Shown here: one piece after another, positions 1 to 32,000 of the stretch | How the letters are laid out: each line of letters begins with the position of its first letter | How positions within the stretch are numbered: position 1 is the first letter of the stretch | Source of the DNA: Crocosphaera subtropica ATCC 51142 | GTDB taxonomy: Bacteria; Cyanobacteriota; Cyanobacteriia; Cyanobacteriales; Microcystaceae | DNA length: 32,000 nt | Direction: 5' to 3' | NCBI RefSeq assembly: GCF_000017845.1 | Contig: NC_010546.1 | Location: 420,001-452,000, forward strand | Translations under genes and position numbers: made by a program | Notes under the pieces: model-generated | What the model saw: the letters and a program-made list of their open reading frames with translations, nothing else | The model's database searches: none | What the model was told of the DNA's origin: nothing

Positions 1-111
1 GCATGGGGAGTCTTTAGGAGTCAACAGGGTATAAGCTTTCTAATTATTGTTATATTAAGAAATATAAAGACAAGAGAGTAAAAAAAAAGACACAATTGAA
101 ACTAAGCATCA

Positions 112-1647
112 ATGTTTGACACAAAACAACCCTCTTCTACTACAGAAGAGTCTAACAGGAAAGTTAACAAAATGTCCCAAGAAAAGGAAAAAAAAAGCGG
201 AATAAGGCGTTGGCCCCTAATTTGGGGTGTTTTAATTTTAATCACAACCACGGGTTCAGGAGTAACTTGGTGGTTAACTCAACAGAGTAATAACAAGTCG
301 TCATCGGCATTAGCCCAAGCAACTCCCCCTACTTCGGTCAAATTAGACACCCTCAAGCCTGGGGTTGTCAAAAATGTTTCAGACGTGGTGGGAACTCTCG
401 AAGCGCAAGACGCAGTAATATTAAGGCCAGAAATTCAAGGCCGGATCAACGAAATTTTAGTCAGAGAGGGCGATCTCATCACCAAAGGGCAACAAATCCT
501 GCAACTTGATAGTAGTGACTGGCAAGCCGAACTCTTGGAGGCACAAGCACAACTGGCCAGCCGAAAAGCCCGTTTAGCGGAATTAGAAGCAGGAAACCGT
601 GTCGAAGATATACAAGAGGCTAAAGCCCGTCTACGGGAGGCTAAAGCCCGTCTCAGCAATGCTCAAGCCGGCGGGAGTCTAGAAGAAATTGCCCAGGCAG
701 AAGCCCAAGTTAATGCGGCCCAAGCCAGTGCCGAGTTAGCCCAGCAACGGGTAGCCCGCTACAAAACCCTTGAACAAGAAGGGGCGGTTTCCACCGATGA
801 GTATCAAGAATACGTCACAGAAGCTCGTAATGCCTCTGCTGAGCTAGAACAAGCCCAACGCCGTTTATCCCAACTCAAAAAGAGTCGTCTGACAGACATT
901 GATGAGTTACAAGCGGCCGTCGAAAGGGAAGAACAAAACCTGCGAAGATTACAAACTGGCCCCCGTCAAGAAGTCATCGCCCAAGCTAGGGCCGATGTAG
1001 CAGAGGCGATCGCTCAAGTGCGGACGGCTGAGGTAAATGTGAGTAAAACTCGTATTGTTGCCCCTATTTCTGGCATTGTGGGAGATATTCCTGTGGAAGC
1101 CGGGGACTATGTAGGTCAAGGGGATACTTTGACGACGTTAACCCAAAATCATTTTTTAGAACTCAATTTATCTATTCCCCTAGAAGATGCGTCCCGTTTA
1201 CGGTTGGGCTTACCAGTACAAATTATTGATAATCAAGGAAAAGCGATCGCCACAGGAAATATTAGTTTTATTTCTCCCAATGTCACTGCCGACTCTCAAT
1301 TAGTGTTAGCAAAGGCCACCTTTGATGGCAATAATCGCTCCTTATTAAATCGTCAATTTATTCAAGCAAGAATCATCTGGCAACAAGGTCAAGGCTTATT
1401 AATTCCGACTACTGCAGTATCTCGCTTAGGAGGACAAACGTTTGTTTTTGTCGCTCAAGCTAATGACTCCAATAAGGAAGGGGCTGCACCCTTTATTGCA
1501 GAGCAACGACAGGTAGAATTAGGGGAAGTTCAAGGCAATAACTATCAAGTGATTAGTGGATTACAACCCGGAGAAAAAATTGTCACTGCGGGGATTCTAC
1601 AGTTAAAAGATGGTGCGCCGATCCAGGAAGTAAATAATCAAAAATAA
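112..1647 (+). CDS. RND-type efflux pump periplasmic adaptor (HlyD/AcrA-family membrane fusion protein)
   Basis: 511-aa ORF with an N-terminal membrane anchor (RRWPLIWGVLILITTTGSGVTWWL). It has a long Ala/Gln/Glu-rich coiled-coil hairpin (about residues 135-310) flanked by lipoyl/beta-barrel-like segments (VAPISGIVGDI). It ends 29 nt before an AcrB-type permease gene. The ATG at 172 (AGGAAAG upstream) is an alternative start. Confidence 0.9.
   Translation: MFDTKQPSSTTEESNRKVNKMSQEKEKKSGIRRWPLIWGVLILITTTGSGVTWWLTQQSNNKSSSALAQATPPTSVKLDTLKPGVVKNVSDVVGTLEAQDAVILRPEIQGRINEILVREGDLITKGQQILQLDSSDWQAELLEAQAQLASRKARLAELEAGNRVEDIQEAKARLREAKARLSNAQAGGSLEEIAQAEAQVNAAQASAELAQQRVARYKTLEQEGAVSTDEYQEYVTEARNASAELEQAQRRLSQLKKSRLTDIDELQAAVEREEQNLRRLQTGPRQEVIAQARADVAEAIAQVRTAEVNVSKTRIVAPISGIVGDIPVEAGDYVGQGDTLTTLTQNHFLELNLSIPLEDASRLRLGLPVQIIDNQGKAIATGNISFISPNVTADSQLVLAKATFDGNNRSLLNRQFIQARIIWQQGQGLLIPTTAVSRLGGQTFVFVAQANDSNKEGAAPFIAEQRQVELGEVQGNNYQVISGLQPGEKIVTAGILQLKDGAPIQEVNNQK
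616..653 (+). repeat. In-frame 21-nt tandem duplication inside the adaptor coiled coil
   Basis: GAGGCTAAAGCCCGTCT occurs at 616-632 and again at 637-653 (17/17 identical, period 21 nt). It encodes EAKARLR / EAKARLS, which is one duplicated heptad. Confidence 0.9.
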
Positions 1648-1676
1648 GTATTGGCAAAACCCTTTCTTAAAAAATT

Positions 1677-4600
1677 ATGAATTTTGTTGATTTTTTTATT
1701 AAACGCCCGGTTTTTTCTTCTGTTTGCGCCCTGCTAATTTTATTAGTGGGATTAATTAGTTTATTAAATTTACCTTTAGATCAATTTCCTGAAATTACTC
1801 CTACCAGGGTTCAAGTAGAATCCACTTATAATGGTGCCAGTGCCGAAGTAGTCGAGAATGCAGTTACTAATATTTTAGAACGGCAAATTAATGGGGTTGA
1901 AGGACTTAGATATATTAGTTCTAGTAGTAGTAATAGCGGAACCAGTAGTATTACTGTTACCTTTGATTCTTCGAGAAACCCTGATTTAGCTTCCGTTGAC
2001 GTACAAAATCAAGTATCTGTCGTGCAGTCCCAGTTACCCGATGCAGTACAAAGAACGGGGGTTCAAGTCACACGACAATCTAATAGTTTACTGTTAGGAA
2101 TTGGCTTATATAGTGATAATAATCGTTATGATAATGTCTTTTTGAGTAACTATGCTGACCAGTATTTAGTAGATGCCCTAAAACGCCTCGATGGTGTGGG
2201 AAATGTCCGAATTTTTGGGGAACGCCGTTACGCTATGCGTCTTTGGTTAGACCCCAATAAGTTAGCCAGTCGAGGGTTAACCACCCAAGACGTTGTTAAT
2301 GCTTTATCGGAACAAAATTTACAAGTAGGTGCCGGAAAAATAGGGGCAGAACCAGCACCCGACGGTCAACAGTTTCAGTTTGATTTACGGGCCATTAGTC
2401 AATTAAAAGATCCTAAAGAGTTTGAAAATTTACTATTGAAAACCGATGAAAACGGGGGGTTAGTTTACTTTAAAGATGTGGGAAGAGCAGAGTTAGGGGC
2501 GCAAGATTATAGTTCTTTTTTGAGGTTTCGAGGACAAGAAGCCGTCGGGATGGGAATCTATCAAAGAACGGGATCGAATGCGTTAGAAGTGGCTAAAAGA
2601 GTTGAACAAGAAATGGATCGCCTCTCCGCATTTTTCCCTCCTGATTTACAATATGTTGTGGCTTTTGATACCACTCAGTTTATCGAAGAATCTTTATCAG
2701 AAGTGGTCAAAACTCTCTTCATGGCCGTGGGTTTAGTTATTATTGTTATTTTAATCTTTTTACAAAATTGGAGAACCACGTTAATTCCGGCGTTAACCAT
2801 TCCATTAGCCCTGATTGGAACCTTTGCCTTTATTAAACTTTTTAATTTTTCTATTAATAGTTTAACCCTGTTTGGTTTAACCCTAGCTACCGGTATGGTG
2901 GTGGATGATGCCATCATTGTGGTTGAACAAATTAACCGTTATATTGAAGACGAAAATATGTCCCCTCAAGCAGCAGCCAGTAAGGCTATGGGGGAATTAT
3001 CATCGGCGGTTATTGCCACGTCTTTAGTGTTAATGGCAGTGTTTATTCCGGTGGCATTTTTCCCAGGAACCACAGGGGCTTTATATCGACAGTTTGCCCT
3101 AACTATTGCTTTTTCTATTGTTATTTCTACCTTTTTAGCCTTAACGTTAACCCCTTCTTTATGCGCTTTATTGTTAGAAAAGGGACAAAAATTACCGGGC
3201 TTTTTAGGAACTATTTTTAATCAATTTAATCACTTTTTAGACTGGGTAAAAGGACAATACAGGCGATCGCTTCATACCCTCTCTAATCTTCGCCTGGCGG
3301 TGGTGGGGGTCTTCGCCGTTTTATTATTACTCACAGCATGGTTATATACCAAGGTTCCTACCGCGTTTACCCCAGAAGAAGACCAAGGCTATTTCATCAC
3401 CATTATTCAAGCCCCTCAAGGGGTTTCCTTACAATATACTAGCGACGTGATGCGACAGGTAGAAAACATCATTTTAGAAGAACCTGATGTTAAAGCCACT
3501 TTTGCAGTTGGTGGGTTCGCTTTTGGAGGTAGTAGTGCCAACCAAGGGGTGATTTTTAGCCCCCTCAAACCCTTTAAAGAACGTCCTGGTCCTCAACATT
3601 CGGCGCAAGCCATCATTGGTAAATTATGGGGTAAATTTAGTCAAATACCCGAAGCAAATATTTTTCCGGTTAACCCCCCTGCCATTCGAGGTTTAAGTAA
3701 CTTTGGCGGTTTTGTTTATCAACTGCAAGATCAACAGGGAAGCGAAGATATTAATAAGTTAGTGCAGGTAATGGGTCAATTATTGGGGGCTGCTAACCAA
3801 AATCCTGCCATTGGCCAGGCATTTAGTCGCTTTTCTGCTGATACTCCTCAATTTCTAATTGAAGTCAATCGCAATAAAGCCCAAGCGTTGCAAGTCTCTA
3901 TCGATGATATTTTTAGCACCCTACAAACGGCGTTAGGATCTCGCTATGTGAACGATTTTACCTTACAACAACGCACCTATCGGGTCTATATACAAGCGGA
4001 TAAGGAATTTCGTGCCAACCCTCAAGATATCAATCAATTATATGTACGTTCCCAAAACGGTCAAATGGTTCCCTTATCTAATTTGGTCACTTTAACACCT
4101 ACCACCGGGGCCCAAACTATTAGCCATTACAACCTCTATCGTTCCGTGGAAATTAATGGCAGTCCTGCGCCGGGGGTGGGTTCGGGAACCGCCCTAGAAG
4201 CAATGGAAACCGTCTCTCAACAGGTTCTTCCACCGGGGTTTGGTTATGAATGGTCTGGGACTTCTCTTGAAGAACTAGACTCCGCCGGTCTGGCACCGAT
4301 TATTTTTGGTTTAGGACTGTTATTTGTTTTCTTGGTTTTAGCTGCACAATACGAAAATTATATTGATCCTTTAATTATTATTGTGGCGGTTCCTTTAGCT
4401 ATTTTAGGGGCATTAACGGCACAGTTATTAAGGGGCTTTGCTAACGATGTTTATTGTCAAATTGGTTTGGTAATGTTGATTGGTTTAGCCAGTAAAAATG
4501 CCATTTTAATTGTGGAGTTTGCTAACCAGTTAAGGGATGAGGGTTTACCGTTAGTTAAAGCAGCCATAGAAGCAGCCCAAGAACGCTTAAGACCTATTTT

Positions 4601-4802
4601 AATGACCGCAGTTTCTACCTTATTAGGGATTTTTCCCTTAGTCGTCGCAACTGGTGCCGGTTCAGGAAGTCGTCAGTCTTTAGGAACGGCGGTTTTTGGC
4701 GGAATGTTAGTGGCTTCTTTTTTAAGTTTATTTGTGGTGCCTATTCTCTATATTGTTATTAAAATGACCACAGAAAAATTCTTACCTAAAAAATCATCCT
4801 AG
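1677..4802 (+). CDS. RND efflux permease, AcrB/AcrD/AcrF family
   Basis: 1041-aa ORF with the 12-TM, two-large-periplasmic-loop layout. It carries the TM4 proton-relay motif GMVVDDAIIVVEQI and the C-terminal-half counterpart LASKNAILIVEFANQL. It is in operon position behind the adaptor gene. Confidence 0.95.
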   Translation: MNFVDFFIKRPVFSSVCALLILLVGLISLLNLPLDQFPEITPTRVQVESTYNGASAEVVENAVTNILERQINGVEGLRYISSSSSNSGTSSITVTFDSSRNPDLASVDVQNQVSVVQSQLPDAVQRTGVQVTRQSNSLLLGIGLYSDNNRYDNVFLSNYADQYLVDALKRLDGVGNVRIFGERRYAMRLWLDPNKLASRGLTTQDVVNALSEQNLQVGAGKIGAEPAPDGQQFQFDLRAISQLKDPKEFENLLLKTDENGGLVYFKDVGRAELGAQDYSSFLRFRGQEAVGMGIYQRTGSNALEVAKRVEQEMDRLSAFFPPDLQYVVAFDTTQFIEESLSEVVKTLFMAVGLVIIVILIFLQNWRTTLIPALTIPLALIGTFAFIKLFNFSINSLTLFGLTLATGMVVDDAIIVVEQINRYIEDENMSPQAAASKAMGELSSAVIATSLVLMAVFIPVAFFPGTTGALYRQFALTIAFSIVISTFLALTLTPSLCALLLEKGQKLPGFLGTIFNQFNHFLDWVKGQYRRSLHTLSNLRLAVVGVFAVLLLLTAWLYTKVPTAFTPEEDQGYFITIIQAPQGVSLQYTSDVMRQVENIILEEPDVKATFAVGGFAFGGSSANQGVIFSPLKPFKERPGPQHSAQAIIGKLWGKFSQIPEANIFPVNPPAIRGLSNFGGFVYQLQDQQGSEDINKLVQVMGQLLGAANQNPAIGQAFSRFSADTPQFLIEVNRNKAQALQVSIDDIFSTLQTALGSRYVNDFTLQQRTYRVYIQADKEFRANPQDINQLYVRSQNGQMVPLSNLVTLTPTTGAQTISHYNLYRSVEINGSPAPGVGSGTALEAMETVSQQVLPPGFGYEWSGTSLEELDSAGLAPIIFGLGLLFVFLVLAAQYENYIDPLIIIVAVPLAILGALTAQLLRGFANDVYCQIGLVMLIGLASKNAILIVEFANQLRDEGLPLVKAAIEAAQERLRPILMTAVSTLLGIFPLVVATGAGSGSRQSLGTAVFGGMLVASFLSLFVVPILYIVIKMTTEKFLPKKSS

Positions 4803-4875
4803 GGTCTGAGTATAGGGATCTTGTTTAACAAGGTTCCTATTTTATCTTAATTTGTGTCCATAGCTAAAGCAAAAA

Positions 4876-4895
4876 CCAGCGATCGCAATCGCTGG
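4876..4895 (-). terminator. Intrinsic terminator candidate downstream of the NFACT gene
   Basis: Perfect 8-bp stem CCAGCGAT/ATCGCTGG with a 4-nt loop; the stem contains a HIP1 site. On the minus strand it is followed directly by TTTTTGCTTT. It lies 139 nt downstream of the 5034 gene end. Confidence 0.55.
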
Positions 4896-5033
4896 GTACC
4901 CTAATAAAAATATTGTTGTTGTTTTTCGAGGAAATCCGGTAGCACGTTCCCAAATTGGCTAACCAGTCGATTTCTATAAATAAATTGTAACATCAGGCAC
5001 GAATTTTTGTAAATAATATTTAAAATATTTGTC

Positions 5034-6770
5034 TTAATCGTGATTTTTTAGATAGGATTGTATCTTATGTGGTTTTCCCCAAAGCACCCGTTCTCGTTTA
5101 TAGATGACCATTCCCGGTTTGGCTCCTTTGGGTTTATAGACGTATTTAGGTTCGGTGTAAACCACGGGAACCTGCTCGCTTTGACGAGCCTTACTGTAAT
5201 AGGCAGCCCAGTCTGCAGCACAATGAAGATCGGCTTCATTGGGGACAGCACCCGGTTCAAGTCTCAATAATACATGACTGCCGGCACTTTCTTGAGTATG
5301 AAACCATAAGTCATAGTCCCCTGCCGTACGAAAGGTAAGGCGATCGTTCTGTCGGTTATTGCGACCAATCCACACCTCAAACCCTGAAGGGGTTTTGTGT
5401 TGATAGGGTTGGGACTCATCAGAAATATTTGACATTTGTTGAGCAGGAGAGGGTAAATAATTTTGTTGAATTAATTCTTCTTTGATTTCTTGTAAGGTTT
5501 GTAAGTCTTCAAGAGATTGATAATCATCGATTTGCTGCAAACTGTCTTCGACTTGTTCTAAATAATTAATCTCTTCTTGAACTTCGTTTAATAAGGGTTC
5601 GACTGCACCTTTTGCCCGTTTTAATTTTTGATGTTTTTTATAGCAAAGTTGAGCGTTTTGTATGGCATTTTTTTCAGGGTTTAAAGGAATTTTTATGGGT
5701 TTTTCTGTTTCAAAGTCCTTTAGAGTCATAGAATTCATTCCTGGTTCCCATAGATGGGAATGAGCCATTAATAAATCCCCTTTTTGACGGTATTCATCCG
5801 CCTCTGAGGATTGCTGAATTTTTTGATTAAAATTATTAGCTTTACTATATAGCTTTTTTAGACAAGATTTTAGTTTTTGTTGTAATTGATGTTTTACTTG
5901 TTTGAATTTTTCTTGATTAATTTTGTTGGCATAATAATCATTAATTAAAGTTTGTATGTTAATGATTTTATCAATGATTCCCCAACCTAAAACTGTATAA
6001 CCTTCTTCTGTATAGCCTGGTTTAAATTGTTTAGTTTTTAAACTTTTTAGCCAAAACTGCCAACATTGATATAATTTCTTCCAGTCTTTCTCTGTTAAAC
6101 TTTCTGTAGAATCTTGTGGGTTTAAACCAGCTTCTTTAATCATAGAAGAAGCAACGACAGGACTTAAACCACGATAACTATTCAATAATTGTTTTTTCAG
6201 AGAACCAGGGATTAAACTAACTCTTTCTTGCCATCTTGTTTGATCTTCTTCTAACTTTGGAAATGTCCCAGTTAACGCAGGGGGAAGTTCATAGGGTTGT
6301 CCAGTTTGTACCGTTCTAACTGTCGATTGATTGGCATTAACTTGATGAGCTACTGCTACAATTTGCTGCTTACTATCCGTTAAAATCACATTACTATATT
6401 TGCCCATAATTTCCACAAAAAGATGCCAAACTGGTTCATCCCCTGGACGTTTAGCAAATTGTAAATCAACCACCCTTTCCCAAGGAGAAATCATTTTTAA
6501 AGCGATGAGTGCAAACCCATTTAACTGATGACGTAATTGATCACTAAACGTGAAAGTATCGGGGGTTCTCGGTGGCGAATCTCCGATACATAATCTAGCA
6601 GCTTGAGGATGCCAAGAAATGGTTAACCAACTACGTTTTTTTAAGGTACGCAAAGCAATAAAAATGGTATAGCGATCGCGTTGATAAACCTGTTCAACTT
6701 TAGCAGGTATCCAATGAGTTTGTAGATCATAACAAATGGCGCTTAAGGTGGTGACATCAACAGATTGCAT
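5034..6770 (-). CDS. NFACT-family protein (RqcH / fibronectin-binding protein A-like ribosome quality control factor)
   Basis: 578-aa ORF. N-terminal NFACT-N region (LFVEIMGKYSNVILTD), a central Lys/Gln/Glu-rich coiled coil, and C-terminal NFACT-R/DUF814 (DLWFHTQESAGSHVLL). The size and architecture match bacterial RqcH. Confidence 0.85.
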   Translation of the reverse strand: MQSVDVTTLSAICYDLQTHWIPAKVEQVYQRDRYTIFIALRTLKKRSWLTISWHPQAARLCIGDSPPRTPDTFTFSDQLRHQLNGFALIALKMISPWERVVDLQFAKRPGDEPVWHLFVEIMGKYSNVILTDSKQQIVAVAHQVNANQSTVRTVQTGQPYELPPALTGTFPKLEEDQTRWQERVSLIPGSLKKQLLNSYRGLSPVVASSMIKEAGLNPQDSTESLTEKDWKKLYQCWQFWLKSLKTKQFKPGYTEEGYTVLGWGIIDKIINIQTLINDYYANKINQEKFKQVKHQLQQKLKSCLKKLYSKANNFNQKIQQSSEADEYRQKGDLLMAHSHLWEPGMNSMTLKDFETEKPIKIPLNPEKNAIQNAQLCYKKHQKLKRAKGAVEPLLNEVQEEINYLEQVEDSLQQIDDYQSLEDLQTLQEIKEELIQQNYLPSPAQQMSNISDESQPYQHKTPSGFEVWIGRNNRQNDRLTFRTAGDYDLWFHTQESAGSHVLLRLEPGAVPNEADLHCAADWAAYYSKARQSEQVPVVYTEPKYVYKPKGAKPGMVIYKRERVLWGKPHKIQSYLKNHD

Positions 6771-6844
6771 GGTAATTAATTGATAACTTATTATCTTCTA
6801 TTTTCTCAAATTTTAGCTAGGATTGAAAGGCCAATAATTTGTTT

Positions 6845-7441
6845 TTACTTACGCTTAGTTGGGATTAAGGTTAAAGTTATCAGTTCTCCTGATTCGTCTA
6901 TTTCTAAAGAATTAATAATATTAATATTTTCATTAGATAAATAATTGATGTTTTCTCTTCCCTCATTTTGTGAAGTATTAGAAACCGTTAATAACGCTGT
7001 TTTTGCTCCTTGAAATAAGCTCAAATTAGTTATCGGAATATTCTCAAGGATTGTCGGTTCTTGATCCTGATCTTGATTAAAAGGAACTGGACGACATTGA
7101 TTATTACTTCGTTGACAAATCACGGTTTCATCAGCCGGAATCAAGACTTGATCTTTAAACTCAATGGATTTAATTTCATTCAAGGGAATACCAGTGGTGT
7201 AACCTTTAAAACTAATAATTAAACTACGATTATTCAAATCAATAAAGTTTCCTGTAGTCATATTTCCTGATTTCAAATAAACCACCGCAAATTCAGGAAA
7301 AGCGACTTGAATTTTTTGATCGAGATGCTCTTCTCTGTTTGGCTGAGACAGTAGCAAAGAGGGTAATATAGGAGTGCTTAAAGCCTTGTTGGGAACTGTT
7401 ATAACTGCACTCATTAATAAGATAGATAATAATCCTTTCAT
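6845..7441 (-). CDS. Hypothetical exported protein
   Basis: The ORF track gives 6845-7465. I prefer the ATG at 7441 because GGAGGAG lies 9 nt upstream and it gives a signal peptide (MKGLLSILLMSAVITVPNKALS). No family recognised. Confidence 0.6.
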   Translation of the reverse strand: MKGLLSILLMSAVITVPNKALSTPILPSLLLSQPNREEHLDQKIQVAFPEFAVVYLKSGNMTTGNFIDLNNRSLIISFKGYTTGIPLNEIKSIEFKDQVLIPADETVICQRSNNQCRPVPFNQDQDQEPTILENIPITNLSLFQGAKTALLTVSNTSQNEGRENINYLSNENINIINSLEIDESGELITLTLIPTKRK

Positions 7442-7641
7442 GCACAAAACTCCTCCAGAAAACAACCATCAGATGATCATAAGAATATGATACACTACCA
7501 CCTTTGATAACAGTGCAAAAATTACTTAGGAGATTTTTGTTTCTTTAATTGTCATTCCGAGGGAACTGGAAAGCTTATCCTTATTAATGTCCTAACCTTG
7601 ATGATACCTACCCAACCCAAACATAATTATTTAGACAACAT

Positions 7642-8214
7642 TTATTCGGAAATAGATTCTAACATTTCCTCACTTCCTTCCGGAATAGAATTTTGAACAA
7701 TATAAGGTAAATCAGCCCCTTTTAATCCTTTTTTAATTCTATCTAAGGTATTTTCAAAGACTACAAATAAAGGATAAACTTTTTCACCCCCTTCACTTAA
7801 CATATGGGCTTCTGTTTGAGGCATTAACCATTCATAATCTTTGTCTAAATGAATTTGAGTCTGTCGCCAACGGCTTAATAAATGGGAAAAATCTTCATGG
7901 GGACGATGAATAAAAATAAGAATTTCTGACCCTAATTTAATTTTCCATTCGGGATCACACATAATAATAGCCAAATCACAAGGTAACTGAATGGCTTCTT
8001 GAATATTGGGGGAAGTTAAACGACTTTCATTTAACGGTTTCGGTTGACGAACTTTTACAACGGGTAAAGGAATGGTAATCAAACTTTCTTCAGGACGACG
8101 TAAACTAGGAATCATCTCTAAATAGGAACGATGCTGCTTTAAGAGGGAAATAGCAGACAAGCGATCGCTATATTCGCATAAAAGTTGTTCGTAATGTGAT
8201 GATTTAATCGACAT
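7642..8214 (-). CDS. Hypothetical soluble protein downstream of pilC
   Basis: 190-aa ORF on the same strand, 88 nt downstream of pilC. No recognisable motifs. The coding call rests on ORF length and position only. Confidence 0.55.
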   Translation of the reverse strand: MSIKSSHYEQLLCEYSDRLSAISLLKQHRSYLEMIPSLRRPEESLITIPLPVVKVRQPKPLNESRLTSPNIQEAIQLPCDLAIIMCDPEWKIKLGSEILIFIHRPHEDFSHLLSRWRQTQIHLDKDYEWLMPQTEAHMLSEGGEKVYPLFVVFENTLDRIKKGLKGADLPYIVQNSIPEGSEEMLESISE

Positions 8215-8302
8215 AATAAAATGAATAATCTAATAGACCCTAAAACTATTATAGAGACGTTAGGAAAACCGCCTCTATACATTGAAAAAATTGACCGACA
8301 AT

Positions 8303-9517
8303 TTACGCCAGTTGGTCGAAAATTTTGAACATGGGTAAGTACATAGAGAGGAGAATAACCCCTACCATACCAGCGATCAACACCATCATTAAAGGTTCAA
8401 TAACACTGGTTAACGCTTTGACTGCTTGTTCTACTTCATCCTCATAGAAATCAGCCACTTTCATCATCATAGCATCGAGTTCTCCTGTTTCTTCCCCGAT
8501 ACAAATCATTTGAATAGCTAACTGAGGAAAAACGTTGGCATTTTGTAGGGCTAAACTCATCATACCCCCTTGTTGAATTTCTGCTTGGGCCCCGGCTACG
8601 GCATTAGCAATGACCTTATTTCCTACGGTGTTACAAACAATTTCTAGGGAAGTTAGAATAGGAACCCCAGAACGAGTTAATGTACCAAATACCCGACAAA
8701 AGCGGGCAACCGCAGACTTTTCATTTAAGTCACCAAAGAGGGGCATTTTCAGGAGAAATTTATCAATTTGTAAGCGACCAACTGGGGTTTTATAATATTG
8801 TTTAATGCCAAAAACTAAGGCAAACCCTCCTACAATAGGAATGAGAATTTTCCAACTACGCATAATACCACTGAGATAAAGCATAAATTGCGTTAAAGCT
8901 GGTAATTCTGCCCCTAAATCTTCAAAGATTCCTGCAAAAACAGGAATCAAGAAAATAGTCATGGCAAAGAAAACAATAACTGCCAAAATACCCACCGTAA
9001 CTGGATAAGCCATAGCGGATTTAATTTGGTTTTGGAGTCGGGCCATATCTTCGAGGAGTTTAGCTAAACGGTTTAATACTTCATCGAGTACCCCCCCAGT
9101 TTCTCCAGCTTCGACCATACTGACATAAAGTTGGTCAAAACAGTCTTCGTGTTTTCCTAAAGCTTCTGATAAACTAACCCCTTGTTGCACTTCTGCGCTA
9201 ATAGCTAATAAAGCTTTTTTCAGTTTAGGATTAGTGGCTTGATCGGCTAAAACCCCTAAACAACGAACAATTGCAACCCCTGCATTAATCATTACAGAAA
9301 ATTGACGAGAAAAGATGGCTTTATCTTTAACACTAACGTTATTTAAAGCTCCTCCTATCCCCGAAAAATCAAATTGCATTCCTGCTTCACTAATTTTTCC
9401 AATAGCAGGATATTGCTGTCTAAGCATAGCTCTGGCTTGATCAGGGGAAGTTGCTTGCACTTTTTGCTTAGAGATTTTTCCTTGTAAGTCTTTAACTTGA
9501 GCAATATAAGTAGGCAT
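8303..9517 (-). CDS. pilC: Type IV pilus platform protein PilC (GspF family)
   Basis: 404 aa with two T2SS-F repeats and three hydrophobic TM segments. The family-typical strings FSRQFSVMINAGV and ARFCRVFGTLTRSGVPIL are present. It starts 39 nt downstream of pilT. Confidence 0.95.
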   Translation of the reverse strand: MPTYIAQVKDLQGKISKQKVQATSPDQARAMLRQQYPAIGKISEAGMQFDFSGIGGALNNVSVKDKAIFSRQFSVMINAGVAIVRCLGVLADQATNPKLKKALLAISAEVQQGVSLSEALGKHEDCFDQLYVSMVEAGETGGVLDEVLNRLAKLLEDMARLQNQIKSAMAYPVTVGILAVIVFFAMTIFLIPVFAGIFEDLGAELPALTQFMLYLSGIMRSWKILIPIVGGFALVFGIKQYYKTPVGRLQIDKFLLKMPLFGDLNEKSAVARFCRVFGTLTRSGVPILTSLEIVCNTVGNKVIANAVAGAQAEIQQGGMMSLALQNANVFPQLAIQMICIGEETGELDAMMMKVADFYEDEVEQAVKALTSVIEPLMMVLIAGMVGVILLSMYLPMFKIFDQLA

Positions 9518-9556
9518 TTTCTTTCATATACAATAAACAGTAATTAACAATGTCAT

Positions 9557-10663
9557 TTAACGACGCACTCTACCCTTAACCGCAGCAGTTGCTCCACTAA
9601 TTAATCGTTGTAACTCATCGGGTTTAGCACTTTTAGAAATGGCTTCTTCAAAGGAAACTGCTCCGCTAACAACCAAGTTAGCTAAGGCTTGTTCCATCGT
9701 TTGCATTCCCAGTTTCATTCCTGTTTGGATCGCCGAATAAATTTGACCAGCTTTCCCTTCTCGCATTAGGTTAGCAATGGCAGGGGTTACAATCATAATT
9801 TCTTGCGCCATCGCCCGACCAAATTCACCAGGCTTCGGGTTCTTTTTCTTCGCTAAACATTGACTAAAAACAGCGATTAAAGAGTTAGATAACATCGCCC
9901 GAATTTGAGCCTGTTGATTAGCAGGAAATACGTCAACAATACGGTCAATGGTACCGGCTGCTGAATTGGTGTGTAACGTTCCAAAAACTAAGTGTCCTGT
10001 TTCTGCTGCGGTGATGGCTAAACTAATGGTTTCTAAGTCTCGCATTTCCCCAACTAAAATGATGTCCGGATCTTCCCGTAAGGAGGCTTTTAAGGCATTG
10101 GCAAAGGACTTGGTGTCTTCTCCTTTTTGTCGTTGATGAAAGAGGCTTTTAACATTAGGAAAAACGTATTCAATCGGATCTTCAACCGTTAAAATATGCT
10201 CTTGTCGAGTACGATTAATTAAGTCTAAAATCGCTGCTAAGGTGGTGGTTTTACCCGATCCGGTTTGTCCCGTCACCAACACCAAACCCCGTGGTCGTTC
10301 AGCCATTTCTCGTACAATATTGGGCAGACCTAACTGTTCAAAATTAGGAATTTTAGAAGATAAAGCCCGTAAACAAGCAGCATAACACCCCCGTTCTTTA
10401 TAAACATTCACCCGAAATCGTGCCAACCCTTTAACCCCATAGGAACAGTCTAATTCCCAGTTTTGTTCTAACTCCTTTCGTTGAGTATTATTGAGCATAC
10501 TGAAAATTAATTTTTGACTTTCTTGAGGAGAAAGGGGTTCTTCATCAATGGGGGCTAGTTTCCCACTAATGCGAAAATAAATCGGCGCACCGGCTTGAAT
10601 GTGCATATCGGAACCCCCCATTTCCACAAGTTGTTCCATTAAGTCTTCAATCATCATATCCAT
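9557..10663 (-). CDS. pilT: Type IV pilus retraction ATPase PilT
   Basis: 368 aa. Walker A GQTGSGKTT, Walker B DPDIILVGEMRD, His box TGHLVFGTLHTNSA, and a PilT signature helix AIANLMREGK (AIRNLIRE type). Confidence 0.95.
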   Translation of the reverse strand: MDMMIEDLMEQLVEMGGSDMHIQAGAPIYFRISGKLAPIDEEPLSPQESQKLIFSMLNNTQRKELEQNWELDCSYGVKGLARFRVNVYKERGCYAACLRALSSKIPNFEQLGLPNIVREMAERPRGLVLVTGQTGSGKTTTLAAILDLINRTRQEHILTVEDPIEYVFPNVKSLFHQRQKGEDTKSFANALKASLREDPDIILVGEMRDLETISLAITAAETGHLVFGTLHTNSAAGTIDRIVDVFPANQQAQIRAMLSNSLIAVFSQCLAKKKNPKPGEFGRAMAQEIMIVTPAIANLMREGKAGQIYSAIQTGMKLGMQTMEQALANLVVSGAVSFEEAISKSAKPDELQRLISGATAAVKGRVRR

Positions 10664-10699
10664 TAGATTTTGCTCCTTAAAATTGAATGAGGTTAGTAA

Positions 10700-12733
10700 T
10701 TAAGTAAATCGAGGAGTCATACAATAGGGACAGTCCATCCACTCCGGTTCAAGTCCTGCATGACAGGTTTTACACTCAAGGGAACTCTTGCGCTTGGCTT
10801 TTAATTCTGCTTCGAGTCCCGTATCTGTAAACGTCACCCGTTCCACTTCTTCAAGGGTGGTATGACCTTCTTGAACCAGTTGTAAACTGTAAGCAAGGAT
10901 GGTGATCATTCCTTCTTCGACAGCTGCTTCCTTAATGCGATCAGTGGTTGCTCCTTCGTTAATAAGGCTTTGAATCCGTTCGGTATTACGCATCACTTCA
11001 TAAACCCCAACCCGTCCCTTATAGCCACTACCGCCACATTTTTCGCACAGGGTACCATTTTGTTTGGCTTCAGTAATTTCGTCTGCGGTTAATTTATTCG
11101 CCTTATAAATAGTCATTTCATCATCATTAGAAGCCGACAAGCCAAAACGGGCTAATTCGGCTTTAGTAGGATGATAAGCAACACGACATTCACTACATAC
11201 CCGACGCATTAACCGTTGCGCTAACACCCCTAATAACGCTCCAGAAATCATAAAGGGTTCAACCCCCATTTCATCGAGACGAGCAACCGCTCCTGGTGCA
11301 TCGTTGGTGTGTAGGGTGGTTAAAACTAAGTGTCCTGTTAAGGCTGCTTCAATAGCGGTTTTTGCTGTTTCTACGTCCCTGGTTTCCCCCACCAGGATAA
11401 CGTCGGGATCTTGTCGCATGAATGCCCGTAAAATAGAGGCGAAGTTCATGCCTTTTTCTCGAATCACCTGCACCTGAGTAATACCGGGTAAAGAATATTC
11501 GATAGGATCTTCGGCAGTGCTAATATTGACCCCCGGATTATTTCTTTCAGCTAAGACAGAATACAAACTGGTAGATTTACCCGAACCCGTTGGTCCAGTG
11601 ACGAGAAAGAGGCCAAACGGACGACTCGCCAAGTCTCGTACAATTTGTAAGGTTTCTTGGTTGGTAATGAGTTTATCTAAGCCTAATTGAGTGGCCGAGT
11701 TATCTAAGATCCGTAAACAGACTTTTTCTCCATACCGACTGGGTAAGGTATTAACCCGAAAATCCACTTTTCGACCTTGATAAATGCGTCGAATCTTACC
11801 ATCTTGAGGAAGACGACGTTCGGCAATATCGAGGTCCGCCATAATTTTAAACCGTGCTACTACCGCCGGGGTGACTTTTCGGGGTAGGGGATCAAAGGCT
11901 TGTTGCAGTACCCCATCTTTACGGAAACGAATTCTTAAGGTTTCTTCTTGGGGTTCAACATGAATGTCGGAAGTGCCTTCTTGGAGAGCTTTGGCGAGGA
12001 TTTTATTGACTAAGTTAATAATGGGTGCTTGATCAGCATCATTGGAGTCTAAGGCATCGTGACTTTCATCTTCGGCATCAGAGATGCTGGCATCTAGGTT
12101 ACCAACGATGGCTGTCAGATCAGCCATTTTATTCATGGCCGCCTCTTGTTTGAGACGTTCATTTTCTGCATCAATCTCCCCTTGAAGTTCATGATACTGT
12201 TCTAATAAGCGATCATAATCTTCTTGGGTAATGACCATGCGCCGTAACTCTAGGTTTTTCGCCCTCAAAATACGGTTTAAGTCATCTTGGGCTGCTAGGT
12301 TATCGGGGTCAACCATCGCCACTAACACGGAAGGGGGTTCCCCGCCATGTTGAGATAAAGGTAAAATTCTATGGCGACGACAAATATCAAAAGAAATTAA
12401 TGAATTGATTAATTCAGCCATCTGGCGATCCGCGACAGGAGAGACTTCGGGATCGATAGAGTCGACACCATAAAGGATTTTCAGTTCAAATAAATGATGT
12501 TTTTTATATTGTCGTAATAAATCGGGGGATAAGGGTTCCCCAGTCATCACCTGTAACACTTCAGTTAAAGGACGACCGCTTTTACGGGTTTCGACTAGGG
12601 CTTGTTTCATCTGATCCGGGCCTACATAACCCGCTTCGATCAGTTTGTTGCCAAAGGGTGAAAAGTAATTACGCAGGGCAACCGCCCGACTGCGTTTGGA
12701 AGAAGACAAATTGGAAGAAGACAAAGAGGACAT
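10700..12733 (-). CDS. pilB: Type IV pilus extension ATPase PilB (GspE family) with an extra C-terminal Cys4 tail
   Basis: 677 aa. N-terminal GspE-N/MshEN-like domain (FGNKLIEAGYVGPDQMKQALVE), Walker A GPTGSGKST, Walker B DPDVILVGETRD, His box TGHLVLTTLHTNDA, and the family tetracysteine CSEC...CEKC. There is an additional terminal CKTC-x10-CPYC. Confidence 0.95.
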   Translation of the reverse strand: MSSLSSSNLSSSKRSRAVALRNYFSPFGNKLIEAGYVGPDQMKQALVETRKSGRPLTEVLQVMTGEPLSPDLLRQYKKHHLFELKILYGVDSIDPEVSPVADRQMAELINSLISFDICRRHRILPLSQHGGEPPSVLVAMVDPDNLAAQDDLNRILRAKNLELRRMVITQEDYDRLLEQYHELQGEIDAENERLKQEAAMNKMADLTAIVGNLDASISDAEDESHDALDSNDADQAPIINLVNKILAKALQEGTSDIHVEPQEETLRIRFRKDGVLQQAFDPLPRKVTPAVVARFKIMADLDIAERRLPQDGKIRRIYQGRKVDFRVNTLPSRYGEKVCLRILDNSATQLGLDKLITNQETLQIVRDLASRPFGLFLVTGPTGSGKSTSLYSVLAERNNPGVNISTAEDPIEYSLPGITQVQVIREKGMNFASILRAFMRQDPDVILVGETRDVETAKTAIEAALTGHLVLTTLHTNDAPGAVARLDEMGVEPFMISGALLGVLAQRLMRRVCSECRVAYHPTKAELARFGLSASNDDEMTIYKANKLTADEITEAKQNGTLCEKCGGSGYKGRVGVYEVMRNTERIQSLINEGATTDRIKEAAVEEGMITILAYSLQLVQEGHTTLEEVERVTFTDTGLEAELKAKRKSSLECKTCHAGLEPEWMDCPYCMTPRFT

Positions 12734-12813
12734 AAGGCAGTAGTTATAAGCTGCTTACCTCGTTATTATTCCCAAAGCTGTGATCGAAATTACCATCTTA
12801 GAAAAAAATATTT

Positions 12814-13008
12814 TTAACCAACAATCACATAGGCGCACCGCAAAGCGGATCTCTCCGAGATCGCTGTTGTTAGAAAAATTGTTTCTTTTTGTTTAAAAAT
12901 AAATTCACTATAATCAGCGATGTTATCCAGTCCAATTAAATTGAGTACAATTTCACTTGTTATCCAAACAGAGGTTTGTATCAGTAGTTTTTTCCAAGAA
13001 ATTTTCAT
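12814..13008 (-). CDS. Candidate small protein (64 aa) in the kaiC-pilB spacer
   Basis: The ORF is co-oriented with kaiC and pilB, and AGGGA lies about 9 nt upstream of the ATG. The N-terminal half looks protein-like (MKISWKKLLIQTSVWITSEIVLNLIGLDNIADYSEFIF). The C-terminal half runs through short GC hairpins. There is no independent support. Confidence 0.3.
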   Translation of the reverse strand: MKISWKKLLIQTSVWITSEIVLNLIGLDNIADYSEFIFKQKETIFLTTAISERSALRCAYVIVG

Positions 13009-13191
13009 TGTTTTATCCCTACCATCAGACCTATTATCGGAATTGCTTACACTTTACGGTAGCTTCAATATGGGGATTATGTCAGTCCCAAAACTATTAG
13101 AATTTTAATCGATTTCTTCTTTTATTTTTTAAGATTAAAATAGAAACAAAAAGAAATTACGGTAAAAATAGCCTAAGTTAATCTATTCATG

Positions 13192-13226
13192 AAAAAAAGG
13201 GATGACTGATGTCAATCCCTTTTTTA
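13192..13226 (-). terminator. Intrinsic terminator after kaiC (bidirectional type)
   Basis: The stem is AAGGGAT-GAC / GTC-(A)-ATCCCTT with loop TGAT. It is flanked by A7 on the plus-strand 5' side and T6 on the 3' side. On the minus strand it begins about 25 nt after the kaiC stop and is followed by T7. Confidence 0.75.
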
Positions 13227-13247
13227 CAAAATTTGTCAATGTCTCAA

Positions 13248-14807
13248 TTACTCTTCTGTTTTATCTTTTACCCCTCGAACAATACGGGATAATTCGCTTT
13301 TCTCATCTACCGTAATGCGACTGGGAGAACCACTAATAATCCGTTCGTAATTACGGAAGGAATCTTGAATGATAGGACCATCTTGATTGATCATGTATTC
13401 TCGAATGCCTTTATCATGCCATGATCCTCGCATTTTAAACACATTAATCGCCCGTGACATTTCTCCACGAATTTCTACATATTGCAACATTAAAATAGTG
13501 TCTGTAATGGTAGAAATATGGGATTCAGTGATAGAGTGGGCCCCCATAAATTGGTCAGTTGTATTGGTAAAGAACCCAGTAATTTCTTCTTGTTTAGCGT
13601 ATCCTGTCACTCCAATCACGAATTGACGGAACGCATTATTAGTAACCCCTCTAGCTAAAGCAGATAAAGAATCAATAGCAATTCTAGAAGGTTTGAATTC
13701 CGAAATTTCTGACTTAATAATTTGTAAATGGTCTTCAAGACCAGCAGATTCGGGATAGGTACATAATAGTTTTAAGAGTCCTTTTCTCTCCATTTCTTCA
13801 AAGTCAATACCCCAAGAAAAGGCATTCCGAGATAATTGGGCCCTAGACTCTTCGTAGGCGAATAAAATTGCTCTTTCTCCTTGACGACAACCCTCTTCTA
13901 AAAACTTACTCACTAATAAAGTTTTGCCCGTTCCAGTTGCTCCTGTGGCTAAAATAATAGAGTCTTTAAAGAACCCTCCCCCACACATTTCATCTAAGGT
14001 TTCAACACCCGAAGAAATTCGAGCATTGGATGATCGTTGTGTTAATCTCATCGCCCCCAATGGGAAGATATTAATGCCATCATTGGTAATAGTAAAAGGA
14101 TATTCTCCTTTCATGTGGGTTGTTCCCCGTAACTTGAGAATTTCAATGGTACGACGACGACGTTCCCCTTCCAATACATTGCGGAGGATAAGAACATTAT
14201 CAGAAACGAATTCTTCGACTCCAAAACGAGCAATTTGTCCATATTCTTCTACCCGTTCTGTGGTTAAAATCGAGGTAACCCCTAACTGTTTTAAACGGGC
14301 AACCAGGCGAAAAATTTCCCGTCTCACCACAGATGCAGCATCGTATTGTTGAAAAACTGCAGTCACAGAATCAATCGAGACTAGCTTAGCTTTGTATTTA
14401 TGAATAGCGTATTGTATCCGTTCAATTAAAGCGGACAAATCAAAATTTCCTACCACTTCTTGTCCTTCGGGATCAGGGGACGCATCCAAAATAAACAATT
14501 GACCTTCATCGATTAATTTTTGTAAATCCCAACCAAAACTATAGGCATTTTCAATAATATCATGGGGGGATTCCTCAAAGGTAACAAATAGTCCAGGATA
14601 ATCAAAATATTTAATACCATGATATAAAAATTGCACAGCTAAAAGGGTTTTTCCTGTTCCCGATGTTCCACTGGCTAATGTTGTTCTTCCTAAAGGTAAT
14701 CCTCCATGGGTAATTTCGTCTAATCCTTCAATCATTGTCCGAATTTTGCGAACACCTTTAGGGGCTAATGGTTGTGGTTGATTTTCACGGGGAAGAGGTT
14801 GATTCAT
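13248..14807 (-). CDS. kaiC: Circadian clock protein KaiC
   Basis: 519 aa with duplicated RecA-like halves. Walker A motifs GTSGTGKT and GATGTGKT, catalytic EE pairs (FVTFEES, LFAYEES), and the phosphosite segment HISTITDTILMLQYVEIRGEMSRAINVFKMRGSWHDKGIREY. A C-terminal tail is present. Confidence 0.98.
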   Translation of the reverse strand: MNQPLPRENQPQPLAPKGVRKIRTMIEGLDEITHGGLPLGRTTLASGTSGTGKTLLAVQFLYHGIKYFDYPGLFVTFEESPHDIIENAYSFGWDLQKLIDEGQLFILDASPDPEGQEVVGNFDLSALIERIQYAIHKYKAKLVSIDSVTAVFQQYDAASVVRREIFRLVARLKQLGVTSILTTERVEEYGQIARFGVEEFVSDNVLILRNVLEGERRRRTIEILKLRGTTHMKGEYPFTITNDGINIFPLGAMRLTQRSSNARISSGVETLDEMCGGGFFKDSIILATGATGTGKTLLVSKFLEEGCRQGERAILFAYEESRAQLSRNAFSWGIDFEEMERKGLLKLLCTYPESAGLEDHLQIIKSEISEFKPSRIAIDSLSALARGVTNNAFRQFVIGVTGYAKQEEITGFFTNTTDQFMGAHSITESHISTITDTILMLQYVEIRGEMSRAINVFKMRGSWHDKGIREYMINQDGPIIQDSFRNYERIISGSPSRITVDEKSELSRIVRGVKDKTEE

Positions 14808-14899
14808 GACTGCTTTATAATCGTTTTATAATTAACTTAAAAGTGTGATAGTTTATGGAAAATTGAAAGCGAAACCTTGAATCGAATCGGACTATTTTT

Positions 14900-15220
14900 T
14901 TAGGGATCGTTTTCCCGTTCTTTGATTTCTTCATAGAGAAGATCCAAGCCAATTAAGACCTTTTCCCTATCGGAAAGATCCCCAATAATTTTACGGACAG
15001 GAGGGGGTAAAATTTTAGCTAAGGTTGGGGTAGCTAAAATTTTATCTTCCTCGGCCAGTTGTGGATTTTTCAAAACATCAATAACTTTCAAGGCATACAC
15101 CCCTTTAAATTCATCTTCGAGAATATTTTTTAAGGTTTTTAAAGCTCGCACGGAATTAGGGGTATTACCAGCGACGTAGAGTTTGAGAACATAGGTTTTT
15201 TTGAAGTCAATCATGGCCAT
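14900..15220 (-). CDS. kaiB: Circadian clock protein KaiB
   Basis: 106 aa. The sequence [90 protein letters not shown] is canonical KaiB. The ATG at 15214 is an alternative start. Confidence 0.97.
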
Positions 15221-15306
15221 CTATAAAGGAGGATCATCTGAAAACATATCTAGGGTTTAAGCACAATAAGATTGATCTTAGTAATATTGTATAATGTTTG
15301 ACTACT

Positions 15307-16203
15307 TTAATCGATTTGATTTAATAAATCAAAAAGTAAATCCCCTCTGGGAATGCAACGGCGATACATTTCTCCCAAATGAGCCAAAATGTCAATAATG
15401 GTTAAGCGATAGTCTAAAAGAATTTCTTCACTTCGTCCTTCTAATTTCAGTTGCTGAGAAAATTCGTCCATCAATTCCATATGAATTTCTAACACCCGAG
15501 AAACGGAAATATCGGCGAAGAAAGCTTGATTAACAAATTGATCAATAGCTTGATTTACCTCTGAATCTTCGTCAAAATAATTTAAAATTATTTCTCGATA
15601 ATTTGCCATTAATTCTTTCAGTAATTCTCGTTTATCCTCTGGAGAAAGATTACGATAAAAATACTTAGGATTGCGCTTATAATAAACTCCCAAATAACCT
15701 AATCTTTCTTTTAGTTTTTCGGCTAAACGACGCTGTTGCAGGAGCAAAAAACTTTGGTTTTTTTCTGTACCGATGTCCCGTTGAGAAGACAGGGATTGAT
15801 CCGTTAGAAAACAACTCGGTCCTAGATGTAAAAACTTGGTAATGGCACGATCAATGGTTACTTGAATCTCATCCAATTCCTTAACCCGATAACGCACTTC
15901 AGCACTATGATATAAAAACGTGGGAGGTTCAACATTGTCCGAAGATTCTACCTTGTCCTCAAAAATAATAACGGGTACGAGGGTTCCTTGTTCATAGAGT
16001 TGATTGAATAGGGGGAGAATAGAGGGTTCCTGTTTAACAATCAGACAATCTATGGTTTCACTATGATCTTCCAAGAAAGGCACCAAGTCTTCGAGTTGAT
16101 CGATAATATGTAAACGATAGCGATCGCCACTCAGATGATGGGTCAATAACTGGGTGAGATGTTCATCGCTGCTATAAAGACAAATTGAGAGTCGGGTTTG
16201 CAA
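15307..16203 (-). CDS. kaiA: Circadian clock protein KaiA (full length)
   Basis: 298 aa. N-terminal pseudo-receiver plus the C-terminal KaiA domain VLEIHMELMDEFSQQLKLEGRSEEILLDYRLTIIDILAHLGEMYRR. Confidence 0.96.
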   Translation of the reverse strand: MQTRLSICLYSSDEHLTQLLTHHLSGDRYRLHIIDQLEDLVPFLEDHSETIDCLIVKQEPSILPLFNQLYEQGTLVPVIIFEDKVESSDNVEPPTFLYHSAEVRYRVKELDEIQVTIDRAITKFLHLGPSCFLTDQSLSSQRDIGTEKNQSFLLLQQRRLAEKLKERLGYLGVYYKRNPKYFYRNLSPEDKRELLKELMANYREIILNYFDEDSEVNQAIDQFVNQAFFADISVSRVLEIHMELMDEFSQQLKLEGRSEEILLDYRLTIIDILAHLGEMYRRCIPRGDLLFDLLNQID

Positions 16204-16318
16204 TGGTCTGTGGATAGATAAAAATCAAGAATGAGAGTACAACTCCTCTATAAGAAGTTAGCATAAATGTCTCTAGCTTGTAATTACATGGGTAAAATCT
16301 CTAGCGTTTACCAAACGA

Positions 16319-17236
16319 TTAATCGAGTCCGTGGATTACTAACTCATAATAGTCCTGATGAATGGCCTCTAAGGCCTGATATAATCCCTCTGAATGTATC
16401 CATCCCACAAACCCAGAATATAAACATTCTTGTTGTTCATTAGCGATAAAAACATGAAGAATATTCAAAGGATTTTTCCATAATTTAATGGAAATTCCCC
16501 GTTCAAAATTTAGGTAAGATTTGGCTTTTTCAAAATCTCTCGGATGGCCATCGGTCATCCCAGGAATTAATTGCAGTCTTTCGATCAAAACTGTAGGAAA
16601 GTCTTTTTCAAATAAGGCGGGGGTTGGAGAGGTTTTCCAAAATTTTTGAATGACATCTACTAAAACAGGATGATTCTTTAATTGACTATGGGAAATATTC
16701 GGTAAACAAACGAAATGACTATAGGATAATTTGGTTGATGAAATAGGAATAGTCCCATCACTACCATTATCTGTATTACCGGCAATGACTAAGGTAGGAA
16801 CAATTTTAGTGATTCTATCTGCTTTCAATCGGCGATTTTTTCCTAAGTCTGAAGCAATACCAACCCCAATGGCTAACGGATCAATAATTCTGGCTAAATC
16901 TGCCCCACCGACGGGAGATGCAATTAAAACTAAAGAATGTATTTTTTCCCACCATTGAGGATTTTGATGCAACACTTCTAGCCAAATTAACCCCCCCATT
17001 GAATGGCCAATAATTCGCCAGGGAGTTTGGGGATATTTGTTACTAATTTCTTCGGCTTTTTGGCTGACTATTTCAATTAATGGATCGATACTTAACCAAG
17101 TTTTTACCCACCCCAAATTAGGAGTCATAATAATCGTTTTTTCTTGGGCTAATGTGGTAGCTAGTTGACTTATTTCTTCATTAGTATCAGCCCACCCATG
17201 TTGAGCAAAAAGAATAAATTCAGGAATATCATTCAT
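16319..17236 (-). CDS. Alpha/beta-fold hydrolase
   Basis: 305 aa. Nucleophile elbow GHSMGG, a HGW oxyanion-type motif near the N-terminus (FAQHGWADT), and a downstream Asp/His (GNTDNGSDG, ISHSQL). It starts 16 nt after purN ends, so it is probably co-transcribed with it. Confidence 0.8.
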   Translation of the reverse strand: MNDIPEFILFAQHGWADTNEEISQLATTLAQEKTIIMTPNLGWVKTWLSIDPLIEIVSQKAEEISNKYPQTPWRIIGHSMGGLIWLEVLHQNPQWWEKIHSLVLIASPVGGADLARIIDPLAIGVGIASDLGKNRRLKADRITKIVPTLVIAGNTDNGSDGTIPISSTKLSYSHFVCLPNISHSQLKNHPVLVDVIQKFWKTSPTPALFEKDFPTVLIERLQLIPGMTDGHPRDFEKAKSYLNFERGISIKLWKNPLNILHVFIANEQQECLYSGFVGWIHSEGLYQALEAIHQDYYELVIHGLD

Positions 17237-17252
17237 AGTTTATTGATTGAGG

Positions 17253-17891
17253 TTAAGGATATTTTTTGGCAGCTAAGGCAATAGCAAGGGGGAAAATTTT
17301 ATGTTCTTGGATTTGGATTCTAGCGTGTAATGTTTCTGGAGTATCATCCTGTAAAATGGGAACAGCAGCTTGTAATAAAATAGGACCGCTGTCGACTTCT
17401 AAACTGGCTAGATGAACGGTACATCCTGTGATTTTAACCCCTGCTTCTAATGCCTGTTCTACAGCTTTAATTCCCTTAAAACTGGGTAATAAACTAGGAT
17501 GAATATTGATAACGTGGTTGGGAAATGCTCCTAGCAATACAGGGGTAACAATTCTCATCCAACCTGCCATAATTACCCAATTAATATTATAAGATTTAAA
17601 CAGATCCACAATAGCTTGATCGAGGTCTTCTCGACGTTTAAAGTGTCGATGATTGAGGAGTTTGGATTCAATATTGAAGGCTGCTGCTTTTTCTTGAACT
17701 TTGGCTTGGGGATTATTATAAATTAAAAGGGGGATTTTGGCGTTTAATTCTTGTTGCTTAATAGCATCAGCGATCGCTTCAAAGTTGGTCCCACTTCCTG
17801 ATGCTAATATACCTAATTTTAATGGGGTTTCTAGTTTCAGGTCTTCACTAGATACTTGAGGAGAAATAAAACTAGGAGTGAGATTTTCCAT
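17253..17891 (-). CDS. purN: Phosphoribosylglycinamide formyltransferase
   Basis: 212 aa. Motifs LGILASGSGTNFEAI, INIHPSLLPSFKG and EVDSGPIL are PurN hallmarks. There is a roughly 24-aa N-terminal extension. Confidence 0.93.
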   Translation of the reverse strand: MENLTPSFISPQVSSEDLKLETPLKLGILASGSGTNFEAIADAIKQQELNAKIPLLIYNNPQAKVQEKAAAFNIESKLLNHRHFKRREDLDQAIVDLFKSYNINWVIMAGWMRIVTPVLLGAFPNHVINIHPSLLPSFKGIKAVEQALEAGVKITGCTVHLASLEVDSGPILLQAAVPILQDDTPETLHARIQIQEHKIFPLAIALAAKKYP

Positions 17892-18064
17892 AATTGGATA
17901 TTGTTTGAAATTGAGTTCTCTTAACTAATCATACCATCATTGTTTCTCTTATTTTGCTCTTGATGTACATTTTGAAAAATCATAATACCTACTCAAACAT
18001 TCGGTCAATAAAAAGAGTTAACTTAAGATAATTTTGAAGCACTCTAAGGATTAGATTTTCGTTT

Positions 18065-19099
18065 TTATTCTTGTTGCTTAACTTGTGTTTTTATCATTTT
18101 TTTAACAGCAGGAATAATCGGATTTATCTCATAAGTTGGTTTTTGTCGTCCCTCAATATAAGCTTGTTGTTCTTGTTCTATCATGATGATATCTTGCCTC
18201 ACTAATCCATCTAACATCCTTTGTGCAGTTCCCCAGAGTTTATCTTTTATAAATTGTCGAAACCATCTCGGTAATTTATGTAATCTCCAAAAGGCATTTA
18301 AAGAAGTAAAATGAATTAAATAAGCTTTGGTATGAGTTAGACTAATGGGACAAAATAAACAATAAAGGGTAAAATATTCCCCTAGGGTTGATTGCCAATG
18401 GGGATAACAATAACTCACCATTAAAGGTTGGAAATGCAAAGAACGGAACTGAGGAAAAAATAATTGAAAAATAGACCAAATTTTGTCAATTTTATAATAA
18501 CTTTTAGCATCATAAACTCCCTTAACTGCTTCTTCGGTAGTGGTTAATTCTTTTAATTTTGCTTCTGTCCAGGCTTGATAATCGTTATGAAGATGGCCAT
18601 GATACATATCCATTAAATTTTCAATCAGAAAGGAAAAATGAGCCTGACAATCGATGAATGAAACCGTTCCAATATAATTGAGATGTTCCCATTCAGGAAT
18701 CCTTATCGGTTTGAATGTTGGTGATTCTAGAAGTTGTTTATTTCCTAAAAATATCCAAATAAAGCCATCGGATTCTTCTAGCGGATAAACGTTAATTTTA
18801 CACTGTGGTAACCCTTGATTGTCTGATAAATAAGGGATATAACTGCACATTCCTTGCCTATCAAATCGCCATCCATGATAAGCACATTCTAAATTATTTT
18901 CAACTACCTTACCCTCACTTAGTTTAACCTGACGATGGGGACAACGATTTTCTAATCCATGAATCTTCCCTTGACTATCTCGATAAAGTACAATGGAATG
19001 ATACCATAACCTAACTTCTATCGGTTTTGTGGTCACTTCGGTACTTTGTGCTACTACATACCAATGGTTTAAATTAATGTTGCAAGTTCTAATATCCAT
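18065..19099 (-). CDS. Rieske [2Fe-2S] non-heme iron oxygenase (PaO/LLS1/Tic55-like)
   Basis: 344 aa. Rieske motif CPHRQ-x14-CAYHGW and mononuclear iron motif ENLMDMYHGHLH (E-x3-D-x2-H-x4-H type). Confidence 0.88.
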   Translation of the reverse strand: MDIRTCNINLNHWYVVAQSTEVTTKPIEVRLWYHSIVLYRDSQGKIHGLENRCPHRQVKLSEGKVVENNLECAYHGWRFDRQGMCSYIPYLSDNQGLPQCKINVYPLEESDGFIWIFLGNKQLLESPTFKPIRIPEWEHLNYIGTVSFIDCQAHFSFLIENLMDMYHGHLHNDYQAWTEAKLKELTTTEEAVKGVYDAKSYYKIDKIWSIFQLFFPQFRSLHFQPLMVSYCYPHWQSTLGEYFTLYCLFCPISLTHTKAYLIHFTSLNAFWRLHKLPRWFRQFIKDKLWGTAQRMLDGLVRQDIIMIEQEQQAYIEGRQKPTYEINPIIPAVKKMIKTQVKQQE

Positions 19100-19139
19100 G
19101 ATTCCAAGCAGTATTAAACAATTGAACTTACTATAAAAT

Positions 19140-19601
19140 ATGACTCAGGAGTGGATAAACGTGACGGGAATTATCACTAAAGGCCATCAAGTTGCTTCAG
19201 GAATGGCTAAAGATAGTCCTTATCCGCAAGGAACCATTCAAATGCAAACCCCTTTCTTTCAACAATTAGGATTAGATATTTCCCTTTTTTTTTCAGGAAC
19301 TTTAAACATTAATATTCGTCCTTATAAATTTAAACTGTACAATCCTCAATATACCTTTAAAGCTGTAAAATGGAATGCTCATTCTCCAGCAGAAACCTTC
19401 TCTTTTTCTTCTTGTCAGGTTATTCATCGAAAAACTAAATATACAGGACTCATTTACTATCCCCATCCTGAAACAAAACCTAACCATTTTCAAGACGATT
19501 CAACCCTCGAAATTTTAACCCAACCCCTTGATTATCTTGAATATGGTCAATCAATACAACTCAATTTGAATCCTACAGAAATTGATATTTTCTTCGATTA
19601 G
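19140..19601 (+). CDS. DUF120 / archaeal-type (CTP-dependent) riboflavin-kinase-like beta-barrel protein
   Basis: 153 aa. The pattern G-x-I-x-x-G-x-x-x-x-S-G ... F-x-x-LG ... GTLNI, and later YPHPETKPNH...LEIL, resembles the archaeal RibK/DUF120 family as I recall it. A GTG at 19161 with AGGAG 9 nt upstream is a plausible alternative start. The function is not established. Confidence 0.7.
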   Translation: MTQEWINVTGIITKGHQVASGMAKDSPYPQGTIQMQTPFFQQLGLDISLFFSGTLNINIRPYKFKLYNPQYTFKAVKWNAHSPAETFSFSSCQVIHRKTKYTGLIYYPHPETKPNHFQDDSTLEILTQPLDYLEYGQSIQLNLNPTEIDIFFD

Positions 19602-19618
19602 AGGTAAGATCAAGTATT

Positions 19619-20092
19619 ATGAAATTAGCAACGAAAATTGAGGCAATTCTTTATCTAAAAGGACAACCCTTAACTTTAATAGATATTGCTCAATGGGCTA
19701 ACTGTGAAGTTGATACAGCCCAAGAAGCGATGATGGAGTTAATCTCTGATTATGCTTATCGTGATAGTGCCTTAGAAGTGGTAGAAACTGAAGCAGGGTA
19801 CAGTCTACAATTGCGCTCACTTTTCGATGACCTTACGGATAATATCATTCCCGCAGAACTAGGCAAAGGAACCCTGAGAACCCTAGCAGCCATTGCTCTA
19901 AAAAATCCTATTGTTCAGACTGATTTAATTGAACTCAGAGGAAGTACCGCCTATCAGCACGTCCAAGAATTAGTAGAACTAGGTTTTGTCCGTAAACGTC
20001 GCCAAGAAAGCGGACGCTCTTACCTTTTAGAAGTTACCACCAAATTTCATCAATATTTTGAAATTGACCAGTTTCCCCAATCTACAGATTAA
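19619..20092 (+). CDS. scpB: Segregation and condensation protein B
   Basis: 157 aa. N-terminal IEAILYLKGQPLTLIDIA and two winged-helix-like units (RTLAAIALKNPIVQTDLIELRG). It starts 17 nt after the previous ORF. Confidence 0.85.
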   Translation: MKLATKIEAILYLKGQPLTLIDIAQWANCEVDTAQEAMMELISDYAYRDSALEVVETEAGYSLQLRSLFDDLTDNIIPAELGKGTLRTLAAIALKNPIVQTDLIELRGSTAYQHVQELVELGFVRKRRQESGRSYLLEVTTKFHQYFEIDQFPQSTD

Positions 20093-20174
20093 TTTTTAGC
20101 GATTTTTCCCAGTAGGGTTTATAGTGGGATATATATACAGTGGAACATAAGTCAACCCCAACTTTGGAGTTCTA

Positions 20175-20534
20175 ATGGTATTCAACTTTGATTTTTTCGC
20201 TTCTGAACCAGAAGAACAAAACCCTAACACCCTTATCCAATACCTGCAAAAACAGCATCCTGACACTCTTTCCCGTATTGCTCAATCAGCCAGTCCTGAA
20301 ATTCAACAAATCATTACGCAAAATGTACAGGGATTAGTGGGAATGCTCCCCTCTGGAGATTTTAACATTCAAGTCACCACTGATCGAGAAAACTTAGCCA
20401 ATCTTCTTGCTTCGGCCATGATGACAGGGTATTTTCTCAGTCAAATGGAACAACGGAAGAACTTGGAAGCTAACCTATCTAATGTAGATTCCATATCCCC
20501 CAATCAATCCCATGACCAGAAAGGAAAGGATTAA
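20175..20534 (+). CDS. DUF760-family protein
   Basis: 119 aa. The string LIQYLQKQHPDTLSRIAQSASPEIQQIITQNVQGLVGMLP...LANLLASAMMTGYFLSQMEQR matches my recollection of the cyanobacterial/plastid DUF760 family. Confidence 0.7.
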   Translation: MVFNFDFFASEPEEQNPNTLIQYLQKQHPDTLSRIAQSASPEIQQIITQNVQGLVGMLPSGDFNIQVTTDRENLANLLASAMMTGYFLSQMEQRKNLEANLSNVDSISPNQSHDQKGKD

Positions 20535-20557
20535 TGGTGAGGGGTCATCAAGTCAAA

Positions 20558-20597
20558 GGGACAAGTGGAGTTATTATTACCTATTCTATCTTGTCCC
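20558..20597 (-). terminator. Stem-loop between DUF760 and the small minus-strand ORF
   Basis: GGGACAAG (20558-20565) pairs perfectly with CTTGTCCC (20590-20597). The loop is large (24 nt). On the minus strand it is followed by TTTGACTTGA. This is a weak terminator candidate. Confidence 0.3.
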
Positions 20598-20620
20598 CCG
20601 ACAATACCCCTGTTCAGGGT

Positions 20621-20716
20621 TTAACCTCCTCTAGCAAAGCTTCCCATCACTAAAGCAGATAATAAAATGCCTGGGCTTAATAAAGCAATCAGTAAGAGTA
20701 GTTGGTCGACAGTCAT
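20621..20716 (-). CDS. Candidate 31-aa single-TM peptide (below the ORF-track cutoff)
   Basis: My translation of the minus strand is MTVDQLLLLIALLSPGILLSALVMGSFARGG, followed by a stop. GGAAG lies 6 nt upstream of the ATG. There is one hydrophobic helix and a stem-loop downstream. It sits in an otherwise empty 423-bp gap. Confidence 0.35.
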   Translation of the reverse strand: MTVDQLLLLIALLSPGILLSALVMGSFARGG

Positions 20717-20896
20717 AGTATACTTCCAAACGTTAATAAGTTCTTCTGTCACGCTAACGTATTTTCACCCAAAGTTTCCCTAATTAACTAATTTTTAATA
20801 CCATTTAATTTAAACAAGTGATTCCCTTTAAGAGTGCGACATCTTCTACCATGCACCCTAACACCAAACTAACAAATCAAATGAATGATGATCACG

Positions 20897-20919
20897 AAAA
20901 AACCCGGCTGATAACCGGG
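20897..20919 (-). terminator. Intrinsic terminator candidate after the 132-aa membrane protein gene
   Basis: On the minus strand, the CCCGG-ttatcag-CCGGG hairpin is followed by TTTTTT. It starts 39 nt after the 20958 gene end. Confidence 0.5.
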
Positions 20920-20957
20920 CTGCACTAGCTTGTGTCTATAAAAAATAAAATCACTAT

Positions 20958-21356
20958 CTAACAGATATGGCCACTCAATACCTCTTGAGCTAAATTACAA
21001 GTTAAGGGACAAGCAGCGTAAATAGAAGTGTGAGAGGGAGTTGCTTCGCCGTGCAGCCATCTCAACCAATGAACATCTTGGGGATGAATTCCTTTAACAG
21101 TTAGTAGTGCTGCTCCCAAGAAAACCACTAATAAATTAACACCAATCAAGGAACCAACCACTAATAAAACAGCACTTACCGGTAAAACGGATTGTAAAAC
21201 AACTGATGCTAAAGCCCCAAAAGTTGCCATTAAAACAACCAGGGGAAACCCAACGACTAATAAACAAACGATTAAAGTAAAACTCCAAACTAAGAAGCTC
21301 TTAACGAACGTTAAAGAGTCAACTTTACCTAATTCGGTTTTTTGTACAATTTCCAT
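20958..21356 (-). CDS. Hypothetical integral membrane protein
   Basis: 132 aa with about three hydrophobic helices (FLVWSFTLIVCLLVVGFPLVVLMATFGALASVVL..., LLVVGSLIGVNLLVVFLGAALL). It has a Cys/His/Trp-rich C-terminal tail (HWLRWLHGEATPSHTSIYAACPLTCNLAQEVLSGHIC). No family recognised. Confidence 0.6.
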   Translation of the reverse strand: MEIVQKTELGKVDSLTFVKSFLVWSFTLIVCLLVVGFPLVVLMATFGALASVVLQSVLPVSAVLLVVGSLIGVNLLVVFLGAALLTVKGIHPQDVHWLRWLHGEATPSHTSIYAACPLTCNLAQEVLSGHIC

Positions 21357-21800
21357 ATCTTCCTCCAGAGCAAACCAGTAACTTTATCTATTTTTGTAGA
21401 TAACGCTGTGTCAATCAGTATAGATAATCTCACGGATAAAATGAGCTTATTGAAAAAAAAATTTACATTCAAAGCTTACTTTATGGGTTAAAGATTGCAA
21501 AATGTTGCAAACAAGTTTGATCTCAACGAACTTATTGGGGATCAAGCTGATCTTTATAGAATTGAATGTAATCTTTTGTAATAATTATGGAAATTGAAAT
21601 AACTGTAGTTAATGCTACAAGTCTAATTTTTCTTTTCAATGATTCGATCACAGCGAAAAATTAATATATCTTAAACTTCAACAGTAATTTACTCAGAAAT
21701 CAATGAACAATTGCGGAAAAAACGGCCGTTACATAAGTTTTTTCGGCAACTTTGGGAACACTAATCATGGCAGATTATTTAACTCCCTGTTGTAAAAAAC

Positions 21801-21818
21801 GTTCAATTTGTTCAATTT
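21801..21818 (+). repeat. Perfect tandem 9-mer (GTTCAATTT x2) in the pilT2-like leader
   Basis: GTTCAATTT is at 21801-21809 and again at 21810-21818. The repeat ends 27 nt before the ATG at 21846 and lies just upstream of the AAGGAAG ribosome-binding site. Confidence 0.9.
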
Positions 21819-21845
21819 GACGTATTTCTAAGAAAAAGGAAGATT

Positions 21846-23189
21846 ATGACCCAGTCTCAACGCCCCTCCTTACCCCCTTTACCCCCTCCTCCCATCCCTC
21901 CTGTTAACGACTTTCAAGAAGCCAGCACGGACATGATGGAGATAGCAAAAGCATCAGAAAATGATGGAGCAACCCAGTTTATTCCCGCTTCTTCCATCAC
22001 CACCGAGTCACAAAGTTCGGCCAAACTAGCACAGGCTCCAACCGTCCCTAAACCCCCTATTGAGTCAGCAATACCGGCACCACCCCCCTTACCGACAACA
22101 CCCCCTAGAGGTTTTGGTCGTTCTCCTGGTCAACCCACTTTAGCCGAGTTAGTTCGTCATGCCTTTGATGAAGGGTTTTCTGATATTCACTTAGGGGTAG
22201 GAGAAAAACCCCGAATGCGCGATCGCGGAGAAATGGTGATTTTAGAATATCCAGACATCGACGAAAACACCTTTATGAGTTGGTTAAGGGAAATTCTCAA
22301 AGAAGACGAAATTCAACGCTTTAAAAAAGAATTAGAATTCGATGGGGCAACCCAGTACGACTTTGCCAGGGTTCGGATCAACATTTTCGATAGTTTACGG
22401 GGACCGGCGATGGTTCTGCGTCTCATTCCCCTGAAAATCTTGACCATGGAACAGTTACGCTTACCCATGATCTTTAAAGATATTTCCGATGCTCATAAAG
22501 GGTTAATTCTGGTCACAGGGCCGACTGGTTCAGGTAAATCTACCACTATGGCCGCTATGGTGGACTACATTAACAAAGAACATCCTAAACATATCATTAC
22601 CATTGAAGATCCGGTGGAATTTGTTCACCAAAGTCGTCGCTCTTTAATTAAACAAAGAGAAGTGGGGATGCACACCCTGAAGTTTGATAATGCTCTCAAA
22701 GCAGCCTTACGGGAAGATCCTGATATCATTCTAGTGGGGGAAATGCGGGACAAAGAAACGGTGAATACCGCCCTCAAAGCAGCCCAAACCGGTCACTTAG
22801 TCATGGGAACCCTCCATACCAATAGTGCGGTGAAAACCCTAGAACGGATTTTAAGCTTATATAATGCTGAAGAACGGGAAGCCATGCGGGTGGCGATCGC
22901 AGAATCTTTAGTGGCTATTATTGCTCAAGGGTTGTGTCGTACAACGGACGGAAAACGGGCTGCTTATCACGATATTTTGATCAATACAGAAACCATCAAA
23001 GATTATATTATCCAAGGGAAAAACGATGAGATTCTCGAATTAATGAAGGATGGTGAATTCGATGGGATGATTACCACCAACCAAGCCTTATTTAATCTCT
23101 ATCAAGAGGGACGCATTACTGAAGAAACGGCTTTAGAATTATCCCCAACCCCCAATGAAATTGCTATGATGTTAAGGGGTCGAATCTAG
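21846..23189 (+). CDS. pilT2: PilT-family ATPase paralogue (PilT2-like) with a proline-rich N-terminal extension
   Basis: 447 aa. Walker A GPTGSGKST, Walker B DPDIILVGEMRD, His box TGHLVMGTLHTNSA. Residues 1-97 are Pro/Ser/Thr-rich low complexity (PSLPPLPPPPIPP, PAPPPLPTTPP). The PilT signature helix is divergent (TIKDYIIQGK). AAGGAAG lies 4 nt upstream of the ATG. Confidence 0.9.
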   Translation: MTQSQRPSLPPLPPPPIPPVNDFQEASTDMMEIAKASENDGATQFIPASSITTESQSSAKLAQAPTVPKPPIESAIPAPPPLPTTPPRGFGRSPGQPTLAELVRHAFDEGFSDIHLGVGEKPRMRDRGEMVILEYPDIDENTFMSWLREILKEDEIQRFKKELEFDGATQYDFARVRINIFDSLRGPAMVLRLIPLKILTMEQLRLPMIFKDISDAHKGLILVTGPTGSGKSTTMAAMVDYINKEHPKHIITIEDPVEFVHQSRRSLIKQREVGMHTLKFDNALKAALREDPDIILVGEMRDKETVNTALKAAQTGHLVMGTLHTNSAVKTLERILSLYNAEEREAMRVAIAESLVAIIAQGLCRTTDGKRAAYHDILINTETIKDYIIQGKNDEILELMKDGEFDGMITTNQALFNLYQEGRITEETALELSPTPNEIAMMLRGRI

Positions 23190-23288
23190 AAAAAACCATA
23201 AAGAAATCAGGCTGAAGGATAAAGATGGGTTATAAAGAAACTAAGTCTTCTTTTATCCCATCTGTTATTCCTCTCCAAAATAGCGAAC

Positions 23289-24050
23289 ATGGCCGAAACA
23301 ACAAGGGTTGTACCGGAGTTGTTTAAGGGTATCGCCCTTTTTACCCCAGGTGGTGATCTCGTTTATTGTGTCGATAACAACAAACAAGTCCATTGGCATT
23401 CTCAATTATGCCTAGTTTTACAGGAATTATTAAAGTTACCAGAACCCCCTCATTTCCTGGTTCCTGGTTACACGGCAACCATTGATCGTTGGTTTTGTAC
23501 CAGAGAGAAAAGGGTCAAAACAGTTGCTGAGGTTTATCCTGCCGTTCGTCGGTACGAACCGTTATTAAATGTTCTTTTTAATGTGAAGGACGTGGTTTGG
23601 ACAACAGCCAATTGGCAAGAAGAGGTTTGTGATCCAGTTGTCATTGAAACCTATCGTTCTCAGTTTCCTCAACTTTGGGAAAACCATGATTTGCTAGTGC
23701 GTTTAGATGAACGTTGGGAACAGGAGCTAAAAACTCAATTTAATCCTGTCGAGACTCAGAAAAAAGATGAATTTGAAACCAATCAAGGCTATATTTTACG
23801 TCTTTTTGTTTCCGGTCATCACCCTTCCACTAAGCAAACGTTAAAAAAGATCCATCATCTCCTCGAAACCCAGTTAAGTCATCCTTATACCTTAAAAGTT
23901 ATCGATATTGCTAAACACCCAGAAATGGCCGAAACCCACCATGTTTCTGCAACGCCTACCTTGGTGCGTGTTTGGCCGAAACCGACAAGACGGATTGTCG
24001 GAGAATTGACAGATTTATCTAGGGTTCTACAACTGATCACCACAAATTAA
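23289..24050 (+). CDS. Elongated KaiB-domain protein (unassigned ~166-aa N-terminal region plus C-terminal KaiB/thioredoxin-like domain)
   Basis: 253 aa. Residues 167-253 (YILRLFVSGHHPSTKQTLKKIHHLLETQLSHPYTLKVIDIAKHPEMAETHHVSATPTLVRVWPKPTRRIVGELTDLSRVLQLI) align without gaps to the KaiB at 14900-15220. By hand, 34 of 83 positions are identical. Confidence 0.88.
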   Translation: MAETTRVVPELFKGIALFTPGGDLVYCVDNNKQVHWHSQLCLVLQELLKLPEPPHFLVPGYTATIDRWFCTREKRVKTVAEVYPAVRRYEPLLNVLFNVKDVVWTTANWQEEVCDPVVIETYRSQFPQLWENHDLLVRLDERWEQELKTQFNPVETQKKDEFETNQGYILRLFVSGHHPSTKQTLKKIHHLLETQLSHPYTLKVIDIAKHPEMAETHHVSATPTLVRVWPKPTRRIVGELTDLSRVLQLITTN

Positions 24051-24112
24051 CTAAGTCAACTTACAGTTCTTAGTTATCAATTATTAGTAACACCTTATCT
24101 AACCATTGTCTG

Positions 24113-24433
24113 ATGGATACTCTCAATTTGGCAACAATAGCCACCTTAATTTACGGAATTTTATTGCTTCTCGGTGGCATTATGGGTTATGTTACCGCTA
24201 AGAGCAAACCTTCTTTAATTTCTGGCGTTCTTAGTGGTTTGCTCTTATTACTGAGTGCTTTTTTTCAATGGCAGCAAATATCAGTTGGGCTGATTTTGGC
24301 TCAAATCTTAACTCTTATTCTTGCCATCGTCTTTGGAATCAGATTCTGGAAAACCCGAAAATTTATGCCAGCCGGGTTAATGTTAGGGATCAGTGTGGCT
24401 ATGTTGACAATTTTGTTCCAAACAACCAGTTAA
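24113..24433 (+). CDS. TMEM14/UPF0136-like small membrane protein
   Basis: 106 aa with four hydrophobic helices. The N-terminal string IYGILLLLGGIMGYVTAKSKPSLISG is typical of the TMEM14 family. Confidence 0.75.
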   Translation: MDTLNLATIATLIYGILLLLGGIMGYVTAKSKPSLISGVLSGLLLLLSAFFQWQQISVGLILAQILTLILAIVFGIRFWKTRKFMPAGLMLGISVAMLTILFQTTS

Positions 24434-24819
24434 GCCAAGGTTTCGGGACAATAACCTAATCCTCTGGTAAATTGTTGACGGAATGCCTCAATATCACTGC
24501 TATCAGGGGATCCATGAGAAACAATAGCCACTTGATAACGACTCATGACATCGATAGGAGATTGACCGGTTTCGAGACTCCAGAACACCATTTGTAAGCG
24601 AATTTCCAATTCGTAAGGAATACCTAATTCATTCATAAAGGCCTTAAAATTCCCGTGTTCTTCTGGAGTTAAGGGTTGTTTAAATTTAATTTTGATAATC
24701 CAACCATTAATTTGATGAATCACAGTCATCGAGCAAAGGGATGAATCATACTTTCGTTGTAGATATTCAATCACCCGTAAAGTCAAACTTGCATTGGCTA
24801 AAAAATAAATATAGTCCAT
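24430..24819 (-). CDS. Hypothetical protein
   Basis: 129-aa ORF that converges on the TMEM14-like gene with a 4-nt overlap. It is divergent from queA. No family recognised. Confidence 0.5.
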   Translation of the reverse strand: MDYIYFLANASLTLRVIEYLQRKYDSSLCSMTVIHQINGWIIKIKFKQPLTPEEHGNFKAFMNELGIPYELEIRLQMVFWSLETGQSPIDVMSRYQVAIVSHGSPDSSDIEAFRQQFTRGLGYCPETLA

Positions 24820-25094
24820 TATTTTCCCCCTTAATTTTTCTGCTGAACAATTCCTCTAGCTCTAGTGTGCCAATGATCCCTCAATTTGTTGTAGGGGACT
24901 TCCCCCCTATTTTGTTAAAGTGATATGGGGGAAACTACCCAACTCGGTAACCAATCCTGTGGTTATACGGATATAGTATGAGAACTGTTCGCTTATTATG
25001 GGGAAAACACCAATGAATTCCCAAATTATGTATCTTATTTTACACTATTTGTCTAGCATATAACGAATTAAGCTCTTTTGGGAACTGTCATTTT

Positions 25095-26180
25095 ATGAGT
25101 AGTGATCATTTATTATCCAGTTACGATTATGATTTACCTCCAGAATTAATTGCCCAAAATCCCATGATTCCTAGGGATCATTCGCGGTTATTAGTGATTA
25201 ATTCTCCCACCACCCATATTCATAGCGTTTTTCGGGATTTACCTAAGTGGTTATTACCAGGGGATTTATTGGTGTTTAATAATACTCGTGTCATTCCTGC
25301 ACGACTTTATGGAAAAAAAACCACAGGTGCGCCTGTAGAAATTTTATTATTAGAAGAAAAAGAGCCTTTTTGTTGGTTGGCGTTAGTTAAACCTGGAAAA
25401 CGGTTTAAAATTGGCAGCGAAATTCATTTTCCATTAGATCACAATGATGATAAAGAAGATATGTTTCTAGCAGCTACTGTTTTAGATAGGGATGAAGAAA
25501 CCGGGGGAAGATTACTCAAGTTTAACGTTGATTCTCTTGATTTATTTTGGAAAAAAATCGAAGAAATTGGTCAAATTCCTTTCCCTCCTTATGTTACTGA
25601 ATCTGAAGCTGATTCGTCTCAATATCAAACGATTTATGCTCAAAAACCTGGGGCTGTCGCTGCACCCACCGCCGGACTTCATTTTACAGATGAACTCTTA
25701 GACAATTTACAGCACAAAAGAATTAATCAAGCTTATATTACGTTACACGTCGGGTTAGGTACATTTCGTCCCGTTGATATGGAAAATATCAAAGAACATA
25801 AGATGCACCAGGAATGGATAGAAGTTCCTGATGTAACCGTTGAAAAAATCAAAGAAACAAAAGCCAATGGGGGTCGAGTCATCGCCGTGGGAACCACCGT
25901 AGTAAGAGCCTTAGAAGGAGCAGCAAAAGCAGCAGAAATGGAAGGGAAAAAAGACTTAAAGGCTTTTAGAGGCAAAACAGATATTTTTATTTATCCTGGA
26001 TATTCTTGGCGTGTTATTGATGGCATGATTACCAATTTTCACTTACCAAAATCCAGTTTGTTGATGTTAGTCAGTGCTTTAATTGGGCGAGAAAGATTAT
26101 TAGATTTATATCAAATAGCGATTAAAGAAAAGTATCGCTTTTATTCTTTTGGAGATGGAATGTTAATTTTATTGTCCTGA
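25095..26180 (+). CDS. queA: S-adenosylmethionine:tRNA ribosyltransferase-isomerase
   Basis: 361 aa. YDYDLPPELIAQNPMIPRDHSRLLV, AAPTAGLHFT, VGTTVVRALE and ITNFHLPKSSLLMLVSA are QueA hallmarks. Confidence 0.95.
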   Translation: MSSDHLLSSYDYDLPPELIAQNPMIPRDHSRLLVINSPTTHIHSVFRDLPKWLLPGDLLVFNNTRVIPARLYGKKTTGAPVEILLLEEKEPFCWLALVKPGKRFKIGSEIHFPLDHNDDKEDMFLAATVLDRDEETGGRLLKFNVDSLDLFWKKIEEIGQIPFPPYVTESEADSSQYQTIYAQKPGAVAAPTAGLHFTDELLDNLQHKRINQAYITLHVGLGTFRPVDMENIKEHKMHQEWIEVPDVTVEKIKETKANGGRVIAVGTTVVRALEGAAKAAEMEGKKDLKAFRGKTDIFIYPGYSWRVIDGMITNFHLPKSSLLMLVSALIGRERLLDLYQIAIKEKYRFYSFGDGMLILLS

Positions 26181-27311
26181 TGCCATTAACATCACCCGAA
26201 ACCCAATTTGACTAACCCCAACTGCTTGAGGATGATAGGCATAACGGGAAGCACAACGACAATGATAAGCATCTTCGTCCCAGGAACCTCCTCTTAAAAC
26301 ACGACGAGTTTCCTGTTGAGACGATGAGCGGGGTTTTCCTGAAGTAGAAGCGTTATCATAGCTAGAATACCAAGCATCAGCGCACCATTCCCAAACGTTA
26401 CCATGTAAATCATATAACCCGAATCCATTGGGATAAAATGCGCTTACCGATGTGGTTTCTTGACGATAAAGACTAGAACTTTCCCCTGCATACAAACGTT
26501 TCGCCATATAATTAGCCAAATCCCCCGTTAACGTCGGTCCAAAATAAAATGGACTGGTGGTTTCTCCACGACAGGCGTATTCCCATTGTGCCTCACTAGG
26601 CAGTTGATAGGGGCGTTGGGTGTATTGAGAGAGGCGATCGCAAAATTCCACTGCATCTTCCCAGGAAAGAGACTCTACCGGGCGATCGCTTCCCTTGAAA
26701 CAAGAAGGGTCAACGCCTAAATCTCGGTTAACTTTGGGATATTGAGCGACAATTTCCCATTGCTTTTGGGTGATAGGAAATTTTCCCAAGAAAAACCCTT
26801 CTAAGGTTACAGTATGCTGGGGTTGCTCACATACTTGAGATCCTGGTTCATCAGAAGTTGAACCCATCACAAAGGTTCCCCCAGGAATGTAGATCATTTC
26901 TAAGATGATCCCGTCTCCCAACTCTTCTTTAAAACATTGAGACTCACCCTTAAGCCGTTTTAAAATGGTTCCTGTTTCATCGATAATTGGCCTTTCAAAG
27001 AAAAATTCTTGTAGAGGAGGGGTTTTAAAGGATAAGGTAGGTTGAGACTTTTTCTCTTTCTCTTTAGTCTGAATCACATTAGAAGATTTATCGAGGGTGG
27101 GAGAAGATTCTAAACGTTCAAGCCGTTTTTCAACATTTACCAGTCTTTCTTCAATTGAAGAAGATGGTTTTTCTTTTTCATCTGTTTCTAGATATTGAGA
27201 TAAAGCTTGAGTGATTACCTTAGACTTAGGAAGACCAACAGCATTAGTATGAGCTAATAATTTTTCGTATAATTTCGGCGGTATTCTCACACTAACCTGA
27301 ATATTACTCAT
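26169..27311 (-). CDS. Ribbon-helix-helix domain fused to an FGE-sulfatase (SUMF1/EgtB/PvdO-type) domain
   Basis: 380 aa. N-terminus MSNIQVSVRIPPKLYEKLLAHTNAVGLPKSKVITQALSQYLE has the beta-alpha-alpha RHH pattern. A short coiled segment follows (IEERLVNVEKRLERLE). From about residue 135 the FGE-sulfatase motifs appear: LEMIYIPGGTFVMGS, QPQHTVTLEGFFLGKFPITQKQW, PVESLSWEDAVEFC, LPSEAQWEYACRG, YDLHGNVWEWC and LRGGSW. Confidence 0.85.
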   Translation of the reverse strand: MSNIQVSVRIPPKLYEKLLAHTNAVGLPKSKVITQALSQYLETDEKEKPSSSIEERLVNVEKRLERLESSPTLDKSSNVIQTKEKEKKSQPTLSFKTPPLQEFFFERPIIDETGTILKRLKGESQCFKEELGDGIILEMIYIPGGTFVMGSTSDEPGSQVCEQPQHTVTLEGFFLGKFPITQKQWEIVAQYPKVNRDLGVDPSCFKGSDRPVESLSWEDAVEFCDRLSQYTQRPYQLPSEAQWEYACRGETTSPFYFGPTLTGDLANYMAKRLYAGESSSLYRQETTSVSAFYPNGFGLYDLHGNVWEWCADAWYSSYDNASTSGKPRSSSQQETRRVLRGGSWDEDAYHCRCASRYAYHPQAVGVSQIGFRVMLMASGQ

Positions 27312-27330
27312 AAGAATGAAGAGAAAGACT

Positions 27331-27350
27331 TAACAATTAACGATAACGAT
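27331..27350 (-). promoter_or_regulatory. Tandem heptamer array upstream of the RHH-FGE gene (operator candidate)
   Basis: The plus strand reads TAACAAT TAACGAT AACGAT. The minus strand reads ATCGTT ATCGTTA ATTGTTA. It lies 20-39 nt upstream of the ATG at 27311. RHH proteins typically bind short tandem or inverted repeats. No binding data. Confidence 0.25.
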
Positions 27351-27493
27351 CTGCAAGCATAACAAATTTTACTCAATTTTCACAATCATTTTTCTTTTCT
27401 TAATGTCAGTTGAGAGAATAGACTCTAAGTTGAATACGATTTGACCAACTTAATGATAGAATCTCTGAGACTTTATCCCCAAAATGCTAAGCC

Positions 27494-28441
27494 ATGATCC
27501 AACTGAAACCCCGAACCCTCAGACTATTTCATCTTATGACCTTGAGTAGTGGGTTAATTTTCCTCTTATCTTCGGTTACCCTTGCTCAAGGGGACACTTC
27601 TGATCATGCGATCGCTAAATTTAATTGGTTTAAAGCCATTATTTTGGGCATGGTACAGGGGTTAACGGAATTTTTACCTATTAGTAGCACAGCCCATTTA
27701 AAGGTGGTTCCTGTGGCGTTAGGATGGGGTGATCCGGGGGTTGCTTTTACGGCAGTGATTCAATTAGGTAGTATTGCTGCAGTGTTGTGGTATTTTTGGT
27801 CAGATTTAAGTCAAATTACCAGAGGCATGATCAAAGCCATTCGTTATTCTGATTATGAATCCCATGATTTTCGTTTAGGGGTGGGTATTGCTTTAGGAAC
27901 GTTACCGATTGTCTTTTTTGGTTTATTAATGAAACTATTAATTACTGATTTAGATAATTCACCGTTGCGTAGTATTGGAGTTATTGCTGGTGCTTCTATT
28001 TTCATGGCATTATTGTTAGCTTTATCGGAAAAGATCAGCACCCACAAACGCAGTTTTGAGGAATTAAGTTGGCAAGACGGACTGTTAATGGGGTTAGCTC
28101 AATCCTTAGCTTTAATTCCTGGGGTATCTCGTTCAGGATCAACCATAACCTCTGGTTTATTTCTTAATTTAGAACGAGCGACAGCAGCTAGATTTTCTTT
28201 TTTATTAGGCATTCCAGCCATTACTTTAGCCGGGTTAGTGGAGTTAAAAGAAGTGTTTGATGTGGGACTTTCTAATGATATTATTGTTCCACTCATTGTC
28301 GGGGTTATTTCTTCTGCTATCTTTTCTTATTTAGCGATCGCTTGGTTAATTCGTTATTTACAAAAACAAGATACTTGGATTTTTGTTTGGTACCGTTTAG
28401 GGTTTGGTTTATTTATTTTAGGTTCTATGTTTTTCAATTAA
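27494..28441 (+). CDS. uppP: Undecaprenyl-diphosphate phosphatase
   Basis: 315 aa. Motifs GLTEFLPISSTAHL and PGVSRSGSTITSG, with multiple TM helices. There is about a 40-aa N-terminal extension containing a signal-peptide-like helix (LSSGLIFLLSSVTLAQG). An internal ATG at codon 15 is an alternative start. Confidence 0.92.
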   Translation: MIQLKPRTLRLFHLMTLSSGLIFLLSSVTLAQGDTSDHAIAKFNWFKAIILGMVQGLTEFLPISSTAHLKVVPVALGWGDPGVAFTAVIQLGSIAAVLWYFWSDLSQITRGMIKAIRYSDYESHDFRLGVGIALGTLPIVFFGLLMKLLITDLDNSPLRSIGVIAGASIFMALLLALSEKISTHKRSFEELSWQDGLLMGLAQSLALIPGVSRSGSTITSGLFLNLERATAARFSFLLGIPAITLAGLVELKEVFDVGLSNDIIVPLIVGVISSAIFSYLAIAWLIRYLQKQDTWIFVWYRLGFGLFILGSMFFN

Positions 28442-28462
28442 TAACTTAACCCTAAAGCTTAA

Positions 28463-28495
28463 GGGGAGAATTTCTATACAGAAGCTTATCTCCCC
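28463..28495. terminator. Shared stem-loop between convergent uppP and thf1
   Basis: GGGGAGA (28463-28469) pairs with TCTCCCC (28489-28495). There is an inner TTCT/AGAA stem. T-rich sequence follows on both strands, but there is no clean T-run. Confidence 0.35.
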
Positions 28496-28535
28496 ACTAT
28501 TTACTATGTTTATTTATGGGTTAAAGATGAGCTAA

Positions 28536-29264
28536 TCAATTACTTGATTGTTGCTGTTCTTCATTTTCTTTGTGTTCTTTTTCTTCAACCACCTCTGGTT
28601 TTTTTTCGAGTTTTTGAGAGGCTCGTTTTTTACGATCAGCTTCTAAAGTATCTTCAATCACTGTTAATAATTGCTGCATTTTATCTAAATTGCTACGATA
28701 AAGATCGAGATCCTTTTGTAGTTTGTCTGAAGAAAATTGTAGAGCGTCAGAGACTTCTTTAATGGTTTGATTGCGCTTGTCTTCCTCTTTGACTAAGTCG
28801 GGATCAATTTCCATTAATAGTGTATATAACCCGACTCCAAAGAGGCGACTATATTTGAATTTAGGGTTTTGAGCGATCGCACCACAGGTTCCCCATAATA
28901 TCCCGTCTCCTCCTTCTTGGCCGAGTTTCTCTTTAAACTCAGTAATAGAGAGTCCTTTCGCTTCGTTTATTAAAGCTTCTGCTTCTTGATGGTATTGTTC
29001 ACTATTCCCATCTACTGCTTGACACAAGGCATTAAAAATAGACGTTTTATCGCTTTCGGGGCTATATCCCTGCATAAACCGTTCAAAGGAGGTAACCACC
29101 CCTAAAGCGTAGATGGGATCGTATTTAAAATCAACATTTACCGACAGTAGGTGCATTTCTACTAGCAATTCTTCCACAAACCGCCGATAAATCGAATTTA
29201 TGGGTCGGGTGTGATAACCATAAAATTTACGCTTGGTATCAGAAACTGTACGAATATTATCCAC
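28536..29264 (-). CDS. thf1: Thylakoid formation protein Thf1 / Psb29
   Basis: 242 aa. TVSDTKRKFYGYHTRPINSIYRRFVEELLVEMHLL and SRLFGVGLYTLL are Thf1 hallmarks. It has a charged Lys/Glu-rich C-terminal tail. Confidence 0.93.
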   Translation of the reverse strand: MDNIRTVSDTKRKFYGYHTRPINSIYRRFVEELLVEMHLLSVNVDFKYDPIYALGVVTSFERFMQGYSPESDKTSIFNALCQAVDGNSEQYHQEAEALINEAKGLSITEFKEKLGQEGGDGILWGTCGAIAQNPKFKYSRLFGVGLYTLLMEIDPDLVKEEDKRNQTIKEVSDALQFSSDKLQKDLDLYRSNLDKMQQLLTVIEDTLEADRKKRASQKLEKKPEVVEEKEHKENEEQQQSSN

Positions 29265-29355
29265 GAAGTAGAATTAAATTAATTTTCAATAGTAACTTCT
29301 ATCTATTGTCCCCTGTAAAGAGTCCTTTGCCAAGGGGGTTATTTTTAGAAAAGAG

Positions 29356-29396
29356 AGCAGAGGGCGCAGGGGAAGCAGGGAAAGCAGCGGAAGCAA
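29356..29396. repeat. Degenerate purine-rich short tandem repeat (GCAGRGGAA-like, 4-5 units)
   Basis: The sequence is AGCAGAGGGC GCAGGGGA AGCAGGGAA AGCAGCGGA AGCAAG. It lies between the DUF2993 stop (29436) and the thf1 start (29264). Confidence 0.6.
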
Positions 29397-29435
29397 GTCC
29401 CTACTATGTAAGACGTTGCTAACCTTTACGATTAA

Positions 29436-30143
29436 CTAGGGACGAATTAAGAGTTCTCCTTGACAGACTAATTTATCGGCATTGAGGTCGAAAGCATTAA
29501 TAGAAACATCTGAACCCAAGTCCACTGAAAAGGGTTTAATTTCGTGACTATTCAAGTCAGGAATTCCTTGTATCTCAACTTCAGATAATTGCAAGGTTTG
29601 GGGAGGAATGAGGGTTAATTTTGCTTTAATTTTTAGAGGATTTATTGTACCATTATGGGTCAAATTTCCTTGTAAAATAAAATAAGAATTATCGAGATAA
29701 GCTCCATGCCAATTAATTTCATAACTTTCTAATAAGTGAGAGGCTTCTGTAATGCCTTGATGTTCTAATAAAGTTTCTAATAATCCTTTAAACCCTTCTC
29801 CTAACAGAGCCGATGAAATAGACGCTTGTAAATTTTGATTCGTAATTGCCACGGCTCCTGATACCCGAATCGCCTCTAATAATTGTAGGGGTTTACCTCT
29901 TAAAACTTGTCCAATATTAATACGAATATTTTCTCCTTTTAATTGGATTTCTCCTAGGTGTAATCCTTGATAAATTGCTTGATTACTATTTAACATCACC
30001 CCAGAAACATGACCTTTTAGGATTTGGCGATCGCTTCCTTGAATGGACAGTTCTAGGGTTTCTACTTGCTCAACTTGGGAGCGTAACCAAAGCTGCATAG
30101 CAGGAGACAACACTTTACTGATAACACGGCTCATAATGACCAA
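29436..30143 (-). CDS. DUF2993 (LmeA-like) family protein
   Basis: 235 aa. The N-terminal string LRSQVEQVETLELSIQGSDRQILKGHVSGVMLNSNQAIYQGLHLGEIQLKGENIRINIGQVLRGKPLQLLEAIRVSG matches the DUF2993 pattern as I recall it. The ATG at 30134 is an alternative start. Confidence 0.75.
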   Translation of the reverse strand: MVIMSRVISKVLSPAMQLWLRSQVEQVETLELSIQGSDRQILKGHVSGVMLNSNQAIYQGLHLGEIQLKGENIRINIGQVLRGKPLQLLEAIRVSGAVAITNQNLQASISSALLGEGFKGLLETLLEHQGITEASHLLESYEINWHGAYLDNSYFILQGNLTHNGTINPLKIKAKLTLIPPQTLQLSEVEIQGIPDLNSHEIKPFSVDLGSDVSINAFDLNADKLVCQGELLIRP

Positions 30144-30238
30144 TCCTCACACAGATATTAAAATAACAAGATACAGTTCGGCTAATCTACGAATTATATA
30201 GCAATCACATTTTATCTTGAGTTTTCCATGATCCTAAT

Positions 30239-31999
30239 TTAAGATTTCTGAGCCTCTTCGATATGGAAACGTTCCACAGAAGCCAATAAATCACGGGAAA
30301 TTCCTACTAGATTTTGTAACGATCCTGCTACCCGTTGAGATTCTTGGGATGTTTCTTGTGCAGTTAATTCCACAGACTGCATAACTTGACTCACTGCCTT
30401 AGAATTTTCCTGTTGTTGAATGGTATCCCCTGTAATGGATCGCACTAAGGTATTAATGTGATTGGATACGTCAATAATATCTTCTAAAGAACGTTTCGCC
30501 TGTTCTGATTTATCCGTTACATCGATTACCTGCTGAATCCCTTCTTCCATTGCTGTCATTACCGAACCGGTTTCACTTTGAATTTGTAGTACGATTTGCT
30601 CAATTTCTTTCAATGATTTTGCCGAACGATCAGCTAACTGACGAACTTCATCAGCTACGATGGCAAAGCCTCGTCCTGCTTCTCCTGCTCTAGCTGCTTG
30701 AATTGACGCATTAAGAGCCAATAAGTTCGTTCTTGAAGCAATTTGAGAAATTAACGCTACAATCTTTGAGATTTCTTGAGATGCTTCCGCTAACCGTTTT
30801 ACTTTACGAGTGGTTTCTGATACCGTTTCTCGAATTTGCAGAATACCAGCTACTGTTCGCTCTACCGCTTCACCCCCTTTGAGAGCGGTTACGGAGGAGG
30901 TGTGGGCAACTTCTTCAGCTTCACGGGCGTTTTCTGCCACCCGTTGAATCGATTCAGTCATCACCTGTACCGAATTTAAGGTGACGGCTAATTCTTCTGC
31001 CATTCGCAGAGCATCACGGGAATTATTGCGAGCAAATAATTCACTATCCGTTGAACTTTTATTAACCTGTTTTGCAGTTCGTTTTACCTGGGCGACAATT
31101 TCCCGTAGATTGTGGATGGTTAAGTTAAAGGCATCTGCCACCGCCCCTAATACGTCAGCCGTTACCTCTGCTTCTACAGTTAAATCTCCCCTAGCAGCCC
31201 CCTCTACATCATCCAAAAGGCGAATCACTTGCCGTTGCAACTCTTCTCTCGCTTGTTCCATTTCTGCAGCCCGTTGTTGGGCTTCGCTGGTGGTGGTGAG
31301 GATAACACGGGATAATTGGTTAAAATTATAGGATAATTGCCCTAATTCATCTTCGGAGTAAATGGTGGCCTTTACATTGTAGTCACCCCCATACATTGAA
31401 CCAAACTGAGTCTGGAGATCCGCAATGGTGCGTTTTAGGTGGTAGGAAGCGATCAGGCCAAAAAACAGTGTTCCCCCAAATCCGACTAAACCCCCTGTTA
31501 AGGCTAGTAACAAGATAGGGTCACCAGATTTAGCTTGTTTCTTGTTGTTTGGAGTAGATGGAGATTGTTGAGAGGCCTGTCCAGTTGCTTGTAACGGGTT
31601 CGTATTGTTCTCAGACGTTTCTACCTTGTCTGCTGTGGATTTTTTATCCACCACTTTAGTCGATTCTGCTTGAGGAGAAATTAACCAAGCGAAGCCACTC
31701 ACCAGCAGAATAGCCACAAAAGAAACGATACCTGTGCTTCCGGCGGCCATCCACGGTTTTAAGTTTAAAGGTGCATTATGGAACCAACCTAAATAGCCTT
31801 GTTTTGCTTCAACAGTGGGTTTGATGACTTTAGTCTCACTATTGGACAAAGAACTATGGGCCATGTCATCAGATTTTACCCAATTAACAGTTTGTGATCC
31901 TTGTTCAGATAAAAGATCCCCCGTTTGTAAACCGAGACTACCACTGAGATCCTCGCTGGCTTGACTGAACAGATCAGAATCAGGTAACTGATCGCTCAT
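30239..31999 (-). CDS. Methyl-accepting chemotaxis protein, PilJ/HmpD-like (may be 5'-truncated by the window edge)
   Basis: At least 586 aa. The ORF stays open to within one base of the window end, so the ATG at 31999 is only a candidate start. It has two TM segments (about residues 84-107 and 161-186), HAMP-like helices, and the conserved MCP signalling hairpin [37 protein letters not shown]. Confidence 0.9.
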
Positions 32000-32000
32000 C

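Follow-up and report, generated by a model that had tools for sequence, protein, structure and literature searches.

The window analyzed here is a stretch of 32,000 nucleotides from Crocosphaera subtropica (Cyanothece) ATCC 51142. Besides the canonical pilBTC and kaiABC clusters, it carries a second gene of the PilT family, pilT2, which is followed on the same strand by the gene for an elongated KaiB protein (long kaiB) and flanked by two genes for membrane proteins (Table 1). All the features described in an earlier, sequence-only reading of the window are present where that reading placed them. The long kaiB product is 100% identical to the 'circadian clock protein' of ATCC 51142, and the published qPCR primers for cce_0435 match 23851-23870 and 23941-23960; the protein itself is not new, being cce_0435 ('kaiB3') of the published elongated KaiB or KaiB-4 class. 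The pilT2 product goes under the database name 'twitching motility protein'. No kaiC paralogue lies near the pair, as had been noted: kaiC1, 8.5 kb off and within kaiABC, is the one kaiC that turned up in the window. An exact-protein look-up of the kaiABC-pilBTC adjacency returned only short contigs, with the gene order of the window and probably from the same strain.

Table 1. Positions of the genes and features discussed, numbered from the first nucleotide of the window.
Feature	Position	Strand	Remarks
pilBTC	8303-12733		canonical PilT (PilT1) at 9557-10663
kaiC1	13248-14807		within the canonical kaiABC cluster
KaiB1	14900-15220		canonical KaiB of the kaiABC oscillator
orf132	20958-21356	-	small membrane protein, divergently transcribed; 3 predicted transmembrane helices
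pilT2	21846-23189	+	447 aa; cce_0434 (named by gene order); ACB49785; PilT/PilU-family hexameric ATPase paralogue
PilT2 N-terminal extension (residues 1-95)	21846-22130	+	proline-rich (23% proline), presumably disordered
PilT2 ATPase core (residues 96-447)		+	
Spacer pilT2-long kaiB	23190-23288	+	99 nt; 12-bp hairpin at ~23209-23259, without U-run
Elongated KaiB	23289-24050	+	253 aa; cce_0435, annotated 'kaiB3'; KaiB-4 class
Elongated KaiB, N-domain (residues 9-140)	23313-23708	+	
Elongated KaiB, variable linker (residues 141-166)	23709-23786	+	
Elongated KaiB, KaiB domain (residues 167-253)	23787-24047	+	
TMEM14/UPF0136 membrane protein	24113-24433	+	PF03647, E 1.1e-26; starts 62 nt past long kaiB

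PilT2 scored 475.6 bits against the PilT/PilU model TIGR01420 (cut-off 319.1) and also matched Pfam PF00437. Its Walker A (GPTGSGKST), Asp (EDPVE), Walker B (DIILVGEMRD) and His (TGHLVMGTLHTNS) boxes are intact and align with those of PilT1, to which it is 39% identical, bearing out the earlier claim of an intact PilT-family ATPase distinct from the canonical one. The AIRNLIRE C-terminal helix, the motif that defines the canonical retraction PilT, is degenerate in PilT2 (TIKDYIIQ, against AIANLMRE in PilT1), as it is in proteobacterial PilU. The 95-aa N-terminal extension is kept in 64 orthologues, with the short motifs MTxSQxP, PPxPPPPP, TQ(T/F)(L/M) and a terminal R/S-PGQ. A proline-rich extension of this kind is the published hallmark of cyanobacterial PilT2, and the protein, which has it and is a second paralogue of PilT whose gene lies outside pilBTC, falls into that subgroup. 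PilT2 has been described in Synechocystis 6803 and S. elongatus 7942, for both of which only short KaiBs are described, and no partner protein is reported for it in the literature. The published phenotypes include mildly reduced piliation or motility and inverted phototaxis; the latter, which the sequence-only reading had cited for Synechocystis pilT2, is now questioned in the literature, with a secondary mutation as a possible cause.

Within the 253-aa protein, the Pfam KaiB family (PF07689) covers residues 171-249 only (E 8.7e-26; 89.9 bits against a gathering threshold of 27). This domain aligns without gaps to KaiB1 of the window, as had been seen by hand, although the identities come to 34/80 (43%) and not 34/83. 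Long KaiB stays below both NCBIfam KaiB equivalogs (75.9 against a cut-off of 145.3 bits for TIGR02654 and 76.5 against 110 bits for NF006798), on which KaiB1 scores 186 and 207 bits, respectively, and its gene does not have the place next to kaiC that marks a circadian kaiB. Full-length homologues with 49-88% identity occur across cyanobacteria, in keeping with the elongated KaiB or KaiB-4 class. These proteins range from ~240 to 390 aa; the linker varies in length and both domains are conserved.

The first ~166 residues had matched nothing in the sequence-only reading, and the same holds for residues 1-166 in Pfam (even at E <= 5), PDB sequences and PDB folds. Modeled alone, the N-domain reached a pLDDT of 81 and a pTM of 0.76, and its best Foldseek match was an ADF-H/cofilin domain (E 0.044, TM 0.35). 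Among 1.84 billion representative proteins it was found in only 48 clusters, 47 of this family and one a spurious match to a repeat protein; judged by sequence, the domain is restricted to cyanobacteria. The literature describes its homology and function as unknown. A Roadblock/LC7/longin (MglB-like) fold, prompted by the motif FKGIALFTPGGDLVY, was unsupported, with no significant PDB fold match and no Pfam match. Nor was there a case for a metal or redox site, as only W36, H37 and C41 are invariant in the most divergent members and H55 and C114 vary. Short matches that might suggest N-domain-only proteins appear to be fragmented or frameshifted; downstream of one of them, P0128, a 76-aa KaiB ORF stands on its own.

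In the AF2 model of long KaiB, the pLDDT is ~90 for the N-domain, <50 for the linker and only ~70 for the KaiB domain. The predicted topology of the latter, beta-alpha-beta-alpha-beta-beta-alpha, is that of the fold-switched, thioredoxin-like state, to our knowledge the only KaiB conformation that binds the KaiC CI ring. Its best Foldseek matches were fold-switched KaiB on KaiC CI (5N8Y, 5JWR, 5JWO), KaiB-TV-4 (8UBH) and the SasA N-domain, with TM scores of 0.66-0.86, normalized to the target. Sixteen of the 18 residues that are invariant in the KaiB domain of the family are identical in KaiB1, and the shared ones include the beta2 strand YxLKVID as well as P/A/E of the alpha2 helix, which touches the B-loop of KaiC. 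Of the residues for the ground state (T. elongatus numbering), K58, G89 and D91 have given way in the family to Q/H, hydrophobic and variable residues, respectively, and those of the lateral ring contacts (R23, K26, E84 and D91) are not kept either, both as in SasA; the roles of these residues come from the literature, and the mapping of positions is ours. The domain thus does not have the metamorphic fold-switch residues and lateral contacts of a circadian-oscillator KaiB. Published NMR work found the homologous KaiB-4 domain to be a stable fold-switched monomer, and the long-KaiB domain is likewise predicted to be permanently fold-switched rather than metamorphic. Because this predicted conformation is the KaiC-binding one and resembles the SasA N-domain, the earlier suggestion of a KaiB-fold docking adaptor is a reasonable one.

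Across cyanobacteria, a PilT-family gene lies directly upstream of long kaiB, on the same strand, at 107 of 128 non-redundant loci (84%), these being the genome and metagenome loci with duplicates removed; by set, the counts are 64/74 genome loci and 51/63 metagenome loci. The pair occurs in at least seven major cyanobacterial groups (Chroococcales, Pleurocapsales, Microcystis, Nostocales, Coleofasciculaceae, Leptolyngbyaceae and Spirulina), and pilT2, wherever it was found upstream, was always on the strand of long kaiB. An adjacency limited to very close relatives would have spoken against the sequence-only reading, and the pair was instead found in most orders sampled. We conclude that pilT2 and the elongated kaiB are an ancient cyanobacterial gene pair, conserved in order and strand. 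It is this synteny that is new: in the literature searched, we found no paper that names pilT2 together with KaiB or that mentions a conserved pilT2 neighbor. A search with the 8UBH sequence at a tight E-value threshold, for the locus of the T. vestitus protein studied by NMR, returned only the 86-aa construct. No KaiC-family gene lies beside the pair in the window or in the annotated neighborhoods listed. A functional linkage between PilT2 and long KaiB is well supported, and the two products most likely act together. Their adjacency in most lineages sampled suggests joint work; it does not by itself imply that the circadian clock is involved.

An adjacent pilT2 is absent at ~16% of loci. At five of them it is cleanly missing between orf132 and long kaiB, and several free-living lineages have lost pilT2 beside a retained long kaiB. 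Diatom endosymbionts keep long kaiB next to a pilT2 that has decayed to a remnant, which means that in some lineages at least long KaiB has a role without PilT2; the literature that we examined on these endosymbionts makes no mention of kai genes. The partnership is facultative, not obligate.

The flanking genes are less constant. The TMEM14 ORF, which scored 93.7 bits against PF03647 (threshold 24.8), does follow on the same strand at the distance that had been given, but the conserved unit does not include it: it is kept downstream of long kaiB at 12 of 77 loci, all of them Chroococcales/Pleurocapsales relatives. We therefore rejected it as part of the module and regard it as a lineage-specific neighbor and an internal control for the synteny. 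Upstream, orf132 has neither a Pfam nor an NCBIfam match; its 864 homologues (124 aa) are every one named 'hypothetical', and its tail W..W..CPLTC is invariant in the alignment. It lies upstream of pilT2 at 74 of 108 non-redundant loci and often stays beside long kaiB where pilT2 is gone. As an obligate third member it was downgraded after three look-ups of orf132 homologues showed neither pilT2 nor kaiB, with orf132 beside an Epimerase_2 gene at two of these three loci. Orf132 is probably a frequent neighbor and not a core part of the pair.

The spacer between the two genes has the 99 nt that had been reported, and our scan predicted neither a terminator-like nor a promoter-like site in it. 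It folds with an MFE of -23.1 kcal/mol (z = -1.97). The earlier statement that it holds no stem-loop plus T-run is true only in the strict sense, because an imperfect hairpin without a T-run is present; this hairpin is kept in seven Crocosphaera-clade spacers, with a compensatory change in 2 of 12 pairs. At orthologous genome loci, spacer length ranges from 18 to 484 nt, with 156 nt as the median. There is no gap but an overlap of 14 nt in one distant lineage, and again a gap of 99 nt in another distant member (47% identity). Metagenome spacers reach 705 nt, and that of one lineage 1.2 kb; with such lengths, separate promoters are therefore possible. Co-transcription of pilT2 and the elongated kaiB is most likely. 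In ATCC 51142, the kaiB3 transcript has been reported to oscillate under constant light.

Of the original interpretation, the widely kept adjacency stands and the adaptor idea is reasonable; the phototaxis phenotype is in doubt. As a tentative explanation, which we hold to be possible but somewhat short of probable, we propose a SasA-like tethering adaptor between PilT2 and the ring of a hexameric ATPase, for which KaiC is the likeliest candidate. The elongated KaiB would be this adaptor, made of the orphan N-domain, a linker of highly variable length and a KaiB domain fixed in the fold-switched state. Its KaiB domain would dock non-cooperatively on the ring, as SasA does, with the CI ring of KaiC in its post-hydrolysis (dusk/night) state as the best candidate. 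PilT2 would be engaged by the N-domain, possibly via the conserved proline-rich motifs of the PilT2 extension, and PilT2-dependent pilus activity would be tuned post-translationally by clock or energy state. Because the N-domain has no recognizable fold relative, its binding to the proline motifs is purely conjectural. Although we only infer the contact of long KaiB with KaiC or PilT2, as well as the physiological output, a candidate clock-to-pilus coupling is plausible.

A bolder version, which we consider decidedly unlikely, is that the elongated KaiB bridges the KaiC and PilT2 hexamers and so provides a direct post-translational Kai output on a motor ATPase, parallel to the transcriptional SasA/CikA-RpaA route, that gates type IV pilus behavior according to the time of day in most filamentous cyanobacteria and many unicellular ones. 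Such a bridge, if real, would have been missed because the two model strains have, by published descriptions, short KaiBs only.

It is conceivable, though rather unlikely, that the module works without the clock: the permanently fold-switched KaiB domain would be re-used as a generic binder of hexameric RecA-type rings and would dock on the PilT2 hexamer, making long KaiB a dedicated regulator or localization factor of PilT2 with no role for KaiC. The gene neighborhood indicates PilT2 and not KaiC as the partner, with no kaiC adjoining the pair in the window or the listed neighborhoods; the lateral contacts for a cooperative KaiB ring on KaiC are lost, long KaiB falls below the KaiB equivalog cut-offs, and a KaiB-like fold is known outside clocks, e.g., in Legionella Lpp1115 (4KUN). 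Nevertheless, the residues best conserved with KaiB1 include the alpha2 helix for the KaiC-specific B-loop, to which PilT has no known equivalent, and long KaiB survives where pilT2 has decayed.

We also think it unlikely that long KaiB is a clock modulator or output adaptor for a target other than PilT2, for example by competing with KaiB1, SasA or CikA on KaiC or by acting through the neighboring membrane protein, and that its place behind pilT2 reflects shared regulation or historical operon structure. This would fit the retention of long kaiB without pilT2 in the genome-reduced diatom endosymbionts and the free-living lineages, often with orf132 still beside it, as well as the reports of PilT2 from model strains with short KaiBs only and the published phylogeny, which sets the KaiB-4 domain near clock KaiB-1. 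However, order and strand are kept at 84% of loci and across orders although other neighbors change, which would be difficult to account for if the two genes were not functionally tied, the overlapping genes of one lineage suggest translational coupling, and orf132 is often away from the pair, beside an epimerase gene. A functionally meaningless residue of synteny is highly improbable: spacers can be long and each gene can occur without the other (pilT2 without long kaiB according to the literature), but the flanking genes turn over (TMEM14 12/77 and orf132 74/108, against 107/128 for PilT), the strand is always shared and the taxa span very deep cyanobacterial divergences.

The pair gives each of two widespread cyanobacterial proteins without an assigned function, PilT2 and the elongated KaiB, a candidate partner. 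If the KaiB domain docks on KaiC, as in the tethering explanation that we prefer, the result would be a non-transcriptional clock output on a molecular motor, of which we found none described for the Kai system in the literature searched. If it docks on PilT2 instead, the fold-switched KaiB fold would have been re-used to regulate an ATPase of the secretion superfamily.

Among known systems, the published elongated KaiB or KaiB-4 class (Dvornyk; Schmelling et al. 2017, PMC5520375; Wayment-Steele et al. 2023, PMC10808063; PDB 8UBH) shares with long KaiB an N-terminal extension of ~150 aa, conserved and confined to cyanobacteria, ahead of a KaiB domain nearest to KaiB1. In the PDB, the sequence that matches long KaiB best is 8UBH (E 9.9e-21), and the fold-switched state is predicted here too; what differs is the conserved pilT2 neighbor, which the searched literature on the class does not mention. 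Canonical KaiB1 has the core residues, alpha2 helix and beta2 strand in common with long KaiB, whereas long KaiB has an extra N-domain, no adjacent kaiC, and replacements at K58/G89/D91 and at the ring contacts. With SasA (6X61, 1T4Y) it shares a KaiB-like thioredoxin-fold domain in a constitutively KaiC-binding fold, a linker to another domain, and the absence of the KaiB lateral-ring residues, which in SasA goes with non-cooperative binding. Unlike SasA, long KaiB carries its KaiB fold at the C-terminus and has an orphan alpha/beta domain in place of a histidine kinase (Pfam found no HisKA or HATPase domain), and its KaiB domain is much nearer in sequence to KaiB1 than SasA is (in the PDB search, KaiB chains matched with E ~1e-19 and SasA chains with 3e-5); long KaiB thus at most functions like SasA and is not a member of that family. 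Like Synechocystis sll1533 and Nostoc punctiforme PilT2, PilT2 of the window is a second paralogue of PilT, rich in proline at the N-terminus and with its ATPase motifs intact. In archaea, KaiC-family ATPases are associated with type-IV-filament systems, KaiC/KaiB-like genes occur in type IV pilus loci, and the KaiC-like ArlH (FlaH) interacts with the archaellum motor ATPase ArlI. Although the arrangements are not homologous, as a KaiC-like component binds the motor there and a KaiB-fold protein is encoded beside a PilT paralogue here, ArlH-ArlI is a precedent for a Kai-family protein partnered with the hexameric ATPase of a type-IV filament.

The 253-aa ORF is 100% identical to a 'circadian clock protein' of ATCC 51142 (Crocosphaera subtropica, formerly Cyanothece sp.), and because the qPCR primers published for cce_0435 ('kaiB3') match exactly within it, we identify it as cce_0435, one of four kaiB genes counted for this strain in the literature. 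The 447-aa PilT-family ATPase is ACB49785, annotated as 'twitching motility protein' and, by gene order, cce_0434. The TMEM14 ORF, which starts 62 nt downstream of long kaiB as the sequence-only reading had stated, is ACB49787. The local name 'kaiB3' is misleading: by published description the elongated variants fall with KaiB1, and Synechocystis KaiB3, the partner of KaiC3, is separate from the elongated grouping (Schmelling et al. 2017, PMC5520375). In that work the 'elongated KaiB' proteins (~250 aa) occur mainly in Oscillatoriophycideae and Nostocales and carry an N-terminal extension of ~150 aa that is found only in cyanobacteria, is highly conserved and contains no domain that could be recognised; their KaiB part is closest to KaiB1. 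For an elongated protein termed KaiB-4, prediction favoured the fold-switched state, and NMR of the Thermosynechococcus vestitus protein (PDB 8UBH) confirmed this state in a stable monomer (Wayment-Steele et al. 2023, PMC10808063). The long KaiB class and PilT2 are both already known.

Features of the pilT2-long kaiB region and of the clock and pilus genes in the window
Feature	Position	Strand	Remark
kaiA, kaiB1, kaiC1, pilB, pilT1, pilC	8303-16203	-	one co-directional array
pilT1 (canonical)	9557-10663	-	
orf132	20958-21356	-	membrane protein
pilT2	21846-23189	+	447 aa
Spacer	23190-23288		99 nt
Spacer hairpin	~23209-23259		12 bp, no U-run
Long kaiB	23289-24050	+	253 aa
N-domain of long KaiB	residues about 9-140		extremely conserved (alignments of 20 and 60 homologues)
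KaiB domain of long KaiB (Pfam)	residues 171-249		
cce_0435 qPCR primers	23851-23870; 23941-23960		exact placement
TMEM14	24113-24433	+	
orf129 (129 aa)	24430-24819	-	no Pfam match
queA	25095-26180	+	3' end overlaps FGE-sulfatase gene 3' end by 12 nt
FGE-sulfatase (formylglycine-generating enzyme-like) domain protein	26169-27311	-	convergent with queA

A profile scan with the N-terminal domain (N-domain) of long KaiB, using one genome per GTDB species, found relatives encoded in at least 580 stretches. Among the best 80 of these, 74 had at least 1.5 kb of upstream sequence, and a full-length PilT2 orthologue lay directly upstream on the same strand in 64 of the 74, with a median gap of 156 nt (range 18-484 nt). 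These loci come from Aphanothecaceae, Microcystis, Pleurocapsales/Xenococcaceae, Coleofasciculaceae, Leptolyngbyaceae, Spirulina and others, as well as from the Nostocales (Nostoc, Fischerella, Calothrix, Rivularia and Richelia). In a second sample, metagenome contigs ranked on a divergent family member (matches 49-62% identical to the window long KaiB), PilT2 was upstream in 51/63 loci; the union of both samples, after removal of 11 duplicate pairs, gives 107/128 (84%). The flanks of the same loci served as an internal control, and TMEM14 was downstream in just 12/77. The neighbourhood check proposed with the sequence-only reading thus shows that the pairing is clearly not confined to close relatives, because the gene order recurs across cyanobacterial groups. 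Our literature search found no paper naming pilT2 together with KaiB, and among publications on KaiB and PilT no listed title or abstract describes the pair; in the literature searched, the term 'elongated KaiB' occurs in just two works. The conserved pairing appears to be unreported. We consider it very probable that the two genes are functionally linked.

More divergent members are in line with this, at differing distances: beside a 55%-identical long KaiB (GCA_015295885.1), pilT2 and the N-domain ORF share 14 nt of overlap; pilT2 lies 99 nt upstream of a 47%-identical one and 1.2 kb upstream of a 40%-identical one (JGI metagenomes), and is missing beside a 42%-identical one, whose neighbour is a LuxR-type response regulator. 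In GCA_015295885.1 the long KaiB itself is encoded by two overlapping ORFs, one of 213 aa for the N-domain and one of 76 aa for KaiB, owing either to a frameshift or to faulty assembly. In the 40%-identical JGI lineage, the most divergent, long kaiB has ComFB, an M23 peptidase and Hfq as its neighbours, the first and last of which have links to type IV pilus function in cyanobacteria. A contig labelled as a Candidatus Gracilibacteria MAG (JAAUUT010000045.1) carries pilT2, long kaiB, TMEM14, orf129 and queA as a cluster at 59-90% protein identity, and is probably a misbinned cyanobacterial-type contig. Its pilT2 match falls into two parts, suggestive of a frameshift.

The association has limits. 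In the diatom endosymbionts of Rhopalodia and Epithemia, decay has left only a C-terminal remnant of pilT2, where no gene is called, and long kaiB persists together with the gene for the small membrane protein (orf124). Five other loci lack pilT2 between the divergent gene for the membrane protein and long kaiB, and several loci carry unrelated genes upstream. Conversely, PilT2 is reported from Synechocystis 6803 and S. elongatus 7942, which are described with short KaiBs only (Schmelling et al. 2017, PMC5520375); this would explain why the link went unnoticed. Because loci or strains carry one gene without the other, each protein has at least some function independent of its neighbour.

The PilT-family assignment of the upstream ORF was borne out (TIGR01420, 475.6 bits against a cut-off of 319.1), as were its intact Walker A/B and His boxes, to which we add an intact Asp box, and its distinctness from PilT1 (39% identity). 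The C-terminal helix motif of PilT is AIRNLIRE; this helix is degenerate in pilT2, reading TIKDYIIQ versus AIANLMRE in PilT1. An N-terminal extension rich in proline, described in two reviews as the defining mark of cyanobacterial PilT2, is present and comprises 95 residues. Across 64 orthologues the extension ranges from 36 to 120 aa and keeps four short motifs: MTxSQxP at the start, a run PPxPPPPP, TQ(T/F)(L/M) in the centre and R/S-PGQ at the end. Disordered regions that carry docking motifs typically show this pattern. As stated in the sequence-only reading, inverted phototaxis has been reported for the Synechocystis pilT2 mutant, but the literature also raises a secondary mutation as the possible cause. 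Published work on Nostoc punctiforme describes mildly reduced motility or piliation for PilT2 and places pilT2 in the SigJ hormogonium regulon, and a PilU-like role has been suggested.

A consensus scan of the spacer between the two genes yielded no promoter-like and no terminator-like site. The earlier statement that the spacer lacks a stem-loop followed by a T-run holds in that no terminator is apparent, but a hairpin without a U-run is present. It is kept in seven Crocosphaera-clade spacers with small covariation (2/12 pairs), and might act in RNA processing or stability, or attenuate in part.

Alignments of 20 and 60 full-length homologues of long KaiB show an N-domain with the motifs FKGIALFTPGGD, WH-x3-C, EPPHFLVPGYTAT and FPQLW, a linker whose variable length gives family members of ~240 to 390 aa, and a conserved KaiB domain. 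As had been proposed, likeness to KaiB is confined to the C-terminal part and the alignment with KaiB1 is gap-free, but the identity is 34/80 rather than 34/83. In the AlphaFold2 model the linker is disordered, and the KaiB domain is predicted to be in the fold-switched, thioredoxin-like state, having its beta-alpha-beta-alpha-beta-beta-alpha topology. The leading Foldseek matches in the PDB were fold-switched KaiB bound to KaiC or KaiC CI (5N8Y, 5JWR, 5JWO), followed by 8UBH, Legionella Lpp1115 and the CI-bound SasA N-domain (6X61); 8UBH is also the best PDB sequence match (E 9.9e-21). Of 18 residues invariant in the family KaiB domain, 16 are identical in KaiB1. Among these are Pro, Ala and Glu in alpha2, the helix that with the KaiC B-loop forms the published KaiB-KaiC interface, and also the beta2 strand, the surface reported to be used by KaiA and CikA. 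By our own position mapping, K58, G89 and D91, which according to the literature keep KaiB in its ground state, are replaced, as are the charged residues of cooperative ring assembly, R23, K26, E84 and D91.

The N-domain is modelled (AlphaFold2 pLDDT ~90) as a beta-beta-alpha-beta-beta-alpha unit plus extra elements. That it resembles nothing recognised, as first noted, proved correct for Pfam, PDB sequences and PDB folds: Pfam gave no N-domain match in any of 15 members even at E <= 5, the PDB sequence search gave none, and a structural search with a dedicated model (pLDDT 81, pTM 0.76) gave nothing significant, the best match being an ADF-H domain (E 0.044, TM 0.35). When 1.84 billion representative proteins were searched exhaustively with phmmer, only 48 N-domain clusters came back, 47 of them the long KaiB family and one a spurious repeat-protein match. 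A Roadblock/longin-like assignment is unsupported, with no significant structural neighbour and no Pfam match.

In the window the core clock operon and the pilus motor operon are immediate neighbours (kaiC-pilB gap 514 nt), and the pilT2-kaiB3 pair is only 5.6 kb from this kaiABC-pilBTC array. No such adjacency is known from Synechocystis or Nostoc 7120. Upstream, orf132 is a member of a very conserved cyanobacterial family: membrane proteins of 124 aa that have three transmembrane helices and an invariant W..W..CPLTC tail, and that have neither a Pfam model nor an annotation. It lies divergently to pilT2 in 74/108 loci and elsewhere is paired with a UDP-GlcNAc 2-epimerase-type gene. On a TARA marine contig, which may be UCYN-A-like, its homologue orf123 adjoins queA and the whole pilT2-kaiB-TMEM14-orf129 block is missing. 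The orf129 product accompanies TMEM14 and queA in Chroococcales/Pleurocapsales and, judged from its 95-97% identity among Crocosphaera relatives where long KaiB shows only 77-88%, appears unusually constrained.

The observation that prompted this work is confirmed and its interpretation partly supported. In the best-supported reading, long KaiB would be a tethering adaptor: one end would be a KaiB fold held in the conformation that binds rings, without the contacts for cooperative ring assembly, and the other, carried on a flexible tether, a domain that docks or acts as effector. The gene neighbourhood suggests PilT2 as one partner, and the conserved KaiC-facing helix suggests KaiC CI as the other. 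Published precedents are the archaeal Kai-family protein ArlH acting with the type-IV-filament ATPase ArlI, and KaiC-like genes within archaeal type IV pilus loci; in ATCC 51142, kaiB3 mRNA has been reported to oscillate under constant light. Docking of long KaiB on KaiC is a tentative proposal, a little short of evenly balanced, and the whole KaiC-long KaiB-PilT2 bridge ranges from doubtful to unlikely as it is stated more strictly. One main rival, in which the KaiB fold docks directly on the PilT2 ring and KaiC is uninvolved, would also accommodate the gene pairing; the kept alpha2 residues point instead to KaiC. The other, in which long KaiB is a clock modulator or serves another output and PilT2 is merely a co-expressed neighbour, is consistent with the loci that lack pilT2, and the breadth of the pairing argues against it. 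The conserved pairing makes two long-standing unknowns, long KaiB and PilT2, testable together. As a tethering adaptor, long KaiB would work like SasA, a KaiB-fold adaptor of this kind in which the same cooperative-ring residues are replaced, and would differ from it by its orphan domain and its PilT-paralogue partner.

Follow-up and report, generated by a model that had tools for sequence, protein, structure and literature searches.

The elongated KaiB of Crocosphaera subtropica next to pilT2: a KaiB domain predicted to be fold-switched and its possible role as a KaiC docking module

What does an elongated KaiB protein do? The question is raised by a gene, here termed eKaiB (cce_0435, 'kaiB3'), in a stretch of 32,000 nucleotides of the Crocosphaera subtropica ATCC 51142 genome (contig NC_010546.1, positions 420,001 to 452,000; hereafter the window), with an open reading frame extending from an ATG at 23289 to a TAA at 24048-24050 (Table 1). 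The encoded protein is 100% identical to 'circadian clock protein [Crocosphaera subtropica ATCC 51142]' and the published qPCR primer for kaiB3/cce_0435, tccatcatctcctcgaaacc, is found at approximately 23850. The Pfam family PF07689 (KaiB) matches residues 171-249 with model positions 1-79 of 82 (89.9 bits at a cut-off of 27; E 8.7e-26), and the protein scores below the cut-offs of the NCBIfam equivalogs for canonical KaiB (75.9 versus 145.3 for TIGR02654; 76.5 versus 110 for NF006798).

A class termed elongated KaiB or 'KaiB-4' has reportedly been described by Dvornyk, and with its 253 aa, an N-terminal domain conserved among 120 homologs and a KaiB1-like domain at the C-terminus, the Crocosphaera protein corresponds to the description of this class. 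Such elongated KaiB proteins of approximately 250 aa, with an N-terminal extension of approximately 150 aa without known domain, have been found in cyanobacteria only (PMC5520375). Equally, the named eKaiB homologs and the related loci listed here are all cyanobacterial with the exception of one MAG contig labelled Candidatus Gracilibacteria. Not only is cce_0435 a member of a published class and already named, but the natural occurrence of a KaiB domain fixed in the fold that binds KaiC has also been published, in 2023, with the KaiB domain of the Thermosynechococcus eKaiB found by NMR to be stable, monomeric and fold-switched (Wayment-Steele et al.; PDB 8UBH; PMC10808063). This NMR analysis was done on the isolated domain of the ortholog; in a full-length protein, the balance between the folds could be altered by the N-terminal domain or by a binding partner. 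To find cce_0435 once more adds little; the interest lies in what elongated KaiB does.

Table 1. Features of the window relevant to eKaiB (position 1 is the first letter of the window)
Feature	Position	Strand	Description
kaiC	13248..14807	-	presumed partner system; kaiABC span 13248..16203
kaiB1, canonical	14900..15220	-	presumed partner system
kaiA	15307..16203	-	presumed partner system, ~7 kb from eKaiB
orf132	20958..21356	-	small membrane protein, His/Cys-rich C-terminus; divergent from pilT2
pilT2 (PilT2 ATPase)	21846..23189	+	TIGR01420 475.6 bits versus 319.1; Pfam T2SSE; directly upstream of eKaiB
eKaiB (cce_0435, 'kaiB3')	23289..24050	+	253 aa + stop
N-terminal domain, residues ~9-140	23313..23708	+	cyanobacteria-specific, highly conserved
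Cys41 codon TGC	23409..23411	+	invariant; one helical turn past invariant His37
Cys114 codon TGT	23628..23630	+	nearly invariant, 116/120
Linker, residues 141-166	23709..23786	+	sequence and length vary; disorder predicted
KaiB domain, residues 167-253	23787..24047	+	Pfam; predicted thioredoxin-like fold-switched state
beta-2 edge strand YTLKVID, residues 200-206	23886..23906	+	essentially invariant
alpha-2 helix, residues 211-216	23919..23936	+	KaiC B-loop contact segment in canonical fold-switched KaiB
Codons Gln248, Leu249, Ile250, Thr251	24030..24041	+	aligned with Ile88, Gly89, Leu90, Asp91 of T. elongatus KaiB

The KaiB domain, its predicted fold and its surfaces

An earlier note on this DNA had proposed, on the basis of a gapless pairing with the canonical KaiB, that the Gly and Asp of the LIGLD motif are replaced by Leu249 and Thr251 and that the protein ends early without the acidic C-terminal tail. 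Both observations hold. The codons 24033-24035 and 24039-24041 read CTG (Leu249) and ACC (Thr251), and a MAFFT alignment in which 120 eKaiB homologs were combined with 8UBH and three canonical KaiBs, and which is independent of the gapless pairing, leaves the two positions in place: Leu249 is aligned with Gly89 and Thr251 with Asp91 (T. elongatus numbering), without gaps in this region. Among the 120 homologs, position 249 is occupied by I/L/V/M/A and never by G, and position 251 mostly by T/S/A and also by L/G/R, with D outside the six commonest residues. Position 248, the equivalent of Ile88 and thereby of a third site at which the fold-switched state can be stabilised, is a Gln in 102 of the 120. 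Equally, the early end is general: 95 of the 120 homologs terminate at one column and nearly all others are only 1-3 residues longer, while canonical KaiBs extend 10-15 residues past the common end; the Crocosphaera protein ends with ...LSRVLQLITTN at the column of Leu93. The determinants of the canonical ground state, Ile88, Gly89, Asp91 and the acidic tail, are missing in eKaiB throughout the 120 homologs. In canonical KaiB, G89A/D91R (KaiBfs-cryst) and, in a further variant, I88A stabilise the fold-switched protein (PMC6378743; bioRxiv 10.1101/2020.06.17.158394), in agreement with the locking effect of G89/D91 substitutions to which the earlier note had pointed.

From the loss of these determinants, and from structural modelling, the KaiB domain of the Crocosphaera eKaiB is predicted to rest permanently in the fold-switched form. 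For residues 168-251, modelling by AlphaFold2 with an alignment of 94 family members gives a beta-alpha-beta-alpha-beta-beta-alpha topology (E168-174 H179-195 E200-206 H211-216 E224-229 E234-237 H243-251). In Foldseek comparisons, the domain model matches the fold-switched KaiB 5jwr_B over the whole domain (TM 0.86, rmsd 1.6 A) and 8ubh (TM 0.81), as opposed to ground-state KaiB, which is matched at a TM of approximately 0.4 and over the first ~45 residues only. The best PDB sequence match of eKaiB is equally 8UBH, with an E value of 1e-20 for the single sequence and of 5.7e-30 for the family profile, which gives 107.7 bits to 8UBH and at most 99.3 bits to canonical KaiBs; in overall identity (47-49%), canonical KaiB and 8UBH (48%) are equally near to the domain. 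The suggestion of a constitutively fold-switched, SasA-like state thereby stands as a prediction, carried by the homology to 8UBH and by the model for residues 167-253.

The surfaces which canonical KaiB uses to contact its partners can be traced in eKaiB, with the interface residues of KaiB taken from secondary sources. Beta-2 of the fold-switched canonical KaiB binds KaiA and the pseudo-receiver of CikA (PMC6378743). The corresponding strand of eKaiB is conserved at every position (Y200 in 120, T201 in 118, L202 in 120, K203 in 118, V204 in 113, I205 in 114 and D206 in 119 of 120 homologs) and includes with Lys203 the counterpart of the KaiA-contacting Lys (Lys43, T. elongatus numbering). 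In alpha-2, which in canonical fold-switched KaiB faces the B-loop of the KaiC CI domain, all 120 homologs have P211, A214 and E215 in common with the PQLAEE of canonical KaiB. On the other hand, beta-2 has a Thr in place of Ala41 and alpha-2 shows no conservation of Glu56/Asp57/Lys58, so that eKaiB may differ from KaiB1 in its choice of partners. The lateral salt bridges between neighbouring KaiB molecules formed by R23, K26, E84 and D91 give rise to cooperative 6:6 binding; SasA is without such lateral cooperative contacts (PMC6769508). In eKaiBs, the counterparts 183, 186 and 244 are variable and 251 is mostly T/S/A (n=120). Because the salt-bridge residues of the six-monomer assembly are not conserved, the predicted binding of eKaiB to KaiC is probably non-cooperative.

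The N-terminal domain, the linker and the genes around eKaiB

The N-terminal domain is characterised by the conserved block fKGIALFTPgGDl.Yc.D..Kq..WH..LC...EpPHFLvPgYTAT.DrW...FpqLWe.hdLi and is modelled by AlphaFold2 with a pLDDT of 87 and a pTM of 0.81 as a succession of b-b-a-b-b-a-b-a-a-b elements. As had been stated previously, the N-terminal 166 aa are without assignment: whole-protein scans (E <= 1) gave no Pfam or NCBIfam match for residues 1-166, a search of the family profile against all PDB sequences gave no match to the N-terminal domain, and its model had no Foldseek match in the PDB at E <= 0.001 and none in BFVD. A faint resemblance to Roadblock/longin domains, also raised by the earlier note, is abandoned, as the confidently modelled domain finds no PDB match at this threshold and no Roadblock, MglB or longin occurs among the 50 Foldseek matches listed. 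Likewise set aside is a relationship to ADF-H/cofilin, whose best Foldseek matches, at a TM of 0.36, are too weak. As Nostocales with elongated KaiB also possess a truncated KaiA (Schmelling et al.; PMC5520375), a displaced KaiA pseudo-receiver was considered; the hhalign comparison with the KaiA of the window gave a probability of 0.85% and this candidate was rejected. Residues 1-143, compared by phmmer with 1.84 billion representative proteins, recovered only 48 cluster representatives; a KaiB domain is present in those which extend to the C-terminal side, and most others look like fragments. One of the 48 is a 942-aa repeat-like match to a 36-residue stretch.

The four cysteines noticed early on in the N-terminal region are C27, C41, C70 and C114, of which only C41 (120/120) and C114 are conserved; the alignment of 94 sequences shows no variation at W36, H37 and C41, and H55 is present in >90%. 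Between the two domains, the linker has a pLDDT <50 at residues 152-165, is extended in homologs by as many as 135 aa inserted at position 153 and shows a dN/dS of 0.98 between two endosymbiont orthologs.

The gene directly upstream is a pilT2, as judged from its pilT_fam score and from the proline-rich N-terminus MTQSQRPSLPPLPPPPIPP... of its product, a feature that defines PilT2 (PMC12288463; PMC4390875). In 66 of 77 informative loci from many genera, pilT2 is located directly upstream of eKaiB on the same strand at a distance of approximately 15-580 bp, and a homolog of orf132 (132 aa, without Pfam or NCBIfam family) is found upstream of pilT2 on the opposite strand in 53 of 80 loci. Other neighbours of eKaiB in the window recur in at most 5 of the 80 loci, a sample which is rich in Nostocales and hence does not consist of independent samples. 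The arrangement of pilT2, eKaiB and orf132 is conserved across cyanobacterial orders. No paper joining KaiB and PilT2 emerged from a literature search and, by title and abstract, this gene pair is not the subject of the listed cyanobacterial papers which mention both KaiB and PilT; the conserved pair seems not to have been reported previously. In a promoter and terminator scan, matches in the window were no commoner than in shuffled sequence, and none was located between pilT2 and eKaiB. The window equally contains a separate pilB-pilT1-pilC cluster (8303..12733); its nearness to kaiABC is not conserved in Gloeothece, Microcystis and the endosymbionts and is treated as lineage-specific.

The genomes of diatom endosymbionts allow the fate of these genes to be followed during reduction of the locus. 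In the symbionts of R. gibberula and Epithemia (uoEpiScrs1), kaiA, kaiB1, kaiC and eKaiB are intact and pilT2 is a remnant, with a dN/dS for eKaiB of 0.09 in the KaiB domain and of 0.24 in the N-terminal domain, figures whose weight depends on whether pilT2 was lost before or after the symbionts separated; orf132 is intact in endosymbionts (dN/dS 0.115). In the symbiont of R. fuxianensis, most of kaiA has been lost by truncation, kaiB1 is gone and eKaiB is broken with its KaiB domain deleted, with kaiC remaining intact. Altogether, three endosymbiont genomes and Sphaerospermopsis L050 have a pilT2 that decayed in place, and approximately 10 other loci possess an intact eKaiB without pilT2 next to it. 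In the endosymbionts examined, purifying selection acts on eKaiB in all cases with an intact kaiABC despite the decay of pilT2, and in one genome only eKaiB decays together with kaiA and kaiB1. This pattern speaks for a link of eKaiB with the Kai oscillator, and against an obligatory one with PilT2. As an obligate partner of PilT2, eKaiB was rejected, as pilT2 decayed in place while eKaiB remained under purifying selection.

Proposed role and competing explanations

We consider it moderately probable that eKaiB is a SasA-like, non-cooperative KaiC docking module which tethers the N-terminal domain and serves as a clock adaptor or modulator. The KaiB domain, predicted to be locked in the fold-switched form, would dock on KaiC as a putative permanent docking module, a role that is plausible for it; the flexible linker of variable length would then bring the N-terminal domain to KaiC at a set phase of the clock, so that eKaiB would act as adaptor or modulator and not as a timer. 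More tentatively, the client of the N-terminal domain in most species might be the PilT2 encoded just upstream, a link by which the function of type IV pili would be tied to clock time, with eKaiB having in addition a role independent of PilT2. From the conserved gene arrangement, the survival of eKaiB without pilT2 and its co-decay with kaiA and kaiB1, binding to KaiC is predicted to come first and PilT2 to be a frequent but dispensable client. Against this explanation speak the position of the extension, N-terminal in eKaiB versus C-terminal in SasA, which may bear on the steric fit to the CI ring, and the basis of the fold state, which is homology at 48% identity together with AlphaFold, whose treatment of KaiB fold states is disputed.

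A more specific proposal, which appears rather unlikely, is that eKaiB connects the output of the clock as an adaptor to the machinery of type IV pili, with the KaiB domain on night-state KaiC and the N-terminal domain, which might also bind orf132, on PilT2. If true, the phase of the clock would gate PilT2 in its activity or location at the post-translational level, and thereby also the retraction of pili, motility or DNA uptake; functions would be assigned to two orphan proteins, PilT2 and the N-terminal domain of eKaiB, and a second SasA-independent physical output from KaiC would be recognized. The literature offers no plausible explanation for the sole reported phenotype of a PilT2 mutant.

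It is equally doubtful that eKaiB tunes the oscillator by competing with or, at low dose, nucleating KaiB1 on KaiC, whereby it may also trap KaiA via the invariant beta-2 including Lys203. In vitro, locked KaiB and SasA recruit KaiB cooperatively when dilute and compete when concentrated (bioRxiv 10.1101/2020.06.17.158394), the fate of eKaiB tracks kaiA/kaiB1 in the endosymbionts, and KaiA is truncated in Nostocales with elongated KaiB (Schmelling et al.; PMC5520375). Such tuning would leave the conserved pilT2-eKaiB gene pair unexplained, and the lateral KaiB-KaiB contacts required for cooperative recruitment are not conserved. As part of this explanation, in which eKaiB could be an input sensor instead of an output adaptor, the N-terminal domain would perceive a signal, for example redox via Cys41/Cys114 with His37/His55, and modulate the tuning; the invariance of C41 and H37 and the high conservation of C114 and H55 are compatible with such a function, but no cofactor or redox motif was identified. 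Docking on KaiC is needed by the tuner and by the tethering module alike, so that the two explanations overlap.

Improbable is a regulator or partner of PilT2 independent of KaiC, with the KaiB fold co-opted to dock on another hexameric ATPase. The short gaps and wide distribution of the gene pair, the absence of a terminator-like site between both genes in the window and the presumed regulatory nature of PilT2 (PMC12288463; PMC4390875) would be in line with such a function, for which the KaiC-like ArlH, reported to act with the secretion-family ATPase ArlI in the archaellum, is a precedent. However, pilT2 is decayed or not adjacent in the genomes named above, both domains of eKaiB are under purifying selection without it, and the residues in which eKaiB agrees with canonical KaiB belong to the surfaces for KaiC and KaiA, with the B-loop being a feature of KaiC.

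Very improbably, the domain is still metamorphic and remains a timer, with a ground-state-like fold populated by the full-length protein or under cellular conditions and switched by a signal, as could be read from the only moderate pLDDT (58-73) of its C-terminal, switching half, from the ground state which single-sequence AlphaFold2 gave for the Thermosynechococcus ortholog (PMC10808063) and from its equal nearness to canonical KaiB and 8UBH, but not reconciled with the NMR of this ortholog, which detected one folded state, fold-switched and monomeric, besides a minor unfolded state (PMC10808063), with the family-wide substitution of all three locking positions and the missing tail, or with ground-state structures covering only the first 45 residues of the model.

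Comparison with known Kai proteins

Among the described systems, the docking module proposed here is best compared with the KaiB-4 of T. vestitus (8UBH), which is like the Crocosphaera protein in length, N-terminal extension, KaiB1-like C-terminal domain and the fold-switched topology predicted for the latter, with 48% identity between the KaiB domains and no essential difference. KaiB1 encoded in the same window belongs to the same Pfam family and is 42% identical over the domain; the two proteins have beta-1, beta-2, the start of alpha-2 and the ATPTL and P-P-RR-I-G motifs in common. In contrast to KaiB1, eKaiB carries Gln/Leu/Thr in place of Ile88/Gly89/Asp91, is without acidic tail and conserved lateral salt bridges, possesses the additional N-terminal domain and is encoded away from kaiC, adjoining pilT2. 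The KaiB of Legionella pneumophila (Lpp1115, 4KUN), encoded by a kaiBC operon outside the cyanobacteria for which a role in stress response has been implied (PMC10808063), has a natural fold-switched crystal form to which the eKaiB model corresponds with a TM of 0.82; unlike eKaiB, it is a single-domain protein and it is 29% identical. SasA, finally, equally joins a KaiB-like domain of thioredoxin fold to another module (Foldseek match 6x61, TM ~0.7) and is equally without the lateral cooperative contacts of KaiB. In sequence, eKaiB is far nearer to KaiB than to SasA (E 1e-20 versus 3e-05), and, whereas SasA is a histidine kinase with its module at the C-terminus, eKaiB has no HisKA or HATPase domain, matches NF006800 with the KaiB-like part only (45.3 bits versus 342) and carries its module at the N-terminus. 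With these differences, SasA is the best analogy for the putative mode of action of eKaiB.

An elongated KaiB of the KaiB-4 class

The source strain of the window is Crocosphaera subtropica (Cyanothece) ATCC 51142, and the 253-aa product of the eKaiB reading frame is 100% identical to the protein of ATCC 51142, with a published qPCR primer for kaiB3, cce_0435, falling within the frame. Pfam assigns residues 171-249 to a KaiB domain (E 8.7e-26), the protein scores far below the NCBIfam equivalog thresholds set for circadian KaiB, and residues 1-166, unassigned in the earlier note, are without a Pfam or NCBIfam match. An "elongated KaiB" of about 250 aa, closest to KaiB1, has been described, with a ~150-aa N-terminal extension that is highly conserved in cyanobacteria, absent elsewhere and without recognisable domain (Schmelling et al., PMC5520375). 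Its KaiB domain, KaiB-4, has been predicted to prefer the fold-switched state, and the Thermosynechococcus vestitus KaiB-4 was found by NMR to be stably folded, monomeric and fold-switched (8UBH; Wayment-Steele et al., PMC10808063). Among PDB sequences, both the window eKaiB (E 1e-20) and the family profile (107.7 bits, canonical KaiBs reaching at most 99.3) match 8UBH best, which is 48% identical to the window's KaiB domain and 59-65% to other family members. The window eKaiB is a member of this known class, and the main interpretation of the earlier note, a fold-switched KaiB domain, is probably right, yet already published.

In an AF2 model built from 94 family sequences, residues 168-251 adopt the topology beta-alpha-beta-alpha-beta-beta-alpha. 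The structure comparison of residues 167-253 proposed previously gave whole-domain Foldseek matches to fold-switched KaiB bound to KaiC CI and KaiA (5jwr_B; TM 0.86, rmsd 1.6 Å, 85 columns), Legionella KaiB (TM 0.82), 8UBH (TM 0.81) and the SasA N-terminal domain (TM ~0.7), whereas ground-state KaiB (2qke, 1vgl) aligned over 45 residues only (TM ~0.4). Since pLDDT in the switching half is moderate (58-73) and the handling of KaiB by AlphaFold is disputed, the model is read as agreement with NMR, not as independent proof. NMR has established the fold state for the T. vestitus ortholog only; together with the predicted topology it points to a fold-switched KaiB domain in the window protein.

The replacement of the gating residues Gly89 and Asp91 (T. 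elongatus numbering) by Leu249 (codon 24033-24035) and Thr251 (codon 24039-24041) had been read from a gapless alignment; both codons are correct, as are the C-termini quoted for KaiB1 and eKaiB, and the stated role of G89/D91 in fold switching agrees with the literature (bioRxiv 10.1101/2020.06.17.158394; PMC6378743). When 120 eKaiB homologs were aligned by MAFFT with 8UBH and three canonical KaiBs, the pairing came out the same, free of gaps. Among the homologs, position 249 is I/L/V/M/A and Gly in none, position 251 is T/S/A in most, with Asp outside its six commonest residues, and 95 of the 120 end at one and the same column. Position 248, the column of Ile88, is Gln in 102/120; I88A also locks KaiB in the fold-switched state (bioRxiv 10.1101/2020.06.17.158394; PMC6378743). 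Judged by these columns, loss of the ground-state determinants is a family-wide trait of eKaiB.

The N-terminal domain and the linker

The N-domain is modelled with the element order b-b-a-b-b-a-b-a-a-b, and its invariant residues include P20, G22, D23, D29, K32, W36, H37, C41, P54, F56 and W130. Four Cys are present as reported, with C41 invariant, C114 found in 116/120 homologs, and C27 (89/120) and C70 (18/120) not conserved. A phmmer search of 1.84 billion representatives returned 48 N-domain matches in all; those with a C-terminal part have a KaiB domain, most others are fragment-like and one is a repeat-like protein of 942 aa. Equally, the family profile matched PDB sequences in the KaiB part only, Foldseek of the N-domain model against PDB and BFVD gave no significant match, and hhalign against KaiA was negative. 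Because these sequence and fold searches found no relative, the previously raised resemblance to Roadblock/longin domains is unsupported.

The linker evolves neutrally (dN/dS 0.98 between two endosymbiont orthologs), and some homologs have it lengthened by inserts that reach 135 aa; 70-135 extra residues at the residue-153 position are seen in P0089 (390 aa), P0090 (380 aa), P0076 (359 aa) and P0112 (349 aa).

Gene neighbourhood

Features of the window and of eKaiB
Feature	Position	Strand	Remarks
eKaiB (kaiB3)	23289..24050	+	253 aa
N-domain of eKaiB	residues ~9-140		AF2 alone: pLDDT 87, pTM 0.81
Linker of eKaiB	residues 141-166		disordered in AF2 model
KaiB domain of eKaiB	residues 167-253		
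pilT2	21846..23189	+	PilT-family ATPase, proline-rich N-terminus; 99-bp gap to eKaiB, no terminator-like site
orf132	20958..21356	-	predicted membrane protein, 132 aa
kaiA-kaiB1-kaiC	13248..16203	-	canonical cluster; kaiC 13248-14807 adjoins pilB cluster
pilB, pilT1, pilC	8303-12733	-	677, 368, 404 aa; directly after kaiA-kaiB1-kaiC, same strand
Methyl-accepting chemotaxis protein	30239-31999	-	HAMP + MCP signalling domain, 586 aa; near window end
orf129	24430-24819	-	no Pfam or NCBIfam family; homologs in 5/80 loci
orf153	19140-19601	+	no Pfam or NCBIfam family; homolog in 1/80 loci
Two further ORFs	6845-7465, 7642-8214	-	no Pfam family

A proline-rich N-terminus defines cyanobacterial PilT2 (PMC12288463; PMC4390875). 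In a Nostoc-rich sample of 80 genome loci collected via the N-domain, 77 with sufficient upstream sequence, pilT2 lies immediately 5' of eKaiB on the same strand in 66/77 (gaps approx. 15-580 bp, median ~170) and an orf132 homolog occurs in 53/80, in every case divergent from pilT2; other window neighbours each recur in at most 5. Besides relatives of Crocosphaera, the sample covers Microcystis, Xenococcaceae, Spirulina, Coleofasciculus, Symploca, Moorena, Leptolyngbyaceae, Stenomitos and numerous Nostocales, the pilT2-eKaiB pair being kept across cyanobacterial orders, and we found no paper mentioning it. Synteny of eKaiB with pilT2 and orf132 is evident at the level of gene order, and suggests a functional PilT2 link. 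orf132, whose conserved C-terminus is rich in His and Cys (HPQDVHWLRWLHGEA.PSH...CPLTC) and which has no Pfam or NCBIfam family, may form one functional unit with eKaiB.

Both PilT paralogs, pilus motor, clock and eKaiB reside inside 16 kb of the window. The kaiC-pilB adjacency was not found in Gloeothece, Microcystis and the endosymbionts and is thus probably lineage-specific. The chemotaxis protein might serve pilus-based taxis as a receptor of the PilJ/Tax type. The four Pfam-less frames (orf129, orf153 and the two further ORFs) encode 129-206 aa.

Loss of pilT2, apparent clock decay and a putative docking function

Spheroid-body endosymbionts of rhopalodiacean diatoms are non-photosynthetic and derived from the Crocosphaera lineage of the window. 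Those of R. gibberula and Epithemia (uoEpiScrs1) possess full kaiA, kaiB1 and kaiC, intact eKaiB and orf132, and a C-terminal remnant only of pilT2. Comparison of the two gives dN/dS values of 0.09 (KaiB domain), 0.24 (N-domain) and 0.115 (orf132); orf132 and both eKaiB domains are under purifying selection without pilT2. In the R. fuxianensis symbiont (CP191495.1; locus L083, 7351-10563) kaiC is intact, kaiA is down to the N-terminal 119 aa, the pseudo-receiver part, kaiB1 is undetectable, and eKaiB (locus L088, 2817-3249) is broken by a stop in the N-domain and deletion of the KaiB domain; all four genes persist in sister symbionts. The R. fuxianensis case has the look of a clock in the course of decay, and in this single case the fate of eKaiB tracks the KaiA/KaiB1 oscillator.

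Remnants of pilT2 of differing erosion directly 5' of eKaiB (L081 5670-5864, L082 5739-5864, L088 2372-2769, L050 7542-7877), in three diatom endosymbionts and Sphaerospermopsis kisseleviana, indicate repeated, independent loss. In free-living lineages such as Scytonema, Sphaerospermopsis, Calothrix, some Nostoc and Phormidium lacuna, pilT2 is also missing from, or decayed at, the place beside intact eKaiB, and such loci, in symbionts and free-living strains, show that eKaiB can do without PilT2; that eKaiB is a KaiC-independent PilT2 partner is quite improbable. Residual metamorphism of the KaiB domain is, next to the family-wide gating columns, very improbable. A role of eKaiB as oscillator tuner or sensor is considered unlikely.

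Best supported is that eKaiB would be a SasA-like module, permanently fold-switched and docking non-cooperatively on KaiC, and that it would tether the conserved N-domain and have PilT2 as a frequent yet dispensable client. In canonical fold-switched KaiB, helix alpha-2 touches the B-loop of KaiC, strand beta-2 is the pairing site for KaiA or the CikA pseudo-receiver, and R23/K26 pair with E84/D91 of the adjacent KaiB, from which cooperative 6:6 assembly results; SasA is without these lateral residues and binds non-cooperatively (PMC6378743; PMC6769508). Across the eKaiB family, the beta-2 residues Y200 T L K V I D206 are near-invariant and P211, A214 and E215 of alpha-2 are invariant, so both surfaces are conserved by alignment, and lateral positions 183, 186, 244 and 251 are variable or replaced. 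This pattern is consistent with KaiC binding and with its being non-cooperative: as in SasA, the eKaiB domain would dock on a KaiC-type surface without forming a KaiB ring, its beta-2 edge free to be offered to a third party.

Follow-up and report, generated by a model that had tools for sequence, protein, structure and literature searches.

The gene at 26169..27311 (minus strand, ATG start, 380 aa) of the 32-kb stretch of Crocosphaera subtropica ATCC 51142 DNA analyzed here (the window) encodes a ribbon-helix-helix (RHH) DNA-binding domain fused to an FGE-sulfatase-fold (FGS) domain, and is referred to below as RHH-FGS. Because a DNA-binding domain is joined to a non-catalytic, lectin-like binding domain, the fusion is probably a ligand-controlled gene regulator. 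We infer this regulatory role from architecture and context and, on balance, favor a cytoplasmic one-component regulator that is ligand-gated, acts on its own promoter and probably on uppP, and was put together from conflict-system parts.

The ORF product is 100% identical to ACB49790.1 / WP_009546527.1 of the same strain, which is labeled 'unknown', 'SUMF1/EgtB/PvdO family' and, at NCBI, also 'nonheme iron enzyme'. From N- to C-terminus, the protein consists of the RHH domain, a zipper helix, a linker and the FGS domain. Its MSNIQVSVRI start is kept in 16 orthologous loci, and since no signal peptide is apparent by eye at the N-terminus, where the RHH domain lies instead, we consider the protein cytoplasmic. 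The ORF, domains and sequence features described in an earlier, sequence-only reading of this DNA were all located where that reading had placed them.

Judged by sequence and predicted fold, the N-terminus is a genuine CopG-type RHH domain (aa 1–46; 27174..27311, minus strand), for which DNA binding is predicted. The AF2 model has an extended segment at residues 1–11, with the beta-strand at 3–10, followed by helix A (12–25) and helix B (29–46). This is the topology of the CopG, ORF56 and Arc repressors, to which RHH-FGS adds, besides the zipper helix and linker, a C-terminal domain of 280 aa. Although the Pfam scores of the protein itself, both at aa 6–42, are just below threshold (RHH_3: 20.7 bits, cut-off 21.6; RHH_1: 18.6 bits, cut-off 20.5), 11 of the 13 family members match RHH_1 and nine match RHH_3, near threshold, and the free-standing homologs P0121, P0122, P0126 and P0127 (direct homologs, E = 1e-16 to 5e-31) pass the RHH_1 cut-off at 21.7–29.3 bits. 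Furthermore, the family profile matches CopG over its full length (1b01, E = 9.5e-5) and ORF56 (E = 1e-4), while the top Foldseek matches in the PDB are all RHH proteins (probability up to 0.99), including the PutA DNA-binding domain, the MatP RHH and RHH antitoxins; that their E-values reach only 0.1–1 is due to the small size of the domain and its pLDDT of ~67. Profile and fold searches with the N-terminus thus return CopG, ORF56, PutA and Arc. The RHH domain claimed in the sequence-only reading is upheld by the family profile, the homologs and the fold matches rather than by Pfam alone.

In the RHH strand, N3, Q5, S7 and R9 face outward, presumably paralleling the alternating polar residues Q9, N11 and R13 of Arc, and K29 and S30 open helix B; the strand of the free-standing relatives reads S-V-S-V-G-V-R, as against N-I-Q-V-S-V-R in RHH-FGS. 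Five of these residues (Q5, S7, R9, K29 and S30) do not vary among the 13 members of the family, whose identity goes down to 50%, and we take them, by analogy with solved RHH–DNA complexes, to belong to the DNA-facing strand and to the phosphate-contacting start of helix B. Their invariance argues for retained DNA binding. This speaks against an alternative that we regard as very unlikely, namely that the N-terminus serves only for dimerization or partner binding, in the manner of an antitoxin, and that the repeats upstream of the gene arose by chance in an AT-rich 5' UTR. RHH antitoxins are among the fold matches; however, RHH antitoxins bind DNA themselves, and no toxin gene is adjacent to RHH-FGS.

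The RHH domain is followed by a leucine-zipper-like helix, IEERLVNVEKRLERLE (aa 53–68; 27108..27155, minus strand), which in the AF2 model reaches residue 68 or 69 and has hydrophobic residues spaced 4-3-4-3. Profile matches to designed coiled coils span positions 35–67, and four residues of the helix (E61, R63, L67 and E68) never vary among family members. Common to RHH-FGS and its free-standing homologs, this helix is probably an extra dimerization or tetramerization element. It is connected to the FGS module by a Ser/Thr/Lys/Pro-rich linker (aa 69–97; 27021..27107, minus strand) that varies in length and sequence and has a pLDDT of ~30, in agreement with the coiled segment and Lys/Ser/Thr-rich linker noted previously. 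The full-length AF2 model, built from 13 sequences, is of poor quality, with a pLDDT of 56.

Homology identifies the C-terminal domain as a complete PF03781 domain of the non-catalytic, TvpA-like FGS type. The C-type-lectin-like core (aa 138–373; 26193..26900, minus strand) matches PF03781 with E = 3e-51 over profile positions 4–253 of 255, and the FGE-sulfatase domain is therefore complete, as had been claimed. An N-terminal extension that is all-beta precedes the core (aa 98–132; 26916..27020, minus strand), with strands at aa 101–110 and 116–132 in the AF2 model, and the alignment to caspase-FGE paralogs begins at approximately aa 98–125; according to Kaur et al., such an extension marks TvpA-like FGS domains (PMC7159879). 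TvpA-like FGS modules, which occur in caspase, kinase, TIR, EAD and STAND fusions and as targets of diversity-generating retroelements (DGRs), are 41–59% identical to the RHH-FGS domain and share with it the all-beta extension, the C-terminal position and the missing FGE cysteines. However, while these fusions carry a protease, kinase or NTPase N-terminally, RHH-FGS carries a DNA-binding domain.

The FGS binding module is described as always lying C-terminal to an output domain (PMC7159879). FGE-type domains have been described as non-catalytic sensor or binding modules on caspases, kinases, and TIR and STAND proteins of cyanobacteria (PMC7159879, PMC5758913, PMC12642450); the sequence-only reading had likewise noted such a sensor role, which the domain lists of the relatives also support. 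They belong to the sensor modules most often met in cyanobacterial conflict and signaling proteins. None of these three papers names a ligand of cyanobacterial FGS domains. RHH-FGS may offer a tractable handle for finding what these domains bind, since it is small and soluble, with a conserved ligand face and a predicted output, binding at a 182-bp region, that is easy to read.

The best PDB matches of the core are PvdO (5hha), TvpA (2y3c) and human FGE (E ~1e-23), with PvdO the top match both in the PDB (5.8e-27) and in NCBIfam (1.8e-36). Together with the NCBI name 'nonheme iron enzyme', and with PutA as an RHH–enzyme precedent whose DNA-binding domain is among the fold matches, this could point to a trigger enzyme, in which an active FGE fold performs PvdO- or EgtB-like oxidative chemistry on a small molecule and the RHH domain provides PutA-like autoregulation. 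We consider this very improbable. Every NCBIfam score lies far below its equivalog cut-off (125.7 versus 500 for PvdO), and the modules most closely related to it, the TvpA-like ones on caspases and kinases, are non-catalytic. Moreover, although RHH-FGS shares the fold of, and significant similarity with, SUMF1/PvdO, both copper-binding cysteines are missing. In neither of two HMMER alignments to human FGE was the C-x4-C catalytic, Cu(I)-binding pair (C336 and C341) found in RHH-FGS, which agrees with what had been read from the sequence: C336 either falls in a three-residue insertion missing from RHH-FGS or lies opposite E346, C341 aligns to A348, and the structural C346 aligns to C353. The C-R-C cysteines previously noticed near the C-terminus are C351 and C353 of AYHCRCASRY (aa 348–357); C351 is invariant in the family and C353 is replaced by Ser in many orthologs. 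Presumably the DinB domain with which EgtB/OvoA bind iron is missing as well, because only the FGE-like part matches, and this also counts against a trigger enzyme. Likewise, with the catalytic residues missing and the NCBIfam scores far below cut-off, RHH-FGS was rejected as a genuine FGE, PvdO or EgtB. No sulfatase was found among the neighboring genes scanned.

The C-terminal loop, RGGSWDEDAYHCRCASRYAYHPQAVGVSQIGFRV (aa 340–373; 26193..26294, minus strand), aligns to the C-terminal stretch of TvpA with a single one-residue gap. In TvpA, this stretch is the variable, ligand-binding region (PMC5758913, PMC7159879). By alignment, the loop of RHH-FGS would be the counterpart of the region that varies and binds ligand in DGR target proteins; however, whereas the C-terminal face of DGR targets is hypervariable, that of RHH-FGS is conserved, with W344, D345, C351, A354, R356, P361, G370, R372 and V373 invariant in the family. 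A DGR template-repeat copy of the 3' end of the gene was not found in the 32-kb window, and on these two grounds RHH-FGS was rejected as a DGR target at this locus.

The RHH and FGS fusion occurs in ~17 genomes of Crocosphaera/Microcystaceae and forms a single cluster among 1.84 billion protein representatives. Our literature search found no mention of ACB49790, B1WNE8 or the guessed locus tags cce_0438–0440. Nor did it find a pairing of an RHH domain with an FGE-fold domain, the two co-mentions being unrelated by title and abstract, or an FGE-fold partner for any characterized RHH regulator; to that extent, the architecture appears as uncharacterized as the sequence-only reading had supposed. 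NikR, PutA and MetJ are known examples of RHH domains coupled to ligand or enzyme domains. RHH-FGS is predicted to follow the same logic as NikR, PutA and MatP, an N-terminal RHH domain governed by a larger C-terminal module, although the C-terminal domains of NikR (ACT-like, nickel) and PutA (proline dehydrogenase/P5CDH) are unrelated to FGS. If the favored reading is true, RHH-FGS would represent a new sensor class beside the RHH one-component regulators NikR, PutA and MetJ.

We identified 65 free-standing homologs of the RHH module (69–77 aa), some of which are named CopG-family regulators, with E-values down to 5e-31 and 40–55% identity over aa 1–70, i.e., the RHH domain and the zipper. 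These proteins, for example Microcystis P0318 and Gloeocapsa P0123, have the homologous RHH-plus-zipper module but no FGS fusion. They lead operons encoding Pepco and caspase-FGE, TIR with a metallophosphatase and a kinase, NACHT/nSTAND, or caspase-STAND, and sequence comparison suggests that the RHH module of RHH-FGS derives from such leader genes of cyanobacterial conflict operons. Pepco is a pore-forming toxin, and the free-standing RHH genes lie 4–5 nt upstream of Pepco, a layout that resembles that of antitoxin and toxin and would suit an N-terminus that does not bind DNA.

The origin of the RHH module raises a further alternative, that RHH-FGS is a conflict-system remnant whose FGS domain recognizes a molecule of a phage or another invader and whose RHH domain de-represses distant defense genes, the adjacency to uppP being incidental. 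The operons headed by the free-standing homologs favor this explanation, as do the descriptions of FGE domains as sensors of protease-effector defense modules (PMC12642450) and of VMAP/iSTAND systems (PMC7159879), and the faster evolution of RHH-FGS, which in locus L004 is 79% identical, compared with 87–88% for its neighbors. However, the window contains no defense or effector gene, the neighbors are housekeeping genes, and PADLOC gave no match; instead of having diversified, the ligand face is conserved, with no DGR template repeat in the window; and the pairing with uppP has outlasted rearrangements on both sides. We therefore consider a remnant unlikely. A defense island around RHH-FGS was rejected on account of the housekeeping neighbors and the PADLOC result, and a toxin-antitoxin module because no toxin gene adjoins RHH-FGS; DGR, vWA-MoxR, Pepco or other linked effectors were likewise not found in the window.

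The uppP/bacA gene (undecaprenyl-diphosphate phosphatase; 27494..28441, plus strand; Pfam BacA, E = 1e-80) is divergent from RHH-FGS. This pair is kept in 15 of the 17 loci, while the outer neighbors change, with at least five different ones on each side; in the two most distant orthologs (L014 and L016), RHH-FGS is not adjacent to uppP. Related genomes may owe such synteny to common descent and not to function. The uppP gene is a candidate target of regulation. Neither the divergent pairing with uppP nor the conflict-operon origin of the RHH module was part of the sequence-only reading.

The two genes are separated by an intergenic region of 182 nt (27312–27493). The array that had been described as three tandem heptamers lies at 27331..27350 (ATCGTTA, TCGTTA and ATTGTTA on the minus strand, i.e., the gene strand; TAACAAT, TAACGA and TAACGAT on the plus strand), 20–39 nt upstream of the ATG. 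Both the array and its position were borne out, but the units measure 7, 6 and 7 nt and are therefore not three clean heptamers. The array sits just after a predicted extended -10 element, at the predicted transcription start and 5' UTR. It contains three TYGTTAW boxes (27330, 27337 and 27343, minus strand), and the four such boxes within 36 nt upstream of RHH-FGS form the sole cluster of this kind in the window.

The array exceeds chance only marginally: three copies of any 4-mer, spaced 6–7 nt apart, turn up in 3% of dinucleotide-shuffled versions of the 182-nt region and at nine places in the window, and neither Tandem Repeats Finder nor a repeat finder reported an array at 27331–27350. It also appears to evolve almost neutrally, the array zone being 64% identical across nine Crocosphaera lineages, compared with 59% at four-fold degenerate sites, with full identity confined to the four closest genomes. 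These two points are what chance repeats, and an N-terminus that does not bind DNA, would predict. A weight matrix of the operators of the free-standing relatives did not recognize the heptamers, which scored poorly, and the AGTTAAACA boxes of these relatives do not match them. Given the near-neutral conservation, the marginal non-randomness and the poor matrix score, the heptamers are a weak candidate for the binding site that the sequence-only reading had envisaged.

An alternative candidate operator is the invariant 19-nt block AAAATTTGTTATGCTTGCA (27352..27370, minus strand), which is 99% identical across the nine Crocosphaera lineages and is the best-conserved non-coding element. The block contains TG (27364–27363), TATGCT (27361–27356) and the fourth TYGTTAW box (27359–27365), and we infer that TG and TATGCT form an extended -10 element. 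In k-mer footprinting against distant orthologs, the top k-mer was this -10 block (p ~0.005), and the heptamers were not recovered. A candidate -35 hexamer, TTGTGA (27380..27385, minus strand), is found 18 nt upstream of TATGCT in a zone 84% identical among the Crocosphaera lineages. A sigma-70 consensus scan did not call this putative promoter, because only eight of the 12 positions match; no terminator was found. In the promoters of the free-standing relatives, conserved GTTAA-containing direct repeats flank an extended -10 element; shared with RHH-FGS are the TTTGTTA-type extended -10 and the adjacent GTTA-containing boxes.

In the mechanism we favor, an RHH dimer, or possibly two dimers joined via the zipper, would bind the RHH-FGS promoter around -10/+1, with the invariant block TTTGTTATGCT and the TYGTTAW boxes downstream of it as candidate sites, and would thereby repress its own gene, and it would probably control the divergent uppP as well. 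A conserved ligand would bind the FGS domain at its C-terminal face and alter DNA binding. The regulator and sensor pair would stem from conflict systems of the caspase/Pepco/TIR type and would have been transferred to a housekeeping locus; if this is true, it would illustrate how the regulator and sensor parts of defense operons can be combined anew for a different purpose. A real link to uppP would point to a new control over how unicellular diazotrophic cyanobacteria recycle their lipid carrier. More speculatively, and with considerable doubt on our part, RHH-FGS could be a domesticated immune-type sensor, in which a lectin-fold FGS module of a kind that normally sets off caspase/TIR/Pepco death effectors, now wired directly to RHH, responds to an endogenous, conserved molecule related to the envelope and sets the transcription of uppP, a gene of undecaprenyl-phosphate recycling, and of its own gene; it would then be the first ligand-gated transcription factor with an FGE fold.

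Only one site, AGTTGAATAC (27428..27437, plus strand), in the part of the intergenic region toward uppP, matches the free-standing relatives' operator-like box well. It ranks ninth of 64,000 positions with a weight matrix from other loci and is equaled in 5% of random 182-nt segments; the segment containing it is confined to the window group and L011. Rfam gave no structured-RNA match in the window, including the intergenic region. Upstream of distant orthologs, GTTA shows a weak, post hoc enrichment (five observed versus 1.7 expected, P = 0.03). At its other end, RHH-FGS is convergent with queA, which it overlaps by 12 nt; from gene orientation alone, RHH-FGS appears to be monocistronic.

The gene encoding RHH-FGS, a protein in which an N-terminal ribbon-helix-helix (RHH) domain and a zipper helix are joined through a linker to an FGE-fold C-terminus, is the sole ORF of its region (26169..27311, minus strand); its 380-aa product is 100% identical to ACB49790.1/WP_009546527.1 of Crocosphaera subtropica ATCC 51142, annotated as "unknown" or as a "SUMF1/EgtB/PvdO family nonheme iron enzyme". 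It is convergent with queA (25095..26180, plus strand), the two 3' ends sharing 12 nt (26169–26180), and divergent from uppP/bacA (27494..28441), with a 182-nt intergenic region in between. The further neighbors are housekeeping genes (encoding Thf1, an LmeA-like protein, an MCP, a T2SSE ATPase, ScpB, a Rieske protein, a KaiB-domain protein, and Tmemb_14); the window produced no Rfam match and no PADLOC defence match, and no terminator-like hairpin was found within 26000–27600. In the KaiB-domain protein (23289–24050, 253 aa), KaiB is confined to the last 80 residues (aa 171–249), the N-terminal 170 aa having no domain assignment.

In RHH-FGS alone, the Pfam models RHH_3 and RHH_1 score slightly below threshold at aa 6–42 (20.7 bits versus a cut-off of 21.6, and 18.6 bits versus 20.5, respectively), while among 13 full-length family members RHH_1 was detected in 11 and RHH_3 in nine (E<0.1). 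Residues 1–70 retrieved 65 free-standing homologues of 69–77 aa (best E 5e-31; at most 55% identity across 99% of the query), several of which are labelled CopG-family regulators in the source databases, and the homologues P0121, P0122, P0126, and P0127 exceed the RHH_1 gathering score (21.7–29.3 bits). A 16-sequence profile matched CopG (1b01, E=9.5e-5, full length), ORF56 (1e-4), StnY, MazE6, and AvtR in the PDB. The AF2 model predicts an extended segment (1–11) and three helices (12–25, 29–46, and 53–69), and only RHH proteins occupy the top Foldseek ranks (ORF56, MatP, the PutA DNA-binding domain, Rv0298, CopG, TacA, AmrZ, and Arc), with probabilities up to 0.99 and the weak E-values expected of a 45-residue domain. 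As profile searches do return an RHH call, the RHH assignment made in the sequence-only reading stands, upheld by Pfam within the family and its homologues, by the CopG and ORF56 matches, and by the predicted fold. Q5, S7, R9, K29, and S30 are invariant in the family alignment; by analogy with solved RHH-DNA complexes, we take the first three to be outward-facing strand residues and K29/S30 to mark the start of helix B. In helix 53–68, which is also found in the free-standing relatives, hydrophobic residues are spaced 4-3-4-3, and its profile matches designed coiled coils.

The C-terminal domain (PF03781, aa 138–373, E=3e-51) has PvdO, TvpA, and human FGE as its nearest solved structures. In two independent HMMER alignments, C336 of human FGE falls in a 3-residue insertion missing from RHH-FGS and C341 lies opposite A348, in agreement with the earlier doubt that this FGE-type domain has aldehyde-forming activity. 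The "C-R-C" near the C-terminus on which that doubt drew is indeed present, C351 aligning with a cysteine of TvpA and C353 with the structural C346 of human FGE; however, C353 is replaced by serine in many orthologues, so that this spacing is not a conserved feature. All NCBIfam equivalogs scored far below their cut-offs for RHH-FGS. At the level of sequence, the non-catalytic nature of the domain is confirmed. TvpA-like "FGS" domains are defined by an all-beta extension and are always C-terminal to other domains (Kaur et al., PMC7159879); in RHH-FGS, aa 98–132 are predicted by AF2 to form beta strands and can already be aligned to caspase-FGE paralogues. FGS domains are regarded as binding or sensor modules (PMC7159879, PMC5758913, PMC12642450), and in targets of diversity-generating retroelements (DGRs) it is the C-terminal loop that varies and binds the ligand (PMC5758913, PMC7159879). 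In contrast to DGR targets, this loop is conserved within the RHH-FGS family, and no DGR template repeat was found within the window.

The combination of RHH and FGE-sulfatase domains is thus confirmed. Beyond the present genome, a scan located the fusion in 16 others at species level, every one of them Crocosphaera or a related member of the Microcystaceae; at 90% identity, the proteins that carry it form about 27 clusters. When the RHH-zipper profile was run exhaustively against 1.84 billion representatives, it gave 1,013 matches; the best 150 are mostly small free-standing proteins, and among them the P0024 cluster is the only FGE fusion. Judged on titles and abstracts, no pairing of RHH with an FGE-sulfatase domain was found in the literature, co-mentions being unrelated. 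Other unusual RHH fusions among the best 150 join the RHH-zipper to a histidine-kinase-type HATPase_c (P0140, 351 aa) or to a trypsin-like peptidase (P0262, 264 aa).

Free-standing RHH-plus-zipper relatives of 69–77 aa are the first genes in several conflict-type operons: (i) RHH-Pepco-caspase/FGE (L019, 4001–6342; L028, 2702–3309); (ii) RHH-TIR-metallophosphatase-x-kinase in Microcystis (L033–L035, 3001–6210); and (iii) RHH-x-x-x-NACHT, of NACHT/nSTAND type (L030, 738–3950); a further arrangement is MerR-RHH-x-caspase/STAND in Gloeocapsa (L017, 2316–6210). The gene that follows is often 4–5 nt away or overlapping. These relatives look like regulators placed at the head of cyanobacterial defence operons, or like antitoxin-like partners to them, and RHH-FGS appears to combine a regulator part and a sensor part of such conflict systems. 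Inferring all functional steps, we consider RHH-FGS most likely to be a ligand-modulated RHH repressor or regulator, which would act on its own promoter and probably also on uppP.

Three tandem heptamers upstream of the gene had been noted. The repeats are present (27350–27331, gene strand, minus: ATCGTTA/TCGTTA/ATTGTTA), although the units measure 7, 6, and 7 nt, and neither Tandem Repeats Finder nor a second repeat finder reported them. When the intergenic region is shuffled, 3% of the shuffles contain a triple 4-mer at 6–7-nt spacing, and the window has nine places with such a triplet. For the degenerate box TYGTTAW, the window count is 33 (30 expected); four copies within 36 nt upstream of RHH-FGS form the only such cluster, which is no independent test, since the box was derived from these very copies. 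Among the five most distant loci, upstream GTTA is mildly enriched (5 observed versus 1.7 expected, P=0.03, post hoc).

Directly upstream of the heptamers lies TTGTGA-N18-TGTTATGCT, which we read as a predicted −35 and extended −10, and which a consensus promoter scan did not call; as a promoter, it would place the start of the array at about +1. Mean pairwise identity across nine Crocosphaera lineages is 0.99 in the 19-nt −10 block, 0.84 in the −35 zone, 0.67 in the distal UTR, and 0.64 in the heptamer zone; the last value is close to that of four-fold degenerate sites (0.59), making the array nearly neutral, while a periodic TT.A signal still persists there. In footprinting, comparison with the five most distant loci recovered the −10 block (p about 0.005) and not the heptamers. 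We consider the array a possible but unconvincing operator, no stronger a candidate than the invariant −10 block. A second short periodic repeat, AAGA (27312–27328, spacing 7 and 6 nt), directly precedes the start codon, appearing on the gene strand as a pyrimidine-rich TCTT run; no Shine-Dalgarno-like sequence is present in this segment.

Five promoters of free-standing RHH genes (L017, L026, L031, and L033, 2926–3003; L030, 663–740) share the order AGTTRAACAT, TTGTTAGCAT (extended −10), AGTTAAACAC, GGAGGTAAGAC, ATG. The direct-repeat boxes AGTTRAACAT and AGTTAAACAC, 21 nt apart on either side of the −10 and conserved across genera, are likely the autoregulatory operator of these genes. A weight matrix of these boxes did not recognize the window heptamers; its single good match, AGTTGAATAC at 27428–27437, reaches a level that 5% of random segments also attain. 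The strand residues differ (SVSVGVR in the free-standing proteins versus NIQVSVR in RHH-FGS), so a different specificity is expected.

The main argument for uppP as a regulatory target is that the divergent uppP/RHH-FGS pair is kept in 15 of 17 loci (the window, L001–L013, and L015), with at least five different genes on each outer flank; the pairing is absent from L014 and L016, and it could alternatively reflect inherited synteny. A 9-nt palindrome, TCTCAGAGA (27462–27470), lies inside the conserved block GGGGTAAAGTCTCAGAGATTYTATCAT (minus strand), downstream of the probable uppP −10 (TAGAAT) and ahead of the uppP start codon; most Crocosphaera loci retain this palindrome. In L014, a polyprenyl synthetase gene (5341–6312) is located 1.5 kb downstream of the fusion gene, which is not adjacent to uppP in that locus; this may be a second link to isoprenoid-carrier metabolism, perhaps a coincidental one. 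Between the window and L001–L016, RHH-FGS diverges faster than its neighbors: in L004, identity to the window is 79% for RHH-FGS, 88% for UppP, 87% for QueA, and 95% for a 129-aa hypothetical protein.
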